Source of the DNA: an uncultured Planctomycetales bacterium
Lineage (GTDB): Bacteria; Omnitrophota; Gorgyraeia; Zapsychrales; JANLHA01
Direction: 5' to 3'
NCBI GenBank assembly: GCA_964474085.1
Contig: CAYYRJ010000005.1
Coordinates: forward strand, 23,244-87,243
Length of the DNA: 64,000 bases
Shown here: piece after piece, positions 1-64,000 of the stretch
Numbering within the stretch: position 1 is the stretch's first letter
Layout of the letters: the number at the start of each line of letters is the position of its first letter
Notes under the pieces: generated by a model
Database searches by the model: none
What the model was told of the DNA's origin: nothing
What the model saw: the letters and a program-made list of their open reading frames with translations, nothing else
Translations under genes and position numbers: made by a program

Positions 1-24
1 TTATCTAACAAAAGGAGAGTCAAA

Positions 25-753
25 ATGATGCGCACAGGAAATCCGGTTCTCAATGACAATACGTTTAACAATGTGGCAACGTATGATCAAAGCAATGCCA
101 TGACGATTCAAGGAACGACCAATAAAGCGTTTTTGCTTTTGGGCCTTATCCTTTTGAGTGCGTCGTGGGTCTGGAGCAATCCGGCAAAATTGGCCATGTT
201 TTTTCTTCCGGCGATGATTGTCGGTGTTATCGTTGCGCTCGTCACGGTTTTTAAAAAAGAATGGGCGATGTTTACCTCGCCGGTGTATGCCTTAGTCCAG
301 GGGGTTATTTTAGGCGGTTTGTCTTCGATGTTTGAAAAGGCTTATCCGGGCATCGTGATCCAGGCGGTGGGCTTGACTTTTGGCACGATGTTTGCCCTGC
401 TGGCGGTTTATAAAAGCGGTCTTATCAAGGTCACCGATAATTTCCGTATGGGAATTTTTGCAGCTACCGGCGGGATTGCGGTGTTTTATTTTGCAACATG
501 GATTTTAAGTCTTTTTAACGTCAATGTTTCTATCATTGGCAGCAACAGCTTGTTGGGGATTGGGTTTAGCCTTATCGTTGTCGTTGTTGCGGCGCTTAAC
601 CTTGTTCTTGATTTTGATTTCATCGAAAAAGGAGCGCAATCAGGCGCGCCCAAGTATATGGAATGGTACGGCGCTTTTGGCTTGATGGTGACCTTGATCT
701 GGTTATATATGGAAATTTTGCGCTTGCTTTCCAAGCTTCGCAGCAGAGACTAA
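25..753 (+). CDS. Bax inhibitor-1/YccA-family polytopic inner membrane protein
   Basis: ATG at 25 with AAAGGAG RBS; 242 aa with about 7 predicted TM helices; overall layout resembles the BI-1/YccA family. Confidence 0.45.
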   Translation: MMRTGNPVLNDNTFNNVATYDQSNAMTIQGTTNKAFLLLGLILLSASWVWSNPAKLAMFFLPAMIVGVIVALVTVFKKEWAMFTSPVYALVQGVILGGLSSMFEKAYPGIVIQAVGLTFGTMFALLAVYKSGLIKVTDNFRMGIFAATGGIAVFYFATWILSLFNVNVSIIGSNSLLGIGFSLIVVVVAALNLVLDFDFIEKGAQSGAPKYMEWYGAFGLMVTLIWLYMEILRLLSKLRSRD

Positions 754-761
754 GGCAAGCT

Positions 762-983
762 ATGGCGCAGGTCAATAATTTGATTGAGTGGGATTATTTG
801 GGTTCGCATTTTAGTGTTTACATCAAACATTATACCGACGATGACGGACGCAAGGGCATGACGATGATTTTTGAAGATGTCACGCACGAAAAGGTCACAG
901 AAATGGTCATTCCTTCGCGCAGTTTTCCGGCTTTTTTAAAAGCGGTCAATGGTGCGCCGGATAGGTATCGACCCAATTTTTAA
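762..983 (+). CDS. small hypothetical protein (73 aa)
   Basis: Internal ATG of ORF 663..983, immediately after the stop of the upstream gene; no recognisable motif. Confidence 0.2.
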   Translation: MAQVNNLIEWDYLGSHFSVYIKHYTDDDGRKGMTMIFEDVTHEKVTEMVIPSRSFPAFLKAVNGAPDRYRPNF

Positions 984-1018
984 AAAGTTAACGTTTGTTC
1001 ATTGACAAAGGAGGCGTT

Positions 1019-1279
1019 ATGAGCACCAAAAGATGTTCACGCTGTCGCAACAGAAAGTCCTTGGATCAGTTTGTCAAAAATGCCAAAAGTCGCGACGGAT
1101 TAACGCATTATTGCCGTCCATGTAAGAAAATTATTATGCAAGAGTATTTCGCCACGCAAGAAGGGATCGCAGCTAAGAAGCGTATGGCTGATAATCTTCG
1201 TTTGCGTCGTCAAGCTGCAAAGAAAGCAAAGCAAGCCAAGCAAACTAAACAAGTTAAGCAAACCCCAAAAAGAAAGTAA
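1019..1279 (+). CDS. small zinc-ribbon protein with Lys-rich KQAKQ-repeat tail
   Basis: Internal ATG preceded by AAGGAGG; CxxC...CxxC pairs (CSRC...CRPC) followed by a basic KQAKQTKQVKQ tail. Confidence 0.4.
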   Translation: MSTKRCSRCRNRKSLDQFVKNAKSRDGLTHYCRPCKKIIMQEYFATQEGIAAKKRMADNLRLRRQAAKKAKQAKQTKQVKQTPKRK

Positions 1280-1296
1280 TAACTAAAGGAGATTTT

Positions 1297-1578
1297 ATGG
1301 CCAGAGCAAGCGCGCGGCATATTCTTGTCGCCAGTCAGGCAGAGTGCATTAAATTAAAGAGTGAAATTGAAGGTGGCAAAGATTTTGCGGCTGTTGCAAA
1401 GGCGCATTCGCAATGCCCGTCGGGAAAACAAGGCGGCGCTTTAGGCGAATTTGGCCCCGGACAAATGGTGCCGGAATTTGACAAGGTGGTTTTTAGCGGC
1501 GAGGTCGGCAAAGTTCACGGGCCGGTCAAAACACAGTTTGGGTATCATTTAGTCGAGATTACCAAGCGGGTGGACTAG
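1297..1578 (+). CDS. ppiC: parvulin-type peptidyl-prolyl cis-trans isomerase C
   Basis: 93 aa collinear with E. coli PpiC (HILV...CPSGK.GG.LGEF..GQMVPEFD...FGYH); AAGGAG RBS. Confidence 0.85.
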   Translation: MARASARHILVASQAECIKLKSEIEGGKDFAAVAKAHSQCPSGKQGGALGEFGPGQMVPEFDKVVFSGEVGKVHGPVKTQFGYHLVEITKRVD

Positions 1579-1676
1579 TGCACTGTCAATTTAATTTTAA
1601 ATGGCCTAATTTCAGAAAAAGTGCACTTTTGTACTGTGCACAACTATTAACAATTAAGATTACACAGTACTAGCTG

Positions 1677-2672
1677 ATGAAAAATCCGACGACGCTCATT
1701 CTTGACCGCAAGAGTGTTGAGACACTTATCGACATGAAATCTGCAATCCGTGCTGTTGAAAAAGTTTTTGGGCAGCATGGTCTTGGGCGTACGCTTATGC
1801 CGCCAAAGATCTATTTGGATTTGCCGCAGTTTGGCGGGGATTTTCGTGCGATGCCGGCCTATGCCCAAGGGATCGGGAAATGTTCTCTTAAATGGGTCAA
1901 TACGCATGCGAATAATGCCACATATGGTTTTCCATCGGTGATGGCGGTCATCATTTTGAATGATCCTAAAACCGGATTTCCTTTGAGCATTATGGATGCA
2001 ACGGCTTTGACGAGTATCCGTACCGGCGCCGCCGGTGGTGTTGCGGCAAAGTATCTTGCTTTTCAAAAAAGTCAAATAGTCGGCTTAGTCGGTTGCGGGG
2101 TGCAGGCTAAGACACAGCTTTTGGCTTTGCGAGAAATTTTTAAAATCAAAAGCGTTAAAGTCTGGGGCAAAGAAACAAGCCTTGCCCAAAATTTTGTAAA
2201 ACAGATGCAGCGTCCCGGCGAGACGATGAGCGTTTGCTCGACGGTTAAAGACTGCGTCGGCGATTGTGATATTGTGGTAACGACAACCCCTTCCCGAAAG
2301 CCGATTGTCCAGCGCTCATGGATCAAAAACGGCACGCATATTAATGCCATTGGCGCAGATGCCGCCGGTAAACAGGAACTGGATCCTTTGATTTTGAAAA
2401 ATGCTAAAGTTGTCGTCGATGATTATCGTCAAGCCAGCCATAGCGGAGAAATCAATGTGCCGGTTTCAAAAGGAAATCTGAGCCAAAAAGATATTTATGC
2501 GCAGTTAGGCCAGATTGTTTGCGGCAATAAAAAGGGCCGCAGTTCTCAGCAGGAAATTACGGTTTTTGATTCAACAGGTTTGGCGATACAGGATTTGGCG
2601 GTTGCGGATCTGGTTTATCGCAGCGCTTTAAAACAAAACGTCGGGCAAAAATTTAATTTGCTGGGATTGTAA
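1677..2672 (+). CDS. ornithine cyclodeaminase/mu-crystallin family protein
   Basis: 331 aa; OCD/mu-crystallin-like Rossmann region (IVGLVGCGVQAKTQL) and family-typical N-terminal segment. Confidence 0.65.
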   Translation: MKNPTTLILDRKSVETLIDMKSAIRAVEKVFGQHGLGRTLMPPKIYLDLPQFGGDFRAMPAYAQGIGKCSLKWVNTHANNATYGFPSVMAVIILNDPKTGFPLSIMDATALTSIRTGAAGGVAAKYLAFQKSQIVGLVGCGVQAKTQLLALREIFKIKSVKVWGKETSLAQNFVKQMQRPGETMSVCSTVKDCVGDCDIVVTTTPSRKPIVQRSWIKNGTHINAIGADAAGKQELDPLILKNAKVVVDDYRQASHSGEINVPVSKGNLSQKDIYAQLGQIVCGNKKGRSSQQEITVFDSTGLAIQDLAVADLVYRSALKQNVGQKFNLLGL

Positions 2673-2676
2673 GCCG

Positions 2677-3486
2677 TTATAAAAGTTTACTCAACGATCT
2701 AACAAAATTTCCGTCATTATAACTTCCGACATATGCCGTTGCTCCGGCATCAATACATTCTTGTTTTGCGGTATCAATGCTGATAGCTTTTTGTCTTGTG
2801 TCGTCTGTCCCGCCTTCGACGGTTTCTTGATAACTGTAAAGGAAGATAGGGATTTTTTCAAGTTTAGGAAGACCGCGGACAATGTTGACGATATCTTTGA
2901 CGGCAATGTTTTCCAAAGGTATTTCCAGCAAGAAGACATTTGGCAGAAATGCTCCAATTTTGGGAAGAATTTGGAGGCAATCCGCCGTTGTTTCGACAGT
3001 ATAATCTTGTTCTTGGAGGTGTTTGGAGATTTCTTGTATAACGCGATCTTCGACGCCGGCAATGAAAATTTTTTTGCTTTTTGTTAATGGTTTGGCGATA
3101 GTCGGCCCCGAGGTGACAGGTGCACTGGTAGCAAGATGTTTATTGACGGTAGCCAGCAATGTTTGCGCATCAAACGGCTTTGCAAGAAAATCCGCAACGC
3201 CCATCGAGGTAAACGTATCTGACATTTTTCCCCGCGCCGTCAAAACAATCACAGGGATTTTTGCGGTGGCCGCGTTCTGTTGAAGAGCTTTAAAAAGACC
3301 AAAGCCGTCTAATTCCGGCATCAGAACGTCGGTAATAATTAAATCTGGTTTCATGGTTTTAATTTGTTCTAATGCGATACGGCCGTTGGGGGCGGACGAA
3401 ACATCATAGCCGGCATTTTTAAGACGCTCAACAATGACATGGCTTAGGTCAGGTTCATCATCGACAACAAGAATTATTTTTGGCAT
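2677..3486 (-). CDS. response regulator: N-terminal REC plus C-terminal receiver-like domain of unknown function
   Basis: ILVVDDEPD...IITDVLMPELDGF...KP receiver signature; C-terminal half weakly REC-like. Confidence 0.7.
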   Translation of the reverse strand: MPKIILVVDDEPDLSHVIVERLKNAGYDVSSAPNGRIALEQIKTMKPDLIITDVLMPELDGFGLFKALQQNAATAKIPVIVLTARGKMSDTFTSMGVADFLAKPFDAQTLLATVNKHLATSAPVTSGPTIAKPLTKSKKIFIAGVEDRVIQEISKHLQEQDYTVETTADCLQILPKIGAFLPNVFLLEIPLENIAVKDIVNIVRGLPKLEKIPIFLYSYQETVEGGTDDTRQKAISIDTAKQECIDAGATAYVGSYNDGNFVRSLSKLL

Positions 3487-3668
3487 AAGAAAACCTCGGT
3501 TTAAATATTAACGAGGCATTGTAGCCGTCTTCCTATTTAATCACAAGAAAAATATAGAATGCTTTTTTAAAAAAAGCATGAATCAACTTTGTTTTTTTTG
3601 TCTCTGAAGTAGAATTAAAGAGTTTGTTAAAGCTTTTGCAGAATTTGTTGCACAACAATGGAGGCGCG

Positions 3669-4037
3669 ATGAAAAAGATTTTGATTGTTGAAGATGAACT
3701 CGACTTATTGACAATACTCAAACAACGCTTGGAACATCACCATTATGAAGTTTTGGAAGCGTCTGACGGAGAAGAGGGGCTAAAAAAAGTCGAGGAAAGC
3801 AAGCCAGACTTGATTATCCTTGATATTAAAATGCCAAAGCTCGACGGGTATACCTTTATTAAGGAAATGCGCACCAAAAAAGAAAATGCCAAAATTCCGG
3901 TTATCGTATTAACAGCGCACGCAAATTTGGATTCTTTGTTTAAAGTTGAAGGAGTAACAGCGTACTTTACAAAACCGTATGAGACGCAAACAATATTGGC
4001 AGCGATTGAAAATGCTTTAAGTTCTGCCGCAAAATAG
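3669..4037 (+). CDS. single-domain response regulator (CheY-like REC)
   Basis: Internal ATG 4 nt after GGAGG; KILIVEDE...LIILDIKMPKLDG...TKP receiver motifs; no output domain. Confidence 0.8.
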   Translation: MKKILIVEDELDLLTILKQRLEHHHYEVLEASDGEEGLKKVEESKPDLIILDIKMPKLDGYTFIKEMRTKKENAKIPVIVLTAHANLDSLFKVEGVTAYFTKPYETQTILAAIENALSSAAK

Positions 4038-4061
4038 AAAAGTAGGAAAGTGGAGAATAAT

Positions 4062-4089
4062 TTGCACGTCGTTGTCATTATGCTATAAT
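4062..4089 (+). promoter_or_regulatory. sigma70-like promoter (TTGCAC, 16-nt spacer, TATAAT) upstream of the GalT-like pair
   Basis: -35 TTGCAC 4062-4067 and -10 TATAAT 4084-4089, about 50 nt upstream of ATG 4142. Confidence 0.4.
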
Positions 4090-4141
4090 CGCTCTTCTTG
4101 ATTAATAAATTGGTGGGTGTTTAATCGTTTTTTAAATATAT

Positions 4142-5146
4142 ATGCCAGAACTACGTAAAGATCCGGTTATCGGGCGTTGGGTCATTATTGCTACTGAAAG
4201 AGCAAGACGGCCTGGTGTTTTTATCGATTCCCAAAAGAATACTTTTGATTCGGGGCATTGTTCGTTCTGTGACAATCAGGAAAAAGAAATTTATGCAGTG
4301 TATCCTCAGCCAGGCGGCCCGTGGAAAGTCCGTGTTGTCGAAAGCGGTACGCCTCTTTTGTCGACCCATGGAAAGTTTAGCCGAAAAGGTCACGGTCTTT
4401 ATGATGTGGTCAATGATTACGGCAGCCATGAGGTGGTCATTGAAACGCCGGAACATATTGCCAACATGGCGGATTTAAGCCAGGAACAAATTCGCATGGT
4501 TTTTGAAACCTACGCTGTCCGTTACAATGAACTTGAAAAAAACGCCAATTTTCAATATGTCATTGCTTACAAAAATTACGGCTGGGCGGCAGGTTCTCGT
4601 CGCATTGGGCATTCGCGTTCGCAGATCATTTCTACGTCGGTTATTCCTTTTAGCGCCAAAGAAAAACTTGCCGGAGCCAAAAAATATTATAATTACCGCG
4701 AACGCTGTCTGTATTGCGACATGATTGCCCAGGAGCTTGAAGCTAAGGTCCGCATCATTGCCGAGAGCGAACATTTTGTGGCGATGACACCGTTTGCGCC
4801 GCGTTTTATTTTTGAAATTTGGATTCTTCCCAAGAAGCATCATTGCGATTTTGGCAAAGGTGTTCTCGGACATGAGCATGATTTAGCGGGGTTGATCAAA
4901 GTCCTTTTGATGAAATTAAAAAAAGGATTGGATGACCCGGCGTATAATTATGTCATTCATTCTGCGCCATTTCGTCATGGGGAAAAATCTACGAAGTGGA
5001 AAACATTGGCTGAGGATTATCATTGGCATATCGAACTTTTGCCGAGATTAACGCGTGTGGCCGGTTTTGAGCGGGGTTCCGGATTTTATATTTCTTCGAT
5101 TCCACCGGAAAGTGTTGCGGACTTTTTGCGGGAGGTCAAAGTTTAA
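4142..5146 (+). CDS. GalT-like hexose-1-phosphate nucleotidyltransferase family protein (HIT superfamily), variant copy with HSRSQ in place of the H-x-H-x-Q motif
   Basis: 334 aa; CxxC zinc pair, C-terminal YHWHIELLP, GalT-family collinearity; residues 157-161 are H-S-R-S-Q (Arg where the nucleophilic His is expected). Confidence 0.7.
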   Translation: MPELRKDPVIGRWVIIATERARRPGVFIDSQKNTFDSGHCSFCDNQEKEIYAVYPQPGGPWKVRVVESGTPLLSTHGKFSRKGHGLYDVVNDYGSHEVVIETPEHIANMADLSQEQIRMVFETYAVRYNELEKNANFQYVIAYKNYGWAAGSRRIGHSRSQIISTSVIPFSAKEKLAGAKKYYNYRERCLYCDMIAQELEAKVRIIAESEHFVAMTPFAPRFIFEIWILPKKHHCDFGKGVLGHEHDLAGLIKVLLMKLKKGLDDPAYNYVIHSAPFRHGEKSTKWKTLAEDYHWHIELLPRLTRVAGFERGSGFYISSIPPESVADFLREVKV

Positions 5147-6150
5147 TGTCAGAAGTAAGGAGAGATCCGGTTATTGGCCGTTGGGTGATTGTCGAACAGC
5201 GCGAAAAGTCTTTGGGCCCTGCGGATTATGAAAAAGAGCCGCATGTTATTAAGCAGGCGGCGGTTTGTCAGTTTTGTGCAGGCCGTGAAGCGCAAACTCC
5301 ACCGGAAGTCGACGCAATTCGGCCGGGCGTGTATGCGCCCAATGCGATAGGCTGGCAGGCGCGTGTTGTCCCCAATAAATTTCCGGCACTGCGTATTGAA
5401 GGCGATTTGGGCCGTCGGGGCGTAGGGCTTTATGATATGAGCAATGGCGTAGGAGCTCATGAGGTTTTGATCGAAACGCCAGAGCACGCAAAAAATTTTG
5501 CGGATTATTCCGTTGATGAAGTCGTCAATGTCCTTAAGCTTTATCAAAGCCGCTCAGCGAGCTTGGCTAGAGATAAACGTTTTAAGTACATTATGATCTT
5601 TAAAAATTATGGCCAATCGGCCGGCGCCTCTGTTGAGCATGCGCACAGCCAGATTATTGCTTTGCCGATGGTGCCCAAATATGTCGCCGAAGAATTGGAA
5701 GGCGCAAAACAGTATTACGATTTTCGCGGGCGTTGTGTGTTTTGCGATATGATACAGCAAGAGTATCAGGACCAGCGACGGATTATTACCAGCAATGACG
5801 GGTTTATCAGTTTTTGCCCGTTTGTCCCGCGCTTTCCGTTTGAAAGCTGGATTTTCCCCAAAGACCATGGTTGCGACTTTGTCACTTTGCAAGACAAAGA
5901 GCGACGGGAATTGGCGGAAATTCTCAAAAGTGTTCTGTTGCGGATAAAGGTTTGTTTATCGGATCCTTCTTATAATTTTTATTTGCACGTCACTCCTGTG
6001 GATTACGAAAATCCGCAGAGCTATCATTGGCATATTGAAATTGTTCCGCAGTTGACCCGCGTTGCCGGGTTTGAGTGGGGGACCGGTTTTTATGTTGTCC
6101 GCACCGCCCCATCGGTTGCCGCCGAGCATTTGCGCGGCGCGATTTCTTAA
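5146..6150 (+). CDS. GalT-like hexose-1-phosphate nucleotidyltransferase family protein (canonical HAHSQ motif)
   Basis: 334 aa paralog of the upstream gene; start overlaps its stop (TAATG); CxxC, H165-A-H167-S-Q169, YHWHIEIVP. Confidence 0.75.
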   Translation: MSEVRRDPVIGRWVIVEQREKSLGPADYEKEPHVIKQAAVCQFCAGREAQTPPEVDAIRPGVYAPNAIGWQARVVPNKFPALRIEGDLGRRGVGLYDMSNGVGAHEVLIETPEHAKNFADYSVDEVVNVLKLYQSRSASLARDKRFKYIMIFKNYGQSAGASVEHAHSQIIALPMVPKYVAEELEGAKQYYDFRGRCVFCDMIQQEYQDQRRIITSNDGFISFCPFVPRFPFESWIFPKDHGCDFVTLQDKERRELAEILKSVLLRIKVCLSDPSYNFYLHVTPVDYENPQSYHWHIEIVPQLTRVAGFEWGTGFYVVRTAPSVAAEHLRGAIS

Positions 6151-6197
6151 GTCTCGTTCTTAAACATAAAAATTTCATTAACAAAAAGTAACATTAA

Positions 6198-7217
<1,020 letters not shown>

Positions 7218-7235
7218 TTGTCAGATGTTCGCACC

Positions 7236-7270
7236 GGGGGATGGCTGTTTTAAGCCATCCCCCTTTTTCT
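7236..7270 (+). terminator. rho-independent terminator after gap
   Basis: GGGGGATGGC / GCCATCCCCC 10-bp stem, 8-nt loop, followed by TTTTTCT. Confidence 0.7.
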
Positions 7271-7272
7271 GT

Positions 7273-7797
7273 ATGAGAAAATTAACTCACGAAGAGATTG
7301 TCAGCCGTCAACAAGCTAATCCTCAGAAACCTCTGGGGTTTACGGTTCTTCTTAATGATATTCGTAGTCTGCATAATGTCGGTTCTGTTTTTCGCACGGC
7401 CGACGGGATTGGTGTTGAAAAAATCTGGCTTTGCGGCATTACCGGGTATCCGCCGGATTCACAAATTACAAAAACCGCACTCGGCGCAGAAATGCGCGTG
7501 CCCTGGAGCCATGCGTATGATGCCGTTTCGGTCGTAAGGGACCTTAAAAAAAACGGTTATCAAATTGTCCTTGTAGAACAGACCGACAGCAGTGTTTCGT
7601 ACCATGATTTTTTGCCGACGGCGCCGGTGTGTCTGATTCTTGGTAATGAAATAGAGGGGGTATCCGATCAGCTCGTCGATTTAGCTGATGCGTCTGTTGA
7701 AATCGAAATGGCTGGACATAAGAATTCTTTAAATGTCGGCGTAGCTCTAGGAATCGTTGGATACCATTTTCGAAATTGTTTGAAAACAACAATTTGA
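7273..7797 (+). CDS. SpoU/TrmH-family RNA 2'-O-methyltransferase
   Basis: Internal ATG just after the terminator; SpoU motifs (LLNDIRSLHNVGSVFRTAD, CLILGNEIEGVS, NSLNVGVALGI). Confidence 0.7.
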   Translation: MRKLTHEEIVSRQQANPQKPLGFTVLLNDIRSLHNVGSVFRTADGIGVEKIWLCGITGYPPDSQITKTALGAEMRVPWSHAYDAVSVVRDLKKNGYQIVLVEQTDSSVSYHDFLPTAPVCLILGNEIEGVSDQLVDLADASVEIEMAGHKNSLNVGVALGIVGYHFRNCLKTTI

Positions 7798-7881
7798 AGA
7801 ATGTTTTTGGGGCACTTGCTTTTTGGTAAATGCTGTTATAATAAACCCGGATTTTGCACTAGCCGAAGGCAAATTTTCATT

Positions 7882-8892
7882 ATGTTTAAAAAATTCCTAT
7901 TTTATTCTTTTGTTGGTGTTTTGATGGTCTGGGCCGCAGGTTGCGAAACTGTTTCTGTGACTCCAGGGGTTTCGCGTGATTTAAAAGTCCTTTGTGAACA
8001 ATACAATATTCAATGGTATTTTGACAATGTTTCGCAGGTTGTGAACCTTCGGGCCGCTGGCCGTGAAGCGAAAGCTTTAGTCGGCAGCAACATCGTTGTT
8101 GTTGAGGGTCAAAAAGTTTTTTTAAGTGACGTTTTGCGTCGGGAACAGGGCAGAGTGATTGTTCCGGAAGATTTTCTGCCCAAAGTTATTTTGCGTGTTG
8201 TCGGTTCCTCCATTGCAGGCCGGCAGGGTTATCATATCGTTGTCGATGCCGGGCATGGCGGCAAGGACCCGGGAGCCAGGAGTCGAAACGGGACAGAAGA
8301 AAAAGATATTACGCTTGATATCGCACGGCGTTTAAAACAAAACTTGGAAGACAAGGGTTTTAAAGTCACGATGACGCGCGATCGAGATGTTTTTATTTCG
8401 CTCGAGGAGCGCACCGAAATCGCCACTCGCGCCAAGGCAGATATTTTTGTCAGCATCCATGCGAATTCCAGTCCGACACGCAATGTCGATGGGATTGAAG
8501 TTTATGCGCTAAGGGATTTGAACAGCGCCGAAAAGCGTGACCCGCAGCGTCTTAAAAACCAGCGTGTTTTGGCAAAAAGTCTAACGATGAAAAACAATGA
8601 TGCAAGTCTTGAGTCGATTATTGCCGACATGCTTTATAACTATAAAATGGCCGAGTCCCAGCTTTTGGCGGCGTACGTTAATAAAGGAACAAGTTTGGGG
8701 GCAAATGTGGTCAGCCGAGGGGTTAAACGTGCGGGGTTTCATGTTTTGCGTAACACTTTGATTCCGGCTGTTTTAGTCGAAGTCGGGTTTTTATCGAATA
8801 CTCAAGAAGAAATGTTGCTGCGAAAGGCTGAGTACCGTCAAAAGATTGCCGACGGAGTTGCGGCAAGTGTGGCGAGTTTTTCGGCACGTTAA
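7882..8892 (+). CDS. N-acetylmuramoyl-L-alanine amidase (Amidase_3, AmiC-like) lipoprotein
   Basis: Signal peptide with lipobox (WAAGC); Amidase_3 core IVVDAGHGGKDPGA...SIHANS...GFHVLRN. Confidence 0.8.
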   Translation: MFKKFLFYSFVGVLMVWAAGCETVSVTPGVSRDLKVLCEQYNIQWYFDNVSQVVNLRAAGREAKALVGSNIVVVEGQKVFLSDVLRREQGRVIVPEDFLPKVILRVVGSSIAGRQGYHIVVDAGHGGKDPGARSRNGTEEKDITLDIARRLKQNLEDKGFKVTMTRDRDVFISLEERTEIATRAKADIFVSIHANSSPTRNVDGIEVYALRDLNSAEKRDPQRLKNQRVLAKSLTMKNNDASLESIIADMLYNYKMAESQLLAAYVNKGTSLGANVVSRGVKRAGFHVLRNTLIPAVLVEVGFLSNTQEEMLLRKAEYRQKIADGVAASVASFSAR

Positions 8893-8906
8893 ACAGGATG
8901 TTAGAC

Positions 8907-8933
8907 GCTGGAGGCTGGAGGCTGGAGGCTGGA
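8907..8933 (+). repeat. heptanucleotide tandem repeat (GCTGGAG)x3.9 in the murI 5' region
   Basis: gctggag gctggag gctggag gctgga read directly between the amidase stop and the murI start. Confidence 0.8.
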
Positions 8934-8942
8934 AAAACTTTT

Positions 8943-9755
8943 ATGTTGAGTATAAAAAATAAAAACCAAGCGATCGGCGTTTTTGATTCGGGCTTAGGCG
9001 GCTTGACGGTTGTCAAAGCGCTGATGCGCCGAATGCCTCAGGAAGACATCGTGTATTTTGGCGATACTGCACGCGTTCCTTATGGGACAAAGTCACGGGA
9101 ATCGATTATCCGTTTTTCGAAAGAAAACGTAGCCTTGCTTTTAAAGCGACAAGTCAAAATGATTGTCGTTGCGTGTAATTCCTCGTCGAGTCATGCCTTG
9201 GCCACTTTGCACGAAACTTTTGATCTGCCGATTATTGGCGTCATTGAGCCGGGCTGTCGCGCCGCTGCGAAAGCCACTAAAAATAAAAGAATTGGCATTA
9301 TTGCGACACCCGCGACGATCAACAGTTACGCTTATCCGCAGGAAATCGCACGGTTAGATTCGACAATAAAAGTCATTGGCCAAGCTTGTCCGCTTTTTGT
9401 GCCGCTGATTGAAGAGGGCTGGTCTAAGAAACCTGTGACGGTGACAATCGCCAATGAGTATTTGAAAAAATTAAGCCAGTCAAAGATTGATACTTTGATT
9501 TTAGGCTGCACCCATTATCCGTTGTTAAAAAATACATTGCGTAAAGTTTTGGGCGCAAAAGTTAAGTTGGTCGATTCCGCCGAGGAAGTTGTTGTGGATG
9601 TGCGAAAAGTCTTGGAGCAGAAAGATGCTCTTAATGAAAAGACGCACAAAGGTAGTTATAAATTTCTTGTTAGTGATGAGCCGGCACATTTTCAAAAGTT
9701 GGCTCGTCGATTTTTAGGCTTTGATATTAGTAACGTGGAAAGATGCCATGTTTGA
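8943..9755 (+). CDS. murI: glutamate racemase
   Basis: GVFDSGLGGLTV, VVACNSSS and ILGCTHYP signatures. Confidence 0.85.
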   Translation: MLSIKNKNQAIGVFDSGLGGLTVVKALMRRMPQEDIVYFGDTARVPYGTKSRESIIRFSKENVALLLKRQVKMIVVACNSSSSHALATLHETFDLPIIGVIEPGCRAAAKATKNKRIGIIATPATINSYAYPQEIARLDSTIKVIGQACPLFVPLIEEGWSKKPVTVTIANEYLKKLSQSKIDTLILGCTHYPLLKNTLRKVLGAKVKLVDSAEEVVVDVRKVLEQKDALNEKTHKGSYKFLVSDEPAHFQKLARRFLGFDISNVERCHV

Positions 9756-10110
9756 GTTATCGATTAGTGGACATTTTGCTGCGGCACATTTTTTGCGCAA
9801 TTACGAAGGTCCCTGCAAAAATTTGCATGGCCATACGTGGAAAGTCGAAGTGACGATACAGTCGGACAAACTCAACGATATTGGGTTGGTTGTTGATTTT
9901 CGCGACTTAAAACAAAAGCTCAAACAAATTTTGATGCCCATCGACCACGTCTGCCTCAATGATTTGCCGTATTTTGACGATGTCAATCCATCGACGGAGA
10001 ATCTTGCGCAATACATTTACCGCGAATTTGCAAAAGTCAGTTCACCTTTTATTTTAAAACGTGTCCGGGTCTGGGAAAGCGAGACCTCGAGTGTGACTTA
10101 TTTTGAATGA
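9748..10110 (+). CDS. queD: 6-carboxy-5,6,7,8-tetrahydropterin synthase
   Basis: 121 aa 6-pyruvoyl-tetrahydropterin synthase family (CxxxHGH motif region: CKNLHGHTW); first gene of a que operon. Confidence 0.8.
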   Translation: MFELSISGHFAAAHFLRNYEGPCKNLHGHTWKVEVTIQSDKLNDIGLVVDFRDLKQKLKQILMPIDHVCLNDLPYFDDVNPSTENLAQYIYREFAKVSSPFILKRVRVWESETSSVTYFE

Positions 10111-10763
10111 TGCCCAAAAAGTGCGTTGTCCTTCTTTCCGGCGGCTTGGATTCCGCCACCACTCTTTTTTACAGCCAAGCTAAGGGGTATCAAACGTATT
10201 GTTTGATTTTTGACTATGGCCAGCGCCATGCCAAAGAAATTTTGCAGGCGCAAAAATTAGCCCGCTATACAAAAAGTGAATACCGCATAATTAAGATTCG
10301 TCTCCCGTGGGGCGGGTCAGCGCTTTTGGACAAAAAAGTGGATCTTCCTAAAAACCGCAAGGATATGTCAGGAGAAATTCCTGCAACCTATGTTCCGGCA
10401 CGTAATATCATTTTTTTAAGTTTTGCCGCCTCTTATGCGGAAGCGCTTGGGGCCAGGGCGATTTTTATAGGCGCTAATGCGGTTGATTATTCGGGGTATC
10501 CGGATTGCCGGCCGGAATTTTATGAGGCTTTTGCACTCGCGCTTAAGCGGGGTTTAAAGACAGGCGTTGGAGGAAAACCGATCAAAATTTATACGCCGCT
10601 TATCCGCAAAACCAAAGCGCAGATTATCCGTTTAGGACAAAAACTCAAAGTGCCTTATGAGCTGACCTGGTCCTGTTACGCCGGCGGCAAAAAGCCCTGT
10701 GGGGTGTGTGACAGCTGTCTTATCCGCGCCAAAGGTTTTGCAGAGGCGAAAGTTGGTCAGTAA
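10107..10763 (+). CDS. queC: 7-cyano-7-deazaguanine synthase
   Basis: LLSGGLDS PP-loop and C-terminal CxxC...CxxC zinc motif (CGVCDSC). Confidence 0.9.
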   Translation: MMPKKCVVLLSGGLDSATTLFYSQAKGYQTYCLIFDYGQRHAKEILQAQKLARYTKSEYRIIKIRLPWGGSALLDKKVDLPKNRKDMSGEIPATYVPARNIIFLSFAASYAEALGARAIFIGANAVDYSGYPDCRPEFYEAFALALKRGLKTGVGGKPIKIYTPLIRKTKAQIIRLGQKLKVPYELTWSCYAGGKKPCGVCDSCLIRAKGFAEAKVGQ

Positions 10764-10770
10764 AAGTCTT

Positions 10771-11469
10771 ATGCAAACCGCTAAAGTTTCAGAAATTTTT
10801 GTGTCTATTCAAGGCGAGGGGCCGTATGCGGGCTTAAGGCAGGTTTTTGTGCGTTTTTTTGGCTGTCATATGCACTGCACTTGGTGTGACACGCCCGAGT
10901 CGATTGGGGACACGTCGGGCGATTACAAAGAGATGACGCTCATGCAGGTTTTTGCCAAAATCAAAACGTTGTTTAAAGACTGTCATTCGGTTAGCTTAAC
11001 CGGTGGGGAGCCGCTTTTGCAGGTGGACTTTATTAGCAAGCTTTTGCCGCTTTTGAAAAAAGCAAAGATGCCGGTTTATTTGGAAACCAGCGGTGTTCTT
11101 CATAAGGCTTTAGCTCAAGTGATTAAGAACATTGACATTGTGGCGATGGATATTAAAATGCCTAGCTCGACGGGTCAGAGGGCTTTTTGGAAGCAACACC
11201 AGGAGTTTGTCGCCACTGTTTTAAAGCATAAAAAAGATTTTTTTGTCAAAGCGGTTGTTTCAGCCAACACAGACAAAAAGGATATTTTAAAAACAGTGCA
11301 GATATTAAGTCGTGCAAAAAAAGAGGTGCTTTTTATTTTGCAGCCCAATACCTTTGATTTAGAAAAAGGTGCTGTCGAGAAATGCGATAGCTTTGCGCGA
11401 TTGTGTTTTAAAACATTACCCAACACGCGCGTTTTGCCGCAAATGCATAAATTTATGAAAATCCAATAG
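10771..11469 (+). CDS. queE: 7-carboxy-7-deazaguanine synthase (radical SAM)
   Basis: EIFVSIQGEG and CHMHCTWCDT cluster motif typical of QueE. Confidence 0.8.
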   Translation: MQTAKVSEIFVSIQGEGPYAGLRQVFVRFFGCHMHCTWCDTPESIGDTSGDYKEMTLMQVFAKIKTLFKDCHSVSLTGGEPLLQVDFISKLLPLLKKAKMPVYLETSGVLHKALAQVIKNIDIVAMDIKMPSSTGQRAFWKQHQEFVATVLKHKKDFFVKAVVSANTDKKDILKTVQILSRAKKEVLFILQPNTFDLEKGAVEKCDSFARLCFKTLPNTRVLPQMHKFMKIQ

Positions 11470-11487
11470 ACATCGGAGGCAAAGAAA

Positions 11488-11889
11488 GTGAAACAAAGAA
11501 AAAGTTCTTATGAGGGTTTGCAGTCGCACGTGCGCAACTTACCAACGCCACAGATTGAAGTTTGGGAAAACGAGTATGCCGATCGGCAGTATCAGATTAC
11601 TATCGAAATCCCGGAATTTACCTGCATTTGTCCTAAGACGGGTTTGCCGGATTTTGCGACGATCAAAATCGATTATGTCCCTGGCAAAACATGTCTTGAA
11701 TTAAAGTCGCTTAAGATGTACATCGTTTCATATCGCGATGTGGGGATTTTTCACGAGCATCTCGTTAATAAGATTCTCGACGATATTGTCAAAGCCTGTG
11801 GCCCGCGCTCGGCTACTGTTTCGGCAATTATGAATCCCCGCGGCGGCATTGCAACGACGGTACGCGCCGAATTTAAAAATAAAAAGTAA
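11488..11889 (+). CDS. queF: NADPH-dependent 7-cyano-7-deazaguanine reductase (type I)
   Basis: 133 aa; EFTCICPKTGLPDFATI (QueF Cys/QueF motif). Confidence 0.85.
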   Translation: MKQRKSSYEGLQSHVRNLPTPQIEVWENEYADRQYQITIEIPEFTCICPKTGLPDFATIKIDYVPGKTCLELKSLKMYIVSYRDVGIFHEHLVNKILDDIVKACGPRSATVSAIMNPRGGIATTVRAEFKNKK

Positions 11890-11906
11890 TTGGAGAGGTT
11901 TATTCG

Positions 11907-12088
11907 ATGAATTTTACGGCTCAAGAAACGGTCCCCAGTGGATGGAATATAAAAATAAGAAATAGCTAGAGGGTTAAGGTGGTTAATTTTTAAGGCGAAT
12001 CGGAACGCAGCCCCGATTTTATCCCGCCGATAGGCGGGACTCCAGCGGGGATCGTTTCTTGAGCCGTAAAATTAACCACCTTAACCCG
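11907..12088 (+). repeat. 181-nt structured element: permuted inverted repeat (21-bp and 18-bp perfect arms) with internal GC hairpins
   Basis: 11910-11930 is the exact reverse complement of 12054-12074; 11971-11988 is the exact reverse complement of 12071-12088; inner hairpin CCCGCC-GATAG-GCGGG at 12023-12039. Confidence 0.6.
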
Positions 12089-12107
12089 ATAATAAATTGG
12101 AGGAAAA

Positions 12108-12815
12108 ATGATCAGATCCGACGGACGAAAATTTAATCAGTTGCGCAAAATCAAAGTGACAGTGCCTTTTAATAAGCATGCCGAAGGTTCCTGTTTAATT
12201 GAATTTGGTGACACACGGGTAGCCTGCACGGCGACGGTTGAAGAAAATGTCCCGCCATTTTTGCGTAATTCCGGCAAAGGCTGGGTCACTGCCGAGTACG
12301 GGATGCTGCCGCGTTCAACGAATACGCGGCTTAATCGGGACAAAACGCTGACGACGGGTCGCACGCTTGAAATCCAGCGGCTCATCGGTCGTTCGCTTCG
12401 GGCTGTGGTTGATACAAGCAAACTCGGTGAGCGGACTATTAAAATTGATTGTGATGTTTTGCAGGCCGATGGGGGGACGCGCACAGCGTCGGTGACCGGC
12501 GGATTTATTGCATTGGCTTTGGCGGTCAAAAAATTATTAAAGAGCGGCGTATTAACAGCCAATCCGCTTTTGGATTCTGTGGCAGCAGTCAGCGTCGGGA
12601 TTTATAAGGGGCAGCCGGTTTTGGATCTTCCTTATGAAGAGGATTCCTCAGCGGACATGGACATGAATGTCGTTATGGTCGGCCAAGGCAAGTTCGTCGA
12701 AGTGCAAGGCACGGCGGAAAAGGACCCGTTTTCTAAAAAGCAAGTCGATGCCCTTTTGAAGCTGGCTGAAAAAGGAATTAAAGAATTAATTAAAATACAA
12801 AAAAAATATGCGTGA
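12108..12815 (+). CDS. rph: ribonuclease PH
   Basis: Full-length RNase PH collinearity (DGR...LRKI..., [18 protein letters not shown]). Confidence 0.9.
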
Positions 12816-13407
12816 ACTTTTAGTCGCTACAAAAAATCAGGGCAAGTTGCGTGAAATCCGGGAGCTTTTAAAAGAGTTCGACGTTAAAGTCACCTCATTG
12901 TCGGATTATCCGGATTGCCCTGACATCGTCGAGGACGGAAAAACTTTTAAAGCCAATGCGGTCAAGAAAGCGACTGTAATTGGAAAGCACACCGGCAAAT
13001 TGACTTTAGGTGAAGATTCGGGATTGCAAGTTAAAGTTTTAGGCAACAAGCCCGGCATTTATTCAGCGCGGTTTTCGGATCCCAACGCGACGGATGAAAA
13101 AAACAATGACAAGCTTTTGACATCTTTAAAAAATGTTCCTCAATCCAAACGTCAGGCGCGATATCGTTGTTTTGTTGCATTAGCGGATGGCGAGAAGATC
13201 GTCGGTGTTGTTGACGGCAGTTGCGCAGGATTGATTACAAAAGATCGTCGCGGGAGCAATGGTTTTGGGTATGATCCGTTATTTCTTATTGCGCGGTATA
13301 ACAAAACATTTGGAGAACTTGCTCCTGAAATTAAAGCCAAGATCAGCCATCGTGCCCGCGCTTTAAAGAAACTCAAAGGGTTGCTAGCTAAATATTTTTC
13401 TCGGTAG
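12808..13407 (+). CDS. rdgB: dITP/XTP pyrophosphatase (Ham1/RdgB)
   Basis: [23 protein letters not shown] motifs; canonical rph-rdgB pairing. Confidence 0.85.
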
Positions 13408-13614
13408 TTTTTTAAAACTTAAGAATGAGACATATGAATAGTATGTGATGCTCAAAGGCGAAATGTTTATAAGGATATCACCCAGTTTTGTAAAAAGATC
13501 GTTATAAGAAAAACTTAGGTGAAGGACTGGTTTTATTTCAAACTTTAGGCGTTACACTTTTTTCCGAAATCATCACGGTGTGGAAAGGGAAACGTGATTG
13601 TTTATGCTCCCGGG

Positions 13615-14955
13615 TTAATCTTTAGAAAGCAAGCTTCCAAAAACCCAGAACAAAAAAAGCGGCAAGAGTGAAAAGAGAATGCGGTTTAGCGACACGGAAA
13701 GCCACCACTTGATTTCAAAATACGTATTGACCTGATAGTACGCCACGATCACCGTCAGATAAAGCAGTAAGAATGCGGCGGTAAGAAAGTTTTTGGCCCA
13801 CAGCTTTTTGCCGCCGAGAATTAAGCCCAAGAGAAGTAACATCCACAAGCCATTCCACTTCGCACTTTTTAATTCTAGCCAAAGAAAACTTAAGATAATT
13901 TGAAACCGCTCTGCCGTTGAAGGTTTAAGGGTCGACGTTAAGCCATTGACAAATGTCTGATTGCCTGGCGAATAGAGGATGTTAAACGCAAAAGTCGGCA
14001 AGCTCGCAAGCATTAGCCCAAAGAAAAAAAGTCCGGCGCAAGTAAAAGAAAAGCTTTTGTCTTTACGTAATTTGCTCACAAGGGCTAACCCGAGAACTAA
14101 GGCGCAGAGAATAAGGGAGGCGATCAATCCTTCGGGTTTTGTAAATCCCAAAAAGCCTGACAAAAGGCCAGCGAGCAAGGCCAATGGTTTTTGGCTTTCT
14201 TTTTGCGCTTCTGTAAGAGCCACGATGGAAGCTAAAAGATAGAATGAAAGCACAATGTCGCAGTATTGGGTTGTGGCCAGCAAAATATAAAACGGCAAAG
14301 TCAAAATCAGCAAAGCCGGCAAGAGCGAAAAAATATTTTTGGTTTTTTCCCACAAAGCGCTGCTTAATAATCCGGCGGTCAAGCACGCAAAAAGAACGGA
14401 CGTGATAAAAGGTGTTGTGTCATCCGGTTTTACGCTAAACAACCAGCCCCAGACATTGATCAGCGGCAAAAGAAGCGGATAATGCGGGCTGCTGCGCCAA
14501 AGCTCGGGCGAAAAAAGATTGTGCCAATACTCGTCGGACAAGAACAAAAATTTAGCTTTAAAATTCCAAACCTGCCAGGCGTCCCAGCCGCCGTATGGAT
14601 AAAACAAGCCTTGTTTGATGACGAGAAAAAGCACGATGAGAATAAGGACCGAGAGACTGATGTTTTGCCATGTCGGTTTTGGTAAAGAAAGGCTGACTGC
14701 GTCGTTTTTTCGAAAGATAAAGCGTTGAATCATCAAAGCGATCAGAATCACAAGATGCACGCTGATAACAAACTGCGGCATAAGGCGGTTAAAAAATAAA
14801 AAGCTGGAGAATGTCAAATGGCTGCTTAATCCCAATCCCAAGCCAATACCGAGTGTGCTAGTAAGAAAAAGATTAGGGGGCGGATCTTTTTTGAACAAAA
14901 AATTTATCCACAGAATCCCGATGGCGCTGGAAATAAGAAAGGGCAAGAGGTTCAT
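13615..14955 (-). CDS. polytopic membrane protein (at least 12 TM), possible GT-C-type glycosyltransferase
   Basis: 446 aa, very hydrophobic with periodic TM segments; function inferred only from architecture. Confidence 0.35.
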   Translation of the reverse strand: MNLLPFLISSAIGILWINFLFKKDPPPNLFLTSTLGIGLGLGLSSHLTFSSFLFFNRLMPQFVISVHLVILIALMIQRFIFRKNDAVSLSLPKPTWQNISLSVLILIVLFLVIKQGLFYPYGGWDAWQVWNFKAKFLFLSDEYWHNLFSPELWRSSPHYPLLLPLINVWGWLFSVKPDDTTPFITSVLFACLTAGLLSSALWEKTKNIFSLLPALLILTLPFYILLATTQYCDIVLSFYLLASIVALTEAQKESQKPLALLAGLLSGFLGFTKPEGLIASLILCALVLGLALVSKLRKDKSFSFTCAGLFFFGLMLASLPTFAFNILYSPGNQTFVNGLTSTLKPSTAERFQIILSFLWLELKSAKWNGLWMLLLLGLILGGKKLWAKNFLTAAFLLLYLTVIVAYYQVNTYFEIKWWLSVSLNRILFSLLPLFLFWVFGSLLSKD

Positions 14956-15458
14956 GGCATCTGCCTATGCTGGGTTTTATCAAACGTTTCATTACCGTCA
15001 GCTTTGTAGATAACGTTTGTGTCGGGATTGCCGGCTAAGATGATGCCATAGGGATTAGCTTTGAGCGCTTGCAATTTGAGTTCTTTGATTTTCTTAATTG
15101 CAGCCTGTGGCGTTGTGTAATCAAAAATGACAAATTCGTGGGTCGTATTATTTAAGTCAAGAATCGTTGGCGCCAAAACCAGCTGAGCTTGCGCAAATTG
15201 CATAGCGCTGCGATTGTCGTCGAGATTTTTGTCGGTCGCGTAGCCTATGTGCGGAGCGTTGCCGATAAAATCCTCAAGCCCGCGAAACCGGTCGCCTAAA
15301 AATGTATAGGCAATGCGCTTGCGGACTTGGGACATTTTTATCGTTTCTTTGGCAGAGCAAAAAAGATTGAAAGCCAAGAGCAAAGAGCCGATAGTTAGAA
15401 ACAGCGGCGTTTTCCAGAGTTGTGCAAAAATTAAAAGCTTTTTATTTATTGTTGGCAT
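14952..15458 (-). CDS. hypothetical exported/membrane-anchored protein
   Basis: 168 aa with N-terminal hydrophobic segment; 4-nt overlap with the downstream membrane protein gene suggests co-transcription. Confidence 0.35.
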   Translation of the reverse strand: MPTINKKLLIFAQLWKTPLFLTIGSLLLAFNLFCSAKETIKMSQVRKRIAYTFLGDRFRGLEDFIGNAPHIGYATDKNLDDNRSAMQFAQAQLVLAPTILDLNNTTHEFVIFDYTTPQAAIKKIKELKLQALKANPYGIILAGNPDTNVIYKADGNETFDKTQHRQMP

Positions 15459-15474
15459 TAGCTTGTGTTAACGA

Positions 15475-15549
15475 ATCCAAAAATCCTTTTGTGGCTCAAT
15501 TATTTGGTCCCTACTTCAGGGACTATTCGCCGAAAAAGTATTTTCGGAT
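15475..15549 (+). repeat. structured intergenic repeat, family copy 1 (core GGCTCAATTATTTGG-hairpin-ATTCGCC inside a 16-bp imperfect outer stem)
   Basis: Shares conserved flanks with the copies at 28348 and 37420; inner hairpin TCCC-ACTTCA-GGGA differs but stays paired. Confidence 0.6.
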
Positions 15550-15678
15550 TGGCCAAGAGTGGGTCATTCAATTTTTGTATTCTACAATAAATATAAAAAA
15601 TTATTATTTTTAACTTAAACTTATTTGCCTATAATGGCGATAGAATTTTACTGGTGCACTGACAAAAGGGAGGAAACC

Positions 15679-16695
15679 TTGATTCGTTTAGGCATTATCG
15701 GTTGCGGCCATTGGGGCCCTAACCATATCCGTATTTTTAGCCAGGTGGCCAATTCGCAAGTGGTGATCTGTGCGGATTTGGACGAAGCGCGACTAAAGTC
15801 GATTAAGGCACTTTTCCCGACGATCAAGACGACAAAAAATTATCGCGAAATTTTAACCGACCCGGATATTGACGCGGTGTGTATTGCAACCCCTACTAAT
15901 ACGCATTTTCAGTTTTCGAAAGAAGCGCTCGAGCACGGCAAGCATGTCTTGTGCGAAAAGCCGCTGGCGCTAGACCCGCAAGAATGTTTGCAGTTAAAAG
16001 AACTCGCTAGCCAAAAACAAAAACTACTTATGGTGGGTCACATCTTTGTTTTTAATCAGGGCATTGTGCGGCTTAAGGAATATATTAATTCCGGCGAGCT
16101 AGGAAAGATCCAGTATGCCCATTCGCAGCGCACAAATTTGGGACCTTTTCGCTACGATGTCAATGCGCTTTGGGATTTGGCGCCGCATGATATTTCCATT
16201 TTTGATTTTTTGTTTGATTCATCAGCTTTGAAAGTTTCATCTTGCGGCCAGAAATATTTGGGGCAAAGTCTTGAAGATGTGGCTTTCGCCTCGTTGGAGT
16301 ATCCGGGAAACATTTTGGTCAATGTTCATGTCAGCTGGCTGGACCCTAAAAAGGTGCGCCAGATTACAATTGTCGGCGACAAAAAAATGGTTGTTTGGGA
16401 CGATTTGGATAATTTGGGGCCGATTCGTCTCTATGACAAACACGTCGAACGCACGAGTAAATTTTATGAAAGTTACGGCGAATTTCAGCTGCTCTCGCGC
16501 GAGGGAAGCATCACGATCCCTAATATGGGATTTCACGAACCGCTCAAAGTACAGGCGCAGTATTTTATCGATTGCGTTTTGAACCATAAACAACCAGAAC
16601 GTGCGGATGCCCAAAAGGGTTATTATGTTGTCCGCACGTTATGTGCGACACAGCGTTCGATTCAGCAAGGTGGCGCACCCGTGGAGATAGCGTGA
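15679..16695 (+). CDS. Gfo/Idh/MocA-family NAD-dependent sugar oxidoreductase (WbpB-like)
   Basis: TTG start 6 nt after AAAGGGAGG; LGIIGCGHWGPNH Rossmann motif, EKP motif; TATAAT at 15630-15635. Confidence 0.7.
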   Translation: MIRLGIIGCGHWGPNHIRIFSQVANSQVVICADLDEARLKSIKALFPTIKTTKNYREILTDPDIDAVCIATPTNTHFQFSKEALEHGKHVLCEKPLALDPQECLQLKELASQKQKLLMVGHIFVFNQGIVRLKEYINSGELGKIQYAHSQRTNLGPFRYDVNALWDLAPHDISIFDFLFDSSALKVSSCGQKYLGQSLEDVAFASLEYPGNILVNVHVSWLDPKKVRQITIVGDKKMVVWDDLDNLGPIRLYDKHVERTSKFYESYGEFQLLSREGSITIPNMGFHEPLKVQAQYFIDCVLNHKQPERADAQKGYYVVRTLCATQRSIQQGGAPVEIA

Positions 16696-17261
16696 TAAAA
16701 AAGAAATTTTTCAAACATCCCACCGCTTTGGTCAGTCCCAAAGCGCAGATTGGAAATCGCACGCGGATCTGGGCTTTTGCCAACATCCAGGAGGGGGCGA
16801 TGATCGGCGAGGATTGCAATATTTGCGACGGCTGTTATATCGAAAAAGGGGCTGTTGTTGGAAATCATGTCACTTTAAAAAACGGGGTCAACGTTTTTGA
16901 AGGTGTGACGCTTGAGGATAATGTTTTTTGCGGGGCCAATACGGCCTTTACCAATGACCGCCATCCGCGCGCCCTTAGACGGGATCCGTGGGTTTTGGAA
17001 AAAACATCCGTTAAGACTGGGGCTTCGATCGGCAGCAATGCCGTTATTTTATGCGGGATTACCGTCGGGAAATATGCCGTTGTGGGTGCCGGCAGTGTCG
17101 TGACCAAAAGTGTCGGCGATTTTGAAATTGTTGCTGGTAATCCGGGTCGTTGTTTGGGTTTTGCGTGTCTCTGCGGACGCAAGCTTTCTGCCGACTATTA
17201 TTGTGCGGCCTGCCGCAAGCAATTTTTGCTGTTGGAAAATCAACTTCGCCCTAAAGAATAG
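16692..17261 (+). CDS. left-handed beta-helix (hexapeptide-repeat) acetyltransferase, WbpD/PglD-like
   Basis: GTG start overlapping the upstream stop; repeated [LIV]G.. hexapeptides (IGEDCNICDGCYIEKGAVVGNHV...). Confidence 0.65.
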   Translation: MIKKKFFKHPTALVSPKAQIGNRTRIWAFANIQEGAMIGEDCNICDGCYIEKGAVVGNHVTLKNGVNVFEGVTLEDNVFCGANTAFTNDRHPRALRRDPWVLEKTSVKTGASIGSNAVILCGITVGKYAVVGAGSVVTKSVGDFEIVAGNPGRCLGFACLCGRKLSADYYCAACRKQFLLLENQLRPKE

Positions 17262-17267
17262 ATTTTT

Positions 17268-17999
17268 ATGAATAAATGTTTGGTCTCTCCGGTTGCATAT
17301 AATGAACACGTCAAGCTTCGAAAGGTCATTGAGCGATTTTTAAAATCGCCGGTTGTAAATCAAGTGGATTATTTGATTGTCGACGACGGCTCTGATGATG
17401 GCACCAGCGAAATGATCCGCTCTTTTGACGCCCAAGCTGTCAAGACGATCCGCCACCCACAGCGTCAAGGGGTTGGGGCTGCGATCCGAACCGCTATCAA
17501 GTACGCCATCGAAAAAGGTTATGATGTTTTGGTCATCATGGCCGGCAATGACAAGGACAATCCGGATGAAATCCCGATTATTCTTGCGCCGATTCTTGAG
17601 AAAGGTTTTGATCTTGTCCAGGGTTCGCGTTATTTAGGAGGCAACCGTATCGGCGGAGACATGCCGTTTTATCGCAAATGGGCCACACGGCTGCATCCGT
17701 TTCTGCTTTCAGTTTTTGTCGGGCATACGGTCACCGACAGCACCAATGGTTTTCGCGCCATGCGGCTATCTTTGTTTAAAGATAAACGTATAAATATCGA
17801 CCAGCCGTGGCTTGATACCTATGAGTTAGAACCGTATATCCTTTTTAAAACGATTCGTTTAGGCTATCGTTTTTGTGAAGCGCCTGTCACAAAAATTTAT
17901 CCGGCCAAAAGTTTGGGGTACACAAAAATGAAGCCGATCGTCGGCTGGTGGAGCATATTAAAGCCGATCTTTTATTTGGGGCTGGGAATAAAGAAATGA
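17268..17999 (+). CDS. family-2 glycosyltransferase, Dpm1-like polyprenyl-phosphate sugar synthase
   Basis: LIVDDGSDDGT...DVLVIMAGNDKD...QGSR motifs of GT2/DPM1-type enzymes. Confidence 0.75.
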   Translation: MNKCLVSPVAYNEHVKLRKVIERFLKSPVVNQVDYLIVDDGSDDGTSEMIRSFDAQAVKTIRHPQRQGVGAAIRTAIKYAIEKGYDVLVIMAGNDKDNPDEIPIILAPILEKGFDLVQGSRYLGGNRIGGDMPFYRKWATRLHPFLLSVFVGHTVTDSTNGFRAMRLSLFKDKRINIDQPWLDTYELEPYILFKTIRLGYRFCEAPVTKIYPAKSLGYTKMKPIVGWWSILKPIFYLGLGIKK

Positions 18000-18760
18000 A
18001 AAAGTGCAACCGCTGCAAAATTGTTTTTCATAATGACGAACGCAAGCAGTGTTTGTATTGTGATACGGATTTGTTGAAAGTTGAGCGTGACGACACGGTA
18101 GGGTTTCGTGATGAAAAAGATTTTGACCCTAACTTGGTCGGTGGGGACATTAGGCGTGAAGTCTCAACGCTAAAACAGATTTTGTCCGATTGGGAATTAG
18201 GAGAATATTTGCGGGCCCAATATGTCGTTGGGACATATTTTAAAGTCAGGACATTCAAATTTTTGTATGACTTTAGCCGCAATCATTTTAAGATGGGCAG
18301 GGATTTTAAACGTCTTCTCGTGCAGCCTTTGAATTTAACGTCCTTTCTGACGCTCCCTTGGGTTATTTATAATACGCTCGACTCGATTTACATCCGTTTG
18401 TCCTATAATGCGTATTGCACAAAATGCGGTTGGAAATTTCATCAGGTACATGCGACCCAATTGCACAATTCGGCAGAATGTGAATACAACATGGAGTATT
18501 CCAGAATCGTCAAGGAGATTTTAAACGGAAACCTGAACAAGACCGAAGGCCTGATCAAAGAAAGCGCGTATAAAAAAATCCGCAGCGGCAAGCGCAGCGC
18601 CTACAAGGACCTGTGTTCTCGTCGCAGCGGGATCGGTTGGTTTTTTGACGTGATGTGTATTTGGCTTTCAATTTTGGCTTTGATGACGATTGTGGTCATT
18701 TTGGTCTTTCCATTTTTTCTTAAGTTCGGTAATTTTATGACAGCAGAGGAGGCGGTATGA
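17996..18760 (+). CDS. hypothetical protein with N-terminal zinc ribbon and C-terminal TM helix
   Basis: CNRC...CLYC pair at the N-terminus; C-terminal hydrophobic helix; start overlaps the GT2 stop. Confidence 0.4.
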   Translation: MKKCNRCKIVFHNDERKQCLYCDTDLLKVERDDTVGFRDEKDFDPNLVGGDIRREVSTLKQILSDWELGEYLRAQYVVGTYFKVRTFKFLYDFSRNHFKMGRDFKRLLVQPLNLTSFLTLPWVIYNTLDSIYIRLSYNAYCTKCGWKFHQVHATQLHNSAECEYNMEYSRIVKEILNGNLNKTEGLIKESAYKKIRSGKRSAYKDLCSRRSGIGWFFDVMCIWLSILALMTIVVILVFPFFLKFGNFMTAEEAV

Positions 18761-19032
18761 AACGGTTGGTGATTAGTTGTATGTTGTTCTTTGTCGTCGG
18801 GTGCGCAGCGCCGGGGCCAATCAAAAATATTATTCGAGACGAGCAATTTAGCGGATATAAGATGCAGTTAGAGCAGCTCGAAAAAGATTATCTGCAAAAA
18901 AAGATCAGCTACGTGCAATATCTTGAGGATAAAAAACGGATTGAAGAAGATTATCAAAAACAGATTGATGGCCGTCGGGATTTGATCCAAAACCAAAATA
19001 CGCCCAGCGCGGCAACTGAGATGGTGCCATGA
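18757..19032 (+). CDS. small lipoprotein
   Basis: Signal peptide with lipobox VVGC; 91 aa. Confidence 0.45.
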   Translation: MKRLVISCMLFFVVGCAAPGPIKNIIRDEQFSGYKMQLEQLEKDYLQKKISYVQYLEDKKRIEEDYQKQIDGRRDLIQNQNTPSAATEMVP

Positions 19033-19778
19033 GACTATACGGACGCAATCCAGTTTTAGAAAGAATCAAGTCCAACCCGCGCAGCATCAAGCGGATTTTT
19101 GTTGAGCATGGCCATCCAGACTCAGCGTATGTTAATCAGAAGGCCAAGCAGTTTGGCTTGCCTGTGACGATGGTCCCCGCCTCTAAGATGCTCAAACTTG
19201 CGCGTGATGTCAACTCCCAGGGCTTGCTCGCCGAGGTGGAAGGGTTTTCATATTTGCCGTTTCCTGATCTTCTAGCGCAGGCAAAAGAAAAACACGGAAC
19301 ATTGGTTTTTTTAGATGAGCTTAATGACCCGCAGAATCTTGGTGGAATTATGCGCAGCCTAGGTTGCCTTGGCCATTTTTATATTGTTTTGCCGACGCAT
19401 CACTCGGTTGAAGTGACCGAGACCGTTTTGCGCGTTTCCTGCGGCGGGGATAATTATGTGGCCGTGGCGAAAGTCGCCAATATTGCCGTTGCAATTACAA
19501 AAGCGAAAGAAGAGGGCTTTTGGATTGCCGGCTCAGTCGTCAAAAACGGTGAAGATTTAACAAAGACTCAATTTCAGTTTCCGTTAGGCATAGTCATCGG
19601 GTCGGAACAAAAAGGGATTCGGGATGTTATCGTTAAACATTTGGATCTCGCCGTCACAATCCCGATGGCGCATGATCGCATGTCGTTTAACGCGGCGCAC
19701 GCGACGACGATTTTATGTTATGAAATTGCGCGACAACGAAGTCAATATCAAGAAACCTTACAAGCACAGAAAAAATGA
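19029..19778 (+). CDS. rlmB: 23S rRNA (Gm2251) 2'-O-methyltransferase RlmB-like (SpoU family with N-terminal substrate-binding domain)
   Basis: MRLYGRNPVLE N-terminus typical of RlmB; SpoU motifs in the C-terminal half. Confidence 0.7.
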   Translation: MRLYGRNPVLERIKSNPRSIKRIFVEHGHPDSAYVNQKAKQFGLPVTMVPASKMLKLARDVNSQGLLAEVEGFSYLPFPDLLAQAKEKHGTLVFLDELNDPQNLGGIMRSLGCLGHFYIVLPTHHSVEVTETVLRVSCGGDNYVAVAKVANIAVAITKAKEEGFWIAGSVVKNGEDLTKTQFQFPLGIVIGSEQKGIRDVIVKHLDLAVTIPMAHDRMSFNAAHATTILCYEIARQRSQYQETLQAQKK

Positions 19779-20392
19779 AAAAAACAACATCGCAAATTCA
19801 GAAAAAAAAGCCCCAGCCTTCTTTAGGGGCGGCGGTTAATTTTTTTGCCGAAGCGGGACTTTTGAAACATGTCAAACGAAGCGGCTGGTGGGTCGCCGGG
19901 ATCAAGGAACCGGAGTCGGTCGCGGAACATTGTTTTCGCACGGCGGTCATCGGATTTTATTTAGCCCATTTAGAAAATTTGGACCCTTATAAGGTCGTCG
20001 TCATGGCGCTTTTTAATGACATCCACGAGGCGCGGATCAACGATTTGCATAAAATGGGTCACTACTACATTGACTTTAAGGACGCCGAGAAAAAAGTTTT
20101 TAAGGACCAGGTAGCAGAGCTTGATGAAAAAGTCGGTATGGTCCTTGAAAAGATGCGCAAAGATTACGACGAGCAGGCAACGCCAGAAAGCATTGTCGCG
20201 CGCGATGCGGATATTTTAGAATGCCTGTTGCAAGCCAAGGAATATTACGATCGCGGGCACCAGGGCGCCAAACTTTTTTTTAAGAGGGCGCCGGAGTATT
20301 TGAAAACGAAAAGTGCGCAAAAAATGTGGGCGACGATCGAAACATGGGACAGCCACCTGTGGTGGCAGAATGTTGTCAAGTTTGAACGCTAG
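19775..20392 (+). CDS. HD-domain phosphohydrolase (YfbR-like 5'-deoxynucleotidase family)
   Basis: AEHCFRTAVIG...FNDIHEARINDL region resembling the HD_3 family. Confidence 0.5.
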   Translation: MKKTTSQIQKKKPQPSLGAAVNFFAEAGLLKHVKRSGWWVAGIKEPESVAEHCFRTAVIGFYLAHLENLDPYKVVVMALFNDIHEARINDLHKMGHYYIDFKDAEKKVFKDQVAELDEKVGMVLEKMRKDYDEQATPESIVARDADILECLLQAKEYYDRGHQGAKLFFKRAPEYLKTKSAQKMWATIETWDSHLWWQNVVKFER

Positions 20393-20411
20393 AATTCCCG
20401 GAGGAAATTCA

Positions 20412-20702
20412 ATGGAACGTATCGGAATGATTGCCAGCAAAATTTCATCGGGGAATCTATTTCTTTACAACTGTTATGTCATTGTTATTTCGTTTTTCTT
20501 ATCGTTTTTAGTATTTCTTTTAGCCGGTTGTGCGATTTTTCTTGGCCTTTGGGTGTTGCGTTTGGGCATAGGGCCGTTTATCCCGTCGATGAGCCCCGGT
20601 GTGTGGAACCTGGTTTTTTGTTATTCGCTAAGCGCGTTAACGGTTTTAGTTGGAATGATCAATCTTGTGGCTGTTTTAAAAAATATTAAACTTGGAAAAT
20701 GA
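20412..20702 (+). CDS. small membrane protein (96 aa, 2-3 TM)
   Basis: Internal ATG with GGAGG RBS; stop overlaps the start of the hybrid kinase (ATGA). Confidence 0.35.
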   Translation: MERIGMIASKISSGNLFLYNCYVIVISFFLSFLVFLLAGCAIFLGLWVLRLGIGPFIPSMSPGVWNLVFCYSLSALTVLVGMINLVAVLKNIKLGK

Positions 20703-22993
20703 GCGATCTTTCTCAGACAGGATCTTCGGACATTTCCGGTTTGCTTGATGCGATGCCGATGGGCGTTTTTCGGATCAAGCTGCAGGATAAGTACCCCTTT
20801 GTTTTTGGCAATGAGTGCTTCTGCCGGATGCTTTCTTATTCGCGTTCGGAGTTGGATGCTCTTTGGTTTGAGGATATCCTGTTGGACAAAAAAATCGGCC
20901 TTGCTTTGATCCAGACAGCAGCCAAAGAAAAGTCTGCGGCGTCCGGTGAGATCGAAATTTTGACCAAGGCCAAACGTCTTTTGTCTTGCAGTTTGTCTTT
21001 GGTCGCTGTCAAAGAGGGCAAAGGAAAACCGCTTTTTGTCGACGGGATATTGCAGGACATTACAGATACTAAACGCGCCCAAAAAGACCTCAAAGAGTCG
21101 AAGGAAATCTTTCAGACGGTTTTTAATAATTCGGCCGTCGCGATTCTTGTGGCTGATGCGGCCGGAGCGGTCACCGCGTGGAATCCTTTTGTCGAACAAA
21201 TGTTGGGTGTTGAAAAAATAGATCTTTTCAACAAGGAATTCCGTGAGCTTTTTGCGCCCAATGAATGGGAGCGGGTCCTTGCGATACGCGCCAAGGACAG
21301 CGAGGTTATGACAGAAATTGAAACGCAGGTTTACAAAAAAAACGGCACCGTTTTGGACGTAGGACTTTCGCTGTCATTTATCAAAGACAATCAGAATCGA
21401 CTCAACGGGTCGATTGTGATTTTGCGGGATATGACCAAACAAAAAATTGCAGAACGCAAAATCCGGGAATCCGAGGCCAAAATCCGTATTATTCTCGACC
21501 ATTCGGCTGCCGCGATTACGTTGACCGATGAACAAGAACGAATTATTACCTGGAACCGCTATACCGAACAGATGCTGGATAAGTCCAAGGACGATCTTTA
21601 TTTGCAGCCGGTCAGTGTGCTTTATCCGCCTTCCGAATGGGAAAAGATTCGCGCGGCGGATATCCGCAAGAGCGGTTCACGTCATCATTTTGAAACATTT
21701 GCGTTAAAAAAAGACGGGACATTGATTGACGTGGACCTTTCGGTCAATATTCTTAAAGATTCCAACGGCAGTATCGTTGGGTCGGTAGGAATCATGCAGG
21801 ACATTACCGAACGAAAGCGCGTTGAGCAAATGCTCGTCAAAGCCAAGATTGCCGCGGAAGAGGCGAATAATTCCAAAAGTTTGTTTCTCGCCAATATGTC
21901 GCATGAGGTTCGCACGCCGATGAATACGATTCTGGGGCTTGTGGATTTGACTTTGGATACCCAGCTTTCGCCTGAGCAGCGGGACAATTTGACGACGATC
22001 AAAAACGCCGGCGATATTCTTTTGAGTTTGCTCAATGATATTCTTGACCTTTCACGCGTTGAGGCTGGCAAGATCCAGCTGGAAAATATCGAATTAAGCA
22101 TTCCTAATATTTTGCAGAGCGTCTGTAAAGGTCTCGAAGTTTTGTCGCGCAACAAAAAGATCGAGCTTGTCCGTTATGTCGATGAGAATATTCCCTCGAC
22201 ATTAATCGGAGATCCGGTCAGGATACGCCAGATTTTGGTGAATCTTATCAATAATGCGATTAAATTTACGTTTCAGGGGCAGATTGTCACAACTGTGAAA
22301 TTGCTTGATGTGACCGACACCGTTTGTCAATTGCAGTTTTCGGTCAAAGATCAGGGGGTTGGGATACCGCAGGACAAGTTGGAAACTATTTTTGAAGCTT
22401 TTACGCAGGCCGATGCTTCGACGACTCGCCGATTTGGCGGGACGGGTTTGGGGTTGGCGATTTCTAAGAGGCTCGTCGAAATGATGGGCGGCCGGATTTG
22501 GGTGGAAAGCGAAGAGTTTCAGGGCAGTACATTTATTTTTACCGCAAAGTTTCGTATCGGACAAAATGGGCAAGCGGCTGTTTTGCCTGAAGTTAACCAA
22601 GCGACGGTTGCTGCCAAAGAAGCCAAGGCTGTTAAAATTTTGCTTGCGGAGGACAATTTGGTCAATCAAAAAATTGCCGCCAAAATGCTCGAAAAAAAAG
22701 GATGGTTTGTTAAGGGGGCTGAAAACGGAAAACAAGTTCTCGAGTATCTTGAACAGGAGCCGTTTGATGTGATTTTGATGGATGCCCAGATGCCTGTTTT
22801 AGATGGTTTTGAAGCCACTCGTTTGATCCGTGAAGCGGAGAAAAAAACTGGTAAGCATATTCCGATTGTTGCTCTTACCGCTCATGCGATGGCCGGTGAT
22901 CGGCAAAAATGTCTGGATGCGGGGATGGACGGCTATGTTACGAAACCAATCGATCGGCAAAAACTTTATGAGGCGGTCGAAAATGTTGTTTAA
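20699..22993 (+). CDS. hybrid sensor histidine kinase (multiple PAS, HisKA, HATPase_c, C-terminal REC)
   Basis: PAS-like repeats, H-box [15 protein letters not shown] boxes, C-terminal receiver [11 protein letters not shown]...[12 protein letters not shown]. Confidence 0.85.
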
Positions 22994-23015
22994 TCAGTTT
23001 TAAAAAAGGAATGGT

Positions 23016-23369
23016 ATGAGCGAAAAAGTTATTGATCTTGAGGAAGTGTTGGAACGTGTACAGGAAGATAAAGAACTTTTGCTGGAGCTTTTTGACATTT
23101 TCACGAAAGATTATTTGCAAAAGACCCAAACGTTAAAAAAAGCCATTGCCGAAAAGAACATTGAGCTGATCAAGGACCTTGTGCATTCGATCAAAGGGGC
23201 GGCCGGAAATATTTCAGCAAAGGCCCTGCATGCGGTTTGCGTTAATATCGAAGAGCTTTGTGCCAAAAAAGACATCGCCGCCACACAAGCCGCTTTGCCT
23301 GTGCTCGACGAAAGTTTCAAAAATCTTCAAGGCCGTATCGCTGAGATTAAAAAAGAATTTGGTGCTTAA
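23016..23369 (+). CDS. Hpt (histidine phosphotransfer) domain protein
   Basis: 117 aa with HSIKGAAGNISA (HxxKG) Hpt signature; immediately downstream of the hybrid kinase. Confidence 0.8.
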   Translation: MSEKVIDLEEVLERVQEDKELLLELFDIFTKDYLQKTQTLKKAIAEKNIELIKDLVHSIKGAAGNISAKALHAVCVNIEELCAKKDIAATQAALPVLDESFKNLQGRIAEIKKEFGA

Positions 23370-23392
23370 CTACATGTTAAAAGGGCAGGGCT

Positions 23393-24391
23393 ATGCGTAG
23401 TATTTTCGTTTTGACGATGATGATGTTTGCCCTTTTGGTCGGCGCATTTTACTATGCGTTTTATACGCCGGCTTTGGTGCAAAAAGCCGCCCCGGCGTTT
23501 ATTGAAAAATATGTTAAAGAAGTGACGTTGAATTCTTTGCGAATCGGCGGCCAGTCGATTGCGTACCCGGAAGTTTTGAAGCTTTATAATATCCGTGCCG
23601 AGTTTCAGTGGGAAAACGAGACCTACGAGCTTGCGATTGCAGAATTGGATTTTTTAAATTTTCAAACGTTTATCAGAACGCAGCAACAGGCTTTGATCGA
23701 TCTTTCGGGCGTTGATATTCACAAGAAAGATTGGGAAATTCTCAACGCGTCTGCAGGTTTGACGGTTAATCTCAACGATAAATCATTCGATAATTGTTTA
23801 ATTGTCCTGCGCCAGGCGGCAATAAAAATTGCTCCTTATAAGTTGACGGGGATCCAGGCGCGTATTGAGGCCAGTCGCCAGAGTGTCAAAATTCCCGAAT
23901 TCAAGGCCCAGGCTTATGGCGGTGGGGCAAAGGGAAAAATCAGTTTGACGTTTACGCCTAAGGTTTCGGAAGAAATCAACATTGAATTTTGGGACATGAA
24001 AAGTACGGAATTAGCGTTGTTTAATAAAAGGCTTTTTGCGCAAGTTAGCGGGGACTTTAACGGGACTTTAAAGTTTAGCCGGGCCGAAGGGTTGATTGCC
24101 GTTTTGGCTATTTTTGCCGAAATTCCTAAAGGAGGCACTCTGTCGACGAATCTTGGCAAAAAGATAAGCGGGTATATTGTTGACGAAGAAACTCTTGGCA
24201 AGATAACAGATTCGATCGAGAAAAAAGGCAAAATCGAGTTTGATAATGCCCAGGTTAGAATTCTTAAACTCAATGAGAGAGTAGCCGGCGTTAGCGTGAC
24301 CTTAGAGAACAAAAAAGACAATTTGTCAATTCATGAAACAATTAATATGGATATGAGCCGTATCCTGGCAAAATTTGATTGGAAGAAATAG
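23393..24391 (+). CDS. hypothetical membrane-anchored protein
   Basis: N-terminal TM helix, otherwise soluble 300-aa domain without recognisable motifs. Confidence 0.35.
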   Translation: MRSIFVLTMMMFALLVGAFYYAFYTPALVQKAAPAFIEKYVKEVTLNSLRIGGQSIAYPEVLKLYNIRAEFQWENETYELAIAELDFLNFQTFIRTQQQALIDLSGVDIHKKDWEILNASAGLTVNLNDKSFDNCLIVLRQAAIKIAPYKLTGIQARIEASRQSVKIPEFKAQAYGGGAKGKISLTFTPKVSEEINIEFWDMKSTELALFNKRLFAQVSGDFNGTLKFSRAEGLIAVLAIFAEIPKGGTLSTNLGKKISGYIVDEETLGKITDSIEKKGKIEFDNAQVRILKLNERVAGVSVTLENKKDNLSIHETINMDMSRILAKFDWKK

Positions 24392-24397
24392 ACGGTA

Positions 24398-26077
24398 ATG
24401 CGTTTTTCACTTTTAACGCTTATTCTCTTAGGGGCATTGTGTTATTTTAATGCGGTCGGAAATCCGTTTGTCCACGACGATATTGTTTTTATTCTGCAAA
24501 ATCCCGGAGTCCATCATCTTACCGGGATCGCGGAAGTTTTTAATAAAAGTTCTTTTGCGCCCGCATCGATTGCGGTCGCCAATGGGTATTACCGCCCTTT
24601 TTTGGATCTTGTTTATCGTCTGGAGTATTGGCTGTTTGGTCCGGCTCCTCAAGGATATCATCTGCTTAATATCGGGCTTCATCTGGCCAATGCGTTTTTG
24701 ATCTTTGCCTTGGGTTTGCGTTTGACGGGACGTGAAATTTTTTCATGGTGTGCGGCAGCTTTGTTTTTGGTTCATCCGATACAAAGTGAGGCGGTCGCGT
24801 GTATTTCCGGAATATCCAATCTGCTTTTTGTATTCTTTCTGCTCGCATCGTTTTTGCTCTATACCCGGATTTCTAATCAAACTTCTCAATTGACTTGGGT
24901 TGACGAGGCTGCAACGTATAGCGGGGCGCTTGTTCTTTTTGGCTGCGCGCTTTTGTCTAAGGAACAGGCGATTGTTTTGCCGCTGCTTTTATTGCTTTAT
25001 GAATTCTGTTTCCCCAAAATTGTGACCACCAGTAATAATATCTGGCGGCTTCGGCTCTCAGGGTTTTTAATTGTAGCCGGCGGTTATCTTATGTGGCGCA
25101 AAATTGTCGTTGGGGAATTTTTGACTTCTTTTGTGAGCAATTGGGGCGAATTTTATTTAAGGCTAAAATCGTTTCCGGCGATGATGCTCAACCATTTGCA
25201 AACGGTTTTTTGGCCGTCGGATTTGCATTATTATCGCAGTTATGACATCCTTTTGCCCTGGGGTTGGCCGGCGGTCAGTTTTTTTCTTCTCTTGGTTGTG
25301 TGCCTTTTGGTTTGGAGAATTTTGCCGAAGAATCGTCAGATGCTTTATAGTTTTGGGTTAGGATGGTTTGCTCTTACCCTTTTGCCGACGACGAGTATTA
25401 TTCCGCTGGTTCATGAATATTCTTTTATTGCTGCTTTTGAACATTTTCTTTATTTGCCTCTGGCCGGTTTATTATGGAGTTTGCTCATTGCATTGGACTA
25501 TTTTGCGGATCAAATATTTCGTCGAAAAAGCCAGATTGCCAAAAAGATTTTTATGGCCGTTGGGATTGTCAGCGCTGTTGTTTTAACGCAAGCGCAAACC
25601 CGTATCTGGGCTGGTGAGATTGCGCTTTTTGAAAAAGCGGTCAAATATGAAAACGGGATGGGCCGGCTGCATCTTCTTTTGGCGCAGGCATATTATGTCA
25701 ACGGTGATTTTCGACAAGCCAAAGGCGAATACAGCGTCGGGCGTGATATTATGCTTAAGTATCTTGGCAAAATCAAAGATCAGCGGGTCAAACCGTTTTA
25801 TCTTTCGTTTTTAAAAGACAGCTTGTTGGGAATTGCCGCTTGTGAACAGGCGCTTGGGAATTGGCAGGCAGCCAGTGCCCAGTATGAAAAAATTCTATTA
25901 TTTGCTCTGTCGGATAGTCGTGTTGAAAACAATTTGGGCATTTGTGCGATCCACTCTGGTGATTTGCAGAAGGCCGAACAACATTTTCGACGTGCTTTAG
26001 CGATGGATGCAAATTTTCAAGGTGCAGAAAAAAATTTAGAACAGGTCCTTAAACAAAAATCTTCAGGAGTCCAATGA
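24398..26077 (+). CDS. polytopic GT-C-like membrane protein with C-terminal TPR repeats (TMTC/DUF1736-like putative glycosyltransferase)
   Basis: N-terminal NPFVHDDIVFILQNP motif (acidic DD in first loop), at least 10 TM helices, C-terminal TPR-like repeats; paralog of 61924..63687. Confidence 0.55.
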   Translation: MRFSLLTLILLGALCYFNAVGNPFVHDDIVFILQNPGVHHLTGIAEVFNKSSFAPASIAVANGYYRPFLDLVYRLEYWLFGPAPQGYHLLNIGLHLANAFLIFALGLRLTGREIFSWCAAALFLVHPIQSEAVACISGISNLLFVFFLLASFLLYTRISNQTSQLTWVDEAATYSGALVLFGCALLSKEQAIVLPLLLLLYEFCFPKIVTTSNNIWRLRLSGFLIVAGGYLMWRKIVVGEFLTSFVSNWGEFYLRLKSFPAMMLNHLQTVFWPSDLHYYRSYDILLPWGWPAVSFFLLLVVCLLVWRILPKNRQMLYSFGLGWFALTLLPTTSIIPLVHEYSFIAAFEHFLYLPLAGLLWSLLIALDYFADQIFRRKSQIAKKIFMAVGIVSAVVLTQAQTRIWAGEIALFEKAVKYENGMGRLHLLLAQAYYVNGDFRQAKGEYSVGRDIMLKYLGKIKDQRVKPFYLSFLKDSLLGIAACEQALGNWQAASAQYEKILLFALSDSRVENNLGICAIHSGDLQKAEQHFRRALAMDANFQGAEKNLEQVLKQKSSGVQ

Positions 26078-26766
26078 CACTCTCTTTTCAAATTATTGCC
26101 GCAGGCATTGCGGTTTTCCTTTTAGGGGTTTTGGGTATTTTGCTGATTGTCCCGACGAAAAAGACGCGGCGTCAGCGTTTTTCTGGCGAGCAAAAAATTA
26201 AACCTCAACAGCCTCCCCAGAAAGATTGGCAAGCGGTCAGCCTCAAATTAGAAAGGCATATCCAGGCTTTACGCAAAGAAATTGACGAGTATCAGAGAAA
26301 AGAAAAGAGTTTGGAGCGCGACCTTTCGGTGCAGAGCCAAAAATATAGCAAACTGCAGGAAAAGCTACTGCAGGAGCGCGATTGGCAAAAAAAAGAGAGC
26401 GATGATATCGAAAAAAAGGCGCAGGAAATCCTTGCCCTTAAAAATGACCTTCGAAAAATGGAGCATGATCTGGGAGTGATGCATTCAGACCGTTTGCGTT
26501 TTGAAAGGGAACTGCGAGAATCAAAAGACGAGAATAGTTCGATCGTACAAGTGCGTCGTAACCTGGAGTTGCATGTCCAAAAAATTGAAGCTGAAAATGA
26601 AACTTTGCGTAAAACTGTTAAAGAATTGCGCTGGGAGACAGAGCGGCTTTCCGAGAAAAAGGACGCTGAAAGCTGGGTGCCGAAAGAAGATTTTCAAAAA
26701 CTGCAAGCTGATCTGCGCAACAAGGAAAAAGATCTCGCCCGATTACGGGAACAATTTAAAAAATAA
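26074..26766 (+). CDS. membrane-anchored coiled-coil protein
   Basis: N-terminal TM helix then about 180 aa of heptad-rich E/K/R/L sequence; start overlaps the upstream stop. Confidence 0.5.
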   Translation: MTLSFQIIAAGIAVFLLGVLGILLIVPTKKTRRQRFSGEQKIKPQQPPQKDWQAVSLKLERHIQALRKEIDEYQRKEKSLERDLSVQSQKYSKLQEKLLQERDWQKKESDDIEKKAQEILALKNDLRKMEHDLGVMHSDRLRFERELRESKDENSSIVQVRRNLELHVQKIEAENETLRKTVKELRWETERLSEKKDAESWVPKEDFQKLQADLRNKEKDLARLREQFKK

Positions 26767-26957
26767 GTATTATTTGATGTATTCCATTAAGGCAGAACAA
26801 TCCATCGACATATAGTTGAGACATAGAATTAAATATAGATTCCTCCCCCTTGCAGCCTAGGTGAGATGGGGAGAAATTTAATGATATTTGTCGACGATGA
26901 ATTAGCTCTTTTCGTCGACAACATAAAATTCTTAAATGGTGTGCCGCTAAATCTTTG

Positions 26958-27040
26958 GATCCCTGCTTTCGCAGGGATGACATTGCCTTTTTTGTCATTC
27001 ACAGGAAAATATTTTGTCATTCCCGCGAAAGCGGGAATCC
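26958..27040. repeat. inverted pair of GTCATYC-hairpin-GRATC palindromic units (IPAKAGI/SRESGNP-type repeat)
   Basis: ggatccctgctttcgcagggatgac (26958-26982) and gtcattcccgcgaaagcgggaatcc (27016-27040); three six-frame ORFs here encode IPAKAGIQ/SRESGNP peptides typical of this repeat class. Confidence 0.7.
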
Positions 27041-27107
27041 ACTTTTCAGATTGCCCCTTTATCTGACCCGATCTGTGCTGCGAGAGGGAAATTTAATTTG
27101 GACAGCA

Positions 27108-28328
27108 ATGACAAAACCCGCTATAATGTCCGACTTACAAGGAGTAGCGATTGTGCAATTTGCCCGACGGACAGATTGGGAGTTAAGCCCGAATGCGATT
27201 AGCGGTATTTTGGAAGATTTTAAAAAGCGCAGCGAGCTCATTTGGGATTTGACACAGTCAAACCCGACGGTTTGCGCCTTTGAGTATCCGCTCCATGAGC
27301 TTTTGCCTAAACTCGGCGATATGCAAAGCTCGACGTATGCTCCAACCAGCAAAGGGCTTTTGAGCGCCCGGCAAGCGATTGTGGAGTATTATCAGGGCCA
27401 AAATATTGCCATTTCGCCCGAGCAGATTTTTTTGACGGCAAGTACCTCGGAGGCGTATTCATTTTTGTTTCGGCTTTTAGCCAATCCGGGGGAAACGGTC
27501 CTTTTCCCTCGCCCAAGCTATCCGTTATTTGACTTTTTGGTGGATCTTAACGATTTGGAACAAGGCTTTTATCCACTTGTTTATGACGGGCGCTGGGCCG
27601 TTGATTTAGGCGAACTGCAAAACACTATTTCATCACGGACAAAAGCGATCGTTGTTGTTAACCCGAATAATCCGACGGGTTCCTATGTCACGGATCATGA
27701 GCTTAAAAAGTTAAATGTGCTTTGCCAAGAAAACGATTTGGCTTTGATCAGCGACGAAGTTTTTTTTGATTATGCTTTTGACGCAGAGAAACGTTATGCC
27801 TCTTTTGCTTCAAACACGCAAAATTTGACTTTTACATTAGGCGGACTTTCCAAAACTCTAGGTCTGCCGCAAATGAAATTGTCGTGGATTCTTGTGACTG
27901 GCCCGAAATCGATTGTGGATGAAGCGATCGCCCGTCTTGAAATTATTGCGGACACGTATCTTTCGGTTAACACGCCGGTACAAAATGCTTTAGCCTCATG
28001 GCTTTCTTTTCGGCCGCTGATCCAGGAGCAAATCAAAAAGCGTGTTAGGACCAACCGTGAATTTTTGCTCAAAAATTTTGCGGATGAGACTTTGGCATCT
28101 GTTCTACAGGCTGACGGCGGATGGTATATGATCCTAAAATTGTCCGGGGCAATTGACGAAGAAAAGATCGTTGAGGAATTGTTGATGCACGATAAGGTTT
28201 ATGTGCACCCGGGTTATTTTTTTAATTTTAGCCAGGAACCGTATCTGATTTTAAGCCTTTTGCCCAGAGAAGATATTTTTTGTGAAGGGGTCGGGAGAAT
28301 TGCAGCACGATTAAGGAATCTTTTGTAA
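27108..28328 (+). CDS. class I/II pyridoxal-phosphate aminotransferase
   Basis: NPNNPTG and SKTLGLPQMKLSW (PLP-lysine) motifs. The annotated ORF start lies in a repeat; I take the first ATG downstream (27108). A GTG at 27153 with AAGGAG RBS is an alternative. Confidence 0.7.
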   Translation: MTKPAIMSDLQGVAIVQFARRTDWELSPNAISGILEDFKKRSELIWDLTQSNPTVCAFEYPLHELLPKLGDMQSSTYAPTSKGLLSARQAIVEYYQGQNIAISPEQIFLTASTSEAYSFLFRLLANPGETVLFPRPSYPLFDFLVDLNDLEQGFYPLVYDGRWAVDLGELQNTISSRTKAIVVVNPNNPTGSYVTDHELKKLNVLCQENDLALISDEVFFDYAFDAEKRYASFASNTQNLTFTLGGLSKTLGLPQMKLSWILVTGPKSIVDEAIARLEIIADTYLSVNTPVQNALASWLSFRPLIQEQIKKRVRTNREFLLKNFADETLASVLQADGGWYMILKLSGAIDEEKIVEELLMHDKVYVHPGYFFNFSQEPYLILSLLPREDIFCEGVGRIAARLRNLL

Positions 28329-28347
28329 ATTTTTTGCGTTAATTTTG

Positions 28348-28430
28348 CCGGTTCTCAAAGTCCTTTTTCGGCTCAATTGTTTGGCGCCTCTATGGCGCTA
28401 TTCGCCTTCAAAAGGACTTTGAAAACCGGC
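28348..28430 (+). repeat. structured intergenic repeat, family copy 2 (21-bp outer stem with one mismatch; core TCGGCTCAATTGTTTGG-CGCC-TCTAT-GGCG-CTATTCGCC)
   Basis: gccggttctcaaagtcctttt ... aaaaggactttgaaaaccggc encloses the conserved core. Confidence 0.65.
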
Positions 28431-28493
28431 AGCCAGCATGATGAAATGATCAATAAAAATATGTATCGACGTACTATAAAGGAAAAATAAATT

Positions 28494-29567
28494 ATGGAAA
28501 TTGGAATTGTTGGATTACCAAATGTCGGAAAATCAACACTCTTTAATGCTTTGACCGGGGCGGGAGTTGCGGCAGAAAATTTTCCGTTTACGACCATTGA
28601 GCCTAATATCGGGATTGTGCCTCTGCCAGATGAGCGGTTAAATGTTTTGGCGCAAAAAAATGACAGCGTTAAAATAACGCCCGCCGGGATTCGCTTTGTG
28701 GATATCGCTGGTATCGTCAAAGGCGCCAGTCAGGGGGAAGGCTTAGGTAACAAATTTCTTTCACATATCCGCAGTGTGGACGCGATATGCCACGTCGTGC
28801 GCTGTTTTAGGGACGAAAATGTCGTCAACGTTTTGGGGAATCTCGATCCGTTAAACGCGGCAGATATTATCGAGACCGAACTTTTGCTCGCTGATTTGCA
28901 ACAGGCGCAAAAAGCGTTGGATAAATACAAAAAGCCTGCACAAGCAGGCGACAAGCTCGCGAAAGAAAAAACGGCAGTGCTTGAAGCGGCGATGAAAGGG
29001 TTTAATGAAGGCAAATCCGCTCGTTCTCAGGGACTTCCCGCGGAGCTTGTCGGAGAATATCAATTTCTGACTTCCAAGCCCATTGTCTATGTCGCCAATG
29101 CTGATGAGGGGGGTGCGGCGCCTGAGCTTTTAACGCCTTTGCAGGAACGTGCCCAAAAGGAAAACGCGCAAGTGGTTGTTCTGTGTACCAAAATTGAGGC
29201 CGAAATTTTGGAGTTGCCGGTTGAGGAGCGCGCCTCGTATTATGACAGTGCGGGGATTACTTCGCCGGGTTTGGCGACCCTTGCACGGGCCGGACAGCAG
29301 CTTTTAAATCAGATTTGTTTTTTTACTTCAGGTCCACAAGAAACTCGAGCATGGTTGATTACAAAAGGAACCAAGGCGGTCAAAGCGGCTGGAAAAATTC
29401 ACAGTGACATCGAGCGCGGGTTTATTCGCGCGGAAATTCATAAATATAAGGATCTCGTCGAGCTTGGATCGTATAAAGCGATTCAGGAAAAGGGATTAGT
29501 TTCGCTGGAAGGCAAGGATTACGAAATGCAGGACGGCGATGTGGTGTATTTTCGGTTTAGCGTTTGA
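28494..29567 (+). CDS. ychF: ribosome-binding ATPase YchF
   Basis: GIVGLPNVGKSTLFNALT P-loop, FTTIEPN, C-terminal TGS-like domain; full-length collinearity. Confidence 0.9.
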   Translation: MEIGIVGLPNVGKSTLFNALTGAGVAAENFPFTTIEPNIGIVPLPDERLNVLAQKNDSVKITPAGIRFVDIAGIVKGASQGEGLGNKFLSHIRSVDAICHVVRCFRDENVVNVLGNLDPLNAADIIETELLLADLQQAQKALDKYKKPAQAGDKLAKEKTAVLEAAMKGFNEGKSARSQGLPAELVGEYQFLTSKPIVYVANADEGGAAPELLTPLQERAQKENAQVVVLCTKIEAEILELPVEERASYYDSAGITSPGLATLARAGQQLLNQICFFTSGPQETRAWLITKGTKAVKAAGKIHSDIERGFIRAEIHKYKDLVELGSYKAIQEKGLVSLEGKDYEMQDGDVVYFRFSV

Positions 29568-29594
29568 AAATTTTTTTATGTGGGAGGAAAAAAT

Positions 29595-30110
29595 ATGGCA
29601 AAAAAAGCAAAGGCACCCTCTGCAAAAAAAACACAACGTCCCGACTGGGACCAGTATTTTTTAAAGCTGGCCATGCTCGCCTCTGAGCGGGCCACGTGTC
29701 CGCGTATGCATTGCGGCTGTGTTTTGGTCAAAAACAAAAATGTGATTTCAACCGGATATAACGGTTCAATTCCCGGGGACGAACATTGCGAAGATATCGG
29801 TTGTCTGGTTGTCGATAACCACTGTGTGCGCACGGTCCATGCGGAGATGAATGCTTTGGTGCAGGCGGCCAAACGCGGGCATGCGGTAGAGGGCGCAACG
29901 GCTTATGTGACGAACATGCCTTGCACAACGTGCGCCAAGTCGCTTATCACCGCCGGAATCGAACGTGTTGTTGTTTTTTCTGATTATCATGACACGCTGG
30001 CCACACAGTTTTTTGCCGTCGCCGGGGTGAGGATTGACAAGATTGCGATGCCTGAGGTTGAGATAAAATATGATTTAGGCAACTATTCTTCAGCAAGGAT
30101 TTTAAAATGA
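29595..30110 (+). CDS. dCMP deaminase (ComEB-type cytidine/deoxycytidylate deaminase)
   Basis: HAEMNAL and PCTTCA zinc-binding motifs; ATG with GGAGG RBS. Confidence 0.8.
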   Translation: MAKKAKAPSAKKTQRPDWDQYFLKLAMLASERATCPRMHCGCVLVKNKNVISTGYNGSIPGDEHCEDIGCLVVDNHCVRTVHAEMNALVQAAKRGHAVEGATAYVTNMPCTTCAKSLITAGIERVVVFSDYHDTLATQFFAVAGVRIDKIAMPEVEIKYDLGNYSSARILK

Positions 30111-30511
30111 CGTCTCTAAAAGTTTTGATGGCGGATGATGAACCAGACGTCTTGGGCGTTATGGCCAAGCGTATAAAATCTGCCGGCTATGAGGTGATAA
30201 CGGCCGTCGATGGAGAAGAGGCGTGGGACAAAATTGTGGCAGAGGATCCGGACATTATTTTGCTGGATCTGACGATGCCTAAGCTTGAAGGCTTTGAAGT
30301 GCTCAAGCGTTTGCGTGAAAAGCCGCCGACAAAAAAATGGCAGCCGGTCATTATCGTCTCGGGCCGTGAAGAGCTAAAAGATATTCAGCAAGGGTTTACG
30401 CTGGAAGCAGATCATTATTTGACGAAGCCATGCAATATGGACGATGTCCTCAATGCTATTCGCTTGATGGCCAAACTGATCCCGCAGCATAAGGCGATCG
30501 GCGAGGCATAA
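30107..30511 (+). CDS. single-domain response regulator (REC)
   Basis: VLMADDEPD...IILLDLTMPKLEGF...TKP motifs; no output domain. Confidence 0.8.
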   Translation: MTSLKVLMADDEPDVLGVMAKRIKSAGYEVITAVDGEEAWDKIVAEDPDIILLDLTMPKLEGFEVLKRLREKPPTKKWQPVIIVSGREELKDIQQGFTLEADHYLTKPCNMDDVLNAIRLMAKLIPQHKAIGEA

Positions 30512-30529
30512 AACGATTTTTAATAGTTT

Positions 30530-31342
30530 ATGAAAATTCTTATTTTTTTATTTGCTGGTTTTGTGTGTTTGATCGTTTATGTACGGTTTTTGGAATCTTC
30601 GCGGCTTTTTGCCTCAACACGCGAAATTTTGGCCACGCCCAAAGAGGCCGGGCTTGACTTTGAAGATGTCTATTTCTCGACGAGCGATCATCTTCGTTTA
30701 AACGGTTGGCTTGTGAAGGCGACAGAGGCCCCGCAAAATGCTTCGACATTTCTTTTTTGCCACGGCAATGCCGGCAATATCGGCGACCGTATCGAAAAAA
30801 TCAGGCGTTTTCATGAATTTGGGGTTAACGTTTTTATTTTTGACTATCGGGGGTTTGGCAAAAGTCAGGGACGCCCGACGGAAGAGGGGATGTACCGTGA
30901 TGCAAAAGCCGCGTACACCTATTTAAAAAGCCGTCAGGACATTGCGCCAGAGTGGATCATCGTTTATGGCGCGTCGATGGGCGGGGTTGCGGCGATTGAT
31001 TTGGCATCGCAACAGAAGGTTGCGGCGCTGATCATAGACTCGACGTGGACATCGGCGGCCGATATGGCAAAAATAATTGCCCCGTTTGTTCCGTCTTTTA
31101 TTTTGACGGCGAGACTTGATAATGCATCTAAAATTAAAACGATCCTGGTGCCTAAGCTTGTTATTCATAGCCCGGATGACGAATCTGTGCCGATAGCTTT
31201 AGGCCAAAAATTGTTTGCTTTAGCACCGGCGCCTAAAGAATTTTTGCAAATTTCCGGCAGTCATTCTCAAGGCTATGAAACGTCGCGGGAAATATTTTTC
31301 CCGGGGATCAGGAATTTTTTGGATAAATACCAGCTAAGGTAA
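30530..31342 (+). CDS. alpha/beta-hydrolase fold protein with N-terminal membrane anchor
   Basis: N-terminal TM, HGNAGN oxyanion region, GASMGG nucleophile elbow. Confidence 0.65.
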   Translation: MKILIFLFAGFVCLIVYVRFLESSRLFASTREILATPKEAGLDFEDVYFSTSDHLRLNGWLVKATEAPQNASTFLFCHGNAGNIGDRIEKIRRFHEFGVNVFIFDYRGFGKSQGRPTEEGMYRDAKAAYTYLKSRQDIAPEWIIVYGASMGGVAAIDLASQQKVAALIIDSTWTSAADMAKIIAPFVPSFILTARLDNASKIKTILVPKLVIHSPDDESVPIALGQKLFALAPAPKEFLQISGSHSQGYETSREIFFPGIRNFLDKYQLR

Positions 31343-31344
31343 AT

Positions 31345-32187
31345 ATGCGGACTCAATTTCAGGCGTTGCCTAAAATCACAAGTTTTGCAAATCCTAAAAT
31401 TAAACAGCTTGTGCGGCTGCGCGATCGGCGCGAGCGAGTGAAAACCGGTGTTACGGTCATCGACGGAATCCGTGAAGTTAGGGCGGCGATGGATGCCGGC
31501 ATTTTGATCAAAGAAGCCTTTGTTTGTCCGGCTTTATATCAGGCTCATCAAGAAGATGTTGAGGGTGGGATTTTAAAAAGTTTGGCGGCGCAGGGAAAAG
31601 AAGTTTTTGAAGTGACCAAAGAGATTTTTGCCAAGATCTGTTTTGGGGATCGGCTAGAGGGGGTTTTGGCCGTCGGCAGCCCTGTGACTCAAACGATCGC
31701 CGGATTGCCAAAGACAAAAGCCCCTTTTTTTATGCTTGTTGAAAATGTCGAGAAACCGGGCAATTTGGGTGCGATTTTACGCAGCTGCGATGCGGCCGGC
31801 ATAGACGCGTTGTTTGTCAGCGATACGACGACAGATATTTTTAATCCCAATGTGATCCGTGCGAGTTTGGGAACAGTTTTTCATGTCACGGTTATTGTGG
31901 AATCCCAGGAGAAGATTTTGGAATTCTTTAAAAGTCAAAAGGTCAAGGTCGTAGCGGCTACTCCGGTGGGCCAAAAGGTTTATACCGCTGTCGATTATCG
32001 TCGTGGGATTGCCATTCTCGTGGGTAGCGAAAAGGATGGCTTAAACGATTTTTGGCTTGATGCGGCGGATGAAAAAATTGTGATCCCGATGAAGGGCAAA
32101 GCCGATTCGCTTAATACGTCGGTGGCGGCTGCGCTGATCGCCTATGAAGCGTTACGGCAGCGAAGCGAAGGCCGACCGAACACGTAA
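31345..32187 (+). CDS. SpoU/TrmH-family RNA methyltransferase with N-terminal substrate-binding domain
   Basis: VENVEKPGNLGAILRSCDAAG, ILVGSEKDGL, SLNTSVAAALIAYE SpoU motifs. Confidence 0.7.
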   Translation: MRTQFQALPKITSFANPKIKQLVRLRDRRERVKTGVTVIDGIREVRAAMDAGILIKEAFVCPALYQAHQEDVEGGILKSLAAQGKEVFEVTKEIFAKICFGDRLEGVLAVGSPVTQTIAGLPKTKAPFFMLVENVEKPGNLGAILRSCDAAGIDALFVSDTTTDIFNPNVIRASLGTVFHVTVIVESQEKILEFFKSQKVKVVAATPVGQKVYTAVDYRRGIAILVGSEKDGLNDFWLDAADEKIVIPMKGKADSLNTSVAAALIAYEALRQRSEGRPNT

Positions 32188-32282
32188 CGTGTGAGGGAGT
32201 GGCGAGACCATCTTGTCGAGCCCATCAAGGCCAAAGCGGAGTGCCGAAAGCAGGAGCTTTCGGCGCGAGGAGCTAATAGTAG

Positions 32283-33008
32283 ATGAATACGGCAAAAGAA
32301 TTTCAGCGTCTTAATGTTTATCTGGCCCATCAGGGGATTTGTTCTCGTCGAAAAGCGATGGAGGCGATTGCACAAGGCTTTGTCAGCGTCAACGGTAAAG
32401 TCGTTCGTGAGCCGTCAACGCCGGTTAATCCAGCTAAAGACCGGGTCGTTGTCGACGGCAAGATTGTTCAAAGAAAAGCCTATGAGTATATTATGCTCAA
32501 CAAACCCGTTGGGTATGTGACGACCCGAGAGGACCGTTTTGCGCAAAAAACGGTTTTGGACCTTTTGCCGACGGGCTTGCGGCATTTAAATCCGGTTGGC
32601 CGGCTGGACAAAAACACAGAAGGCCTTCTTGTGATGACCAATGACGGAGAACTGGCCAATCAGTTGACGCATCCGCGATATGATGTGGATAAGACCTATG
32701 TGGTGCAGATCCAAAAGAAATTAACTCCTGAGGACCACAAAAAACTTGAGACCGGTGTCGTGATCGACGGCGAAAAAACCGCGCCAGCCAAGATTGCGGG
32801 GCTTGTAGCTTTGAAAAACGGCTGTGAGTTTTTGATGACGATTCATGAAGGCCGCAAGCGGCAAATTCGGCTGATGCTTTCTCAAATTGGGCATTATGTC
32901 ACTTTTTTAAAACGAATACAGCAGGGGCCGTTGTCTTTGGCTAATTTGGAAACGGGAAAGTATCGGGCTTTGACAATGGATGAAATAAAACAATTAAAAA
33001 GGAATTAG
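32283..33008 (+). CDS. rRNA pseudouridine synthase (RsuA/RluB family, S4 domain)
   Basis: S4 region (RLNVYLAHQGICSRRKA) and catalytic NPVGRLDKNTEGLL motif. Confidence 0.8.
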   Translation: MNTAKEFQRLNVYLAHQGICSRRKAMEAIAQGFVSVNGKVVREPSTPVNPAKDRVVVDGKIVQRKAYEYIMLNKPVGYVTTREDRFAQKTVLDLLPTGLRHLNPVGRLDKNTEGLLVMTNDGELANQLTHPRYDVDKTYVVQIQKKLTPEDHKKLETGVVIDGEKTAPAKIAGLVALKNGCEFLMTIHEGRKRQIRLMLSQIGHYVTFLKRIQQGPLSLANLETGKYRALTMDEIKQLKRN

Positions 33009-33016
33009 TATCTTTA

Positions 33017-33140
33017 CTTTTATCTGCTTTACGTCGGAACGTTCGCCCGCCCCTGCGTATGGCGGGCTTACTCGAAGAAAAACTCGCTCTGATTCCATGC
33101 GAGCTTTGTTTTTCAACGTCCGACTACAAGCAGATAAAAG
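33017..33140 (+). repeat. structured element: about 25-bp imperfect outer stem enclosing two hairpins, one followed by a T-tract
   Basis: cttttatctgctttacgtcggaacgtt pairs with aacgtccgactacaagcagataaaag; inner GCCCGCC-(9 nt)-GGCGGGC; CTCGC-(11 nt)-GCGAG followed by TTTGTTTTT. Confidence 0.55.
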
Positions 33141-33170
33141 CAAAGCCATAAAAGGACAGTATTTTAAATT

Positions 33171-35117
33171 ATGATTACAATCAGCGGATTATCAAAAGGT
33201 TTTACAGGACGGACATTATTTAAGGATGTCAGCTTGAGCATTTTTGCCGGCGAAAAAATCGGTTTGACCGGTCCTAACGGATCAGGAAAGTCCACGCTTT
33301 TTTCAATTATCCTCGGGCAAATGGAGTCGACTGGTGGCAGTGTGCAGATGCAAAGGAATTTGAACATCGGGCATTTAGCGCAGGAAGCGCATTTTGCCTC
33401 GACGCAAACCGTGTTAGATGAAGTCACATCCGGAGATGACCGGATCAAAAAACTTTTGAAAGAAAAACATGAATTAGAAGATGCCAACAAAGCTGACAGC
33501 ATGCGTTATGGGGACATTTTGCAAGAGCTTGAGGCGGCCGGGATTTATGAACTGGAAAACAAGGCCGAACGGATTTTGACCGGTTTGGGTTTTAAGGAAG
33601 AAGAATTTCATAAGCCGGTCAATACCTTAAGCGGCGGCTGGCAGATGCGCGCTCTGTTGGCCAAGCTGCTTTTGTACCCGTACGATATTATTTTGCTCGA
33701 CGAACCGACAAACTATTTGGACTTGCACGCCACATTGTGGCTTAAGGGCTTTTTGGCCAGTTATCCGGGGACGTTTGTCATTATTTCGCATGACAAGATT
33801 TTTTTAAACGATGTCACCAATTACACGATCGTTTTGGAAAACGGGCAGATGACCAAGATCAAGGGAAATTATCACGCGTATGAAGAGCAAAAAGATTTAA
33901 TGCTGCGCTCGATGGAAAAAAAGCAGAAGTCCCTTGAACAAAAGAAAGACCAGTTGGAAAAATTTGCCCAGCGCTTTCACGCGCAGCCTAACCGTGCGGC
34001 CGCGGTGCGCAATAAACGTAAAATGCTCGAAAAGATTGAAGAGCAGCAAGTGGATTTGCCGCAGGAACGCCGCAGTATCCGCGACTTTGAATTTCCGCCG
34101 ACGCAAGAAAGCGGTTATGTCGTTGCTAATGCGCAGAACTTAAGCAAAGCTTACGGCGAGAAACAAGTTTATAAAAACTTGGACTTGGAAATTATCAAAG
34201 GCCAGAAGATTTGTTTGATCGGTCCCAACGGCGCGGGTAAATCGACCTTGCTTAAAATGCTCGCCGATATTATCCCACCGGATGCGGGGAATGTGAAGCT
34301 TGGCTTTAATGTGACGCGCGGGTATTTTTCGCAGACGCGGTTGGATGTTTTAAACCCCAACAATACCGCGTTGGAAGAACTTGCGACAGCCTCCAGCAAA
34401 AGTGTTCCGGCGCAAACGATGCGCACGCTTTTGAGTATTTTTAATTTTCGTGGCGATGATGTTTTTAAGCACGTCAAGGTTCTCTCCGGTGGGGAAAAGA
34501 GCCGTTTGATTTTGGCGAAGTTATTATTAAATCCGCCGAATTTTGTTCTTCTCGATGAGCCGACAACCCACTTGGATATCGACGGGGTCGAAGCGTTAAC
34601 CGAGTGTTTTCAAAAATATCAGGGCACGCTTGTTTTTATCAGCCACGATCTTTTTTTTGTGAAAGAAATCGCAGATCATATTATTGAAGTCGATCGCGGG
34701 CGGATCAAAATTTATTCGGGCGGGTTAGATTATTATCTGGACAAAAAGGCCGCTGGCGAAACGCTAGGCCAGGAAAGCGAGCGGGCCGCCCGTCAAGAAG
34801 AGTTGCGGATTAAGGATGAAAAACGCAAAGTTTTTGATTCTGAAAATCAAAAAATGCAAGAAGCGCGCAGTCAGCATAATCAGGCGCTGAAGAGACTCGC
34901 GGATATTAAAAAAGAAATCAAAGCGCTCGAGGACGAAAATAAGGAAATCGAGTCGGAGAGTTATGTGAAGGCACGGGTTCTTTCTAACGCCTACGGCAAA
35001 GATCCGCAAATGCTCAAAGAGTACGGTCAGAGGCTTAAAATGATACAACAGCGCGTGCGCGAGATAGCGACGAAAATCAAGGAATTGACAGAAGAGCGCG
35101 ACAGGATCAATAATTGA
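33171..35117 (+). CDS. ABC-F family ATPase (tandem ABC domains with C-terminal coiled coil; Uup/EttA-like)
   Basis: Two Walker A sites (GPNGSGKST, GPNGAGKST), two LSGG signatures, no TM domain, Lys/Glu-rich C-terminal tail. Confidence 0.85.
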   Translation: MITISGLSKGFTGRTLFKDVSLSIFAGEKIGLTGPNGSGKSTLFSIILGQMESTGGSVQMQRNLNIGHLAQEAHFASTQTVLDEVTSGDDRIKKLLKEKHELEDANKADSMRYGDILQELEAAGIYELENKAERILTGLGFKEEEFHKPVNTLSGGWQMRALLAKLLLYPYDIILLDEPTNYLDLHATLWLKGFLASYPGTFVIISHDKIFLNDVTNYTIVLENGQMTKIKGNYHAYEEQKDLMLRSMEKKQKSLEQKKDQLEKFAQRFHAQPNRAAAVRNKRKMLEKIEEQQVDLPQERRSIRDFEFPPTQESGYVVANAQNLSKAYGEKQVYKNLDLEIIKGQKICLIGPNGAGKSTLLKMLADIIPPDAGNVKLGFNVTRGYFSQTRLDVLNPNNTALEELATASSKSVPAQTMRTLLSIFNFRGDDVFKHVKVLSGGEKSRLILAKLLLNPPNFVLLDEPTTHLDIDGVEALTECFQKYQGTLVFISHDLFFVKEIADHIIEVDRGRIKIYSGGLDYYLDKKAAGETLGQESERAARQEELRIKDEKRKVFDSENQKMQEARSQHNQALKRLADIKKEIKALEDENKEIESESYVKARVLSNAYGKDPQMLKEYGQRLKMIQQRVREIATKIKELTEERDRINN

Positions 35118-35144
35118 CGTCGTGTGTAAGTTTTATTTACCGTC

Positions 35145-35206
35145 GTCATTCTGAGGCCGAAGGCCGAAGAATCTTCATCGAGATCCTTCGCTCCGCTCAG
35201 GATGAC
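35145..35206. repeat. inverted pair of GTCATYC-hairpin-GRATC palindromic units just after the ABC-F stop
   Basis: gtcattctgaggccgaaggccgaagaatc (35145-35173) and gagatccttcgctccgctcaggatgac (35180-35206); same unit class as 26958-27040. Confidence 0.65.
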
Positions 35207-35251
35207 ATTTTCTAAAATAAATATTGATGAACTTTTGAAGCGGGGTATATA

Positions 35252-35686
35252 ATGCCGGCAATGAAAAAACTTAATCCTTTTCTTTTTGTTCTTCTCTTAA
35301 GTGTTTTAGCTTTCTCTGGCTGTGCGAAGCTTGCCCACATGGAGGAGTTATTGCGCCTTAAAGGGTATTCGCAGGAAAAAGACCGTCAGGGGATTTTGGT
35401 TGAAAAGCAGAATAAAAGTTTTGAACGTTTGTTGAGCGCGGCCAAGAGCGGGGCGCTTAAGCAATATCCGGATGATAAAAGTATTTGGACTGCGTTTGGA
35501 CGCCCGGTTTTTGAGAAAAAAGTCACAATTGACGGGGCGACGTACAACGTTTGGCTGTATCGCTATTCAACGAAGTTTTTTGGTTCTGACAAGGTTTATC
35601 TCTACTTTGATCCGCAAGGCTATCTCAAAATTTATGATTTCTCGCCGGGTGGGACGATGACGGCGGTTCATGCCAGTCATAAATAA
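35252..35686 (+). CDS. hypothetical lipoprotein
   Basis: Signal peptide with lipobox AFSGC; 144 aa. Confidence 0.4.
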   Translation: MPAMKKLNPFLFVLLLSVLAFSGCAKLAHMEELLRLKGYSQEKDRQGILVEKQNKSFERLLSAAKSGALKQYPDDKSIWTAFGRPVFEKKVTIDGATYNVWLYRYSTKFFGSDKVYLYFDPQGYLKIYDFSPGGTMTAVHASHK

Positions 35687-35815
35687 AAATGTGCAGGCTT
35701 TTTTATATTTTTTAACCCCTCCGTTTCCCCTTTAATAAAAGTGGGTTTCGGTTTTTTATCTTTAAAGTGATATACTCTAAACAATCAACGGACTTGTACA
35801 AAGGATGTCTAAAAT

Positions 35816-36247
35816 ATGAAATCTAATTCAAGCGGTTTTACTTTGATGGAGATTGTTGTGACAACTATTATTGTCGGGGTGATTGCTTCGTTTGCGTTTA
35901 GCAATTATACGATAGTAATTGAACGGCACAGGGCAAAGGAAGCGGAACAAATCTTGCAGGCTATTTTTGCTAATATTCAACGAGTAAAGGTTGAGTCGGG
36001 ATCTATCGGGAGTGTCATTGTCAGCGGGACAGATCCTTTTTTAAATCAAATTCGTTCGACGGACAATTTTTCTCCAGTTGTTTTTTCTTTTGCCATGGGA
36101 GGAGTACCGCCGTTAACGTATACCATTAGTCGTCAGCCGCCCGGCCCAGGGTATACTCTTAGCATGACGGTATTGAATACTACGACGACTCCTGTCATTA
36201 CCTGCTCAGGCGGGCCAGCAGGTTTATGCGCTCAATTAGGATATTGA
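35816..36247 (+). CDS. type IV pilin/pseudopilin (prepilin-type N-terminal methylation domain)
   Basis: N-terminus KSNSSGFTLMEIVV with G/FTLME cleavage-methylation motif and hydrophobic helix; C-terminal Cys pair. Confidence 0.7.
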   Translation: MKSNSSGFTLMEIVVTTIIVGVIASFAFSNYTIVIERHRAKEAEQILQAIFANIQRVKVESGSIGSVIVSGTDPFLNQIRSTDNFSPVVFSFAMGGVPPLTYTISRQPPGPGYTLSMTVLNTTTTPVITCSGGPAGLCAQLGY

Positions 36248-36255
36248 TTTTTTAA

Positions 36256-37416
36256 ATGACCAAAACGATTCTGCACGTCGATCTTGACGCGTTTTTTGCG
36301 GCTGTCGAGCAAAGGGATAATCCGCAGTGGCTTGGGCAACCGGTTGTCGTCGGTGCAGATCCTAAAGCGGGAGCTGGCCGCGGCGTTGTATCGACCTGTT
36401 CGTATGAAGCGCGTGCGTTTGGCATTCACAGCGCCATGCCGATTTCTAAAGCCTATCAGTTGTGCCCGTCAGCGATTTTTGTCCCGCCTAATTTCAAAAA
36501 ATACAACGAAGCTTCCCGAGCTGTTTTCAAAATTTTTTATGACTTTACGCCGCACATCGAAGCTTTGAGTATCGATGAAGCGTTTTTGGATATGACGACG
36601 AGCGCCCATCTTTTTGGCGGCGCTCTGCTTGCAGCCAAACGTTTAAAAGAGAAAGTGCGCCAAGACGTTGGACTGACGGCGTCGGTAGGCATTGCGCCGG
36701 TCAAGTTTGTTGCCAAAATCGCATCTGATTTATCCAAGCCCGACGGATTATTAGAAGTTGCGCAGACTCAAGTTATCGAATTTTTAAAACCGCTCAAAAT
36801 CGAGCGGCTCTGGGGCGTGGGGCCTAAGACCGCCGAAGTTTTACACGCTTGTGGGATTCAAACCATCGGAGAGTTGGCCCAGATTTCTCTTGAAGATTTG
36901 CGCGATAACTTTGGCGAAAGCGGGGAGCATTTGTTTAACTTGGCGCATGGTAAAGATGAGCGTGATGTCGTCGAAGAAACAGATATTAAATCGGTCAGCC
37001 ACGAGCATACGTTTGATCGGGATAGCAACAATATCGAAGAGATTTTGGCTATCATGCTTTCATTGTCCGAACAAGTTTCGCGCCGGCTTCGAAAGTACAG
37101 CTTGAAAGGCAGGACAATCACCGTTAAAATACGTCTGCATGGATTTCAGACGTATACCCGCGCCCAGACTCTGGCGGAACGGACGAATTTTACCGACGTG
37201 ATTTTTGGGACAGCAAAAGAAACATTGCAGAAGTTTTTCAAGTCCGGAATGAAGGTGCGATTGATTGGGGTTAAGGTCAATAATTTTGAGGACGATTATA
37301 TTCAGGAGAGTTTGTTTTCTGCCCCCGACAATGAACGCCGGGAAAAAATTCATTCGGCCGTTGATGTGATTAAAACGAAGTTCGGCGAGGATGCAATCGT
37401 AAGAGGGAAGGTATAA
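36256..37416 (+). CDS. dinB: DNA polymerase IV (Y-family)
   Basis: ILHVDLDAFFAAVE, SIDEAFLD and VGIAPVKFVAKIASD motifs; full-length collinearity. Confidence 0.9.
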   Translation: MTKTILHVDLDAFFAAVEQRDNPQWLGQPVVVGADPKAGAGRGVVSTCSYEARAFGIHSAMPISKAYQLCPSAIFVPPNFKKYNEASRAVFKIFYDFTPHIEALSIDEAFLDMTTSAHLFGGALLAAKRLKEKVRQDVGLTASVGIAPVKFVAKIASDLSKPDGLLEVAQTQVIEFLKPLKIERLWGVGPKTAEVLHACGIQTIGELAQISLEDLRDNFGESGEHLFNLAHGKDERDVVEETDIKSVSHEHTFDRDSNNIEEILAIMLSLSEQVSRRLRKYSLKGRTITVKIRLHGFQTYTRAQTLAERTNFTDVIFGTAKETLQKFFKSGMKVRLIGVKVNNFEDDYIQESLFSAPDNERREKIHSAVDVIKTKFGEDAIVRGKV

Positions 37417-37419
37417 GCG

Positions 37420-37502
37420 ACAGAGTTGATATTGAGTTTTTCGGCTCAATTGTTTGGCGCCTCTATGGCGCAATTCGCCTAAAAACTCAATATCAACTCT
37501 GT
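37420..37502 (+). repeat. structured intergenic repeat, family copy 3 (perfect 22-bp outer stem; core CGGCTCAATTGTTTGG-CGCC-TCTAT-GGCG-CAATTCGCC)
   Basis: acagagttgatattgagttttt is the exact reverse complement of aaaaactcaatatcaactctgt; core nearly identical to copy 2. Confidence 0.7.
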
Positions 37503-37524
37503 CAATCATATAGGAGATATTGTT

Positions 37525-38682
37525 ATGGGGTTTTTGATTTTGGGTATCGTCGCTGGCATTATTGTTTTAGCTGCGTTTGTGTTTGTTCTGCAAAAGGTTT
37601 TGTACTCGCAGGCGCAGGCGCAGGTTGCGTTTTTTGAAAAAAGAATCGCCGAACAGATGAAAGCCAATCAGGAGCAGTTTTTGCTTTTGGCCGGGCAACA
37701 GTTTAAGGCTGAACAGAGCAAGGCCGCCGGCGAGTTGGAAATCCGCAAACAAGCCGTTGAGACGTGGGTTGTCCAATTAAAGGAAGAATTGTCGCAATAC
37801 CAAAAACAGGTTCGTGATTTTGAACAAGACCGGTCTGTCAAATACGGCAAACTTGAGAATGAGTTAAAAAATGCCTCTTTAGCGACGGCGCGGCTGCAGG
37901 AGTCGACGAATCATTTGAATAATATTTTGGGCAATGTCAAGCTGCGCGGGCAATGGGGCGAGCGCATGGCTGAGGATATTATCCGCTACGCGGGCTTGAT
38001 CGAAGGGGTCAATTACGAGAAACAAAAGAAAATCGAAAGTAGCGCGACCAAGCCGGATTTTGCATTTTTTTTACCCGACAATCATCGGGTCAACATGGAC
38101 GCGAAGTTTCCTCTGGATAATTATATCAAGATGGTCAACTTGCCCGATGGCGTTGAACGTGCGGCGGCGCTGAAAGAATTTTTAAAAAACGTCAAGGAGC
38201 GGATCAAGGAAATCCAGAATCGCGAATATATCAATCCGTCCGAAAATACGCTGGATTTTGTGCTTTTGTTTATTCCTAATGAACAGGTCTTTGGGTTTAT
38301 TCAGGAGAATTTGCCAGAACTCATGACGCAAGCATTGCAGGACAAGGTTGTTCTTTGTTCGCCCTTTACGCTTTATGCGATGCTCTCTGTCATTCGCCAA
38401 GCGCACGAAAATTTTCGCTACGAAAACGATATCCGCAAAATCATCGGGCTTATTGAACAGTTTATTGGCCTGTATGACCGTTTTAAAGGGCGATTTGACG
38501 ACGAGCTTGGCAAGCAAGTCGAAAAACTGAATCTTCTGTATGCGGACATTAAAACAAAAAATTTTGTGCAGTTGGATACAAAAATCCGGCAAATTGAAGC
38601 CTACAAGCAAGGCAATCCCGGCGTCACGCAGGCTGATATTCCCGTAATCGACTTAAAATCAGAGTTTGCCCGTGAATTATAA
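37525..38682 (+). CDS. rmuC: DNA recombination protein RmuC
   Basis: N-terminal TM, long coiled coil, then RmuC C-terminal domain (NVKLRGQWGE..., DFVLLFIPNEQVF). Confidence 0.85.
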   Translation: MGFLILGIVAGIIVLAAFVFVLQKVLYSQAQAQVAFFEKRIAEQMKANQEQFLLLAGQQFKAEQSKAAGELEIRKQAVETWVVQLKEELSQYQKQVRDFEQDRSVKYGKLENELKNASLATARLQESTNHLNNILGNVKLRGQWGERMAEDIIRYAGLIEGVNYEKQKKIESSATKPDFAFFLPDNHRVNMDAKFPLDNYIKMVNLPDGVERAAALKEFLKNVKERIKEIQNREYINPSENTLDFVLLFIPNEQVFGFIQENLPELMTQALQDKVVLCSPFTLYAMLSVIRQAHENFRYENDIRKIIGLIEQFIGLYDRFKGRFDDELGKQVEKLNLLYADIKTKNFVQLDTKIRQIEAYKQGNPGVTQADIPVIDLKSEFAREL

Positions 38683-38683
38683 A

Positions 38684-39379
38684 ATGTTCGAGAATTTTTT
38701 CCCTTTAGAAGTCAAAGCGGTTTTTACCGATACAACGTGTGACTTTATTCTGCCGCCTAATGCTCAAGGACTTTCCGGTGGGCAAAAAGAATTCTTAAAG
38801 AAGACATATCAGGTCGACGCAGAAAAAGTTTTTACCATCCGCCAAGTTCACGGGGATAAAGTTTTGACGGTCACCCAGAATGATTTGCCGCAACAAGCGA
38901 TCCTTCCCGAAGCCGATGGTGTTGTGACAAATGTCTCTGGAATTGTCCTTTCTATCCGTACGGCCGATTGCGTGCCGATTTTTCTTTATGACCCTAACAA
39001 AAAATGTATTGGGCTTGCGCATGCCGGATGGAAAAGTTCTGCGCAATCGATCGCCAAGAAAACCGTTGAAACTTTGGTGCAAAATTATGGCAGTGCCCCC
39101 GCCGACATTCTGGCTGCTTTGGGGCCGGCGATTGGCCGATGTTGTTATCAGGTTGGCGAGGAATTTGAAAAGATTTTTCCGGATGAGATTTCTTATATTT
39201 CCGATAACCGCTTTTTGGATTTACCTTTGGTTAACAAAAATCAATTGTTGAAAGCCGGCGTAAAATCTAAAAATATCTTTGAGTCCGCCGCCTGTACGGT
39301 GTGTGGCCAAGATTTTTTTTCTTTCCGTCGGGATAAAGAAAAGGCCGGTCGGCATTTGTCTTGGATGAGGATTTTGTAA
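38684..39379 (+). CDS. pgeF: YfiH/PgeF (DUF152) laccase-domain protein, purine nucleoside phosphorylase/peptidoglycan editing factor
   Basis: RQVHGDKV, TADCVPI and LAHAGWK motifs. Confidence 0.8.
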   Translation: MFENFFPLEVKAVFTDTTCDFILPPNAQGLSGGQKEFLKKTYQVDAEKVFTIRQVHGDKVLTVTQNDLPQQAILPEADGVVTNVSGIVLSIRTADCVPIFLYDPNKKCIGLAHAGWKSSAQSIAKKTVETLVQNYGSAPADILAALGPAIGRCCYQVGEEFEKIFPDEISYISDNRFLDLPLVNKNQLLKAGVKSKNIFESAACTVCGQDFFSFRRDKEKAGRHLSWMRIL

Positions 39380-39424
39380 AAAGGGGATAGGGGTTGGGGG
39401 TTAGTATTTTAGGAGGAATGAATT

Positions 39425-39739
39425 ATGGAATTTATTGTCGTGTATGTTACGGCACGTGATTTGGCAGAGGGGCGCAAAATTGCGCAACATCTTCTGACGC
39501 AAAAATTAGCGGCTTGTGTTAATATCGTCTCTGGTGTTGAGTCGCATTATCGCTGGGAAGGCAAGCTTGAGCAGTCGTCAGAAGTGCTTTTGGTGATCAA
39601 GGCCCGAAAGGCGCATTTTGGAAAGCTTGCAAAAGCAGTCAAGGATGTGCATAGTTACAGCGTTCCTGAAATTATTGCTTTGCCGATTGCTGACGGCGAA
39701 AGGAAATATTTAGCGTGGCTTAGGCAAGAGACTCAATAG
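39425..39739 (+). CDS. cutA: divalent-cation tolerance protein CutA
   Basis: 104 aa; CutA1 collinearity (KLAACVNI...ESHYRWEGK...SYSVPEI). Confidence 0.85.
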   Translation: MEFIVVYVTARDLAEGRKIAQHLLTQKLAACVNIVSGVESHYRWEGKLEQSSEVLLVIKARKAHFGKLAKAVKDVHSYSVPEIIALPIADGERKYLAWLRQETQ

Positions 39740-39748
39740 GAGGATGGA

Positions 39749-40270
39749 ATGAAAAACTTTTATAAGATTTTTTTAATAGCTGCGGTTGTCATGTTTTGTT
39801 TCTCGCCATTATCCGCGCAGGGACAATTTATTTTTGACGAAAATCCCTTGATCGGCAAGCAGGCGCCTGACTTTACGCTTAATTTGACCTCAGGAGAGTC
39901 AACGAGTTTAAACAAGTACCGCGGCAGCGATACGGCGATTATCTTCTTTTGGGCGACGTGGTGTCCATCGTGTCGTGAGGAATTGCGGATTTTAACCCGA
40001 GAATCAGAGCGATTTGCCAAAAGCGGTATTAAAATTATTTTGGTCAACGTCGAGGAAAATCCACGGCTTGTTAAATCGTTTATCGACAAAATCAAATTGC
40101 CGTATCCCGTTTTTCTCGACGAAACATCAGAAGTCGCCGGACAATATAGTATTATTGGTTTGCCGAGTTTGTTTTTTGTGGACAAAAATGGTGTTGTCGC
40201 CGGGATGGAACACGGCTTGCCGCAAGATTATTTGGAAATGTTAAAAGCGCCGGCGGACAAGAAAAAGTAA
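39749..40270 (+). CDS. TlpA/ResA-like periplasmic thiol:disulfide oxidoreductase
   Basis: Signal peptide; thioredoxin fold with WATWCPSCREE active site. Confidence 0.75.
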   Translation: MKNFYKIFLIAAVVMFCFSPLSAQGQFIFDENPLIGKQAPDFTLNLTSGESTSLNKYRGSDTAIIFFWATWCPSCREELRILTRESERFAKSGIKIILVNVEENPRLVKSFIDKIKLPYPVFLDETSEVAGQYSIIGLPSLFFVDKNGVVAGMEHGLPQDYLEMLKAPADKKK

Positions 40271-40298
40271 ACCCAAAGGTGTTGGGGCGTGTGGAGCT

Positions 40299-42782
40299 TC
40301 ATTGATCCAAAATATCTTCGAGCATTCCTTGTATCCCTTCAAAGATCGATCCGGTTGTTTTTTCTAGAACTTTTAAGGGGAGAATTTTGTATCGGACTTC
40401 TGGGGTGGTGATTGACCCGGTGAGTTTTATTCCGACGACATTTTTGACCACTTGAGAAATAATTGTTGTTGGAACAGCCTGAAGAGCTGAGGCAGTGACG
40501 ATCGGCGCTTGCCGCACTTTTGCAATCACATCAAAATTCAGCTGGCCGTTTAAGCTCAACGAACCGCGTGCTGAAATATCGGCAGGCTCGCTTTCTAAAA
40601 GAAGATCCTCGGTTTTGATAAATCCGTCCTGGACTTTAAAAGTCGCTTTGCCCTGCGTAAAAGCGATTTTGCGATAATCCTCGACGAGCAAATTGTTAAA
40701 TAAAACTTTCCATATCCCTTTGAGCATTTCCAACTCCAGGAGTTTTCCCTCTTTGATGGTTATCGCGCCATCTCCCTTGAGAGCTTTGTAATCTTCAAGC
40801 GGGCCTTTAAGATTGACATTTGCCGATAAGATTCCAGATAGGTCTTTATTTTTGAGCCTGGGAAAAGTATTTTTTAGTCGTTGAACATTAAGTCTTGTAA
40901 TGCTCGCCGCAATTTCGCTGGGCACATTTTCTTGTTGCAGCGCAACGTTGGCATCTACGGAAAGTTTTCCATCGTAAACAAGGCCTTCTAGGCGGATATT
41001 TTGACGCTGACTGGCTGTTTTAAAATCAACAGAAACATCAAAGTCTTTTCCTGAAACGTTTGCCTTAATGTCAGGGGTACTAAAATGTTTAATCGTCCCT
41101 GAAAGCGATAGTGGCGTTTGTCCAAGAGTCAGCGTAAGATTTTTGCTCGAAGCCTCATCCGCACCAAAAGCGAGTTGACCGGTGAGGTTTTTTATTTGAG
41201 TAATTTTTGGAATTCCCTGGAATGTGTCGTTTGAGAAATGAATGACGCCGCTTGGGATCATCTTGTTGTCGTCGATGGCGGGATTACGGGAAAGCGTCAA
41301 ATCACATTGCGGATTGCCTGCAAAAGATATTTTGTTTGGCCAAAGGAGCTTTAAGTTTTCCGTTTTGAAATCGCCTCGGGCGTTCAAAATTTCATCAGTC
41401 GAATCGATTTTAATATTCTGGGCCGTTGCACTGCCATCGACCTGTGTTGTCAAAAATAGTCCCGAAAGATTTTTTGCCCGTAAATCAGGGATGTCTAATA
41501 GAAAGCCGTTTTTATGCCTATTAAATTTCCAGTTGGTTGTAGCTTGGTTTATGGCAATGTCCCAAACAGGATCTTTGAACGTTGAATTTGTGATTTTGCT
41601 TTCGCCCGCAAGGACTAGTTTGTCATCGAATTTATCAAAAAATATTTTCTTTGTTTCAATGTCGCCGATTAGGGTTTCTTTCGCCCAAAGTATTTTCGCT
41701 TTTTGTGCTGAAAGGTCCCCTGTCATCGTAAAATGATCGCCGGATTTTTGAAATGTAATCGCTGTCCCCGAAAAATTACCCGAAAACATTTTGTCTGCGC
41801 CTACCGCAACGCTCGTATCGGTTGCTAAAAAGTTTCCGGCAAGATCAAAATCGCGTCCCCGTTTATGGTAAATGAAGTTTTTGGAAGTGATAACGCCAGT
41901 TGTTCTTACGGCAATGTCCGTTTTGGTCGTAATATCGACGGGTCCAGCGATCATGCCCTTGAGAGTCCACTGTTTGTTTTTAAATTGCACTGCAAGGTCA
42001 GCCTCGTCAATCAGCCAGCGGTCAAAAACAACATAGAGCGGCACGCCGGTTAAATGGATCAAGCGCGGAGGGTTTAAGTTGTGTGTTTTTATGGAAGCGT
42101 TTAATTCTTGCGCTGCGGGAAAGAATTTTCCTTTCATGCTCAAAGTGCAATGGTCAGCTTCGATGACAAAATCAGATTCAAAGCGGATCGCATCCGGTAA
42201 AGACAGCTGCAGGCTTGCATGAAGCACGTTGATTGTTTCGCTTGTCGCAGGATCTGAAATAATGACTTGCCCATTTTGGATTTTGACGGCGCCCAGAGAA
42301 AACCTGACTTTCCCGGATTTTGTGCTAGAATTGTTCTCTGTCTTCGTCGGGCTTTTGGTTAGAAGATCAGAAAAGTTCCATTGGTCATCTTTTATGCGTT
42401 TAAGGTGAACAACCGGTTTGTCGAGTGTTATCGAGGGGATAAAAATTTCGCGGGCCCGAAAAAAGTTGGGAAGGACAATGTTAAATCGGACCTCATCGAT
42501 GCTAATAAACGCAACAGCAGAAGAAAGCTGCTCGTCAATGCGAATATTTTTAAGAATAAATCCTTTTTGCGGATGAAATTTTATTTCCCCGACGGAAACA
42601 TTGCGTTTTAGCCAGGCGGTTGCTTTTGCGCTAAGGATATCTTTGACTTGAAGGGGAAGAAAAATGGTATTTAGGTAAAATATTCCACCACCCAGGACAA
42701 GGCAAAGAAAGACAAGAATAAAAAACGTTTTTTTAAGCCAGCGCATGACGGGCATTATATAGAAAGCATCAGCGCGCTTCAA
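40299..42782 (-). CDS. AsmA/TamB-like large membrane-anchored protein
   Basis: 827 aa with N-terminal TM anchor followed by a long beta-rich repetitive domain; assignment from architecture. The true start may be an internal Met. Confidence 0.45.
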   Translation of the reverse strand: MKRADAFYIMPVMRWLKKTFFILVFLCLVLGGGIFYLNTIFLPLQVKDILSAKATAWLKRNVSVGEIKFHPQKGFILKNIRIDEQLSSAVAFISIDEVRFNIVLPNFFRAREIFIPSITLDKPVVHLKRIKDDQWNFSDLLTKSPTKTENNSSTKSGKVRFSLGAVKIQNGQVIISDPATSETINVLHASLQLSLPDAIRFESDFVIEADHCTLSMKGKFFPAAQELNASIKTHNLNPPRLIHLTGVPLYVVFDRWLIDEADLAVQFKNKQWTLKGMIAGPVDITTKTDIAVRTTGVITSKNFIYHKRGRDFDLAGNFLATDTSVAVGADKMFSGNFSGTAITFQKSGDHFTMTGDLSAQKAKILWAKETLIGDIETKKIFFDKFDDKLVLAGESKITNSTFKDPVWDIAINQATTNWKFNRHKNGFLLDIPDLRAKNLSGLFLTTQVDGSATAQNIKIDSTDEILNARGDFKTENLKLLWPNKISFAGNPQCDLTLSRNPAIDDNKMIPSGVIHFSNDTFQGIPKITQIKNLTGQLAFGADEASSKNLTLTLGQTPLSLSGTIKHFSTPDIKANVSGKDFDVSVDFKTASQRQNIRLEGLVYDGKLSVDANVALQQENVPSEIAASITRLNVQRLKNTFPRLKNKDLSGILSANVNLKGPLEDYKALKGDGAITIKEGKLLELEMLKGIWKVLFNNLLVEDYRKIAFTQGKATFKVQDGFIKTEDLLLESEPADISARGSLSLNGQLNFDVIAKVRQAPIVTASALQAVPTTIISQVVKNVVGIKLTGSITTPEVRYKILPLKVLEKTTGSIFEGIQGMLEDILDQ

Positions 42783-42926
42783 GCGGCTTGGTGTTTAAAC
42801 AGGCGCGTTCTTTAAAAAATATAAAGCGAAAAAAGAATTGTTTTAATATTTTTTGATGCAAAGGTTCTGTGGTAACATCAGGCAAATTATTAGATTTTTT
42901 TGCGTTTATTTCAAAAGGAGCCGCTT

Positions 42927-43322
42927 GTGGAAAATAAAAAGAAAATATTAATTATTGAAGATGATCTCCAGGTTCTTCGGCTTTGCGATCACATCTTAGC
43001 GCAAGAAGGTTTTGAAATTGTTAAGGCGAGCTCTGGGGCCGAGGCTTTGAAAAAGATTCAAGAGCAGCGTCCGGATCTTTTGATTGTTGATTTGATGCTT
43101 CCTGATATGAATGGGGCCGAAATTATCCAGGAAGCCAAAACAAAATATGCTTGTCAAGCACCAGTGATCTTTTTAACTGGAATGATCACCAAAAAGGAAG
43201 AAGAGGTCAATAATATTACTTTAAAAGTTGAAAATCAGAATTATCCTGCTATCGCCAAGCCGTTTGACCGCAGTCAGCTGATTGACCTTGTTAAAGCCCA
43301 GTTTCAGAAAAAAAGCAAATAA
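42927..43322 (+). CDS. single-domain response regulator (REC)
   Basis: GTG start 6 nt after AAAGGAG; KILIIEDD...LLIVDLMLPDMNG...AKP. Confidence 0.75.
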   Translation: MENKKKILIIEDDLQVLRLCDHILAQEGFEIVKASSGAEALKKIQEQRPDLLIVDLMLPDMNGAEIIQEAKTKYACQAPVIFLTGMITKKEEEVNNITLKVENQNYPAIAKPFDRSQLIDLVKAQFQKKSK

Positions 43323-43502
43323 GCTTCCTTTTTTGCTAAAAAAAATCAAGAAATTCTTGAAATAATTATAAGCATCTTATTCCCAATGCTTTATAACAAT
43401 AGTATTATTATTGTATATATTGACAACAATAAGAATATAATATACTATATGAATAAGAAGAACAAGTGGAACAATAAGAACTAAGTAGAAAAGGATGCAA
43501 AA

Positions 43503-44132
43503 ATGAATACAAAAAATCAAAATCAGGTTCAAAAAAGACAAGCCCCAAGAGCGATCATTGGCAAAGGCATCTTGGCTTTGATTTTTGTATCCTTTTTATT
43601 ATCAAATAATTACGCTTTTGCTAACACTTCTGCAACCTATAAAGTTCGCCAGGAAAAATTGAACCTTAATGGCGTTTTGGTTTCGCGTCCTTCGAATGAG
43701 GACGTCGAAATTGTTAAGTTCTTGAAGGACAACAATATACATAATCCGCAGGAATATGCCCAATGGTTAGCCAAAAATGTTCAATTCAAGAAAGATCAAG
43801 ATAGTGATCAGTGGTCTAATCCTTTGGAAACTTTAGCTCGCCAATTTGGGGATTGTGAAGATTTTACTTTTTTGAATATCGCTGTTTTAAGAGTGATGGG
43901 GTATGACGCAAAATTTGTCGCATTTTTTAATCCTGCTGTTGAAAATCATGCGGTGACGGTATTTGAAGATCATGGACAGTTTTATTATTTTGACAATATG
44001 AATTTAAAGAAAATCGAAGAATCAAGCGTTCGTGATTTTGCTAAAAACAAGATGTCGAAAAATAGATATCTTTTAAGCAAAGTCTTAAATGTCGAGTCAA
44101 GAAAGTGGGAATTATTATATAAAACTTCATAA
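43503..44132 (+). CDS. secreted transglutaminase-like cysteine peptidase (BTLCP-like)
   Basis: Signal/TM N-terminus; GDCEDFTFL Cys motif with downstream His and Asp (HAVTVFE...DNMN); gene and both flanks have lower GC than their neighbours. Confidence 0.45.
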   Translation: MNTKNQNQVQKRQAPRAIIGKGILALIFVSFLLSNNYAFANTSATYKVRQEKLNLNGVLVSRPSNEDVEIVKFLKDNNIHNPQEYAQWLAKNVQFKKDQDSDQWSNPLETLARQFGDCEDFTFLNIAVLRVMGYDAKFVAFFNPAVENHAVTVFEDHGQFYYFDNMNLKKIEESSVRDFAKNKMSKNRYLLSKVLNVESRKWELLYKTS

Positions 44133-44251
44133 AAATATATTATATTCATTGCAAGGATTGTGGACTTGAATGTACAGACTTTTCCATATAATTACGAAAG
44201 AAGTCTGTGCTATGGTAGTTTCATCTAGAAAAATAATTTAGGAAAATTACC

Positions 44252-44824
44252 ATGAAAAAAGAACTTTTGACAACCGGAGAAGTTGCTCAATACTGCCACG
44301 TGACCTATCGTGCTGTATTAAAGTGGATAGTAGAGGGCAAGCTTAAAGCCTACCGCACACCGGGTCAGCATAGCCGTGTCGCCATCAATGATTTCCTCGA
44401 TTTTTTAGAAAAATTCCATATGCCCATTCCTGCGGGCCTCGAACGAACAACACAAAAGAATAAAATTTTGATTGTTGACGATGACCAAAAAATCGCTCAT
44501 TTGGTCCGTGCCGCGCTTGAAGTCGACAGCCGTTATCAGCTCGATGTTGCTTACGACGGTTTTAGTGCCGGCCAAAAATTTTCTGCGTTTCGTCCGGATC
44601 TTGTCGTTTTGGATATTATGATGCCCGGCCTTAACGGGTATGAAGTTTGTGCGAATATCCGAAAAGATCCTGCCAATAAAGACGTTAAGATCATTGCGGT
44701 GTCCGGTTCATTTGCTGTCGAGGGAGAAGAGAAGATTTTGAAGGTCGGCGCGAATATGTGCTTGGCCAAACCTTTTGATATTGAGCAGTTAAAAGGCAAG
44801 ATCGAAAAACTTTTGGAAAAATGA
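44252..44824 (+). CDS. response regulator with reversed architecture: N-terminal excisionase/MerR-type HTH, C-terminal REC
   Basis: LTTGEVAQYCHVTYRAVLKWI HTH_17-like segment, then KILIVDDDQ...LVVLDIMMPGLNG...AKP receiver. Confidence 0.7.
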   Translation: MKKELLTTGEVAQYCHVTYRAVLKWIVEGKLKAYRTPGQHSRVAINDFLDFLEKFHMPIPAGLERTTQKNKILIVDDDQKIAHLVRAALEVDSRYQLDVAYDGFSAGQKFSAFRPDLVVLDIMMPGLNGYEVCANIRKDPANKDVKIIAVSGSFAVEGEEKILKVGANMCLAKPFDIEQLKGKIEKLLEK

Positions 44825-45573
44825 TGGATCATGCTCCGACTATTCTGATTATCGATGATGATGTTCATCTCGCAGGTTTAATGAAACGTCAGCTTGAAGA
44901 TACCGGATATGACGTCGTTGTCGCCTCTAACGGGAAAGAAGGGCTAGAGAAGTTAAAAACCATCATCCCGTCTTTGATTATTCTTGATATTAATATGCCG
45001 CAGATGAATGGTCTGGAATTTTTTCGGCACATTATGGCCGATGGTCAGCATTCTTTGTATCCTGTCCTTGTTTTGACTAGCCGCATCGAATTCGAAAATA
45101 TTTTTAAGGATGTCAACGCCGCCGGGTTTATCCCGAAGCCTTTTCTTATCAATCATTTGATCGAGGAAGTCCACCGGATTATTGCTCTTGCCCCACGCCC
45201 AATCGTATTTCTCATTGACCATTCTGCCTCAGAAACAGTGCGTCAGCTTACCAAAATTCTCATCAAAAAAAACTATGATGTTATTGGAGTAAACAGCTCG
45301 ACGGAGTTTGAAAGAATTACGCAACGGCGCAAACCCCGCTTTATTCTTTTAGAATGCGGCCAAAGTGATGGCGCCGGGGAAGAAATAATAAAAAAAATAA
45401 AAAGTTATCGGGATTTAAGTCAAGTTCCTGTTGTGGCCTATACTTACACGGTTGGAAAAAACGTGCCGATGAGCAGTTATCAGGCTGGGATCAATCAAAT
45501 TTTGCAAAATCCGCAAGACGTTGAATCGTTTCTTGCCGTGATCAAGGACATTGAATCAACGGATAAAGGATAA
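44821..45573 (+). CDS. tandem receiver protein: REC plus degenerate pseudo-receiver
   Basis: First domain has the canonical DDD...LDINMP...PKP motifs. The second is receiver-like (IVFLIDHS...FILLECG) but has Glu at the phospho-acceptor position. Confidence 0.6.
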   Translation: MMDHAPTILIIDDDVHLAGLMKRQLEDTGYDVVVASNGKEGLEKLKTIIPSLIILDINMPQMNGLEFFRHIMADGQHSLYPVLVLTSRIEFENIFKDVNAAGFIPKPFLINHLIEEVHRIIALAPRPIVFLIDHSASETVRQLTKILIKKNYDVIGVNSSTEFERITQRRKPRFILLECGQSDGAGEEIIKKIKSYRDLSQVPVVAYTYTVGKNVPMSSYQAGINQILQNPQDVESFLAVIKDIESTDKG

Positions 45574-45582
45574 ATTTCGCGT

Positions 45583-47298
45583 ATGCCAACATACATCCGC
45601 AAAAGGTTCGGCGAAAGATTAGTGGAAGAAGGGCTAATTACCGCCGAGCAATTTGAGTTGGCCTTAAAAAAACACAAGGAAACCAAGGTCCTTTTGCGCC
45701 AGATTTTAGTCGACTTAGGGTTTATCAGTGAAGATAAACTCCTGGAGTTTACAGCGAAAGTCATGGGAATCCCGGTTGTCAAAGATCTCTTAAACAAGAT
45801 CACCGACCCGCAGATTGTCAAAATTGTCCCCGAAAAAACCTGTCGCCAGAATTTTGTTTTGCCTCTTTATAAAACCGCAAACGTTTTGACTATCGCGATG
45901 TTCGATCCGTTTGATGTTTTTGTTTTAGATGATCTGCAGGCGCTGACAAAATGCAAAATTGAATCGGTGTTGAGTAAAAAAGAAGATATTTTAAAGACCT
46001 TAAGTATTTTTTATGAGGAAAAAGAAAACATCGAGGAGATTGTTAAGGGCATGACTCAGGAAGCCGAAGAGCTTGAGATCATTCGAGAAACCCGCGAAGA
46101 AGAAAATGAAAAAATTGATGCTCAGGCGGTCGATGCGCCGATTATTCGCTTGGTCAATACGATTATCACACAGGCGATCAAGCAGCGGGCCAGCGATATT
46201 CACGTCGAGCCGGATGAAAAGGGTTTACGCATCCGTTATCGGATTGACGGGATATTGCGCGAAACGATGTCGCCGCCCAAACGGCTTCAGGCTCCGATTA
46301 TTTCACGCATTAAGATTATGGCGGAGATGGATATTTCCATCAAACGTCAGGCGCAGGATGGCCGTTTTAAAATCCGCGTTGAAAACAAAAATATCGATGT
46401 GCGCATTTCCTCCGTTCCGACGATTTATGGCGAAAAACTGGTCATGCGTCTGTTGGATAAATCATTTATTCAGATGGGCCTTATGGATTGCGGCCTAAGC
46501 AAAAGCTGTCTGGAGCGTTTTAGTGAACTGATCAATCGTCCTTACGGCATTATTTTGGTTACGGGCCCCACCGGAAGCGGCAAAACAACGACGCTTTATC
46601 TGGCTTTGCAAACGCTCAATTCCCCCGACAAAAACATTATCACCATTGAAGAGCCTGTCGAATATGACCTTGAGGGGGTCAATCAGATCCCTGTCAACAG
46701 CAAGGCGGGGATTACCTTTGCTAAGGGGTTGCGTTCGATTTTGCGGCAAGACCCGGATGTGATCATGGTCGGTGAGATGCGCGATTTGGAAACAGCGGAT
46801 GTTGCGGTACGTGCCGCTTTGACGGGACATTTGGTATTTAGCACTTTGCACACCAATGATGCTTGTAGCTCGATTATACGGTTAATTGACATGGGGATCG
46901 CTTCTTATCTTGTAACCTCGTCGATCTGTTGTGTTTTGGCGCAACGTTTGGTGCGTACGATTTGCGATAAATGTAAAGAAGCTTATACGCCCAGTCAAGA
47001 ACAGTTGGATTCTGCGGGGATCAAAGCTTCTGTGTCAGAAGTGACATTTTATCGTGGAAAAGGTTGCGAAGATTGCGGGCAGACGGGTTTTCGCGGGCGC
47101 ACAGGTCTTTTTGAACTGATGGTCGTCGACAAAAAGTTGCGGCAACTGATTCATGAGGGACAGTCGGTCGATGCTCTGCGCAGTGCATCGCAAAAGTCAG
47201 GGATGAAATTTTTGTGGGATGACGGGTTAGAAAAAGTGCTACAAGGACAGACAACGATCGAGGAACTCAAGCGGGTTACTTTCTTGGAGGGGGAATAA
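45583..47298 (+). CDS. pilB: type II secretion/type IV pilus assembly ATPase (GspE/PilB)
   Basis: N-terminal GspE_N domain, Walker A GPTGSGKTT, Asp/His boxes, tetracysteine CxxC...CxxC motif. Confidence 0.9.
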   Translation: MPTYIRKRFGERLVEEGLITAEQFELALKKHKETKVLLRQILVDLGFISEDKLLEFTAKVMGIPVVKDLLNKITDPQIVKIVPEKTCRQNFVLPLYKTANVLTIAMFDPFDVFVLDDLQALTKCKIESVLSKKEDILKTLSIFYEEKENIEEIVKGMTQEAEELEIIRETREEENEKIDAQAVDAPIIRLVNTIITQAIKQRASDIHVEPDEKGLRIRYRIDGILRETMSPPKRLQAPIISRIKIMAEMDISIKRQAQDGRFKIRVENKNIDVRISSVPTIYGEKLVMRLLDKSFIQMGLMDCGLSKSCLERFSELINRPYGIILVTGPTGSGKTTTLYLALQTLNSPDKNIITIEEPVEYDLEGVNQIPVNSKAGITFAKGLRSILRQDPDVIMVGEMRDLETADVAVRAALTGHLVFSTLHTNDACSSIIRLIDMGIASYLVTSSICCVLAQRLVRTICDKCKEAYTPSQEQLDSAGIKASVSEVTFYRGKGCEDCGQTGFRGRTGLFELMVVDKKLRQLIHEGQSVDALRSASQKSGMKFLWDDGLEKVLQGQTTIEELKRVTFLEGE

Positions 47299-47304
47299 TA
47301 TTTT

Positions 47305-48522
47305 ATGCCGATGTATTCTTACAAAGTGCGAGATAAAGCTGCAACAATTCACAACGGCCAGATGGAAGCCGCTGATGAACGTGATTTGCGCCGTAAGCTC
47401 GACGAGCGGGAATATTTTATTATTGACTATAGCCGGCTTACGAGTAAAAAAGAGTTTTTGTTTAAATCGATTTCTTTTGGTTTGGGGCATGCCAGTTATA
47501 CAGATTTAGCGCTTATCAGCTGGCAGTTTTTTACGTTGTTAAATGCTGGCCTGACATTGAGTAACAGTTTAACGATCATCATCAACCAGACAAAAAACGA
47601 AGTTTTAAAAACAGCTTTAAGCCGGGTTTATAGCCGTGTTGAAGCAGGTTCGACGTTTTCTGATGCCCTTAAAGAAAGCCCGAAAGTTTTTTCAAGGTTT
47701 TATGTGCAGATGGTCAATGCTGGCGAGGTTGGCGGAGTTTTAGACGAAATGTTAAAAAGGCTGGCCATCTATTATGAACGTCAAGCTGAAATCAGTTCCA
47801 AAATAAAATCTGCAATGATTTATCCAGCGCTGCTATTGACAGTCTCTTGTGCCGTTATCATGTTTTTGGTGATGTTTGTTCTGCCTCAGTTCTCCAGCAT
47901 TTTTAAGGAAATAGGGGTGAGCCTGCCTGTGCCCACACAGATGCTTTTGAGTTTTAGCGCGATGTTAAGGACATATTGGTTGATATTTATCGGCGCAGCA
48001 CTTGGATTGTGCACTTTGGGGTGGGTCGTTGTTAACACGGATCAGGGCGGGTATCAATTTGATCTGTTGAAATTAAAGCTTCCTGTCATCGGGGGGTTGA
48101 TTAACAAATCCGTGACGGTTCAGTTTACGCAAACGTTGTCGACCTTAGTCAGTGCTGGAATCCCGATTCTTTCGGCTTTGGATGTCGTCACAGATACCAT
48201 TGGCAATAAAGCTATTGTCAAAGTGCTCAAAAAAGTTTCTTCGTTTGTTGAACAAGGCAAACCGATCGCCCAGCCTTTGGAAGAAAGCCGGATGTTTCCT
48301 GACATGCTGATTAACATGATTCGTGTCGGCGAGGAAACCGGCTCCTTGAGCAACATGCTCGATAAAATCGGCGAATTTTATTTCAAGGATGTTAATAATG
48401 CTGTCGAATATTTTACAAAAATGATTGAGCCGACCTTGATGGTGATTATGGCTGGAATTATTGGCTTTATTACAACATCGATTTTTTTGCCCTTGTCGAG
48501 TTTGCTGCAAACGATTCGTTGA
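47305..48522 (+). CDS. pilC: type II secretion/type IV pilus platform protein (GspF/PilC)
   Basis: Two T2SSF repeats; about 400 aa; 3 TM segments. Confidence 0.9.
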   Translation: MPMYSYKVRDKAATIHNGQMEAADERDLRRKLDEREYFIIDYSRLTSKKEFLFKSISFGLGHASYTDLALISWQFFTLLNAGLTLSNSLTIIINQTKNEVLKTALSRVYSRVEAGSTFSDALKESPKVFSRFYVQMVNAGEVGGVLDEMLKRLAIYYERQAEISSKIKSAMIYPALLLTVSCAVIMFLVMFVLPQFSSIFKEIGVSLPVPTQMLLSFSAMLRTYWLIFIGAALGLCTLGWVVVNTDQGGYQFDLLKLKLPVIGGLINKSVTVQFTQTLSTLVSAGIPILSALDVVTDTIGNKAIVKVLKKVSSFVEQGKPIAQPLEESRMFPDMLINMIRVGEETGSLSNMLDKIGEFYFKDVNNAVEYFTKMIEPTLMVIMAGIIGFITTSIFLPLSSLLQTIR

Positions 48523-48544
48523 CGATAAAGAAAGGCTTTAGCCG

Positions 48545-48949
48545 ATGTCAGTGATGAAAAAAGGATATACGCTGATGGAAGTCATCATGGTTGTCTTTAT
48601 CGTCGGGCTTTTGTCTTCTCTGGTTGTCATGCGGTATGATTCGCAGAGAAAAAGAACCGCGATCAATGTGACTAAAGCAAACTTAGAAAGTATCCGCACG
48701 GCGATAGCTTTTTATTATGAGGTTGAAGGCACATGGCCTGTCGGCAACTTATCTGAACTTTATCTAGGGACAGCCCCTAGCGGTAAAATATATTTGGGCA
48801 AGCTGCCTTCCGAAGAGATCACCCACAAAAATTCGGTTACCAATGTTTCGACGAATACGGGCGGATGGTTTTATGATTTACCGACGCATACGATTATTCC
48901 AAACTTGACGGGAACAGATGCCACGGGTGTTCTTTATTCGACATATTAA
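48545..48949 (+). CDS. prepilin-type pseudopilin (GspG-like major subunit)
   Basis: KKGYTLMEVIMVVFIVGLL N-terminal methylation motif (G/YTLME) and hydrophobic helix. Confidence 0.7.
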   Translation: MSVMKKGYTLMEVIMVVFIVGLLSSLVVMRYDSQRKRTAINVTKANLESIRTAIAFYYEVEGTWPVGNLSELYLGTAPSGKIYLGKLPSEEITHKNSVTNVSTNTGGWFYDLPTHTIIPNLTGTDATGVLYSTY

Positions 48950-49010
48950 ACGTGAGGTGCAAGTCGGTAAAAAAAATTTGCACACGGCGTTATGAAGTGG
49001 GGATTTTAAA

Positions 49011-49466
49011 ATGAAGGTTTCTAAAGGGTACACTTTACTGGAAATGGCGATGGTCTTAGGCATCCTTGCCATAGGGATGATGATCATTATCCCCAAAATG
49101 GTCAGCCTAATGAATGTTTGGGATTTGGATATTGAAATTAATAAACTCAAAGCCAAAATCAGGCAAGCGCAGAATTTGGCGATTGCCAAACAGGCTACTT
49201 ATCGGATGACTTGGGATATTCCGGGTAAGGTTTATACGCTCAAGAAGTTCGATGGGGTCAGTTTTGTTCTTCAGGAAACCAATGGATATCAAAACAATGT
49301 TAGTGTAATAAATACGACATTTATCATTAACCCAGGGTCGGTGGATTTTGATCAATTTGGATCTCCGTCGGAAGCTGGAATGATTATGTTGCGGCATGAA
49401 AAAACGATGGCTTCAAAATATATCCAAATTTCGGCTGTCACTGGGCAATTATCGGTGTTCCCATGA
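49011..49466 (+). CDS. prepilin-type minor pseudopilin (GspH-like)
   Basis: SKGYTLLEMAMVLGIL N-terminal motif. Confidence 0.65.
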   Translation: MKVSKGYTLLEMAMVLGILAIGMMIIIPKMVSLMNVWDLDIEINKLKAKIRQAQNLAIAKQATYRMTWDIPGKVYTLKKFDGVSFVLQETNGYQNNVSVINTTFIINPGSVDFDQFGSPSEAGMIMLRHEKTMASKYIQISAVTGQLSVFP

Positions 49467-49840
49467 AAAAGAAACAGAAAGGTTTTAGTTTAATCGAGCT
49501 TCTTGCCGCGGTTGTTGTCACAGGCGTGATGGCGGTATCGATTATGAATCTGTATTCTTTTGGAGGACAGATGAATTTTCTTGTTGAGGAAGATTTAGCT
49601 GTTACCAATCTGCTTCAATATAAGATCGAAGAGATCCGCTGTCAGCCTTTTACAAAAAATATCACTGTGACAGATCAGGTAATTACAGGCTTTGGGAAAT
49701 ATAAATTGAGTGCGACCCAAACGGTGCCGTATTTGGGTAATCCGTATTTAAAGAAGGTGCACGTCAGCTGTATTTATCCGTCGGGTGTGGGGGTTAATAA
49801 GACAGAACAGATTGATTTTTTGGTTGGGGACAAACAATAA
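49463..49840 (+). CDS. prepilin-type minor pseudopilin (GspI-like)
   Basis: QKGFSLIELLAAVVV N-terminal motif; start overlaps the upstream stop. Confidence 0.65.
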   Translation: MKKKQKGFSLIELLAAVVVTGVMAVSIMNLYSFGGQMNFLVEEDLAVTNLLQYKIEEIRCQPFTKNITVTDQVITGFGKYKLSATQTVPYLGNPYLKKVHVSCIYPSGVGVNKTEQIDFLVGDKQ

Positions 49841-49855
49841 GAAAGGCCCAAAGAA

Positions 49856-50410
49856 GTGACTCGGGTGCGTAATATCAAAGGATTTACTCTTTTGGAAGCC
49901 ACTTTGGCCGTTGCGATCAGCGCCCTTCTGTTAGGTTCGCTTTTGCTAGTTTTCAAAGTGGGAAAATCAAGCTGGAATGTCAGTAATCAGCAAAGCGAAC
50001 TTTTGCAACATGCACGGACGGCTATGGCGCGTTTAAGTTCGGAATTGCGTTATGCGACAGGTTTAACGCAGGCCAATTTGCTTGGTGTTGAGTTTACAAC
50101 CAAGGTTTTGGTCGATTCGGATAATACGACGACAGAAACGATCCGTTATGAAGTTGTCGGTAATACGATTCAACGTTCTGTCAACGCTGGGACAAAGCAA
50201 ATTGTGGCAGGCGATGCTTTGGCTGGCGGGGTTATTGCAAAATTTTATAGTGTTACTCCAGTCAAGCTTGATGCTGGGTTTAACGTTGCCCCCTTGGATA
50301 CTCTTGACCCGTTGTCCCTAGCTATCGGGCTTAGGGTTGCGATGAGTATGCAGGACACGCATTTAAAGACGGTCGTAGTTTCTACAATGGCGAATTTTAG
50401 GGATAAGTGA
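49856..50410 (+). CDS. prepilin-type minor pseudopilin (GspJ-like)
   Basis: GTG start; IKGFTLLEATLAVAI N-terminal motif. Confidence 0.65.
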   Translation: MTRVRNIKGFTLLEATLAVAISALLLGSLLLVFKVGKSSWNVSNQQSELLQHARTAMARLSSELRYATGLTQANLLGVEFTTKVLVDSDNTTTETIRYEVVGNTIQRSVNAGTKQIVAGDALAGGVIAKFYSVTPVKLDAGFNVAPLDTLDPLSLAIGLRVAMSMQDTHLKTVVVSTMANFRDK

Positions 50411-51585
50411 CGGGACAAATGAAAGAAAAGAAATTTAACCCGGATTTTGCATTAGCCACGCTCCTGCGAGGCCAAGCAAAATCCGCCCAAAGGGCCGCAT
50501 GTCTCGACAAAGTCGAGACGTGTGGGATAAATAACAGGGGAGTCGCTTTTGTTACGGCAATTGTCTTGATGGTTTTATTTTTAAACTTGGGTCTAGGGTA
50601 TTTGATGATGGCCAGAACTCAACTTATGATTGCCCGCAATCAAATCAGTACGCTTAAGGCTTTTTATCATTCAGAAAGTGCACTGCAGCATTCGATCGCT
50701 GAGCTTGTCAACAATGTGGATAAAGATGCCGACGGCTTGGGCAATATTCCTTTGCAGGATTTGGATGGGGATGGAAGTATGGATTATTCGGCAACATATA
50801 ATTCTGCAACAGGAACTGTTTCTTCGACAGGGAACACAGGGACCGACGGGATTGTGCGCACGATTGAAACAAAGATGACGCCTAAAAAGTGGACAGGAGC
50901 GTTTATGGCGGGGCTGAGCATCCCCGCTGTGAGCAATTGTGATTTTAGCACGGTTACAGGCAATGTGTTTGCGCGCAGTGCAATTACACCAAATTTTACG
51001 ACACAGCACACAGTAACTGGTACAGTCACACAAGGCTATGCGTCTTTAGCTATTCCGACAACAATCACAAGCCCGGGTGGGCCATGGTTTAGTTATGCGC
51101 CGGCAGCAAACAGGCATGTCAATTGCCTGTGGGTTACGCCAGCATCCTCGACGATCACAGGGGTGCATTATGTCAATGGAGCTTGCACGATTAATTTGGG
51201 AGGATCAGCGCCTTTGACGATTAATGGATCATTGATCGTCAATGGGAATTTGTCTATTTCTCAAGTGACCAGTTTGATGATAACGCCTGCCGGCAAAGAC
51301 CCGGCCTTGGTTGCCTCAGGAACTTTAAGTTTAGGAAATGTCTCGCCGGGTGTTGTCAATATTCATGGGCTGATTTATGCCGGAGGCAATATATCTTTGA
51401 CGATATGGAATTTTTTCCCGACCCCGAGACATTCGATTAATGGGGCTATTGTTAGTGGGGTAGGGACTATTAGTATGGCTACGATTGCCAGGACGGACTG
51501 GGTGTTTGATTCTTCTTTGAATCCACCATTTTTTACCGGCGGAAGCCCCGGATATTCCGTCGACTATTGGAAGGGACATAAATAA
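50407..51585 (+). CDS. GspK-like minor pseudopilin/pilus tip protein
   Basis: N-terminal RGVAFVTAIVLMVLF...ARTQL hydrophobic segment lacking Glu5, followed by ...YHSESALQHSIAEL, as in GspK; Thr/Gly-rich C-terminal domain with a DGDG motif. Confidence 0.45.
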   Translation: MTGQMKEKKFNPDFALATLLRGQAKSAQRAACLDKVETCGINNRGVAFVTAIVLMVLFLNLGLGYLMMARTQLMIARNQISTLKAFYHSESALQHSIAELVNNVDKDADGLGNIPLQDLDGDGSMDYSATYNSATGTVSSTGNTGTDGIVRTIETKMTPKKWTGAFMAGLSIPAVSNCDFSTVTGNVFARSAITPNFTTQHTVTGTVTQGYASLAIPTTITSPGGPWFSYAPAANRHVNCLWVTPASSTITGVHYVNGACTINLGGSAPLTINGSLIVNGNLSISQVTSLMITPAGKDPALVASGTLSLGNVSPGVVNIHGLIYAGGNISLTIWNFFPTPRHSINGAIVSGVGTISMATIARTDWVFDSSLNPPFFTGGSPGYSVDYWKGHK

Positions 51586-51601
51586 TTTTATAGAGGTTGC
51601 C

Positions 51602-52942
51602 GTGATGGAAAAGACATTAGGACAATATAAGATCGTCCGCGAAATTGCTAAGGGCGGCATGGGCATTATTTACAAGGCTTTAAATCCAGCGACGCAAAAA
51701 ACTGTGGCCATCAAAGTTCTTCCGCCGATGATGGTTGATCGCGTGACGGTTGAGCGGTTTCATCGTGAAGCGCAGGCGATGACCCAGTTAAAACATCCTA
51801 ATATGATTGAAGTTTATGAGTCAGGGATGCAAGAGGGGAAACATTTTCTCGTCATGGAATTTGTTGAAGGCGATAATCTTAAGAATTTGATTACAGCCAA
51901 AGGGCCGCTGCCGATTGAACGCGTCATTAAAATAAGCGTTTGTGTTGCTGATGCGCTAGCGCATATGCATCAGAGGGGAATGATTCATCGCGATATCAAG
52001 CCGGGCAATATTATGATTTTGCCCGACGGACGAGTTAAGTTGATGGATTATGGTTTGGTCAAAATTTTAGGACGCACAAGTGTCACGGTCGAAGGTTCTT
52101 CTTTGGGCACCGCAGAGTATATGTCGCCTGAGCAAATTACAGGGGAAGGGGTAGATAGCCGCACAGATATTTATTCTCTGGGGATTACGATGTATGAAAT
52201 GGTCACCGGCCGTCTTGCTTTTGAAGCCGACACGTTGCAGGAGTTGTTGCACAAACATCAAACACAAGCTGCCTTGGCGATTTCTGCACTTAGGCCGCAA
52301 GTTCCGTTCGAATTAGAATCGATGATCAACAAGGCGATGGCTAAAAATCTTGTGAACCGTTATTCTTGTGCGCAGGATTTAAAAAATGATTTGCAGAAGT
52401 TATCGAAAGAAGATGATCACGCTCAAAGCGCAACTCAAACCGATCTTACCCAAAAGGCACCCATTTTTTCGAGGCCCAACGCTGCTGGCCGGCCCCAAAA
52501 GGCCAAAGGCCTAGCTTGGGGAAAAATGTTTGCCCTTGTGGTTTGCGCAGCACTTATTTATTTTTATCGGGACAAGGCGACCGACATTTTTAAAAAAGTG
52601 CCGTGGAATAAATTTGCCGTAACGGTTGGGCAAAGGGATTTGGTAAAAGAAACGAATATTACCTTAACACTTCTAGAACAGGCCCAAGCGCATTTTGATC
52701 AGGGACAATCTTTTGCTCGTCAGGGATTGTCCGATGAAGCGATTTCTGAGATTCAAAAGGCCCTGCAATTAAGAGCGGATGAGCCGGTGTATTACAAACA
52801 ATTAGCTTTAATTTATGAAAAGAAAAATGATTACAAAAAGGCTATAAAGGCTTGGAAAGATTTATTAAAATACGAAAACGATGCGGCCCAAATCAAAATC
52901 GCACAGCAGCATATTGAACAATTAACAGCGACTAAGAATTAA
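51602..52942 (+). CDS. Hanks-type Ser/Thr protein kinase with C-terminal TM helix and TPR domain
   Basis: GxGxxG (AKGGMGIIY), VAIK, HRDIKPGNIM, DYG, TAEYMSPE motifs; TM around residue 300; TPR-like C-terminus. Confidence 0.85.
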   Translation: MMEKTLGQYKIVREIAKGGMGIIYKALNPATQKTVAIKVLPPMMVDRVTVERFHREAQAMTQLKHPNMIEVYESGMQEGKHFLVMEFVEGDNLKNLITAKGPLPIERVIKISVCVADALAHMHQRGMIHRDIKPGNIMILPDGRVKLMDYGLVKILGRTSVTVEGSSLGTAEYMSPEQITGEGVDSRTDIYSLGITMYEMVTGRLAFEADTLQELLHKHQTQAALAISALRPQVPFELESMINKAMAKNLVNRYSCAQDLKNDLQKLSKEDDHAQSATQTDLTQKAPIFSRPNAAGRPQKAKGLAWGKMFALVVCAALIYFYRDKATDIFKKVPWNKFAVTVGQRDLVKETNITLTLLEQAQAHFDQGQSFARQGLSDEAISEIQKALQLRADEPVYYKQLALIYEKKNDYKKAIKAWKDLLKYENDAAQIKIAQQHIEQLTATKN

Positions 52943-52978
52943 GGTTGAGTTTCATCTATCAACAGGTCAAATGGATCT

Positions 52979-54667
52979 ATGCCAAAGTTATTGATAAAAA
53001 ATGGGGAACGAAAAGGTTCTGTGATCCGGGTTGGTGATCAAAAATTAGAGCTTGGTCGCGATCCGTCTAACACGGTTGTGATTCCTGACAGGCGTGTTTC
53101 TCGACGGCATGCATCGATTTTTTCTCAAGCTGGGGAGTGGTGGATTGAAGACTTGGGGTCTGTCAACGGCACGTTTGTCAACGGCCAGACCGTGCGTAAA
53201 GGGAAGTTGCAATTTTGCGATCAAATCATGTTGGGGGCAACGGTCATTGAATTTTTGCAACTCAACGCACCCGAAGATCGCCAAACGGACGGATTGACTC
53301 AGGTGCGGTTGCTTTCAGCGCAGGAGAATGTGTCTAAAAGCAATGTGGTGATGTCGCTTTCAACTGCGTCGGGCAGTTTTGAAAAAAAAGATTTTCCCGC
53401 CGATCCAAAATCTTTGTTGGAATTATACCAGAGGTTATTGACGGTTTATCGGATCAGCCTTGATTTGGGTGTTGTTGTCGACCTTAAAAAACTTTCGTTT
53501 CGGATATTGGAATCTGTTTTAAATGTGATTAAAGCGGACCGTGGATTTATTATGTTGAAAGATGAGGAAACTCAGCAACTGATTCTACAAGCTGTTTATC
53601 GAAGGCCGGGAGTTGATGAAAGCGAAGAGATTTCTTTGTCACAAACCATTGCCCAACAAGTTATGCACAGCGGCGAATCGCTTTTGATTTCGGATGCGGG
53701 GTTAGATGAGCGTTTTAAACAAGCACAGAGCATTGTCATCCAGGGGATCCGCTCAACGATGTGTGTTCCCATAAAAATCAAGGATCGGATTTTAGGAATT
53801 CTCTACGTCGACACAAAAGGCAAGGTCGCCAGCTTTGTTCGCGAAGATCTTGAAATGCTAACCGCGATTTCTCATCAGGCGGCGGTGGCTATCGAAAATT
53901 CGCAGCTGTTTGACAATTTGCATAAAGTCAATGAGGAGCTCAAACAACAGCAAGCCCAATTGATTGAGTCCGAAAAATTATCCGCCTTAGGCCAATTAGC
54001 CGGCGGGGTTGCGCATGAGATCAATAATCCGATGACGAGTATTTTGGGATATTCGCAGTTGATTGTTGGACAGCTGGGGAAAGAGAACTTGGATGCACAC
54101 AAAATAAAAGAATGTGCCGAATTTGCGGGTATTGTCGAGAGTGAAGCCCATCGTTGCCAGGCGATCGTTCAAACTCTTTTGCAATTTGGCCGCCGTAAAA
54201 AAGAAGAAATGGTGGCGATGGATGTCAATAAGGCCATTGAAGCAGCTCTTCTGATTGCGAAATTTCACATTAAAAAAACGCACATTGAAATCAAACAGCA
54301 ATTGTCGTCTGGCTTGCCGGCGATTATGGCTGATGCCAATCAATTGCAGCAGGTTTTTTTGAATTTGATTATTAATGCACGCGATGCGATGGAAAAAAAT
54401 GGAGGAACGTTACTTATCAGCTCGTGCGACTCAGCAGAAGGTCACGTGATTGTCAAGTTTGCGGATACCGGGTGTGGTATTCCGGAGGATAAATTAGATG
54501 AGATTTTTAAGCCTTTGTACACGACTAAAGAAGAAGGCAAAGGGACTGGTTTAGGATTATCGATTACTCAAGACATTCTTGAACTTCATAAAGCAAAGAT
54601 TGAAGTTGAAAGCACCGTCGGAAAAGGAACGACTTTTACAATACGTTTCCCGGTGATAGGCGGATAA
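52979..54667 (+). CDS. FHA-GAF sensor histidine kinase
   Basis: N-terminal FHA (LGRDPSNTVVIPDRRVSRRHASI...GSVNGTFVNG), central GAF, H-box GVAHEINNPM, HATPase_c N/G boxes; no TM. Confidence 0.8.
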   Translation: MPKLLIKNGERKGSVIRVGDQKLELGRDPSNTVVIPDRRVSRRHASIFSQAGEWWIEDLGSVNGTFVNGQTVRKGKLQFCDQIMLGATVIEFLQLNAPEDRQTDGLTQVRLLSAQENVSKSNVVMSLSTASGSFEKKDFPADPKSLLELYQRLLTVYRISLDLGVVVDLKKLSFRILESVLNVIKADRGFIMLKDEETQQLILQAVYRRPGVDESEEISLSQTIAQQVMHSGESLLISDAGLDERFKQAQSIVIQGIRSTMCVPIKIKDRILGILYVDTKGKVASFVREDLEMLTAISHQAAVAIENSQLFDNLHKVNEELKQQQAQLIESEKLSALGQLAGGVAHEINNPMTSILGYSQLIVGQLGKENLDAHKIKECAEFAGIVESEAHRCQAIVQTLLQFGRRKKEEMVAMDVNKAIEAALLIAKFHIKKTHIEIKQQLSSGLPAIMADANQLQQVFLNLIINARDAMEKNGGTLLISSCDSAEGHVIVKFADTGCGIPEDKLDEIFKPLYTTKEEGKGTGLGLSITQDILELHKAKIEVESTVGKGTTFTIRFPVIGG

Positions 54668-54694
54668 ATTTTTCAACAAACCATTTGAGGCCAA

Positions 54695-55816
54695 ATGACG
54701 GAATCTCAGTTTTTTAAGAAAATCGCGCAGGGCTTAATGACTCCGGTTAAATTTCAGGGCGGGGATTTCCTGGAGAATATGTTAGAAAAAGGCGTGCGCG
54801 TTGTTGTCGATATTGGATCAAGTTCGATAAAGATCATCGAAGTTCAGGCAACATCAAATGGCCCTCTCGTCAGAACTGTGGCTTATCGTGAATTCCCACG
54901 TTCTCTTGACTCTAAGGGGTCTATGCCAGCGCAGGCGCTTATTGAGCAAACTTTGGTTGATTTATGGCGCAGTCATAAGATACGGCCGGGCGATGTGCGT
55001 TTGATTATTTCTGATCCGGCGGTGTATTTGCGGTATTTGACGATTCCGCGGATTGAGGAGCAGGAATTACAAAAAGCCTTGCGATGGCAAATTGAAAAAT
55101 ATGTGCCGTTTGCGATTGAAGAGGCCAGCATTGATTATCAGATCGTCGATCATGAAGGCCTAAAAGATAAAACTCAAATGCGGATTATTGTTGTTGCGGT
55201 CGAACGAAAGGTCATTGATAAATATTTGGGGATTTTAAAGGCCGTTAAGGTCGTTCCAACGGTCATTGATATTGCGGCGTTTTCTGCGGCGAAAGCGGTT
55301 ATGAAAATGAGCCCTGCCAATTCGCAGCAAACAGTTTTAGTCGTCGATATCGGGGCGCATACGATATCGATGGTCGTTTTTAAAGCCCGTGTGCTTTTGA
55401 TGGTTCGCAGTATTGAAAATGCCGGCGATCAGATGACGCGCATGATCAGCGAAACCTGCACAGTCGACATCATGACGGCCGAAGATTTAAAGCGTCAGGC
55501 CGTTCTTTTTTTCGATGAGAAATCAGCTTCTTCTCATAATAAAGTGTTAGCTGTTATGCAAACAATTTGTCAACAGTGGGCCCAAGAGATTGATCGTTCA
55601 TTGACGTACTGTGAACGGGAAGGACTCGCAGAGACAATCGACAAAATTATTCTTTGCGGGGGCTCGGCCAAACTTAAAGGCCTTGATCAATTTGTTGCCA
55701 GCCAGTTGGGGTTGCCTGTTGAAGTTGTTAATGTTGCCAAACACATCCCTTGCGAACAACTCGACGCTCAAGGGTTGGCGACAGAGTTTTTGGCCGCTTA
55801 TGGCGGGTTGTATTAA
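54695..55816 (+). CDS. pilM: type IV pilus assembly protein PilM (actin-like ATPase fold)
   Basis: VVDIGSSSIKIIEV N-terminal actin-like motif, about 370 aa; immediately followed by pilN/pilO-like genes. Confidence 0.75.
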   Translation: MTESQFFKKIAQGLMTPVKFQGGDFLENMLEKGVRVVVDIGSSSIKIIEVQATSNGPLVRTVAYREFPRSLDSKGSMPAQALIEQTLVDLWRSHKIRPGDVRLIISDPAVYLRYLTIPRIEEQELQKALRWQIEKYVPFAIEEASIDYQIVDHEGLKDKTQMRIIVVAVERKVIDKYLGILKAVKVVPTVIDIAAFSAAKAVMKMSPANSQQTVLVVDIGAHTISMVVFKARVLLMVRSIENAGDQMTRMISETCTVDIMTAEDLKRQAVLFFDEKSASSHNKVLAVMQTICQQWAQEIDRSLTYCEREGLAETIDKIILCGGSAKLKGLDQFVASQLGLPVEVVNVAKHIPCEQLDAQGLATEFLAAYGGLY

Positions 55817-55839
55817 ACATTTCTCCAAGAGGAGTTTTT

Positions 55840-56376
55840 GTGCGACAGATTAATTTATTGCCCGAATCTTTGCAGCAGGCGCAAAATAAAAAGAAAATTT
55901 TAAATTCTTTTTTTGTCACATTGATTCCGACGGTATTCGCGGTTGGAGCCATTCATGTTTTGACGATATTGTTTATTGCGAATTTAGAAGGCCAGGTCAA
56001 ACATCCTGCCGCGAATATGGACACTATGGAATTTATGGCCTTGCGGGAAGAAATCCAGAAAAAATCAGAGGATGTCCAAAAATATACACAGCAGTATGGG
56101 GCACTTATCAACAGTTATATGGACAATTTTTTATCCCAGGATATTTTAAAAGCTCTCGGAGCTATCAGCCATCATAAAGTTTGGTTTACGCGTTTTGAAT
56201 TGAATAATAAAAATCGGGCATGTGAAATTCAGGGCAAGTCTTTTAATACGCGCTTAGTCAGCGAGTTTATGTTAGGGGTCAAGAAAGCGCCTTTTTTTGA
56301 TAATGTGACATTGATTTCAATGGAAAAAGGGCAGGATGAGAAGGTCAATTTTAAGATCGTCTGTGTGCTTAAGTAA
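55840..56376 (+). CDS. pilN: type IV pilus assembly protein PilN
   Basis: GTG start 5 nt after AAGAGGAG; N-terminal RQINLLPE PilN motif, single TM. Confidence 0.65.
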   Translation: MRQINLLPESLQQAQNKKKILNSFFVTLIPTVFAVGAIHVLTILFIANLEGQVKHPAANMDTMEFMALREEIQKKSEDVQKYTQQYGALINSYMDNFLSQDILKALGAISHHKVWFTRFELNNKNRACEIQGKSFNTRLVSEFMLGVKKAPFFDNVTLISMEKGQDEKVNFKIVCVLK

Positions 56377-56413
56377 CCGGTTTTAGAGGCTGTTTGCGGG
56401 AGATTGTCGTCGG

Positions 56414-56989
56414 ATGGATATTGATATCAAAAAAATTTATAAGATCGAGTTTTGGCTGGTTGCCATTATTCTTTGTGCTTTTTTTGTTTTGGATATTTAT
56501 CCTCAAGCGATTCGTATTTTTTCACTCTTGCAGACGATAGATGTCTCCCGGAAAACGGCCTTGGCTTTGCCGCCGCAAGAAAAGGAAAGAATTCGTCAGG
56601 AATTATTAAACGATAAAAAAAGACTCGACGAATCTGACGGGGCGATGCGCGGGATTGTCAGCAGTATCGAGCAAAAGATATCCGGTGAAAAGAGCATTCC
56701 TAACATTACTTTGAAATTAGAAGAATTGTCAACCGGTTGCGGGATTGATTTATTGAGCATCAAGCCATCGGCGTTAATCTCGGAGGGCGGCTATGATGCA
56801 TTTACCATTGACCTGGAGTTTGAAAGTGAATATGGACAGTTGATTAATTTTTTGTCGCTCTGGGCGCAGACACCGTTTTATTTAACAGTTGAACAGGTGA
56901 CTGTTTCTAAATCCAAAGAGACATCTTTAAAACTGGATGTCAATCTTAAACTCAAGGTGCTTTTTAAGCAGGAACCCAAAACTTTGTAA
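56414..56989 (+). CDS. pilO: type IV pilus assembly protein PilO-like
   Basis: Single TM, coiled-coil segment, PilO-like C-terminal domain; position after pilN. Confidence 0.5.
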   Translation: MDIDIKKIYKIEFWLVAIILCAFFVLDIYPQAIRIFSLLQTIDVSRKTALALPPQEKERIRQELLNDKKRLDESDGAMRGIVSSIEQKISGEKSIPNITLKLEELSTGCGIDLLSIKPSALISEGGYDAFTIDLEFESEYGQLINFLSLWAQTPFYLTVEQVTVSKSKETSLKLDVNLKLKVLFKQEPKTL

Positions 56990-57010
56990 GATTTAAAAGG
57001 CGTACGGATC

Positions 57011-57487
57011 ATGAGCCAACGTGAAAAATTTATAGGGATTATTTTATTGGCCCTTGCTGTTTTGTGTGTGGTTGTGTTTAGCTCGCGACATTTTCCCGTT
57101 TCAGTTCCCGACGGAAAAACAGTTCAAGAGATTAAGAATGGCGTTACTGCGACAAAAACGCCGGCGCAGGATTCCAAAGACGATTTTAAGCGAATGGTCG
57201 ACAAAGTTATGCTTCAAAATCAGCCTAAGCAAGCAAGCGAACCGGTCGACCCTTTTAGAAAATTTGAACTCCGGGATCTTATGGAGGGTAATATTTTAGA
57301 ATTCTCTGAGCTGAAATTAATTGGGATTGTGATGGATGAGGAAATCACAGCGGCCTTGATCAATGATGAAATTTTGTATGTTGGTGATGAGATATCCGGG
57401 TTTAAAGTCACAGAAATTCTTGCGAATGAAGTTTTTTTAACCCGGGGGCTTGAAAAATATACTTTGAAGCTATTTGAAGAACAGTGA
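57011..57487 (+). CDS. PilP/GspC-like pilus assembly lipoprotein-like protein
   Basis: N-terminal TM/signal; C-terminal beta domain (FKVTEILANEVFL) resembling PilP; position after pilO. Confidence 0.4.
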   Translation: MSQREKFIGIILLALAVLCVVVFSSRHFPVSVPDGKTVQEIKNGVTATKTPAQDSKDDFKRMVDKVMLQNQPKQASEPVDPFRKFELRDLMEGNILEFSELKLIGIVMDEEITAALINDEILYVGDEISGFKVTEILANEVFLTRGLEKYTLKLFEEQ

Positions 57488-57533
57488 CACAAAGAACGGA
57501 TGTTGCACAAATGTTCAAGGAGGTCGACGAGAA

Positions 57534-57911
57534 ATGTCCCCAATTAAGATTTTAGTGATCGAAGACGATCCGGTTATTATTCATATGAATGAAAGATTGT
57601 TAGGCGAGAAAGGATACCAGGTTATCACCGCCCGTGACGGCTTAGAGGGAATTGACCGAGCCTTGGATGAAAAACCGGATCTTATCCTTTTGGACATCAT
57701 CTTGCCTCGAATGCACGGGTTTGAGGTCTGCAAACTTTTAAAATTAAATCCTGCGACAGGACATATTCCTATCATTTATTTGACGGGGACCGGTTTAGAA
57801 GAGGTGGCTCAAAATGAACCCGAAATTAAAGCCCAGGGGTACATTGCCAAACCGTACGATATTAACGCACTAGATAATCTTATCCAAGAAGTCCTCAAGA
57901 AAAACCATTGA
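57534..57911 (+). CDS. single-domain response regulator (REC)
   Basis: ATG after AAGGAGG; KILVIEDDP...LILLDIILPRMHGF...AKP. Confidence 0.8.
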   Translation: MSPIKILVIEDDPVIIHMNERLLGEKGYQVITARDGLEGIDRALDEKPDLILLDIILPRMHGFEVCKLLKLNPATGHIPIIYLTGTGLEEVAQNEPEIKAQGYIAKPYDINALDNLIQEVLKKNH

Positions 57912-57935
57912 GGACTATATTAAGGAGATCCCGCC

Positions 57936-58505
57936 ATGGGACAACACGAAAAAGCGAGCAAGCGTCAATTAAAGATTCTTGTTATCGAGGATGATCCGAC
58001 GATCATTAAAATATATGAACGGATATTATCCAATGACGGCCATCGGGTTGTTAGCGCACTGACTGGAGCGCAGGCGGTCGCTAAACTTAAGGATGAATCT
58101 TTTGATTTGGTTTGTTTGGATTTAAAACTTCCGGATATGGACGGGATGGATTTATTAAAATTGATCAAAAGAAAAGTCGAGTGGATTCCGGTTATTATCG
58201 TGACCGCTAATCCTTCTTTGGAATCTTCCCTTGAGGCTTTAAATGCGGGAATTGTCACCGAATATATCACAAAACCGTTTGATACCAAGGAGCTTGTGAT
58301 AACTATTCGCCAGTCCGTCGAGAAAGCAAAACTTCTTTTAGATAATAAGAGATTATTAAAACGACTTGAAAATACAAACAAGGCCCTGACGGAGCGCGTT
58401 GAGCAGCTTGAAGAATTTGCGAAAGATTCTGTGAAGTTGCAGAGGCGGATCACAGAATTAAATGCGTATGTCGAGTCTTTGGGCAAAAAGTTTCCCGGCG
58501 CTTAA
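57936..58505 (+). CDS. response regulator: REC with C-terminal coiled-coil extension
   Basis: KILVIEDDP...LVCLDLKLPDMDG...TKP receiver, then about 60 aa of heptad-rich sequence. Confidence 0.75.
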   Translation: MGQHEKASKRQLKILVIEDDPTIIKIYERILSNDGHRVVSALTGAQAVAKLKDESFDLVCLDLKLPDMDGMDLLKLIKRKVEWIPVIIVTANPSLESSLEALNAGIVTEYITKPFDTKELVITIRQSVEKAKLLLDNKRLLKRLENTNKALTERVEQLEEFAKDSVKLQRRITELNAYVESLGKKFPGA

Positions 58506-58560
58506 GCTGGTGTCGTTTTGTTTATAAAAATGTTTTAGGATAATCACAAGGACGTTTAAG

Positions 58561-59325
58561 GTGAAAATAGGTTTATTTTCAGATATTCACAGTAATCGCG
58601 AAGCTTTCGAAAGCGTTTTAAGCGCTTTAAAACAGGCCAAGGTTGACCGGTATATTTTTTTGGGAGATCTTGTCGGCTATGGCGCCAGTCCACGTGAATG
58701 TATTGAAATGTTAAAAAGATTAATCGACGAGAAAGGGTGTTTATGCATCGCCGGAAACCATGATTATGCCGTTTGCGGGTTAACAGTGTATGAACATTAT
58801 GCTTTAAATGCCAAGACGTCGATTGAGTGGACAAAAAAGCAGCTTAACTCTCAGGAGTTAAAGTTTTTGGCGGATTTGCCCTTGGTGGGCGATTCACGTC
58901 ATTCTTTTGGGGGAGACGAATTTTTGGAACAATTTACGATCGTCCACGCGAATTTGTTATCGCCAAAAGATTGGCGGTATATCTGGGATATTGATGATGC
59001 TTTTGAGAGTTTTCAAATACTTCAACATCGGCTGTGTTTCGTCGGGCACTCGCATAAACCGCTTGTTTTTACGTGCGGATCGATTGTCGATTGGTTTATC
59101 CGCGACCAGATCCCTTTAAAGAAAGATTTGAAATATATTATAAATGTCGGCAGCGTCGGACAGCCCAGAGACGGTAATCCGAAAGCTTGCTATGCGATTT
59201 ATGATACCCAAACGGATCTTGTGACGATTGAACGTATCGATTATGATATTCCAACGGCCCAAGCTAAAATTATTTCTGCTGGCCTTCCCAAACTTCTTGC
59301 CGACCGTCTAGCGACGGGAAAGTGA
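58561..59325 (+). CDS. calcineurin-like metallophosphoesterase
   Basis: GTG start; SDIH, GDLVGYG, GNHD and GHSH motifs. Confidence 0.8.
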   Translation: MKIGLFSDIHSNREAFESVLSALKQAKVDRYIFLGDLVGYGASPRECIEMLKRLIDEKGCLCIAGNHDYAVCGLTVYEHYALNAKTSIEWTKKQLNSQELKFLADLPLVGDSRHSFGGDEFLEQFTIVHANLLSPKDWRYIWDIDDAFESFQILQHRLCFVGHSHKPLVFTCGSIVDWFIRDQIPLKKDLKYIINVGSVGQPRDGNPKACYAIYDTQTDLVTIERIDYDIPTAQAKIISAGLPKLLADRLATGK

Positions 59326-59452
59326 GTTGTTTACAAAAATCCTAAGATCGTGTTATAGTATCGCTTATATTTTGAATATTTTATTACGCGCAGTAGCCCC
59401 GCTTAAGGCTAAAGGCTAGCAGATTAAAATAGTGACAAGTATTGAATTTATT

Positions 59453-59526
59453 CGGGGAGTAGCGCAGCTGGCTAGCGCACTTGCTTTGGGAGCAAGGGGT
59501 CCCGGGTTCGAATCCCGGCTTCCCGA
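59453..59526 (+). tRNA. tRNA-Pro (anticodon UGG)
   Basis: Cloverleaf folded by hand: C1-G72 acceptor stem (typical of bacterial tRNA-Pro), D stem GCGC/GCGC, anticodon stem CTTGC/GCAAG with loop TTTGGGA, T arm CCGGG-TTCGAAT-CCCGG; no encoded CCA. Confidence 0.8.
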
Positions 59527-59637
59527 CTTTAATTTATATTTTTTGAAAGGGATTCGAAGCCGACCCGAGCGCCATTGGTACAAGCGAGGGCGGCCGGCTT
59601 CGGAGGAGCCCCGATGAATATCGGGGCGGGGGAGAAG

Positions 59638-59658
59638 GAATCCCGGCTTCCCGACTTT
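59638..59658 (+). repeat. 21-bp direct repeat of the tRNA-Pro 3' end (copy of 59510-59530)
   Basis: gaatcccggcttcccgacttt occurs exactly at both positions, 128 bp apart. Confidence 0.8.
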
Positions 59659-59674
59659 TATTTTTTTCTTTCCC

Positions 59675-61927
59675 ATGATTCCACGCGACCACACAAAACT
59701 GATCTGCGACATCGGCGAGTTAAGCGGTCTTTTTTCTGACACGCCCAGCCTAGACGGATTTCTTCAAAGAATCGTCGAAATGATCTCTTCTCACATGCGT
59801 TCGGAAGTCTGCTCGATCTACATCTATTATGAAAACACTAACCAGCTGGTTTTGCGCGCGACCAAGGGCTTAAAGCTCCAGGCTATCGGTAATGTCAAAA
59901 TGAAGTTGGGGGAGGGTTTGACAGGGATTGCGCTTAAAGAGTTGCGGCCGGTTTGCGAAAAAAATGCAAGTAAGACCCCCGGCTATCGGTATTTTCCGGA
60001 TATCGGCGAAGAGCAGTATGAATCTTTTTTGGCTGTTCCTATTCTCCGGGGAACGACGCGTATCGGTGTCGTTGTCATCCAAAATTCGCAAAAAAATTAT
60101 TTTTCAGAAGACGATATCAAAGTTTTTCGTGCGATTACCTCCCAGTTGGCCAACACGATCGAAACGGCCAAACTGCTCATCAGCTTTAACGAAAAGGCCA
60201 ATACACCCACCGACTTATCGACGGAAAAAGAGCTTAAATTCATCAAAGGCCGTGTGGGGTCAGAAGGCTTTGCGTTTGCGCCGGCAGTCGTTTATGAACA
60301 GTCTGCGATTTTTGTCCCGCCAAGCGAGGCAAATCCCAGACAGTTTTCGCTTGATGATTTTTACAGTGCTGTCGAAAAAACTGAGCAACAGCTTGAAGTC
60401 TTGCAGGCGCAGATTGAAGAAAAACTTTCGGACGTAGCGTCTTTGATTTTTACCGCTCAGATTTTGATGCTCAAAGACCAGGCTTTTTTGGATGCGATCA
60501 CCAAAGCGATTGCCCAAGGGGTTAATCCGCCGGATGCACTACGGCAGATTGTCACACAATATGCGCTGATGTTTGAAAAGCTGCCAAATCAATATTTGCG
60601 TGATAAAAAGCACGATGTGTTGGATATTGGTAATCGTCTTTTAGAAAATCTCGTCGGGGTCCTTGACGATGAACATGATCTTCATGGCAAAATCGTGATT
60701 TCTCGCCAGCTTTATCCGTCGGATATTTTGAAATTTTCTTCTTTAGGCGTTTGTGGCATTATCCTTTTAAGCGGCGGGGTCGCATCCCATTTGACTATTT
60801 TGGCGGTCTCGCTCGGTGTTCCGGTTGTTTTTTGCGAAGAGACAGCGCTTTTGAAAATATCGTCTGGTACAAAAGTTATTCTCGACGCAGATTTGGGGAA
60901 TATTTACGTCAAACCGACGCAGGAAGTCATCGAGACTTTTAAGAATAAAGAAAAGGACCGTCAGCTTGCCGCTGAGCTTAAAGCCCAGATTAAGGAAATA
61001 ACTTTAACGTCCGATGGCACTGCCGTCGAGCTAATGGCCAACATCAACCTTTTAGGCGATTTGAAAACGGCGCGGGAATACAAGGCCCAAGGCATTGGGC
61101 TGTATCGCACGGAGTTTCCTTTTATTGTCCGCAGTGATTTTCCGTCGGAAGAAGAGCAGTTTTTGGTTTACAAAAAGCTTGTTGACGGGATGCCGGGCAA
61201 GGAAATTACGTTTCGCACGCTCGATATTGGCGGCGACAAAGTCCTCTCCTATTATGACAACGGCAGCGAAGAAAACCCTTTTTTAGGGATGCGTTCGATT
61301 CGTTTTTCACTCAAGCACAAAGATGTTTTTGCCCAGCAGATTCGCGCGATTTTGCGCGCCGGGGTGGGGGCTAACATTCGGGTGATGTTTCCGATGATTT
61401 CTTCTTTGGACGAATTTTTGCAGGCCAAAGATTTTGTTTATCAGTGCGCTGATGAGCTAAAAAAAGAGGGCATCGAGAGCCTTGCCACTTTGCCGATCGG
61501 AATGATGGTTGAGCTTCCGTCGGTCATCGAAATTATCGACGAGCTTGCCGTGGCAGCGGATTTTTTTAGTATCGGAACCAATGATTTTATCCAGTATATG
61601 CTGGCCGTTGATCGAACCAATGAAAAAGTCGCGGACTTTTTTTTGCCGCATCATCCGGGGGTTTTGCGCGCTTTAGCCCGTGTAGCCCAGGCTGCTTTGC
61701 GGCATAAAAAGGACATTTCCGTCTGTGGTCTTATGTCGCATCAGGAAAAGTTTGTGCCCTATCTTTTAGGCATTGGGATACGCAAATTTAGCGTCGCCTC
61801 AAGATATCGTTACAGGATCCAAAAATCCGTCGAGGCCGTCGATATCGCTACAGCGCAAAAACACGCGCAAAATCTGCTTTCGCAAAAGCTCGTCGCTGAT
61901 ATCGAAACTTTGCTCAATAATCTGTGA
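59675..61927 (+). CDS. ptsP: phosphoenolpyruvate-protein phosphotransferase PtsP (Enzyme I-Ntr, GAF-EI)
   Basis: N-terminal GAF domain, PEP-utilizing His domain GGVASHLTILAVSLGVPVV, C-terminal PEP-binding TIM barrel (GTNDFIQY). Confidence 0.9.
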   Translation: MIPRDHTKLICDIGELSGLFSDTPSLDGFLQRIVEMISSHMRSEVCSIYIYYENTNQLVLRATKGLKLQAIGNVKMKLGEGLTGIALKELRPVCEKNASKTPGYRYFPDIGEEQYESFLAVPILRGTTRIGVVVIQNSQKNYFSEDDIKVFRAITSQLANTIETAKLLISFNEKANTPTDLSTEKELKFIKGRVGSEGFAFAPAVVYEQSAIFVPPSEANPRQFSLDDFYSAVEKTEQQLEVLQAQIEEKLSDVASLIFTAQILMLKDQAFLDAITKAIAQGVNPPDALRQIVTQYALMFEKLPNQYLRDKKHDVLDIGNRLLENLVGVLDDEHDLHGKIVISRQLYPSDILKFSSLGVCGIILLSGGVASHLTILAVSLGVPVVFCEETALLKISSGTKVILDADLGNIYVKPTQEVIETFKNKEKDRQLAAELKAQIKEITLTSDGTAVELMANINLLGDLKTAREYKAQGIGLYRTEFPFIVRSDFPSEEEQFLVYKKLVDGMPGKEITFRTLDIGGDKVLSYYDNGSEENPFLGMRSIRFSLKHKDVFAQQIRAILRAGVGANIRVMFPMISSLDEFLQAKDFVYQCADELKKEGIESLATLPIGMMVELPSVIEIIDELAVAADFFSIGTNDFIQYMLAVDRTNEKVADFFLPHHPGVLRALARVAQAALRHKKDISVCGLMSHQEKFVPYLLGIGIRKFSVASRYRYRIQKSVEAVDIATAQKHAQNLLSQKLVADIETLLNNL

Positions 61928-63687
61928 CAATGAACATTTCTGCTTTAATCAAACGGCGTCTTGAAAAAATCATTCGCTTTATTCTCATCGAAAATTTTTA
62001 TACGATTTTGGGCTTGCTTGTTCTGGCTGTCGCCGGCACGCTTGCTTATCGCAATGCGTTTGGCACGCCGTTTGTTTTTGATGATTTGACGCAAATTCTC
62101 CAAAATCCCAATATTCAATCGTGGGATTGGCCGTGGTCTTTTATTCAAAACAACCGGCGACCGTTTTTGTATTTAACGTTAGCGTTTAATTTCCGTTTTG
62201 ACGGTTTTAATCCGCAGGGTTATCACGTTTTTAATATCCGTGTGCATATTCTCTCGGCGATGATGCTGTTTTTGCTCCTGCGCCAAACGTTTAGCCTGCC
62301 GTCGGTAGGGCAATGGCTCAAAAAAGATGCACTTCTTTTGGCTTTGTCGTCGGCACTGTTTTGGCTTTTGCATCCGATCCATACGCAGGCTGTTACGTAT
62401 ATTATTCAGCGGGCCGAATCGCTTATGGGGCTGTTGTTTTTGACGACGTTGTATTGTGCTAGCCGATATTTGACGTCACGTCGGGCATTTTGGTTGATCG
62501 CCTCTGGGGTGATCGCACTTTTTTGCGGTTTGACTAAGGAGGTAGCACTTGTCCTGCCTGTGATGGTGCTTTTTTATGACCGGACTTTTTTTTCGGAAAG
62601 TTTTTTGTCGGCCATTAGACGCAACCGGTTTCTTTATGCCAGTTTATCTGTGATGTGGGTGGCCATGATTTTTTTGTATTTTACGACAAAGCCCGAAGAG
62701 AAACTGACAGCCGGTTTTGGCATGCAGGGGATGTCGCCGTTTTTGTATGCGGTCAATCAACCGGCGGTCATTTTGCATTATCTGCGTCTTATCCTTTGGC
62801 CGCATCCGCTTGTTTTTGATTACCAGTGGCCGCCAGAGGTTCAGCCGTATCTTTTGTTACCAAGCATCGCTGTCGTTGGTACGTGGATTGCGGTTTTTTT
62901 GGCATTGTATCGTTGGCATCGTTTTTTAAGTTTTTTATGTTTAAGTTTTTTTATTCTGCTTTTGCCGTCGTCGAGTATTATTCCGCTTAAAGATTTGATT
63001 TTTGAATATCGGCTGTATTTATCATTAACGTGTGCGGCGGTCTTAGGTGCAGTTAGTTTGAAGATTTTTGTAGAAAAGTTTGTGCATTCTAAAAGCCGAA
63101 AAGTTTTTTTTGTTGTTTGCGTGGCCCTTATGTCCGTGATTTTGGGCGGGTTAACGTATCAGCGCAATAAAGTTTATGTGTCCGAAGAAAGCCTTTGGAA
63201 AGATGTGATCAAAAAACAGCCAGCTAATGCCCGCGCGTACAATAATCTGGGGGAATATTGGCTGCGGCAAGGGCGTGATTCGTGGGCGAAGAGTTGCTTT
63301 TTAAAGTCGATTTCTTTGGACCAAAAGTATGCGGATGTTTTTGCGAATATGGCCACGGTTTTGGGCAAAGAGGGAAAAACACAAGAGGCGATCGAGTATG
63401 CAAGGGACGCGGTTCGTATCGACCCGGATTTTGCCGTCGGATACAATAATTTAGGTTCTGCGCTTTCGCAAATTGGGCGTTATGATCAGGCGGTGCCTTA
63501 TTTTGAAAAAGCGCTCGCTTTGGGGTTTGTCCGCGAAGGGGTTTTGATCAATTTGGCTGTGGCGCTTAATAATTCGGGAGACAGGCATGGGGCACTGAAG
63601 GTTTTAAAAGACGCTTTGCAATTAAGCCCTTCGTCGACCGAGATCCCAGCGCTTTTAAACGAGGTGTTGGGCAAAGCCGACAGGTAA
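61924..63687 (+). CDS. polytopic GT-C-like membrane protein with C-terminal TPR repeats (paralog of 24398..26077)
   Basis: N-terminal TPFVFDDLTQILQNP motif matching NPFVHDDIVFILQNP of the paralog; multiple TM helices; clear TPR repeats (AYNNLGEYW..., GYNNLGSAL...). Confidence 0.55.
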   Translation: MTMNISALIKRRLEKIIRFILIENFYTILGLLVLAVAGTLAYRNAFGTPFVFDDLTQILQNPNIQSWDWPWSFIQNNRRPFLYLTLAFNFRFDGFNPQGYHVFNIRVHILSAMMLFLLLRQTFSLPSVGQWLKKDALLLALSSALFWLLHPIHTQAVTYIIQRAESLMGLLFLTTLYCASRYLTSRRAFWLIASGVIALFCGLTKEVALVLPVMVLFYDRTFFSESFLSAIRRNRFLYASLSVMWVAMIFLYFTTKPEEKLTAGFGMQGMSPFLYAVNQPAVILHYLRLILWPHPLVFDYQWPPEVQPYLLLPSIAVVGTWIAVFLALYRWHRFLSFLCLSFFILLLPSSSIIPLKDLIFEYRLYLSLTCAAVLGAVSLKIFVEKFVHSKSRKVFFVVCVALMSVILGGLTYQRNKVYVSEESLWKDVIKKQPANARAYNNLGEYWLRQGRDSWAKSCFLKSISLDQKYADVFANMATVLGKEGKTQEAIEYARDAVRIDPDFAVGYNNLGSALSQIGRYDQAVPYFEKALALGFVREGVLINLAVALNNSGDRHGALKVLKDALQLSPSSTEIPALLNEVLGKADR

Positions 63688-63794
63688 TCGTTTCAAAAAT
63701 TTTAAAAAATATTTTTGTTTAATTTTTCTAAAAATCACTGGTATTTCAAGGAGTCCTGCATATAATTAACGAATGAAAGAGGAAAATATTTCCA

Positions 63795-64000
63795 TGGCTC
63801 AACAACTCAAGCGCCTTCTGTTTGTCAATGTCAATAAATACCAGCAACAAATCCTATTTCCTGCCCTTATTATTTGTTTAGTCGCTTGCATCGGTGTTTT
63901 TTATACACTTTACTATATCAATTACGTTGATAAAAATCTTGCTGTCGTCTGCCATATTGACGTGATGCAATTGTCTAAAGATATTCCGTGGTTTATGCAG
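63795..64000 (+). CDS. hypothetical membrane protein (5' fragment, runs off the window end)
   Basis: ATG at 63795 with AAGAGG upstream; open to the window end; hydrophobic helix. Confidence 0.25.

Follow-up and report, generated by a model that had tools for sequence, protein, structure and literature searches.

Tandem GalT-like paralogs of Omnitrophota with reciprocal active-site losses suggest a heterodimer of catalytic and pseudo-catalytic subunits

Class I galactose-1-phosphate uridylyltransferases (GalTs), represented by the E. coli (1HXP/1HXQ/1GUP) and human (5IN3) enzymes, and the Arabidopsis ADP-glucose phosphorylase At5g18200 (1Z84, 1ZWJ, 2H39) have their active sites between two subunits. 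In GalT the neighbouring subunit's F312', V314', Y316' and E317' bind the sugar, and in human GALT (hGALT) K334-Q346 are supplied by one chain while N173 and Q188 are supplied by the other. Arg48 of hGALT comes "from the opposite chain" and lies next to residue 188. Molecular dynamics of hGALT gives the intersubunit contacts Arg48A-Phe99B and Asp98A-Arg51B, with G1P held mainly by Arg48 and Arg51. Each site of a homodimeric GalT combines a cis set (the HxHxQ nucleophile motif, the nucleotide-binding Asn strand and the alpha-phosphate Ser) with a trans set from the other chain (the N-terminal arginine pair and the C-terminal sugar-binding loop). This assignment is drawn from papers on human and E. 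coli GalT, partly homology-model and molecular dynamics work, and the presumed trans role of the arginine pair in At5g18200-type proteins is carried over from the GalT literature. To our knowledge, every characterised class I GalT or ADP-glucose phosphorylase is a symmetric homodimer in which the two composite sites are identical. In heterozygotes, human GALT heterodimers in which one of the two sites is crippled (Q188R/WT) have been reported to retain partial activity.

Paralog pairs comparable to the one described here include the small and large subunits of AGPase and GlgC/GlgD. Asw/Wpkci, an avian W-linked Hint paralog that lacks the HIT motif, has been proposed to heterodimerise with Hint. 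It is likewise a HIT-superfamily paralog without the catalytic His for which pairing with an active relative is proposed, but it belongs to the Hint branch, has been proposed as a dominant-negative inhibitor and not as a subunit that completes the active site, and is eukaryotic and not operon-encoded. Pseudoenzyme-enzyme heteromers are described (PMC5201418, 10.1101/776112 and PMC8217354) for trypanosomatid AdoMetDC/prozyme, PRMT1 ENZ/PRO and the tRNA deaminase Tad2/Tad3. In heteromers of the prozyme type purifying selection maintains the dead paralog, which occurs together with the active one and is needed to assemble or activate the functional oligomer. These have other folds and belong to other families, and the case for the present pair is built on cis and trans residues that the two copies have lost reciprocally.

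The window, the whole 64,000-nucleotide stretch of an Omnitrophota contig that was analysed, contains two adjacent genes (copy 1 and copy 2, Table 1) whose products are 41% identical (BLASTP, E = 4e-94). The genes overlap by 1 nt, with TAA at 5144-5146 and ATG at 5146-5148. Both proteins match the N- and C-terminal GalP_UDP_transf domains of Pfam (PF01087 and PF02744) above the gathering scores, copy 1 with 37.0 and 31.8 bits and copy 2 with 50.1 and 45.4 bits, and thus share the family of class I GalT (about 21-22% identity). On TIGR00209 (cut-off 102.1) copy 2 passes with 115.1 bits and copy 1 fails with 93.9. The nearest solved structure for both is At5g18200 (about 34% identity; 1Z84, E = 3e-61 for copy 1 and 7e-64 for copy 2), which has the same two-lobed HIT fold and in common with the copies a CxxC/His/His zinc site and a KNxGxxAG...HxHSQ motif, the latter intact in copy 2. 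The predicted zinc site consists of C40, C43, H105 and H157 in copy 1 and of C41, C44, H114 and H165 in copy 2, and in the alignment its residues are kept in at least 66/67 upstream and at least 71/72 downstream copies. The original prediction of tandem 334-aa GalT-branch paralogs joined by a TAATG overlap agrees with the ORF coordinates, BLASTP and Pfam; the CxxC pair (C40/C43 and C41/C44) and the YHWHIE motif that it named are read in both copies.

Table 1. Features of the tandem GalT-like locus, in window coordinates
Feature	Position	Strand	Remarks
Promoter-like TTTGCA-17 nt-TATAAT, extended -10 TG	4061..4089	+	~52 nt upstream of copy 1
Copy 1 (upstream paralog)	4142..5146	+	334 aa; GalT-like / ADP-glucose-phosphorylase-like, without nucleophilic His; proposed non-catalytic pseudo-subunit
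Copy 1 E19-R20-A-R-R23-P24, RxxRP arginine pair	4196..4213	+	Retained
Copy 1 S68-G69-T70	4343..4351	+	Replaces N-K-F nucleotide-binding strand (EcGalT N77-D78-F79)
Copy 1 loop S152-R153-R154-I-G-H157-S-R159-S-Q161	4595..4624	+	Degenerate HIT motif; zinc-ligand His and Gln kept
Copy 1 C-terminal loop R305-V-A-G-F-E-R-G-S-G-F-Y-I317	5054..5092	+	Matches EcGalT sugar loop K311-E317
GGGAGG, Shine-Dalgarno-like, for copy 2	5130..5135	+	Within copy 1 3' end, 10 nt before ATG
Copy 2 (downstream paralog)	5146..6150	+	334 aa; GalT-like / ADP-glucose-phosphorylase-like, proposed catalytic
Copy 2 E20-K21-S-L-G24-P25, arginine-pair position	5203..5220	+	Pair lost (K, G)
Copy 2 N77-K78-F79 nucleotide-binding strand	5374..5382	+	Retained
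Copy 2 H165-A-H167-S-Q169	5638..5652	+	Intact HIT motif, nucleophile H167; CAT GCG CAC AGC CAG
gap (glyceraldehyde-3-phosphate dehydrogenase)	6213..7217	+	Third gene of conserved module
Intrinsic-terminator-like hairpin and T-run	7236..7272	+	After gap; 11-bp stem, 8 GC pairs

Copy 1 lacks the nucleophile of the family. Its codons at 4610-4624, CAT TCG CGT TCG CAG, encode H157-S-R159-S-Q161, with CGT at 4616-4618 in the place of the nucleophile codon. R159 of copy 1 and H167 of copy 2 align with the nucleophile H186 of At5g18200 (HMMER, 1Z84), a column marked independently by the H186G mutant chain 2H39, and with H166 of E. coli GalT (MAFFT). The alpha-phosphate Ser position in copy 1 is Arg153. 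Apart from the zinc ligand H157, the copy 1 loop GSRRIGHSRSQ holds no alternative His; another copy 1 His as nucleophile was ruled out, the KNYG..AG....HxRSQ alignment to 1Z84 and 2H39 being unambiguous. The proposal that Arg replaces the nucleophile in copy 1 while copy 2 keeps HxHxQ is therefore confirmed by the codons and by both alignments, and sequence alignment and fold match to the GalT and ADP-glucose phosphorylase structures leave R159, and no different His, at the nucleophile position. Because copy 1 has H157-S-R159-S-Q161 in place of HxHxQ, it is a structural member of the GalT family that cannot be filed as a catalytic one.

The replacement recurs across the phylum. Arg occupies the nucleophile position in 116/120 of the closest database homologs. 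Among 76 upstream copies from species representatives (75 further Omnitrophota loci and the window) it is Arg in 67, His in 6 and Cys in 3, and HxHxQ is found in 72/72 downstream copies. In more distant nucleophile-less relatives the position is Ser, Tyr, Val, Ile, Asn or Leu. Tandem upstream-to-downstream pairs are present at 71 of the 80 species-representative loci, and four more upstream copies end at contig edges. The two genes occur together in 71/71 complete loci and are never split, with an intergenic distance of -20 to +13 nt in 53/67 pairs; gene order, tight coupling and the downstream gap are conserved features of the locus. In a neighbor-joining tree 67/67 downstream copies group in one clade and the upstream copies in a second, at the base of which four HxH singletons from other phyla branch off. 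Orthologous tandem pairs thus bear out the H-to-R change with tandem order kept, and the few HxH orthologs of copy 1 (6/76) do not overturn it.

A sporadic mutation, a sequencing error or a decaying pseudogene could in principle account for CGT, since it differs from CAT by a single transition and the six upstream copies with His, all CAT, lie scattered in the tree. This explanation has almost no probability left and was rejected, being refuted by the recurrence of Arg in different species and assemblies and by a dN/dS of about 0.05; both ORFs are also intact and equally long, and the fold is predicted with confidence. Purifying selection acts on the two genes with equal strength (median dN/dS 0.047 for the upstream and 0.052 for the downstream copy). 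Across 66 genomes the mean pairwise identity is 59.2% for the upstream and 56.8% for the downstream copies, and in 70% of genome pairs conservation is higher in the upstream than in the catalytic copy. The pairwise identities of the two clades correlate (r = 0.87), a value left out as evidence of co-evolution because shared phylogeny accounts for it.

The AF2 model of copy 1 (pLDDT 81, pTM 0.84) has the two-lobed HIT half-barrel fold, and its best Foldseek matches are 2H39, 1ZWJ and 1Z84 (TM 0.79-0.89), with TM 0.75-0.81 against E. coli and human GalT. Low-confidence segments of the model are 20-34, 148-153, 305-312 and a short one at 282-284; 20-34 corresponds to the Arg-pair loop and 305-312 to the C-terminal loop, both of which contact the partner in known GalTs. 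Copy 1 has lost catalytic residues and, according to the model, kept the fold, is under purifying selection and co-occurs constantly with an active paralog, all of which are marks of a pseudoenzyme partner subunit.

The composite architecture of GalT lets cis and trans residues be assigned in both copies, and their losses are complementary. Of the 67 columns that reach at least 85% conservation in the 87 canonical homologs, both clades keep 55; N77, A81, A/C160 and H166 (E. coli numbering) are lost in the upstream clade only, and R28, R31 and one more in the downstream clade only. The Asn77 column changes from N to S in 60/67 upstream copies and stays N in 71/72 downstream copies, and the S161 column is changed to G/R in the upstream clade, R153 itself being found in just 9/67. 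The arginine pair (R28/R31 in E. coli GalT, R48/R51 in hGALT, R41/R44 in At5g18200) is retained by the 67 upstream copies with Arg159 in 65/67 (first R) and 62/67 (second R). Downstream copies carry H/N/K/D at the first of these columns and K/G/L/R at the second, with Arg in 3% and 7% as compared to 100% in canonical homologs. The E, G, F and Y of the C-terminal loop are invariant among upstream copies, and downstream copies keep this loop almost as well.

The full set of N77, S161 and R28/R31 is present in neither polypeptide alone and is complete only across both proteins; therefore only a copy 1:copy 2 heterodimer would hold one complete active site. In this respect the pair differs from At5g18200, a homodimer with two identical complete sites: here two different gene products are involved, of which copy 1 is without the nucleophile, the Asn strand and the Ser, and copy 2 is without the Arg pair. 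The idea that the pair forms an obligate heterodimer is strongly supported by the phylum-wide H-to-R tandem, the complementary losses, the equal selection and a lineage of fusion proteins (see below).

An arrangement in which copy 1 acts alone, as a homodimer or monomer, next to copy 2 as an independent homodimeric enzyme is improbable. Copy 1 would then carry out direct phosphorolysis or hydrolysis with an Arg-stabilised transition state, or be a sugar-phosphate/nucleotide-binding protein, and its strong purifying selection, its retained metal sites, N145, Q161 and Arg pair, and the very basic pocket that R159 would give a homodimer are in keeping with such roles. The nucleotide-binding Asn strand and the alpha-phosphate Ser are lost, however, and lineages differ in the residue at the nucleophile position (H, C, Y, S and others). 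In a copy 2 homodimer both sites would be without the Arg pair, yet this pair is 100% conserved in canonical homologs. The tight coupling of a pair that is unsplit in 71 loci also speaks against separate functions, as does the retention of trans elements only in module 1 of the fusion proteins.

Natural fusions of the two genes give a further view of which residues matter. P0123, P0271 and P0272 (596-599 aa, 52-56% mutual identity, three independent assemblies) occupy the pair's place upstream of gap-pgk-tpi. Module 1 has an invariant VERAKRP motif and an equally invariant VAGFEWGTG loop, and its CxxC, Asn strand and HIT motif are all destroyed. Module 2 begins at the CxxC, with the N-terminal 40 residues deleted and every cis residue kept. 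Judged from the alignment, the fusion lineage has deleted exactly the parts predicted to be dispensable in a heterodimer. The AF2 model of the natural fusion reaches moderate confidence (pLDDT 72.7, pTM 0.66), too little to confirm how the two modules pack.

The other possibility in the original prediction, a changed chemistry that uses the Arg, is disfavoured. The ribose-binding Asn and the alpha-phosphate Ser are also lost at the copy 1 site, a copy 2 without the Arg pair would have to serve that site as partner, and the position is His, Cys, Tyr, Ser or others in other lineages. The preference for Arg159 (88%) and the synonymous codon changes, with all six Arg codons used among the upstream copies, hint nonetheless at some role beyond mere loss.

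One such role, possible but rather doubtful, would be a refinement of the heterodimer in which the copy 1 pseudo-site serves as a regulatory pocket for phosphate or a phosphorylated metabolite. In this organism R153, R154 and R159 would form a basic pocket with the retained N145 and Q161, and copy 1 would tune the single catalytic site to glycolytic flux, like the AGPase large subunit or GlgD. The codon-independent prevalence of Arg159 fits this proposal, as do the residues equivalent to N153, G159 and Q168 of E. coli GalT that remain in the upstream pseudo-site, the conserved residues specific to the upstream clade (R/K at Ec178/180, F277 and D292) and the invariable linkage of the pair with gap. 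The downstream C-terminal loop, which would face the pseudo-site, is largely conserved; a pseudo-site wholly without function would not lead one to expect this, but the loop also contributes to the dimer interface. An effector pocket is harder to reconcile with a position 159 that can be His or Cys within the clade and Ser, Tyr, Val, Ile, Asn or Leu in distant relatives, with the limited distribution of R153, and with the absence from the downstream copy of the trans Arg pair that would complete the site. Since the fusion lineage has wholly destroyed the cis half of module 1, a ligand site there does not appear to be essential. If such a pocket exists, the pair would be an allosteric NDP-glucose phosphorylase that couples the use of stored or scavenged glucosyl units to GAPDH-level flux, and a tie to glycolysis would account for the constant association of the pair with gap throughout Omnitrophota.

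The pair was predicted to lie directly upstream of gap under a sigma70-like promoter, and gap and a promoter-like site are in place. The gap gene is assigned from Gp_dh_N and Gp_dh_C in an 87%-identical syntenic contig, and gap follows the pair directly on the same strand in 62/63 loci where a gap homolog was found. The promoter-like site has 10/12 consensus matches, the best in 3950-7400, and is a consensus match only. The GGGAGG ahead of the copy 2 ATG is consistent with translational coupling to copy 1, and the hairpin after gap is the probable 3' end of the operon. The pair and gap would then be co-transcribed from the promoter-like site to this hairpin, with copy 2 translationally coupled.

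GalT genes lie in gal operons together with galK and galE; here the sole conserved neighbour is gap, and a Leloir-pathway galT operon was rejected on this ground. No galK or galE was present among the genes examined in the window, the syntenic contig L082 and L084/L085, and the ten large ORFs of the window that were scanned include no glycogen genes. Canonical relatives in other phyla are fused to, or adjoin, GT5 glycogen synthase and GH57 enzymes. This bacterial family is missing from a 2024 review of alpha-glucan metabolism. Because of homology and the gene context of the canonical relatives, the likely chemistry is a reversible nucleotidyl transfer through a covalent His167-NMP intermediate. 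A candidate reaction would be ADP-glucose + Pi <-> glucose-1-P + ADP, or a related NDP-hexose reaction; the substrate suggested for Omnitrophota derives entirely from 35-40% identical homologs and their gene neighbours.

The best explanation, to which we give a probability of roughly three in four, is that the pair forms an obligate heterodimer, a nucleotidyl transferase/phosphorylase of class I GalT type (ADP-glucose-phosphorylase-like) in which one active site functions. The two copies would have arisen by duplication in an Omnitrophota ancestor and then diverged. The downstream copy would have kept the cis residues N77, K78, F79, A161, S162, H165, H167 and Q169 and lost the arginine pair, and the upstream copy would have kept R20, R23, the C-terminal loop and both structural metal sites while losing its cis residues (N to S68, S to R153 and the nucleophile His to R159). 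The heterodimer would contain one complete site, built from copy 2 cis and copy 1 trans residues, and one dead pseudo-site, where R159, most probably without a part in catalysis, occupies the emptied phosphate pocket or stabilises it. That the two proteins physically associate, that catalysis takes place at a single site, what the substrate is and what Arg159 does are all deduced from sequence comparison. GalT is homodimeric, and a pseudoenzyme-enzyme heterodimer conserved across Omnitrophota is most likely a previously undescribed arrangement for its family; the literature searched gave nothing relevant on a GalT/HIT pseudoenzyme or heterodimer or on Omnitrophota GalT.

If the heterodimer is confirmed, the annotation of both genes, which are now called galactose-1-phosphate uridylyltransferase or DUF4931, would be corrected. 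An entire bacterial phylum appears to use an asymmetric version of GalT made of a catalytic and a pseudo-catalytic paralog, and the evolutionary record is unusually clear, with reciprocal half-site losses, equal purifying selection and a later fusion that trimmed the redundant parts. If this is confirmed, the GalT branch of the HIT superfamily would have its first pseudoenzyme subunit. It would also draw attention to a poorly studied bacterial family found near glycogen synthase and GH57 genes in other phyla. The pair would provide a natural test of which GalT residues serve the site of their own chain and which serve that of the partner, and so may bear on dominant-negative galactosemia alleles.

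The two tandem ORFs share one base, common to the TAA stop of copy 1, the upstream gene (5144-5146), and the ATG of copy 2, the downstream gene (5146-5148), and their products are 41% identical (E = 4e-94). Each copy matches both Pfam GalT domains, while only copy 2 scores above the TIGR00209 cut-off, copy 1 falling below it. The copy 1 motif H157-S-R159-S-Q161 is encoded at 4610-4624, with CGT at 4616-4618 for R159, and the copy 2 motif H165-A-H167-S-Q169 at 5638-5652. The closest relative of solved structure for both is the Arabidopsis ADP-glucose phosphorylase At5g18200 (1Z84; E = 3e-61, 7e-64). Its H186 occupies the column of R159 and H167, as does H166 of E. coli GalT (K-12 sequence), and the nucleophile column is flagged independently by the H186G mutant chain 2H39. 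Because the ORF, codon and alignment checks agree, the factual statements of the original prediction (paralogs overlapping by 1 nt, arginine at the copy 1 nucleophile position, an intact copy 2 motif) are all correct.

Features of the window and of related loci
Sequence	Feature	Position	Strand	Remark
Window	Receiver protein, response-regulator-like	2677-3486	-	
Window	Receiver protein, response-regulator-like	3624-4037	+	
Window	Promoter-like site, extended -10	4061-4089		Consensus, 10/12 matches
Window	Copy 1 ORF	4142-5146	+	ORF call, 334 aa
Window	GGGAGG	10 nt 5' of copy 2 ATG	+	Read from sequence
Window	Copy 2 ORF	5146-6150	+	ORF call, 334 aa
Window	SpoU-type methyltransferase ORF	7183-7797	+	TTG start, mechanical
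Window	Strong terminator-like hairpin	7236-7263		3' of gap
Window	queD-queC-queE-queF	9721-11889	+	Contiguous
Window	ORF, 445 aa	13615-14955	-	
Window	PTS enzyme I gene, GAF domain	59675-61927	+	PtsP-like
L004	His-bearing upstream copy	439-1413		
L006, L008, L068	Cys-bearing upstream copies	around 6001-7020		
L075	Single HxHxQ gene	3955-4980		
L076	Single HxHxQ gene	6001-7026		
L086	Fusion gene	6001-7800		GCA_003558915.1 PWOP01000182.1
L087	Fusion gene	4001-5791		
L088	Fusion gene	3305-5104		
L089	Canonical relative (RR/N/S/HxHxQ)	1713-13038 (region)		
L090	Canonical relative (RR/N/S/HxHxQ)	6001-8490		

Copy 1 was modelled with AlphaFold2 from 26 sequences (mean pLDDT 81, pTM 0.84). In Foldseek the model scores best against 2H39, 1ZWJ and 1Z84 (TM 0.79-0.89), and GalT of human and E. 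coli comes next. Confidence is low in 20-34 (the N-terminal Arg-pair loop) and 305-312 (the C-terminal loop), both of which touch the partner chain in known GalTs, and also in 148-153 (the loop immediately ahead of the HIT motif) and the short 282-284. By sequence and fold, both copies are members of the class I GalT/ADP-glucose phosphorylase family. Copy 1 fails the defining catalytic motif of this family, and neither copy alone has the complete set of active-site residues.

The organism is placed in the Omnitrophota: copy 1 has its closest named homologs there, and its homolog on the syntenic Omnitrophota contig L082 is 87% identical. Of the best 120 homologs (55-100% identity), 116 have R at position 159, 2 have C, and H and L are each seen once; H157 and S160 are invariant. 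A GTDB-derived scan of one genome per species gave at least 590 matches, of which the best 80 loci were used; rarer architectures may have been missed among the matches beyond these. The tandem pair occurs in the same order in 71 of the 80, the upstream copy lies at a contig end in 4, and the other 5 hold a lone HxH gene and belong to different phyla (Anaerolineae, 'Ignavibacteria', Nitrospirota). The original prediction depended on tandem orthologs keeping the H-to-R change, and within the best 80 of at least 590 matches, with the window counted, 67 of the 76 upstream copies have R; HxH, named as the contrary observation, occurs in only 6, and 3 have C. The downstream copies, 72 in total, all read HxHxQ. 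In 53 of the 67 pairs that could be measured, the genes are spaced by -20 to +13 nt. In a neighbor-joining tree, whose deep branches are short, the 67 downstream copies included form one clade and the upstream copies the other, with four single-copy genes of other phyla at the base of the upstream clade. The six His-bearing upstream copies are dispersed among the Arg-bearing ones. The three Cys-bearing copies are monophyletic and read H-x-C-S-H, the Cys at the nucleophile position co-occurring with His in place of Gln.

The upstream copy is not decaying. Across 66 genomes its mean pairwise identity is 59.2% versus 56.8% for the downstream copy, it is the more conserved of the two in 70% of genome pairs, and the median dN/dS (Nei-Gojobori, 23 close pairs) is 0.047 for the upstream copy and 0.052 for the downstream one. 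Position 159 uses all six Arg codons (CGT 25, CGC 22, CGG 7, CGA 3, AGG 6, AGA 1), showing that Arg is retained through synonymous change. CGY is commoner here than in the overall Arg usage of the genes, as expected for a residue one transition from His CAY.

In the homodimers of class I GalTs and of At5g18200 the active sites lie between the two chains, and in E. coli GalT the sugar is bound by F312', V314', Y316' and E317' of the neighbouring chain (10.64898/2026.09.13.751320). In human GALT one chain brings K334-Q346 to the hexose-1-P site and the second chain brings N173 and Q188 (PMC5081055), and molecular dynamics of the human enzyme give the intersubunit contacts Arg48A-Phe99B and Asp98A-Arg51B, with Arg48 and Arg51 the chief holders of G1P (PMC8513031). 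On the basis of the published GalT structures, the Arg pair and C-terminal loop serve the partner's site, and the Asn strand, Ser and HxHxQ serve the chain's own; for the Arg pair this role comes from papers on GalT of human and E. coli, some of them computational, and not from At5g18200 itself.

Residues of known GalT role were mapped onto the two clades in E. coli GalT numbering. Both clades keep both metal sites, N153, G159, Q168 and the C-terminal E-W-x-T/S-G-F-Y loop, the loop slightly less well downstream. The upstream clade keeps R28 (65/67) and R31 (62/67), and has lost N77 (S in 60/67), the K78, F79, A81 strand, S161 (G/R/T) and the nucleophile H166. The downstream clade keeps N77 (71/72), K78, F79, S161 and H166, and has lost the Arg pair (H/N/K/D and K/G/L/R). 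A less hand-picked test, with the same outcome, took the 67 columns whose conservation reaches at least 85% among 87 canonical homologs, a set picked on R28, R31, N77, S/T161 and HHQ, so that those columns are conserved by construction. Both clades keep 55 of the 67; N77, A81, A/C160 and H166 are lost upstream only, and R28, R31 and one further position downstream only. The pattern reads as an upstream protein that has kept the parts given to its partner and lost those of its own site, and a downstream protein for which, as regards the Arg pair, the opposite holds. Neither site of an upstream homodimer would have a nucleophile, and neither site of a downstream homodimer would have the Arg pair, so only the heterodimer would contain one complete site.

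The six His-bearing upstream copies (L004, L052, L053, L055, L057, L060; all CAT) may represent reversion or retention of the ancestral residue, His and Arg being a single transition apart. Five have S at N77 and G at S161; the exception, L004, retains N at N77, carries E at S161 and a deletion nearby, and is nested among Arg-bearing sequences. Since five of the copies show these upstream losses and the partners of all six lack the Arg pair, the asymmetry is independent of the H-to-R change. Two single HxHxQ genes on contigs titled 'Ignavibacteria' (L075, L076) also lack the N-terminal Arg pair (K-L, M-H), and their retrieved flanks contain no partner gene; a partner may be encoded elsewhere, or these proteins may do without the Arg pair. 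Representatives of 50%-identity clusters (P0121-P0270) include more nucleophile-less GalT-like proteins, with S/Y/C/V/I/N/L at the His position and many still with the Arg pair, and further HxHxQ proteins without it. Division into enzyme and pseudo-subunit may extend further, or have evolved repeatedly.

Arg159 is unlikely to be catalytic, because its pocket also lacks the Asn that binds ribose and the Ser of the alpha-phosphate, and the partner has no Arg pair to give it. The altered chemistry offered as an alternative in the original prediction is disfavoured on the same grounds and by the variability of the position, which is also His or Cys in the clade and Tyr, Arg or His in natural fusions. 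The strong preference of the upstream copies for Arg at 159, joined in the subclade of this organism by an extra R153 and R154, fits a side chain that occupies and stabilises the vacant phosphate pocket. A residual anion or effector site at the copy 1 pseudo-site is a minority reading and improbable.

Three full-length fusions, P0123 (599 aa; from a profile search that covered all of 1.8 billion cluster representatives), P0271 (596 aa) and P0272 (599 aa; both from a follow-up search), come from independent assemblies and are 52-56% identical to each other. All three genes have tyrS directly 5'; in two cases gap-pgk-tpiA-secG comes next, and in the third the contig stops just past the gene. Their position relative to gap is that of the tandem pair. 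Module 1, the upstream-type half, has an invariant V-E-R-A-K-R-P motif and V/I-A-G-F-E-W-G-T-G loop, and lacks the CxxC, the Asn strand, the His115 equivalent and the HIT motif. Module 2, the downstream-type half, starts at the CxxC, the N-terminal 40 residues with the former Arg-pair loop being gone, and has every residue of its own site; of the two C-terminal loops, that of module 1 is the better conserved. In this Rosetta-stone fusion the discarded parts are exactly those that would be dispensable if the heterodimer has one working site. The AlphaFold2 model of the fusion, with module 1 covered by three sequences only, is of moderate confidence (pLDDT of only 72.7, pTM of 0.66). Another protein, P0128 (871 aa; representative search), possibly eukaryotic, opens with a long N-terminus of low complexity, has two complete GalT-like modules, each with HxHxQ and an N-terminal R..(H/G)(Q/R)P motif, and may be an intramolecular 'homodimer'.

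The pair lies directly 5' of gap, as originally described, and among the 63 related loci with a gap homolog (from the best 80 of at least 590 matches) it comes directly after the pair on the same strand in 62. The predicted sigma70-like promoter corresponds to a promoter-like site, by consensus match only. Apart from gap, no conserved neighbours of the pair were found in the neighbourhoods of the compared loci. Among the canonical single-copy relatives (about 40% identical), one carries a fused GT5 starch/glycogen synthase and a second a fused GH57 domain. The canonical relatives P0188 (814 aa), P0147 (875 aa), P0175 (436 aa), L089 and L090 are fused to GT5 or GH57, or lie in glycogen clusters adjoining glycogen synthase. 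On a Margulisiibacteriota contig the gene lies amid GH57 genes, a CBM48 protein, a GH57 branching enzyme, an NTP-transferase/PGM fusion and a glycogen synthase, and on a Syntrophomonadaceae contig glycogen synthase is directly 3'. This suggests an ADP-glucose-linked role in alpha-glucan metabolism for the canonical family. Given this context and the At5g18200 match, a reaction of the ADP-glucose/Pi <-> glucose-1-P/ADP type is the likeliest candidate for the pair, a tentative assignment; the Omnitrophota pair stands outside the alpha-glucan gene context.

The two divergent receiver proteins just 5' of the operon are not part of the conserved module, since they are present in only 5 related loci. 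The SpoU-type ORF starts inside the end of gap and spans the terminator-like hairpin; its L082 homolog is 175 aa, and the real start is probably further downstream. The que genes (preQ1/queuosine precursor) follow murI and an Amidase_3 gene, in an order identical in L082. The 445-aa ORF has no Pfam match at E <= 1e-5.

The pair appears analogous to pseudoenzyme-enzyme paralog heteromers of other families, such as AdoMetDC/prozyme, PRMT1 ENZ/PRO and Tad2/Tad3. The AGPase large and small subunits and GlgC/GlgD are further parallels. The literature searched describes no such heteromer among HIT enzymes of the GalT type and does not treat GalT of the Omnitrophota, and roughly two-thirds of the text of a 2024 review of prokaryotic alpha-glucan enzymes makes no mention of the family. 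The evolutionary principle is familiar; what is new are the family, the phylum-wide fixation, and the clean partition of own-site and partner-site residues with later fusion.

Follow-up and report, generated by a model that had tools for sequence, protein, structure and literature searches.

The closest known kinds of element to the repeats described here are the REP/REPIN sequences, ERIC and the Correia elements. REP/REPIN sequences are reportedly intergenic palindromes that form hairpins from one strand and display conserved stem irregularities. ERIC and Correia elements are about 100–150 bp long, lie in transcribed spacers, come in size variants that differ by internal indels and carry a protein-binding core between inverted arms. 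A role as cis RNA hairpins in transcripts is the usual proposal for ERIC, Correia and REP elements. Small hairpin-loop inversions between short inverted repeats are well known in chloroplast non-coding DNA. No description of the Omnitrophota hairpin family was found in the literature and the family has no Rfam match; this repeat family of an uncultivated phylum is apparently undescribed.

The window, i.e., the whole 64-kb stretch of DNA that was analysed, carries between queF and rph a 181-nt feature that consists of a truncated and a complete copy, placed head to head, of one dispersed hairpin repeat shared by members of a Candidatus Omnitrophota clade. Note that the relatives of the window's RNase PH are labelled Candidatus Omnitrophica/Omnitrophota, and the depositor label Planctomycetales looks wrong. 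Three MAGs labelled 'uncultured Planctomycetales bacterium' (CAYNSM01, CAZNNZ01 and CAZWOH01; loci L012, L016, L019, L021, L023 and others) show 80–90% DNA identity and a common gene order with the window.

Anatomy of the queF–rph spacer

Pfam confirmed the gene calls of the preliminary description, with queD, queC, queE and queF upstream and rph and ham1 downstream. The spacer and its flanks are organized as follows:

11488–11889, + strand: queF, upstream flank (stop codon 11887–11889; Pfam QueF, 1.2e-29)
11896–11944, − strand: truncated family copy, which contains arm A of the preliminary description
11896–11915, − strand: outer arm of the truncated copy, AGGTTTATTCGATGAATTTT, orthologous to the L003 and L006 arms
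11916–11944, − strand: 3' end of a long-type core (29 nt) in the truncated copy
11945–11970: AT-rich filler of 26 nt between the truncated and complete copies
11969–12090, + strand: complete family copy of the long-core subtype, whole hairpin (outer bounds of its terminal stem P1, 11971–12087)
11971–11990, + strand: 5' arm of P1 (arm B), perfect 20-nt complement of 12068–12087
11993–12000, + strand: conserved 5' core motif AGGCGAAT
12002–12058, + strand: variable apical domain with P2 (GGAACG/CGTTTC), P3 (CCCCG/CGGGG) and P4 ((T)CCCGCC-GATA-GGCGGG(A))
12059–12066, + strand: conserved 3' core motif TTGAGCCG, which belongs to arm A'
12068–12087, + strand: 3' arm of P1 (arm B')
12108–12815, + strand: rph, downstream flank (Pfam RNase_PH, 1.5e-27)

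The two perfect inverted repeats previously reported in this spacer are both present and, as stated then, far beyond chance: shuffled sequences are expected to give 0.00–0.03 matches even with three mismatches allowed. Some of their boundaries needed correction. Arm A (AATTTTACGGCTCAAGAAACG, 11910–11930) is perfect and its partner A' is found at 12053–12073 rather than 12054–12074. Arm B (GGGTTAAGGTGGTTAATTTT) is also perfect, extending over 20 nt instead of 18, so that 11971–11990 matches 12068–12087 and not 12071–12088. The 40-nt gap between A and B stands. A' and B' are adjacent, as had been noted, but they do more than abut since they overlap by 6 nt (AAAATT, 12068–12073). The two GC hairpins exist but are nested, with P3 (CCCCG/CGGGG) enclosing P4 (CCCGCC/GGCGGG). 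The mini-ORF starting at ATG 11907 exists as well, with 20 codons that read MNFTAQETVPSGWNIKIRNS up to the stop; it is located within the truncated repeat copy and is not retained in L003, the closest relative with a single element.

The B:B' pairing is the terminal stem (P1) of the complete copy itself. The A:A' pairing is the conserved 3' end of the core, which occurs once in each of the two inverted copies and comprises a P2 strand, UUGAGCCGU and the first AAAAUU of P1. The crossing order A..B..A'B', the perfect match and the 6-nt overlap are thus found because a truncated inverted copy adjoins a complete one, and the perfection of the A:A' match results from family conservation, not from a design specific to this locus. 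The truncated copy (11896–11944) is the reverse complement of the right end of the L003 element through ...CCAGTGGATG, beyond which the sequences diverge; the matching right end of L003 is composed of the arm and ACGGCTCAAGAAACGGTCCCCAGTGGATG. The filler at 11945–11970 has no match to L003, L006 or other family copies.

On its own, the complete copy is predicted to form an unbranched rod (−68.4 kcal/mol, z = −8.9) in which P1 (20 bp) is followed by GGC/GCC, P2 (GGAACG/CGUUUC), P3 (CCCCG/CGGGG) and P4 (CCCGCC-GAUA-GGCGGG). The GGC of AGGCGAAT pairs with the GCC at 12063–12065, and GA opposite GA forms a tandem mismatch. The whole 218-nt spacer folds at −87 kcal/mol (z = −7.2). The rph ribosome binding site (GGAGG, 12099–12103) stays outside the repeat.

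The queF–rph junction in related genomes

The junction was compared in DNA surrounding RNase PH proteins 88–100% identical to that of the window:

L001 (near-identical strain): same spacer as the window, with two loop substitutions
L004/L005: empty junction; queF–rph gap of 10 nt (L004)
L007/L008: empty junction; queF–rph gap of 1 nt (L007)
L071/L072: empty junction; queF–rph gap of 11 nt (L071)
L070: empty junction; queF and rph overlap
L003: one 117-nt element with arms AGGTTTATTCTGTGAATTTT / AAAATTCACAGGATAAACCT and a core nearly identical to that of the window
L009: a pair of complete elements in reverse-then-forward order, each with individual arms, and with shorter cores
L006: right end of a reverse-oriented element only; the left part is an unrelated palindromic repeat
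L069: only the unrelated palindromic repeat seen in L006

Because the two genes abut or overlap in four relatives, the queF–rph element is an insertion into an originally tight junction. No hairpin is found at the empty queF–rph sites of relatives. The DNA of L007 (empty) and L009 (two copies) is 89% identical, and their spacers are too diverged for this filled/empty comparison to define the junctions of the insertion. Inspection by eye of aligned copies revealed no consistent direct repeat beside the arms, and no target-site duplication is definable for family copies. The present arrangement of the window may have arisen when an older copy of the long type, the flipped orthologue of the single L003 copy, lost most of its sequence. 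Its remnant would be the left arm and 29 nt of core at 11896–11944, beside which a further copy, complete and with another outer stem, would have come to sit head to head.

The spacers of relatives also contain a second, unrelated family of palindromic repeats (GTCATTGCGAGGAG...GAAGCAATC ... GATTGCTTC...CTCGCAATGAC) that is not found in the window. It is present in queF–rph spacers (L006 9800–9925, where it replaced the left half of the hairpin element; L069 1409–1490) and in rph–ham1 spacers (L007 10717–10803; L009 10717–10865). The rph and ham1 genes, which overlap in the window, are separated in L003 by a 128-nt insert (10718–10845) that is very GC-rich and strongly self-complementary. Unrelated cargo interrupts the que operon of two relatives by separating queC from queE, genes that overlap in the window: small DUF4160/DUF2442 genes in L003 (7455–8735), and MarR, DUF2071, NDH-2-like and epimerase genes in L004 (4071–8877). 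In L003, L006, L007 and L009, ham1 is directly followed by an AsmA/DUF748-like gene that corresponds to window positions 40299–42782. This adjacency identifies about 27 kb of the window (13400–40300, carrying three repeat copies) as an insertion or rearrangement relative to these genomes.

A dispersed family of hairpin repeats

Three additional copies were located in the window by searching for the shared core ends; their scores are those of a covariance model (CM):

15468–15555, − strand: compact copy between divergent genes (CM 61.4 bits)
28345–28431, − strand: compact copy, antisense to the flanking + strand genes (CM 101.6 bits)
37417–37504, − strand: compact copy 3' of a dinB-like gene, antisense to the flanking + strand genes (CM 91.3 bits)

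The copy at 28345–28431 folds at −49.8 kcal/mol (z = −10.7). The pattern AGGCGAATN{12,42}TTGAGCCGWAAAA has two matches in the window against 0.00 expected. The same pattern is found in 52 stretches of the GTDB representatives (one genome per species), of which 28 (30 matches) belong to six Omnitrophota MAGs, three of them bearing the Planctomycetales label, while the remaining ones are scattered singletons in unrelated taxa, in about the number due to chance. The covariance model R1 was built from 29 compact copies found elsewhere, with the queF–rph element left out. It scores the complete queF–rph copy at 42.8 bits (E = 2.5e-7) and finds four complete copies in the window and 42 matches across the fetched loci. 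The density of copies in the window is 4.4 in 64 kb; copy numbers per genome are lower bounds obtained from 8-kb MAG fragments. The short-read contigs L002, L045, L053, L054 and L068 begin or end inside copies (L002 and L068 start at or within arm B' of the complete queF–rph copy), and the repeats thus break short-read assemblies of these MAGs.

A scan of viral contigs gave 0 matches and provides no support for a phage origin. A search for long cores in metagenome contigs (GAATYGN{0,1}AACGCAGCN{25,55}TTGAGCCG) gave five matches, all without arms and attributable to chance, in a collection from which not even the metagenome of L001 was returned. Locus L052 (Candidatus Staskawiczbacteria, CPR) has at 1691–1773 a hairpin with the family core ends and complementary arms (32 bits, E = 6e-4), which could be a distant member, a case of horizontal transfer or a mis-binned contig. 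The window further contains a different long inverted repeat at 33012–33145, with 27-nt arms that are 85% complementary and 80 nt apart. It fills the 162-nt gap between ORFs 32283–33008 and 33171–35117, is without the family core and has no other copy in the fetched loci.

The preliminary description had listed the scar of a small mobile element among the candidate roles and had named an ordinary MITE as the outcome that would count against a special function. The evidence points that way: the repeat is dispersed, multi-copy and differs in presence or absence between genomes. It departs from a MITE in that its arms are copy-specific and not conserved terminal repeats shared with an autonomous IS. 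The suggested search for other copies of the 35-nt arm proved uninformative for this family, whose repeated part is the core: the 35-mer occurs once in the window, where both arms are unique. A match to an arm with three mismatches at 37268 is located inside the dinB-like ORF and is ascribed to chance.

It had also been proposed that the feature is a riboswitch-like two-state RNA or forms an H-type pseudoknot; at this locus, such an RNA would connect queuosine synthesis with the expression of rph. Two long pairings that exclude each other can be drawn and the spacer fold is very stable, as expected for such an RNA. However, the same core adjoins unrelated genes at other sites, in either orientation relative to them, while the queF–rph junction is without the element in four relatives and holds the unrelated palindromic repeat instead in a fifth (L069). 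Arm A belongs to the truncated copy, and both stems of the pseudoknot cannot form in full because A' and B' share 6 nt. The neighbours of the copies (rph, pyrBC, MTAP, dinB-like and GFO/IDH oxidoreductase genes) lack the functional coherence, and the copies the constant sense orientation, that characterize riboswitches. A scan with Rfam 15 that admitted E values up to 10 gave no match for the repeat other than chance-level ones (an IRES, a CRISPR repeat and generic hairpins of miRNA precursors). A locus-specific RNA of this type is hardly credible, and the false lead of a queuosine- or rph-specific riboswitch at queF–rph is removed. Note that the window's only Rfam match at gathering score is a tRNA gene (59453–59526).

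Conserved core and copy-specific stem

The family units are 78–123 nt long, the compact form having 87 nt. Each unit is predicted to be a single long hairpin composed of an outer stem, a conserved module and a variable apical helix. The outer stem has about 20 bp of copy-specific sequence and ends in U4/A4. The conserved module, 5'-A-GGC-GAAU...UUGA-GCC-G-3', features an A·G mismatch, three G-C pairs, tandem G·A/A·G and then A-U. The apex consists of a 5-bp P2 in compact units and of P2-P3-P4 in long ones such as that at queF–rph. The compact core, located between copy-specific arms, reads AGGCGAAT-W-GCGCC-AUAGA-GGCGC-CAAACAA-UUGAGCCG. Both GGCGAAT and TTGAGCC are invariant in 29 aligned compact copies, the A that precedes the former being C in one copy and the G that follows the latter being A in one. 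The GGC/GCC pairs of the core form in 100% of 41 sequences, and members of the compact subfamily are near-identical over the remainder of their cores. An outer-arm consensus, AGCYGATTTGGRAATCC, is weak and limited to the compact subfamily.

Standard pairs account for 96.6% of the stem cells, in an alignment that was guided by the model and therefore leans towards it. Changes on both sides are observed in 20 of the 21 outer-stem pairs, and the covariation score is 0.62, compared to 0.15 when partners are shuffled and no more than 0.135 when they are slid. The apical helices differ between copies too. P2 exists as GCGCC/GGCGC and as GUCCC/GGGAC, both complementary. Comparison of the window with L003 reveals a G-C to A-U exchange in P3 of the long subtype, and L050 has an unrelated but complementary helix in place of P4. 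Gene conversion between arms during flipping (see below) could, without selection, also yield the complementarity of the stems.

Several other interpretations of the unit were discarded. An IHF-like site, CTCAATTGTTTG, in the compact core fits the consensus partially and is not a family feature because the long-core subfamily does not have it. The GGC-GAA...GA-GCC module was inspected as a possible K-turn; it departs from the canonical form in having U where a G·A pair is expected after the 3-nt bulge. Insertion of the core into pre-existing hairpins was considered too, and a search for core-less palindromes resembling the arms found none.

Genomic context and strand specificity

All copies are intergenic. 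They usually lie 3–25 nt from the end of the upstream gene and 17–26 nt before the next start codon. The genome of the window has very few gaps longer than 100 nt, and the repeats occupy a large share of the few long intergenic gaps of this very compact genome. Of the 25 copies between co-directional genes, 11 have the sense and 14 the antisense orientation; two further copies are between convergent genes and two between divergent genes. Judged from local GC skew, 17 copies belong to the leading and 16 to the lagging strand. Directly adjacent pairs are arranged reverse-then-forward in 3/3 cases (window, L009 and L050), a small sample, and two additional reverse-then-forward pairs flank single genes (L021 and L055). 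The genes flanked by copies are housekeeping genes (pyrR/pyrB/pyrC, MTAP), and no partner protein was found among them. Comparison of the flanks of the copies revealed no conserved motif outside the hairpin, and no consistent promoter- or terminator-like sites are present in or beside the copies. Neither a transposase accompanying family copies nor lone conserved ends flanking ORFs, as in an autonomous parent element, were found.

The outer stems carry a strand-specific signature. On the strand reading AGGCGAAU...UUGAGCCG, their mismatches are G·U in 39 cases and A·C in five, and the excess (G·U : A·C) is distributed as follows:

Leading strand by GC skew: 21:2
Lagging strand by GC skew: 18:2
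Copies sense to the flanking genes: 13:1
Copies antisense to the flanking genes: 14:2

These counts are inflated as some copies are orthologous and U·G recurs at fixed stem positions, the independent G·U events being perhaps about half the count. A mutation bias of replication or transcription was considered as the source of the excess and rejected because the excess is equal in both skew classes and in both gene orientations. Folding predictions favour the core-sense strand over its complement, in 30/31 copies when DNA parameters are used and in 25/31 with RNA parameters. At the orthologous pair formed by the window copy at 15 kb and L016 (w15k/L016), inspection showed that the mismatches of each lineage are G·U-type on its own sense-core strand.

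Persistence at orthologous sites and core inversion

Copies are found at orthologous sites in genomes that are 74–90% identical in aligned flanking stretches. In most orthologous pairs the element is at least as conserved as the mostly coding flanks, for example 96% versus 75–80%. No recent near-identical paralogous copies were seen. The family may have spread long ago by insertion into short intergenic spacers, its copies persisting at orthologous sites while their cores occasionally flip between the stem arms. The P2 variant differs between orthologues that kept their arms (L012/L058 and w15k/L016).

The core is flipped relative to conserved flanks at three of nine orthologous pairs (w37k/L020, w15k/L016 and L019/L043), and the queF–rph copy is also flipped between L003 and L006/window. 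The occurrence of both orientations at the same sites is what would be expected of a programmed invertible switch of the fimS/hin type, in which the arms are invertase sites and the core toggles the neighbouring genes. Such a switch is nonetheless very improbable since near-identical strains (the window versus L001 and L062) agree in core orientation, flips being seen only between species 74–86% identical in aligned flanks, and the arms, which differ at every copy, offer no common invertase site. Moreover, the core has no promoter-like element, no recombinase is adjacent and the neighbours are housekeeping genes. The flips are most simply read as passive inversions between the stem arms, by analogy with chloroplast hairpin loops, and such inversions would account for them.

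Proposed function of the repeats

The queF–rph feature is a composite of old dispersed repeats that probably act as strand-specific single-stranded hairpins recognized by a protein, with the DNA form favoured. In every copy, the strand reading AGGCGAAU...UUGAGCCG would be maintained as a single-stranded hairpin, and the module of non-Watson-Crick pairs would be the recognition site of a putative protein. A hairpin at the DNA level, extruded or single-stranded as in REP/REPIN-RAYT, is preferred to RNA, if only weakly, because the strand preference ignores both gene and fork direction and no promoter or terminator travels along with the repeat.

The same features can be read at the RNA level. 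A structured RNA would just as well be expected to show G·U tolerance, tandem G·A and covarying helices, and copies could function as cis-acting hairpins in operon transcripts, for example as RNase III or processing sites, as stabilisers of 3' ends or as insulators between cistrons; the conserved module would then be an RNA-protein contact. This alternative is possible, if distinctly less probable, and agrees with the location of all copies between genes, many of them inside operons with the RBS left free, with the strong covariation and with the conservation of the copies, at or above that of flanking coding DNA in most orthologous pairs. Against it stand the 14/25 copies between co-directional genes that are antisense and display the same G·U excess as the sense ones, the flips at orthologous sites, which would swap sense and antisense in the mRNA, and the lack of a promoter to make the sense RNA independently. 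A DNA hairpin stays the preferred interpretation by a small margin.

Comparison with known repeat systems

The Omnitrophota family resembles REP/REPIN in being short, non-coding, intergenic, dispersed and long-lived at orthologous sites. REP/REPIN often form inverted doublets, and the proposed hairpin of one strand with conserved stem irregularities would be a further likeness. REPs differ in having 20–40 nt, a GTAG/CGTC tag, and conserved stems with a variable loop or spacer, whereas in the Omnitrophota family (78–123 nt) the core close to the apex is conserved and the stem of about 20 bp is copy-specific. The ends of the aligned copies carry no GTAG/CGTC tag and no RAYT gene was found in the 8-kb MAG fragments.

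ERIC/IRU of enterobacteria and Correia/NEMIS of Neisseria are, like the present repeats, imperfect intergenic palindromes found in either orientation. Their terminal inverted repeats are conserved and define the family, with a TA duplication in the case of Correia, while in the Omnitrophota family the ends vary from copy to copy, and neither a duplication nor a promoter nor an IHF site shared by both subfamilies was found. The recurrent flipping of a core between inverted repeats without a dedicated recombinase is shared with the hairpin-loop inversions of chloroplasts, which occur in isolated hairpins that bear no relation to one another and do not make up a conserved multi-copy family. Integron attC sites are similar in that one DNA strand folds, with conserved unpaired bases and little other conservation. 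However, attC sites have conserved boxes (RYYYAAC/GTTRRRY) at the base of the hairpin and a variable apex, and form arrays of the same orientation beside intI, whereas the conserved bases of the Omnitrophota family are internal (AGGCGAAT/TTGAGCCG) and its copies are scattered in both orientations.

Transposase-dependent MITEs and REPINs have conserved ends. The Omnitrophota family is the opposite, with outer stems that differ greatly between copies. Its unusual traits are that the core ends are near-invariant across species while each copy has a private, co-evolving stem, and that the strand kept foldable follows the orientation of the core and not transcription or replication. A measurable strand-specific tolerance of wobble pairs further sets it apart from REP/REPIN, ERIC and Correia elements. 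It may tentatively be proposed, as one of the less likely outcomes, that the repeats are conserved strand-specific ligands, as single-stranded DNA or as RNA produced by an unrecognised route, of a dedicated Omnitrophota protein that would read their invariant A·G/GGC/tandem-G·A module, rather than decaying selfish DNA. Were this the case, core flipping could change which genomic strand bears the active hairpin, and a partner protein, if it exists, would give a handle on a new nucleic-acid recognition system. The repeat and its protein would then form a partnership comparable to REPIN-RAYT but built inversely, with a conserved apex and a free stem.

Follow-up and report, generated by a model that had tools for sequence, protein, structure and literature searches.

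To our knowledge, small dispersed hairpin repeats have been described chiefly in proteobacteria and Neisseria, and we know of almost nothing of the kind from candidate phyla such as Omnitrophota. In REPs, a conserved stem is combined with a 5' GT(A/G)G, while in REPINs the spacer is the variable part. In attC sites the sequence is free and the structure conserved, one strand folds productively, and a "variable terminal structure" ranges from a few nucleotides to a branched domain; their R and L boxes (RYYYAAC/GTTRRRY) are found at the base of the hairpin with no stem outside, and the sites stand in one orientation in cassette arrays beside intI. Hairpin-associated minute inversions are known as well, with examples from chloroplasts. 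REP, BIME and REPIN elements with RAYT (TnpA_REP) are short extragenic hairpin repeats of tens to hundreds of copies that are lineage-specific and occur in both orientations (PMC3116915); they are recognised strand-specifically as folded single strands, persist for long at orthologous sites and show no target duplication. Correia elements (CREE), other bacterial MITEs and ERIC/IRU elements are ~100-bp units with ~25-bp inverted repeats around a core (PMC2649163, PMC2229807, PMC10969869). They are intergenic, co-transcribed with their neighbours, polymorphic in presence and absence, and divided into subfamilies with different cores. Hairpins that act in mRNA processing or stability have been reported for REP, ERIC and Correia elements, and Correia elements bind RNase III and IHF (PMC2649163). 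Template switching between inverted repeats, which homogenises arms and inverts spacers (PMC8604942, PMC7202029), is a process and not a family. The repeats described below resemble REP elements in that they are short, extragenic, hairpin-forming, multi-copy, lineage-specific, present in both orientations and persistent at orthologous sites, and Correia-type elements in unit size, inverted repeats around a core, intergenic position, co-transcription, presence/absence polymorphism and core subfamilies.

The hairpin under study, copy 1, occupies positions 15475-15549 (+ strand) of the window, by which we mean the whole stretch of 64,000 nucleotides that was analysed. The sequence given for it in the first-pass annotation matches the window letter by letter. 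The arms atccaaaaatcctttt (15475-15490) and aaaagtattttcggat (15534-15549) form 14/16 pairs, the two mismatches being A.C and C.T. They enclose the 39-nt variant allele of the core (15493-15531, + strand), GGCTCAATTATTTGG-TCCC-TACTTCA-GGGA-CTATTCGCC, which consists of the clamp halves GGCTCAAT (15493-15500) and ATTCGCC (15525-15531) and the apical hairpin G-TCCC/TACTTCA/GGGA-C (15507-15523), all on the + strand. The two further copies of the earlier reading are real and are also on the + strand. Copy 2 (28347-28430) has arms at 28347-28368 and 28410-28430 with a single C.A mismatch and a canonical core at 28370-28406; it begins 19 nt past the stop codon of an aminotransferase gene, ends 64 nt before ychF and has its ortholog in L046 (L handles denote the collected loci). 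Copy 3 (37419-37503) has perfect 23-bp arms (37419-37441 and 37481-37503) around a canonical core (37443-37479) and begins 3 nt past the dinB stop codon. Its orthologs in L053 and L021 have the same orientation, while in L007 the core is inverted and a one-base insertion in both arms is compensating. The rmuC gene (37525-38682) begins 22 nt past the end of copy 3; its E. coli homologue was reportedly identified when mutants were screened for elevated inversion between short inverted repeats, and this neighbourhood is probably a coincidence. The three copies match the covariance model with 63.8 bits (model R1, 15467-15557), 93.2 bits and 98.5 bits, and their fold z-scores against shuffles are -4.5, -9.6 and -10.9, respectively. 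The 15-mer GGCTCAATTRTTTGG has three exact matches and none elsewhere in the 64-kb window. A unique long hairpin of another kind (33012-33145) is flanked by genes for a pseudouridine synthase and an ABC-F protein, with 27-nt arms (85% complementary) and an 80-nt GC-rich core that has a hairpin of its own (CGCCCGCCCC..GGCGGGC); BLAST gave no other copy of it in the collected loci.

Copy 1 belongs to a family that populates the intergenic DNA of an Omnitrophota clade. A covariance model built from 46 copies gave 60 forward matches in six related Omnitrophota genomes or populations, and two further ones in L142 and L143. Such a model and scan had been suggested in the first-pass annotation, and with 60 copies the three resemblances in the window are not isolated. 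An exact-pattern scan of one genome per species returned 53 stretches, ~48 of them with complementary flanking arms, from five MAGs that carry the label Omnitrophota or, probably in error, Planctomycetales; close homologues of the WbpB-like oxidoreductase and the RNase PH of the window are named Candidatus Omnitrophica/Omnitrophota. A relaxed pattern applied to metagenomes gave 4 true copies among 80 loci, all 4 from one wetland data set, and chance matches for the rest. Scans of viral contigs yielded two chance matches only, and a literature search on Omnitrophota repeats yielded nothing relevant. Several MAG contigs terminate inside the repeat, which breaks short-read assemblies of these MAGs.

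The element is a unit of ~90 nt made up of an outer stem, an invariant clamp and a variable apical hairpin. The outer stem is 20-25 bp long across the family (16-23 bp in the three + strand window copies) and differs in sequence at almost every locus. A linker of 1-3 nt joins it to the GGC...GCC helix of the clamp, GGC-TC-AAT / ATT-C-GCC, which is asymmetric and often extended to TTTT-A-C...TT-AAAA. An internal loop and a bulge follow, with TCAATTRTTTG on one side and WATTC on the other, in which AAT/ATT are able to pair, and the apical part has a 5-bp stem and a loop of 5-7 nt. The flanks of the inner hairpin had been described as conserved and single-stranded; they are conserved, but the GGC and GCC within them pair together and are invariant in 53/53 distinct copies. 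Consensus-like copies (L081:1101-1114, L057, L099, L055, L044 and L037) carry a tail of 12-14 nt, TAAACTTGCRCAT(C), 3' of the 3' arm on the strand written in that annotation, which corresponds to a 5' leader GATGYGCAAGTTTA on the folding strand identified below. Due to this conserved tail, the element is asymmetric beyond the hairpin; the tail TAAACTTGCRCAT is absent from the window copies. The arms share only a loose consensus, TTAGCCGATTTGGAAATCCTTTTT, which is seen near-intact in four copies of one wetland data set. Several candidate features were considered and rejected: an ORF of 22 codons that consensus-like copies have on their complement strand, with its ATG in the 3' tail, since variable linker lengths leave its frame unconserved; an IHF site (TCAA-N4-TTG) in the canonical core, which is absent from long-core relatives; and a K-turn or tandem G.A clamp on the complement strand, due to a misfit in geometry. 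Hammerhead, twister or other ribozyme cores were not seen by inspection.

The family as first read, with three copies in the window, is too small, since a distant "long core" member is encoded at 11967-12091 (- strand; 33.9 bits with model R1, regex match and fold), between queF and the RNase PH gene as assigned by Pfam on the neighbours. It has perfect 20-bp arms (11971-11990 and 12068-12087) and the clamp GGCTCAA ... ATTCGCC (+ strand coordinates 11994-12065) around a 72-nt branched apical domain. A truncated half copy of the long-core type (TTTTACGGCTCAAGAAACGGTCCCCAGTGGA; 11910-11942, + strand, inverted repeat I1) faces this full copy and was identified by comparison with the full + strand copy L146:9786-9888. 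Further relatives picked up by the model, L135:8768-8877 and two L146 elements, read GGCTCAAT-GAACG...CGTTC-AATTCGCC, and a 29-nt "mini" core is found at L146:9901-9981. The queF/RNase PH site thus holds clamp elements both in the window and in the distant Kpj58rc genome (L146), which has two there. Between these genomes, arms and apical domains differ and only the clamp is kept, often as TTTTA-C-GGCTCAAT ... ATTCGCC-TT-AAAA. Apical helices covary between core types, e.g. CCCCGAT/ATCGGGG versus CTCCTGCC/GGCAGGAG, and the clamp is the sole part common to the canonical family and the long-core and mini-core relatives (window, L135 and L146).

L029 and L146 contain a sister type, GGCTCAAAC...AAACTCGCC, of which L043 preserves a remnant. 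This second hairpin-repeat type (L029:1430-1560, L146:20063-20165, remnant ~L043:4770-4810) has arms of 22-24 bp and the core GGCTCAAAC(A)RTGTCTCGCGC...GGCNCTCGCCAAACTCGCC, the ends of which resemble the clamp of the family studied here; its arm mismatches in L029 are likewise of the A.C type on one strand. The L146 relative of the L029 core was found by regex, BLAST having earlier given no copies. The idea that L029 has a different core within the arms of L002 was rejected by alignment: this core belongs to a second, adjacent element family with its remnant in L043. The long-core hairpin of L135 lies exactly at the junction of an HD-domain gene and an M48 peptidase gene (L135:8764-9648 compared), and the window (20388-20412) is without the M48 peptidase gene that follows the HD-domain gene in L135, L137 and L138. 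Adjacent 334-aa GalT/HIT-like paralogs (GalP_UDP_transf, DUF4921) are encoded at 4142-5146 and 5146-6150 of the window, followed by a GAPDH gene; they are exactly 1004 nt apart, with DNA stretches 77-82% identical, and the pair is also present in the distant L146.

In a model-based alignment of 54 copies, all pairs of the outer stem (21/21) change on both sides while 91.5% of the cells are still paired, and the covariation score is 0.60 compared with 0.14 for shuffled and 0.06-0.13 for slid partners. The pairing of the outer stem in spite of changed sequence, as claimed in the first-pass annotation from three copies, is therefore borne out. Its view that the copies are not recent duplications also holds, since many are orthologous between genomes in which the flanks (mostly coding) are 74-88% identical by flank BLAST. 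Counted over orthologous pairs with flanks <90% identical, the core is identical at 434/444 positions (97.7%) versus 326/501 (65%) for the arms. The core is far more conserved than the adjoining genes, and the arms evolve at the rate of neutral DNA or faster, yet remain paired. The inner stem of 5 bp reads G-CGCC/GGCG-C in copies 2 and 3 versus G-TCCC/GGGA-C in copy 1, so that two apical pairs are changed on both sides. This compensation had been taken as covariation of the inner hairpin; it is real, but these are the only two covarying pairs of the apical stem, found in three sequences (TCCC/GGGA in 3/53 distinct copies), and they represent one subfamily allele copied between loci and not independent evidence.

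Since the arms can be maintained by template switching and the core is inverted at 7/11 orthologous sites, stem covariation alone is no proof of a selected fold. The stem covariation is largely as expected of a DNA palindrome, and in palindromic repeats it cannot stand alone as evidence for a functional RNA. The earlier reading of covariation as a sign of selection on the fold stands only in part: a mismatch bias described below shows that one strand is constrained, but template switching also keeps arms complementary. The family separates these two causes of "covariation", namely DNA-level maintenance of a palindrome and selection on the fold.

The element is, or was, mobile, and copies have been gained and lost. 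At the copy-1 site it is missing from L135/L136, L137 and L138/L139 (WbpB-like protein 81-86% identical) and present in the closer relatives L142 and L143 (92-93%). Four paralogous copies from one metagenome population have arms that are 83-98% identical versus a within-MAG median of 48%; recent paralogous copies were not seen in the clade of the window itself. Truncated or decayed copies are found at L012:5975 and L014:5375. No direct repeat that could represent a target-site duplication was found beside the youngest copies (L055, L057, L081 and L099), and TTA...TAA, frequent at the base of the stem, is indistinguishable from an extension of the palindrome. No empty arm hairpins were found in the ~0.5 Mb of Omnitrophota DNA scanned, hence the arms travel with the core. 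The insertion of cores into pre-existing host hairpins was rejected on this ground and because the arms share a loose consensus.

Cores are also exchanged and inverted in place. The copy-1 ortholog in L142 has the canonical core in homologous arms where the window has the 39-nt variant, and the identical variant occurs at an unrelated locus in another MAG (L045:4033); the core of copy 1 is thus an allele that has moved between loci. Core orientation is opposite between genomes at 7/11 orthologous sites, even where flanks are 93-97% identical (L010/L035, L016/L037 and L002/L029). At the copy-1 site, the core of L143 is flipped relative to L142 and the window, and an inner-arm mismatch (ATCC opposite GTAT) is shifted to the other side together with the core. 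This indicates that the core and the inner arms were physically inverted together, the breakpoints lying in the variable outer arm, and the inversion at this site is not due to a site-specific invertase. Template switching offers a DNA-level explanation of stem covariation and flips alike.

The mismatches in the stems are strongly biased. On the strand written in the first-pass annotation there are 76 A.C versus 25 G.T, and after de-duplication to 33 arm groups 54 A.C versus 12 G.T (p=1.7e-7), distributed across all columns of the stem. L010 and L035, which are orthologs, carry two independent mutations that each make a G.T on the complement strand. The complement strand is the more stable fold in 51/54 copies with DNA parameters and in 36/53 with RNA parameters, and likewise in the long-core relatives. 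Orientation relative to local GC skew is random (28:26), although mean |skew| is 0.12. As the bias is independent of transcription and GC skew, a strand effect of mutation does not account for it; rather, folding is required of the strand GGCGAAT...AATTGAGCC, on which mismatches are tolerated mainly if they remain G.T/G.U. By the 54:12 bias, it is thus the complement of the strand first written down that folds. A mismatch bias of this kind reveals which strand folds without reference to transcription or replication.

We propose that copy 1 is a member of a family of small palindromic repeats, non-coding and lineage-specific, that falls broadly into one class with REP/BIME, REPIN, ERIC and Correia-type MITE elements, and in which a folded single strand is recognised by a putative factor; we give this reading an even chance. 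The best-supported statement within it is that this is a new repeat family whose recognition determinant is the clamp plus the tip and not the stem. The GGCGAAT...AATTGAGCC strand would act as a single-stranded hairpin, most simply as single-stranded DNA exposed during replication or mobilisation and less likely as RNA. The clamp would be the docking site of a putative dedicated trans-acting protein, e.g. an HUH/Y1-type nuclease or a recombinase, whose specificity could hold the core invariant and drive copying by transposition and/or core-only gene conversion. The stem would then need pairing only, and template switching on the quasipalindrome during replication might keep the arms complementary and flip the core as a by-product. 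A tblastn search of ~0.5 Mb of Omnitrophota DNA with Y1/RAYT and IS200 TnpA query sequences, which is a weak test, gave no match, and flanks aligned at the stem base revealed no conserved terminal motif comparable to the GTAG of REPs.

As the main alternative, the repeats could be cis-acting RNA elements of operon mRNAs, with the duplex as RNase III site or 3'-end stabiliser and the tip bound by an RNA-binding protein, that tune the relative expression of neighbouring genes, as reported for REP, ERIC and Correia elements. The genomic context is compatible with this, as copies are intergenic, typically 5-50 nt past a stop codon, and nearly all of them are found inside strings of co-directional genes or at their ends, shortly past stop codons, and must therefore be co-transcribed. 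The stems of 20-25 bp are very stable, the conservation of the clamp locus by locus at old orthologous sites suggests selection at the level of the host, and Correia elements with their binding of RNase III and IHF offer a precedent (PMC2649163). However, the orientation relative to co-directional genes is random, so that the strand present in the mRNA is the plus-core one in 16 contexts (+,+) and the minus-core one in 18 (-,-). The wobble bias tracks the core and not the transcribed strand, with 26 A.C versus 12 G.U (G.T in DNA) in (+,+) and 30 versus 6 in (-,-) contexts. Moreover, the core flips between close relatives with no visible cost, ~12% of the copies lie between divergent genes, and there is no match to an Rfam family. 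We therefore regard a role as RNA element as doubtful. Rfam 15 at gathering score detected only a tRNA-Pro in the window; with permissive settings, copy 1, copy 2 and the long-core member returned miRNA-hairpin noise or nothing. A scan for intrinsic terminators flagged nothing in the element, the stems being AT-rich and followed by non-U sequence. The tRNA-Pro(TGG) gene (59453-59527) has its last 34 nt (GAATCCCGGCTTCCCGACTTT...) repeated 128 nt downstream at 59638-59671 with 88% identity; ARAGORN and Rfam find one tRNA only. The repeat may be an att-like scar left by an element that integrated or was excised.

The remaining explanations are progressively less likely. A neutral relic, i.e. a decaying MITE-like palindrome with arms kept paired by template switching and cores overwritten by gene conversion among ~100 copies, agrees with the core-only replacement documented at the copy-1 site, with flips that coincide with changed arms (L016/L037 and L002/L029), and with the decayed and truncated copies, and its template-switch mechanism is established (PMC8604942). 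Concerted evolution alone would nevertheless allow the consensus of the family to drift between species, and the 37-nt core is identical where flanks are only 74-79% identical. The strand-specific mismatch bias (p=1.7e-7) requires a selective filter linked to the core, and the clamp survives the replacement of arms and apical domain. Purely neutral decay is thus unlikely in our opinion. Still less probable, and in our view very improbable, is an invertible genetic switch in which the arms serve as inverted repeats to flip a tiny promoter or protein-binding cassette in the manner of phase variation. The inversion of the core at 7/11 sites, even between flanks 93-97% identical, and the size of the 37-nt core, just large enough for a promoter, would fit this. 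The arms are locus-specific, though, so that no single site-specific invertase could recognise them, and the crossover lies in the variable outer arm. There is no sigma-70-like promoter within the element, and a sigma-54-like GG-N10-GC in the apical stem of the canonical core was rejected on sequence inspection since it is lost in the variant core (7-nt loop) and in long cores. The neighbours are housekeeping genes. Inversion as in invertons is therefore observed, but with locus-specific arms and no promoter-like site.

A riboswitch or 5'-leader regulatory RNA controlling the downstream gene, to which the position of the three canonical-type window copies on the + strand upstream of + strand genes might point, is effectively refuted by unrelated downstream genes (GFO/WbpB-like oxidoreductase, ychF and rmuC), the random family-wide orientation (16 vs 18), the location of copy 1 outside the conserved promoter block that precedes the WbpB-like gene and upstream of this block, and the lack of an Rfam match. 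The neighbours are unrelated throughout: hypothetical/GFO-type (WbpB-like) oxidoreductase, aminotransferase/ychF and dinB/rmuC genes in the window, and pyrR-pyrB-pyrC, MTAP-proC-yggS and a nucleoside phosphorylase gene at other loci, where proC, pyrB, pyrC and a nucleoside phosphorylase gene are bracketed by copies. The divergent promoter region in which the first-pass annotation placed copy 1 is incidental to the element. An AT-rich promoter-like block upstream of the WbpB-like operon (AAATATAAAAAATTATTATTTTTAACTTAA..TTGCCTATAATGGCG, 15575-15650), outside the element, is conserved in L134, L135, L137, L142 and L143, including relatives without the element, and with TTGCCTATAATGGCG it is nearly identical in relatives down to ~74% nucleotide identity. 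It is probably a real promoter/operator shared by the divergent genes, and copy 1 is positioned upstream of it.

Returning to the repeat family with a recognised folded strand, it differs from each described system in a defined way. Like REP and REPIN elements, it is extragenic, multi-copy, vertically persistent and present in both orientations, and by analogy with REPs its folded single strand may be recognised strand-specifically. Its conservation is inverted, since tip and clamp are invariant and the stem is free; neither GT(A/G)G nor a short conserved palindrome characterises the copies, no GTAG was seen in their flanks, and no RAYT gene was found in ~0.5 Mb of Omnitrophota DNA. Perfect REP-like palindromes (T)GTAGGGRACGGTCGCGACCGTYCCCTAC(A) that contain GTAG were seen elsewhere, at L028:2466-2499, L032:7174-7203 and L044:1178-1207 of one MAG (CAZNNZ), and a different palindrome, TAGTAGGGGCGTATTGCAATACGCCCCTACTA, at L019:4459-4496 of a second (CAZWOH); together these might constitute a distinct repeat family that has a putative RAYT-type partner of its own. 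In MITEs, the terminal inverted repeats are conserved for transposase binding and end in a target duplication (TA for Correia elements), whereas in the family described here both sides of every stem pair (21/21) vary, the median arm identity within a genome is 48%, and no duplication and no parent IS were seen. With attC sites it shares a conserved structure of free sequence, a single productive folding strand, a conserved box with asymmetrically placed unpaired bases, and a terminal structure that varies; in contrast to them it has no R''/R' boxes (RYYYAAC...GTTRRRY), and its copies are dispersed among housekeeping genes in both orientations. Template switching on quasipalindromes and hairpin-associated minute inversion explain arm homogenisation and recurrent spacer inversion (PMC8604942, PMC7202029) but not the invariant core or the strand-biased mismatches.

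In conclusion, the pattern of the family, with tip and clamp invariant across species, a stem that is free yet paired, repeated core inversion and cores swapped between loci, points to a sequence-specific factor. A purely selfish model does not readily account for a clamp that is intact at very old orthologous sites where both arms and the apical domain are changed (window 11967-12091 vs L146:9901-9981), and this retention fits host-level selection at each locus better. We tentatively speculate, as a possibility below an even chance, that the elements are the DNA (or RNA) half of a new hairpin-recognition system in Omnitrophota. It would be a clamp-defined superfamily, including the sister type GGCTCAAAC...AAACTCGCC, with a free stem and exchangeable apical "cassettes" (short, mini and long cores), in which the clamp is under purifying selection at each site and is read from one strand whatever the direction of transcription or replication. 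If this is true, the family and its factor would be a new pair of partners on a par with REP-RAYT or attC-IntI and might have a function for the host.

Follow-up and report, generated by a model that had tools for sequence, protein, structure and literature searches.

Variable arms around a conserved, invertible core: a dispersed hairpin repeat in the gene spacers of Omnitrophota

Hairpin repeats in the window

The spacer between the genes of a class I/II aminotransferase (Aminotran_1_2 protein) and YchF contains a long hairpin at positions 28346-28431 of the window, by which we mean the whole 64,000-nucleotide stretch under analysis. An earlier note on this DNA had placed a structured hairpin here, as copy 2 of a repeat family, and its sequence, its folding and the identification of the flanking genes bear this out. 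The family with a conserved core is real, and it has four members inside the window instead of the three originally counted (Table 1). The outer stem of copy 2 does contain the single mismatch ascribed to it, a C·A on the + strand that equals a G·U on the - strand; the stem measures 22 bp, not 21 bp. On the - strand, the F strand of this copy, the core reads GGC-GAAUA-GCGCC-AUAGA-GGCGC-CAAACAAUUGA-GCC and is composed of a junction module, GGCGAAU/UUGAGCC, and a 5-bp apical hairpin. Folding energies (MFE) of -48.6 kcal/mol for the + strand (z = -6.8) and -50.0 kcal/mol for the - strand (z = -8.6) lie far below those of shuffled controls. The covariance model scores copy 2 at 102.8 bits on the - strand versus 25.1 on the + strand, a comparison that is descriptive only, as the model was built on the - (F) strand.

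Table 1. Members of the repeat family in the window, with the parts of copy 2
Feature	Positions	Strand	Description
Large relative	11971-12087	+ (F strand = + strand)	queF-rph spacer; perfect 20-bp stem, 11971-11990 / 12068-12087
Copy 1 (type B)	15474-15550	-	divergent-gene spacer; 17-bp imperfect stem; core 15493-15531; 61.5 bits
Copy 2, left arm of outer stem	28346-28367		22 nt, tgccggttctcaaagtcctttt; pairs with 28410-28431
Copy 2, left junction			tc, between left arm and core
Copy 2, type-A core	28370-28406	-	37 nt, GGCTCAATTGTTTGGCGCCTCTATGGCGCTATTCGCC
Copy 2, right junction			ttc, between core and right arm
Copy 2, right arm of outer stem	28410-28431		aaaaggactttgaaaaccggca
Copy 3	37419-37503	-	dinB-rmuC spacer; perfect 23-bp stem, 37419-37441 / 37481-37503; type-A core 37443-37479

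The near-identical core claimed for copies 2 and 3 is confirmed: a 39-nt core string of copy 2 is found again at 37441-37479 with 1 mismatch, against 0 matches in 100 shuffles. The companion claim, that the outer stems are entirely different and still pair, stands for these two copies, where pairing is kept and the stems are unrelated except for the innermost TTTT/AAAA. It fails family-wide, since a shared stem consensus, TTAGCCGATTTAGGAAATCCTTTTT, is recognizable in most copies. Copy 1 has the same internal-loop sequences, and its apical hairpin is a compensatory replacement of CGCC/GGCG by TCCCT/AGGGA. The large relative encloses a different 58-nt interior within the same junction module, GGCGAAT...TTGAGCC (11994-12065), and the covariance model derived from the small copies recovers it independently. 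Its 3' part is repeated, incompletely and in inverted orientation, at 11905-11942. This second stretch can pair with 12041-12073 over ~27 bp, so that two long helices compete upstream of rph, each excluding the other.

Several other repeats are present in the window. Another kind of palindromic unit, ~23 nt long and reading GTCATYCCYGC-GAAA-GCRGGRAT, is present twice at 26959-27038, the two copies being inverted in a REP-doublet-like arrangement (pattern ATTCCC-N8-GGGAAT), and the unit also occurs at L008:3981-4003 and L019:3460-3482. This stretch falls inside the 5' extension of the predicted aminotransferase ORF, which has a TTG start at 26955. Because the Pfam match of the aminotransferase begins at residue 118 and its orthologues measure 386-411 aa, translation probably begins close to 27.1 kb, which would make the stretch intergenic. 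At tRNA-Pro(TGG) (59453-59527), a 34-nt stretch spanning the last ~18 nt of the gene and the next ~16 nt (59510-59543) recurs 128 nt further on (59638-59671) with 88% identity, perhaps as an att-like trace of a past integration. The adjacent genes at 4142-5092 and 5146-6096, 77-82% identical over the reported stretches (direct repeats D2 and D14; spacing 1004 nt), look like tandem paralogues.

Distribution and gene context of the family

Approximately 60 further copies are found in at least seven Omnitrophota assemblies. Exact-core instances number 53. The window accounts for 3, and an exact-pattern scan of one genome per species supplies the other 50, at 48 loci in five MAGs labeled Candidatus Omnitrophota or 'uncultivated Planctomycetales'; this pattern, by which most copies were found, demands an intact core. 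Additional copies come from contigs fetched via YchF orthologues (L050, L079-L081) and from JGI metagenomes (L059, L065, L072), where the strict pattern has 0 matches and a looser one returns 6 real relatives and 14 chance matches. Among the relatives, those of another lineage (type C: L062, L068, L073; JGI Ga0247842/Ga0247841) form units of ~124 nt with 92% identity and are multi-copy on a 325-kb contig. Type C has the junctions GGCTCAA...ATTCGCC and the long arms of the family, together with a third apical hairpin, CCGTC-TTCG-GACGG. As the apical hairpin differs and the junctions stay the same, the invariant of the superfamily is the junction module, GGC-GAAU...UUGA-GCC on the complementary strand.

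Scans of viral contigs gave 0 matches to the family, and association with phages or plasmids is rejected on this ground. A known RNA family is likewise rejected: Rfam 15 at the gathering threshold reports only a tRNA elsewhere in the window, and a permissive search (E<=10) returns only generic miRNA-hairpin matches of 12-26 bits against thresholds of 74-119. Our literature search found no paper describing the repeat, nor anything comparable for the uncultivated phylum Omnitrophota. The repeat is best called a previously undescribed variant of the dispersed-palindromic-repeat kind, and it can serve as a lineage marker.

Every copy is intergenic: 30 lie between co-directional, 3 between divergent and 2 between convergent genes. 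Copies begin ~0-30 nt after the upstream stop codon and 45-100 nt before the next start, with the core 23-55 nt past the stop codon. The core points in the same direction as the co-directional genes in 13 cases and in the opposite direction in 17, its orientation being random relative to genes. There are no T-runs in the flanks of the copies. An intrinsic terminator, for which a G+C-rich hairpin with a short loop would precede a U-tract, is rejected for copy 2, which has no terminator-like signal on either strand and no U-tract, and a sigma-70 promoter of its own is rejected as well, just weak promoter-like hexamers being present at the element. The string TGGCGC-N5-TGGCGC resembles the -24/-12 spacing of a sigma-54 promoter, but the motif is gone in type B.

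Insertion and retention of the hairpin

The whole hairpin is an inserted unit, as sister lineages with empty sites demonstrate. Contigs fetched via YchF orthologues, and thereby chosen independently of the element, reveal that the aminotransferase-ychF spacer (site 2) is empty in L051 and L052, where stop and start codons overlap, and in L056 and L057, where the spacer measures 39 nt; L053-L055 have unrelated hairpins instead. The dinB-rmuC spacer (site 3) is empty in L055, with 15 nt between the genes. Relatives at ~70% nucleotide identity to the window contain no copy in ~84 kb. The element occupies both sites in L050 (~78% identity to the window) and site 3 in L008 (~74%), and orthologous copies at site 3 are also present in L049 and L020. 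Arms and core alike are missing from the empty sites, and insertion of a core into pre-existing hairpins is therefore rejected.

The element that is present or absent at these orthologous sites (empty in L051, L052, L055, L056 and L057) is 85-95 nt long and has no coding capacity. No conserved terminal inverted repeats are seen at its outer ends, which are variable and display just a loose consensus (TTAGCCGATTT...) in a subfamily. No target-site duplication is visible by eye at 50 copies, the empty sites, at ~70% identity, being too diverged to define the edges. A linked transposase is not borne out, as the fetched loci around 48 copies (<=8 kb each) have no recurrent or shared ORF, and no IS was found.

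Gene spacers without the family often hold other long hairpins (L027:1405-1580; L053:9920-9965; L055:1480-1575), for example a stem GGGATGTCATGGTGYCCCG around an 84-nt loop, or CCCCCTCTTT-GAGT-AAAGAGGGGG. Different hairpin elements seem to have colonized the spacers of these genomes on repeated occasions.

Between the window and L050, the cores are 36/37 identical at two sites sampled without reference to the core, with flanks 76-79% and arms ~75-80% identical at the same sites. The single variable core position, W, toggles between A and T. Lineage-specific core variants are common to several loci: TTTTG in L059, L065 and L072, and TTCCG twice in L009. Some old copies decay, leaving a degenerate remnant in L014:5380-5490, a truncated one in L013:5970 and one with 4 changes in L041:3786, and at L027:1405-1580 a copy has been replaced by a different hairpin. 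Decay or replacement of old copies is consistent with a selfish element, whereas the cores that are retained hardly vary, which suggests selection at the host level or gene conversion. As causes of core conservation, purifying selection, ectopic gene conversion over the identical stretch of ~50 nt and recent amplification cannot be separated.

Paired evolution of the arms and inversion of the core

The outer stem has a median length of 22 bp and ranges from 17 to 28 bp. Counted outward from the core, positions 1-4 are U-A, positions 5-6 mostly C-G, and positions 7-22 accept all four Watson-Crick types. Among 56 copies aligned to the covariance model, 96.1% of cells form standard pairs, versus 69.9% in column shuffles and at most 50% with slid partners. 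Double-sided changes occur in all 22 outer-stem pairs of this alignment, the three GGC/GCC pairs are invariant, and two pairs of the apical hairpin covary, the latter differing compensatorily among types A, B and C. The two arms evolve in concert, which is also apparent in single comparisons: the window and L008 differ at site 3 by a compensated 1-bp insertion in both arms, and the window and L050 by compensated paired substitutions. A canonical kink-turn is rejected on reading the sequence: tandem G·A is possible on the F strand beside GGC/GCC, but a 3-nt bulge adjoining a canonical stem is missing.

At roughly half of the orthologous sites, aligned by their flanks, the genomes differ in which way the core points between the same two genes. 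Both orientations are found at six or more orthologous sites between genomes, with flank identities of 74-97%. At site 3, the window, L049 and L020 have the core one way, and L050 and L008 the other. Inverted pairs with closely similar flanks include L011/L033 (90-97% identical), L003:4031/L027 (93-95%; set L003/L027/L041) and L016/L035 (94%), and further inverted pairs are L007-L040/L030 and L003:3117/L014-L041. The unpaired junction nucleotides flip along with the core, so that CTCTAC|core|TTAAGAG becomes CTCTTAA|rc-core|GTAGAG, while the arms stay homologous. The fetched loci around 48 copies contain no recombinase-like recurrent ORF. At site 2, five assemblies at least 99% identical to the window all have the core in the window's orientation, and flipping at this site is therefore slow, without rapid phase variation.

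An assembly artefact behind the flips is unlikely, because assemblers usually work with a k that exceeds the arm length (17-28 nt) and both states of site 3 were assembled independently, each in at least two assemblies. We also considered contig ends as a sign of inversion at the population level and rejected them as such. The contigs stop 9 nt outside the core, and the resulting shared stretch (9+37+9 = 55) has the length of a k-mer that assemblers often use; the breaks may therefore just reflect the repeat. The shared stretch of ~55 nt coincides with metagenome assembly breaks in these organisms. In an ENA contig 99.5% identical to the window, L001:676-727 includes 10 N within the core (…GGCGCTNNNNNNNNNNTCAAAAGG…), which looks like masking or scaffolding at the repeat.

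Strand asymmetry of the stem mismatches

The stem mismatches are strongly asymmetric between strands. Read on the strand used in the earlier note, they comprise 49 C·A and 13 G·T; on its complement, the F strand, the mismatches are G·U or G·T wobbles. Symmetric scoring, with one event per orthologous site, gives 57 F-strand and 11 R-strand wobbles (p ~1e-8). The bias has the same direction where the strand first described is sense (14:1) and where it is antisense (21:6) to the flanking genes. Folding is on average stronger on the F strand, by 1.3 kcal/mol. The two members of the inverted pair L011/L033 have acquired different transitions, each of which gives a wobble on the F strand of its own copy. 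Pairing is thus preserved preferentially on the F strand, GGCGAAU...UUGAGCC, whatever the direction of the host genes.

For copies 2 and 3, the F strand runs antisense to the neighboring genes. The wobble bias goes with the core, whatever the gene direction, and the constrained strand of copy 2 is therefore antisense to the aminotransferase-ychF transcript. Two implications of the original description are not supported by these observations. The + strand had implicitly been taken as the relevant one, and the mismatches are G·U wobbles on its complement regardless of gene direction; a place for the element in the upstream mRNA 3' UTR had been implied, which is unsupported given the random orientation (13 same, 17 opposite) and the inversion of the core at orthologous sites. 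A repair bias removing G·T on the strand that extrudes would reverse the F-strand assignment. Type C departs from types A and B in that both the cUUCGg loop and a G·T wobble of its apical hairpin are on the R strand.

Discussion

We see about an even chance that the copies represent a clade-specific, non-autonomous palindromic element of the REP/MITE-like kind, its arms kept paired and its core flipped by template switching, with one folded single strand recognized, probably by a protein. The family would have spread into short gene spacers of the ancestor of this Omnitrophota group and would have been inherited vertically from then on. The unit would be the whole hairpin of ~85-95 nt, made up of a freely changing stem of 17-28 bp, a conserved junction (four U-A pairs, then GGC/GCC), an asymmetric internal loop and a short apical hairpin.

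Template switching between the arms of inverted repeats homogenizes the arms and inverts spacers or loops (PMC8604942; PMC8794818), and it has been documented to insert in parallel into both halves of a stem (PMC8794818; PMC8604942). Short-range template switching would be the most economical account of the in-place flips and the concerted arms together: copying of one arm from the other would lead to compensated substitutions and indels, and could invert the spacer. The wobble signature linked to the core implies recognition of a particular folded single strand, and the element might accordingly be used in this form, as ssDNA or RNA. The signature points to a candidate partner protein, which would be a transposase that has been domesticated or a factor that binds RNA or ssDNA. 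Such a trans-acting protein would recognize the invariant junction and the apical hairpin; it could be a mobilizing enzyme (HUH/Y1 transposase-like activity, as in REP/RAYT) or a host protein that co-opted the element. If the copies are transcribed within operons, in either orientation, the helix of ~22 bp may act as an RNase III-size duplex or as an exonuclease barrier between cistrons, an effect which the host might tolerate or exploit.

The location of copies between co-directional genes, ~0-30 nt after a stop codon and 45-100 nt before the next start, would also suit a cis-acting structured RNA of operon transcripts, transcribed with the flanking genes and serving as an RNase III processing site, an mRNA stabilizer or, by means of the conserved loop, a protein-binding motif. 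Strong covariation in two helices around a conserved internal loop is characteristic of bona fide RNA motifs, and the F-strand junction could, judging by its nucleotides, form tandem G·A/A·G pairs beside GGC/GCC. RNase III acts on duplexes of about 22 bp, a size matched by the stem. We nevertheless consider this explanation unlikely: orientation is random relative to genes (13:17) and flips at orthologous sites, and the wobble bias tracks the core instead of the sense strand, with the constrained strand of copy 2 antisense to the mRNA; the repeat also has neither an Rfam match nor a U-tract. Orientation independence would be expected of a double-stranded DNA site, and the core might be one for a nucleoid or architectural protein, flanked by inverted repeats on the model of E. 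coli RIP/BIME-1, where an IHF site lies between two inverted REPs. Copy number and intergenic placement resemble those of BIMEs, and the core string TCAATTGTTTG fits 7 of the 9 specified positions of the IHF consensus, WATCAANNNNTTR. This partial match is limited to types A and B and is lost in type C and the large variant. A duplex site would moreover leave the strand-specific wobble bias, the covariation of the apical hairpin and the need for a flanking palindrome of 22 bp unexplained, and we hold it to be very improbable.

The flips themselves could be functional if the loop, as RNA or DNA, worked only with the F strand in one direction relative to the operon; inversion would then toggle it, and each genome would have many slow ON/OFF switches. 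Such an invertible switch would fit the occurrence of both core orientations at the same site in related genomes (flank identity 74-97%) and would explain a conserved core despite its random-looking orientation, and switching back and forth would explain the F-strand wobble bias under either present orientation. It is rendered improbable by the uniform orientation at site 2 in five assemblies of at least 99% identity and by the absence of a recombinase gene near the copies in the fetched loci, and to our knowledge a 41-nt spacer is too short for known site-specific invertases. The contig breaks at the element, for their part, may just reflect the shared 55-mer, given its match to an assembler k-mer size. 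We assign a similarly small chance to the copies being a host-retained, strand-specific protein-binding module of RNA or ssDNA (GGCGAAU/UUGAGCC plus the apical hairpin), with inversion between the arms switching its orientation in the operon over evolutionary time. If this were true, dozens of operon junctions per genome would have a slow heritable ON/OFF switch acting post-transcriptionally.

Comparison with known elements

Dispersed palindromic repeats are known mainly from cultivated Proteobacteria. The REP/REPIN-RAYT systems of Enterobacteria and Pseudomonas have much in common with the Omnitrophota repeat: the units are short, extragenic, palindromic, without coding capacity and present in tens to hundreds of copies; they form hairpins of ~100 nt, are vertically inherited and long-lived at orthologous sites, and a trans-acting enzyme is believed to process them in the form of a folded single strand (PMC3116915). 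In a REPIN, however, each arm contains a conserved REP, the sequence that is recognized, and the spacer or loop is variable, whereas the Omnitrophota repeat has variable arms, with all four Watson-Crick types at stem positions 7-22, and a conserved loop. This inside-out conservation, with the loop constrained and the stem free, is unusual. The Omnitrophota repeat also has no GTAG-type motif, and while a RAYT is typically a single-copy gene flanked by repeats, none was found near the copies in the fetched loci. Presence or absence at orthologous sites and the lack of coding capacity are features shared with MITEs, but MITE copies have conserved terminal inverted repeats in common with an autonomous IS, whereas the Omnitrophota repeat has variable outer ends and no IS was found.

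The Correia/NEMIS elements of Neisseria and the ERIC/YPAL elements of enterobacteria are miniature intergenic insertions that occur in either orientation, are co-transcribed with their neighbors and form long hairpins; Correia elements have a central IHF site and are cut by RNase III. The Omnitrophota repeat resembles both in being a miniature intergenic insertion in either orientation with a long hairpin. Terminal inverted repeats are conserved in both of these groups, with a TA target duplication in Correia, whereas the ends of the Omnitrophota repeat are not conserved and no duplication is seen. We know of no description of in-place inversion of the center for Correia/NEMIS or ERIC/YPAL.

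Integron attC sites have conserved ends (R''/R' boxes, RYYYAAC / GTTRRRY), a variable center and extrahelical bases, and lie in cassette arrays beside an integrase. They are, like the Omnitrophota repeat, sequence-variable hairpins with a conserved structure, and they act, as is proposed for the repeat, in the form of a folded single strand with one strand preferred. Conserved ends, a variable center, extrahelical bases, arrays and an integrase are all unseen in the Omnitrophota repeat, whose ends have no R''/R' boxes by sequence and whose copies are single and scattered among housekeeping genes. With invertons, the repeat shares a segment flanked by inverted repeats and seen both ways between genomes, but not the presence of both orientations in one population (five assemblies are alike at site 2) or an invertase nearby in the fetched loci.

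Small hairpin-loop inversions in chloroplast spacers are a further template-switch-like example. Hairpin mutation by template switching has the multi-base compensatory changes, the parallel insertions into both stem halves and the complete loop inversion with the stem retained that are observed in the Omnitrophota repeat (PMC8794818; PMC8604942). It is a mutational process and not an element, and it explains the arms and the flip, but not the conservation of the core, the dispersal of the family or the strand preference. The Omnitrophota repeat provides a clean natural example, in bacterial chromosomes and over species-level divergence, of a long hairpin that is maintained with its loop inverted, the pattern predicted for replication template switching.
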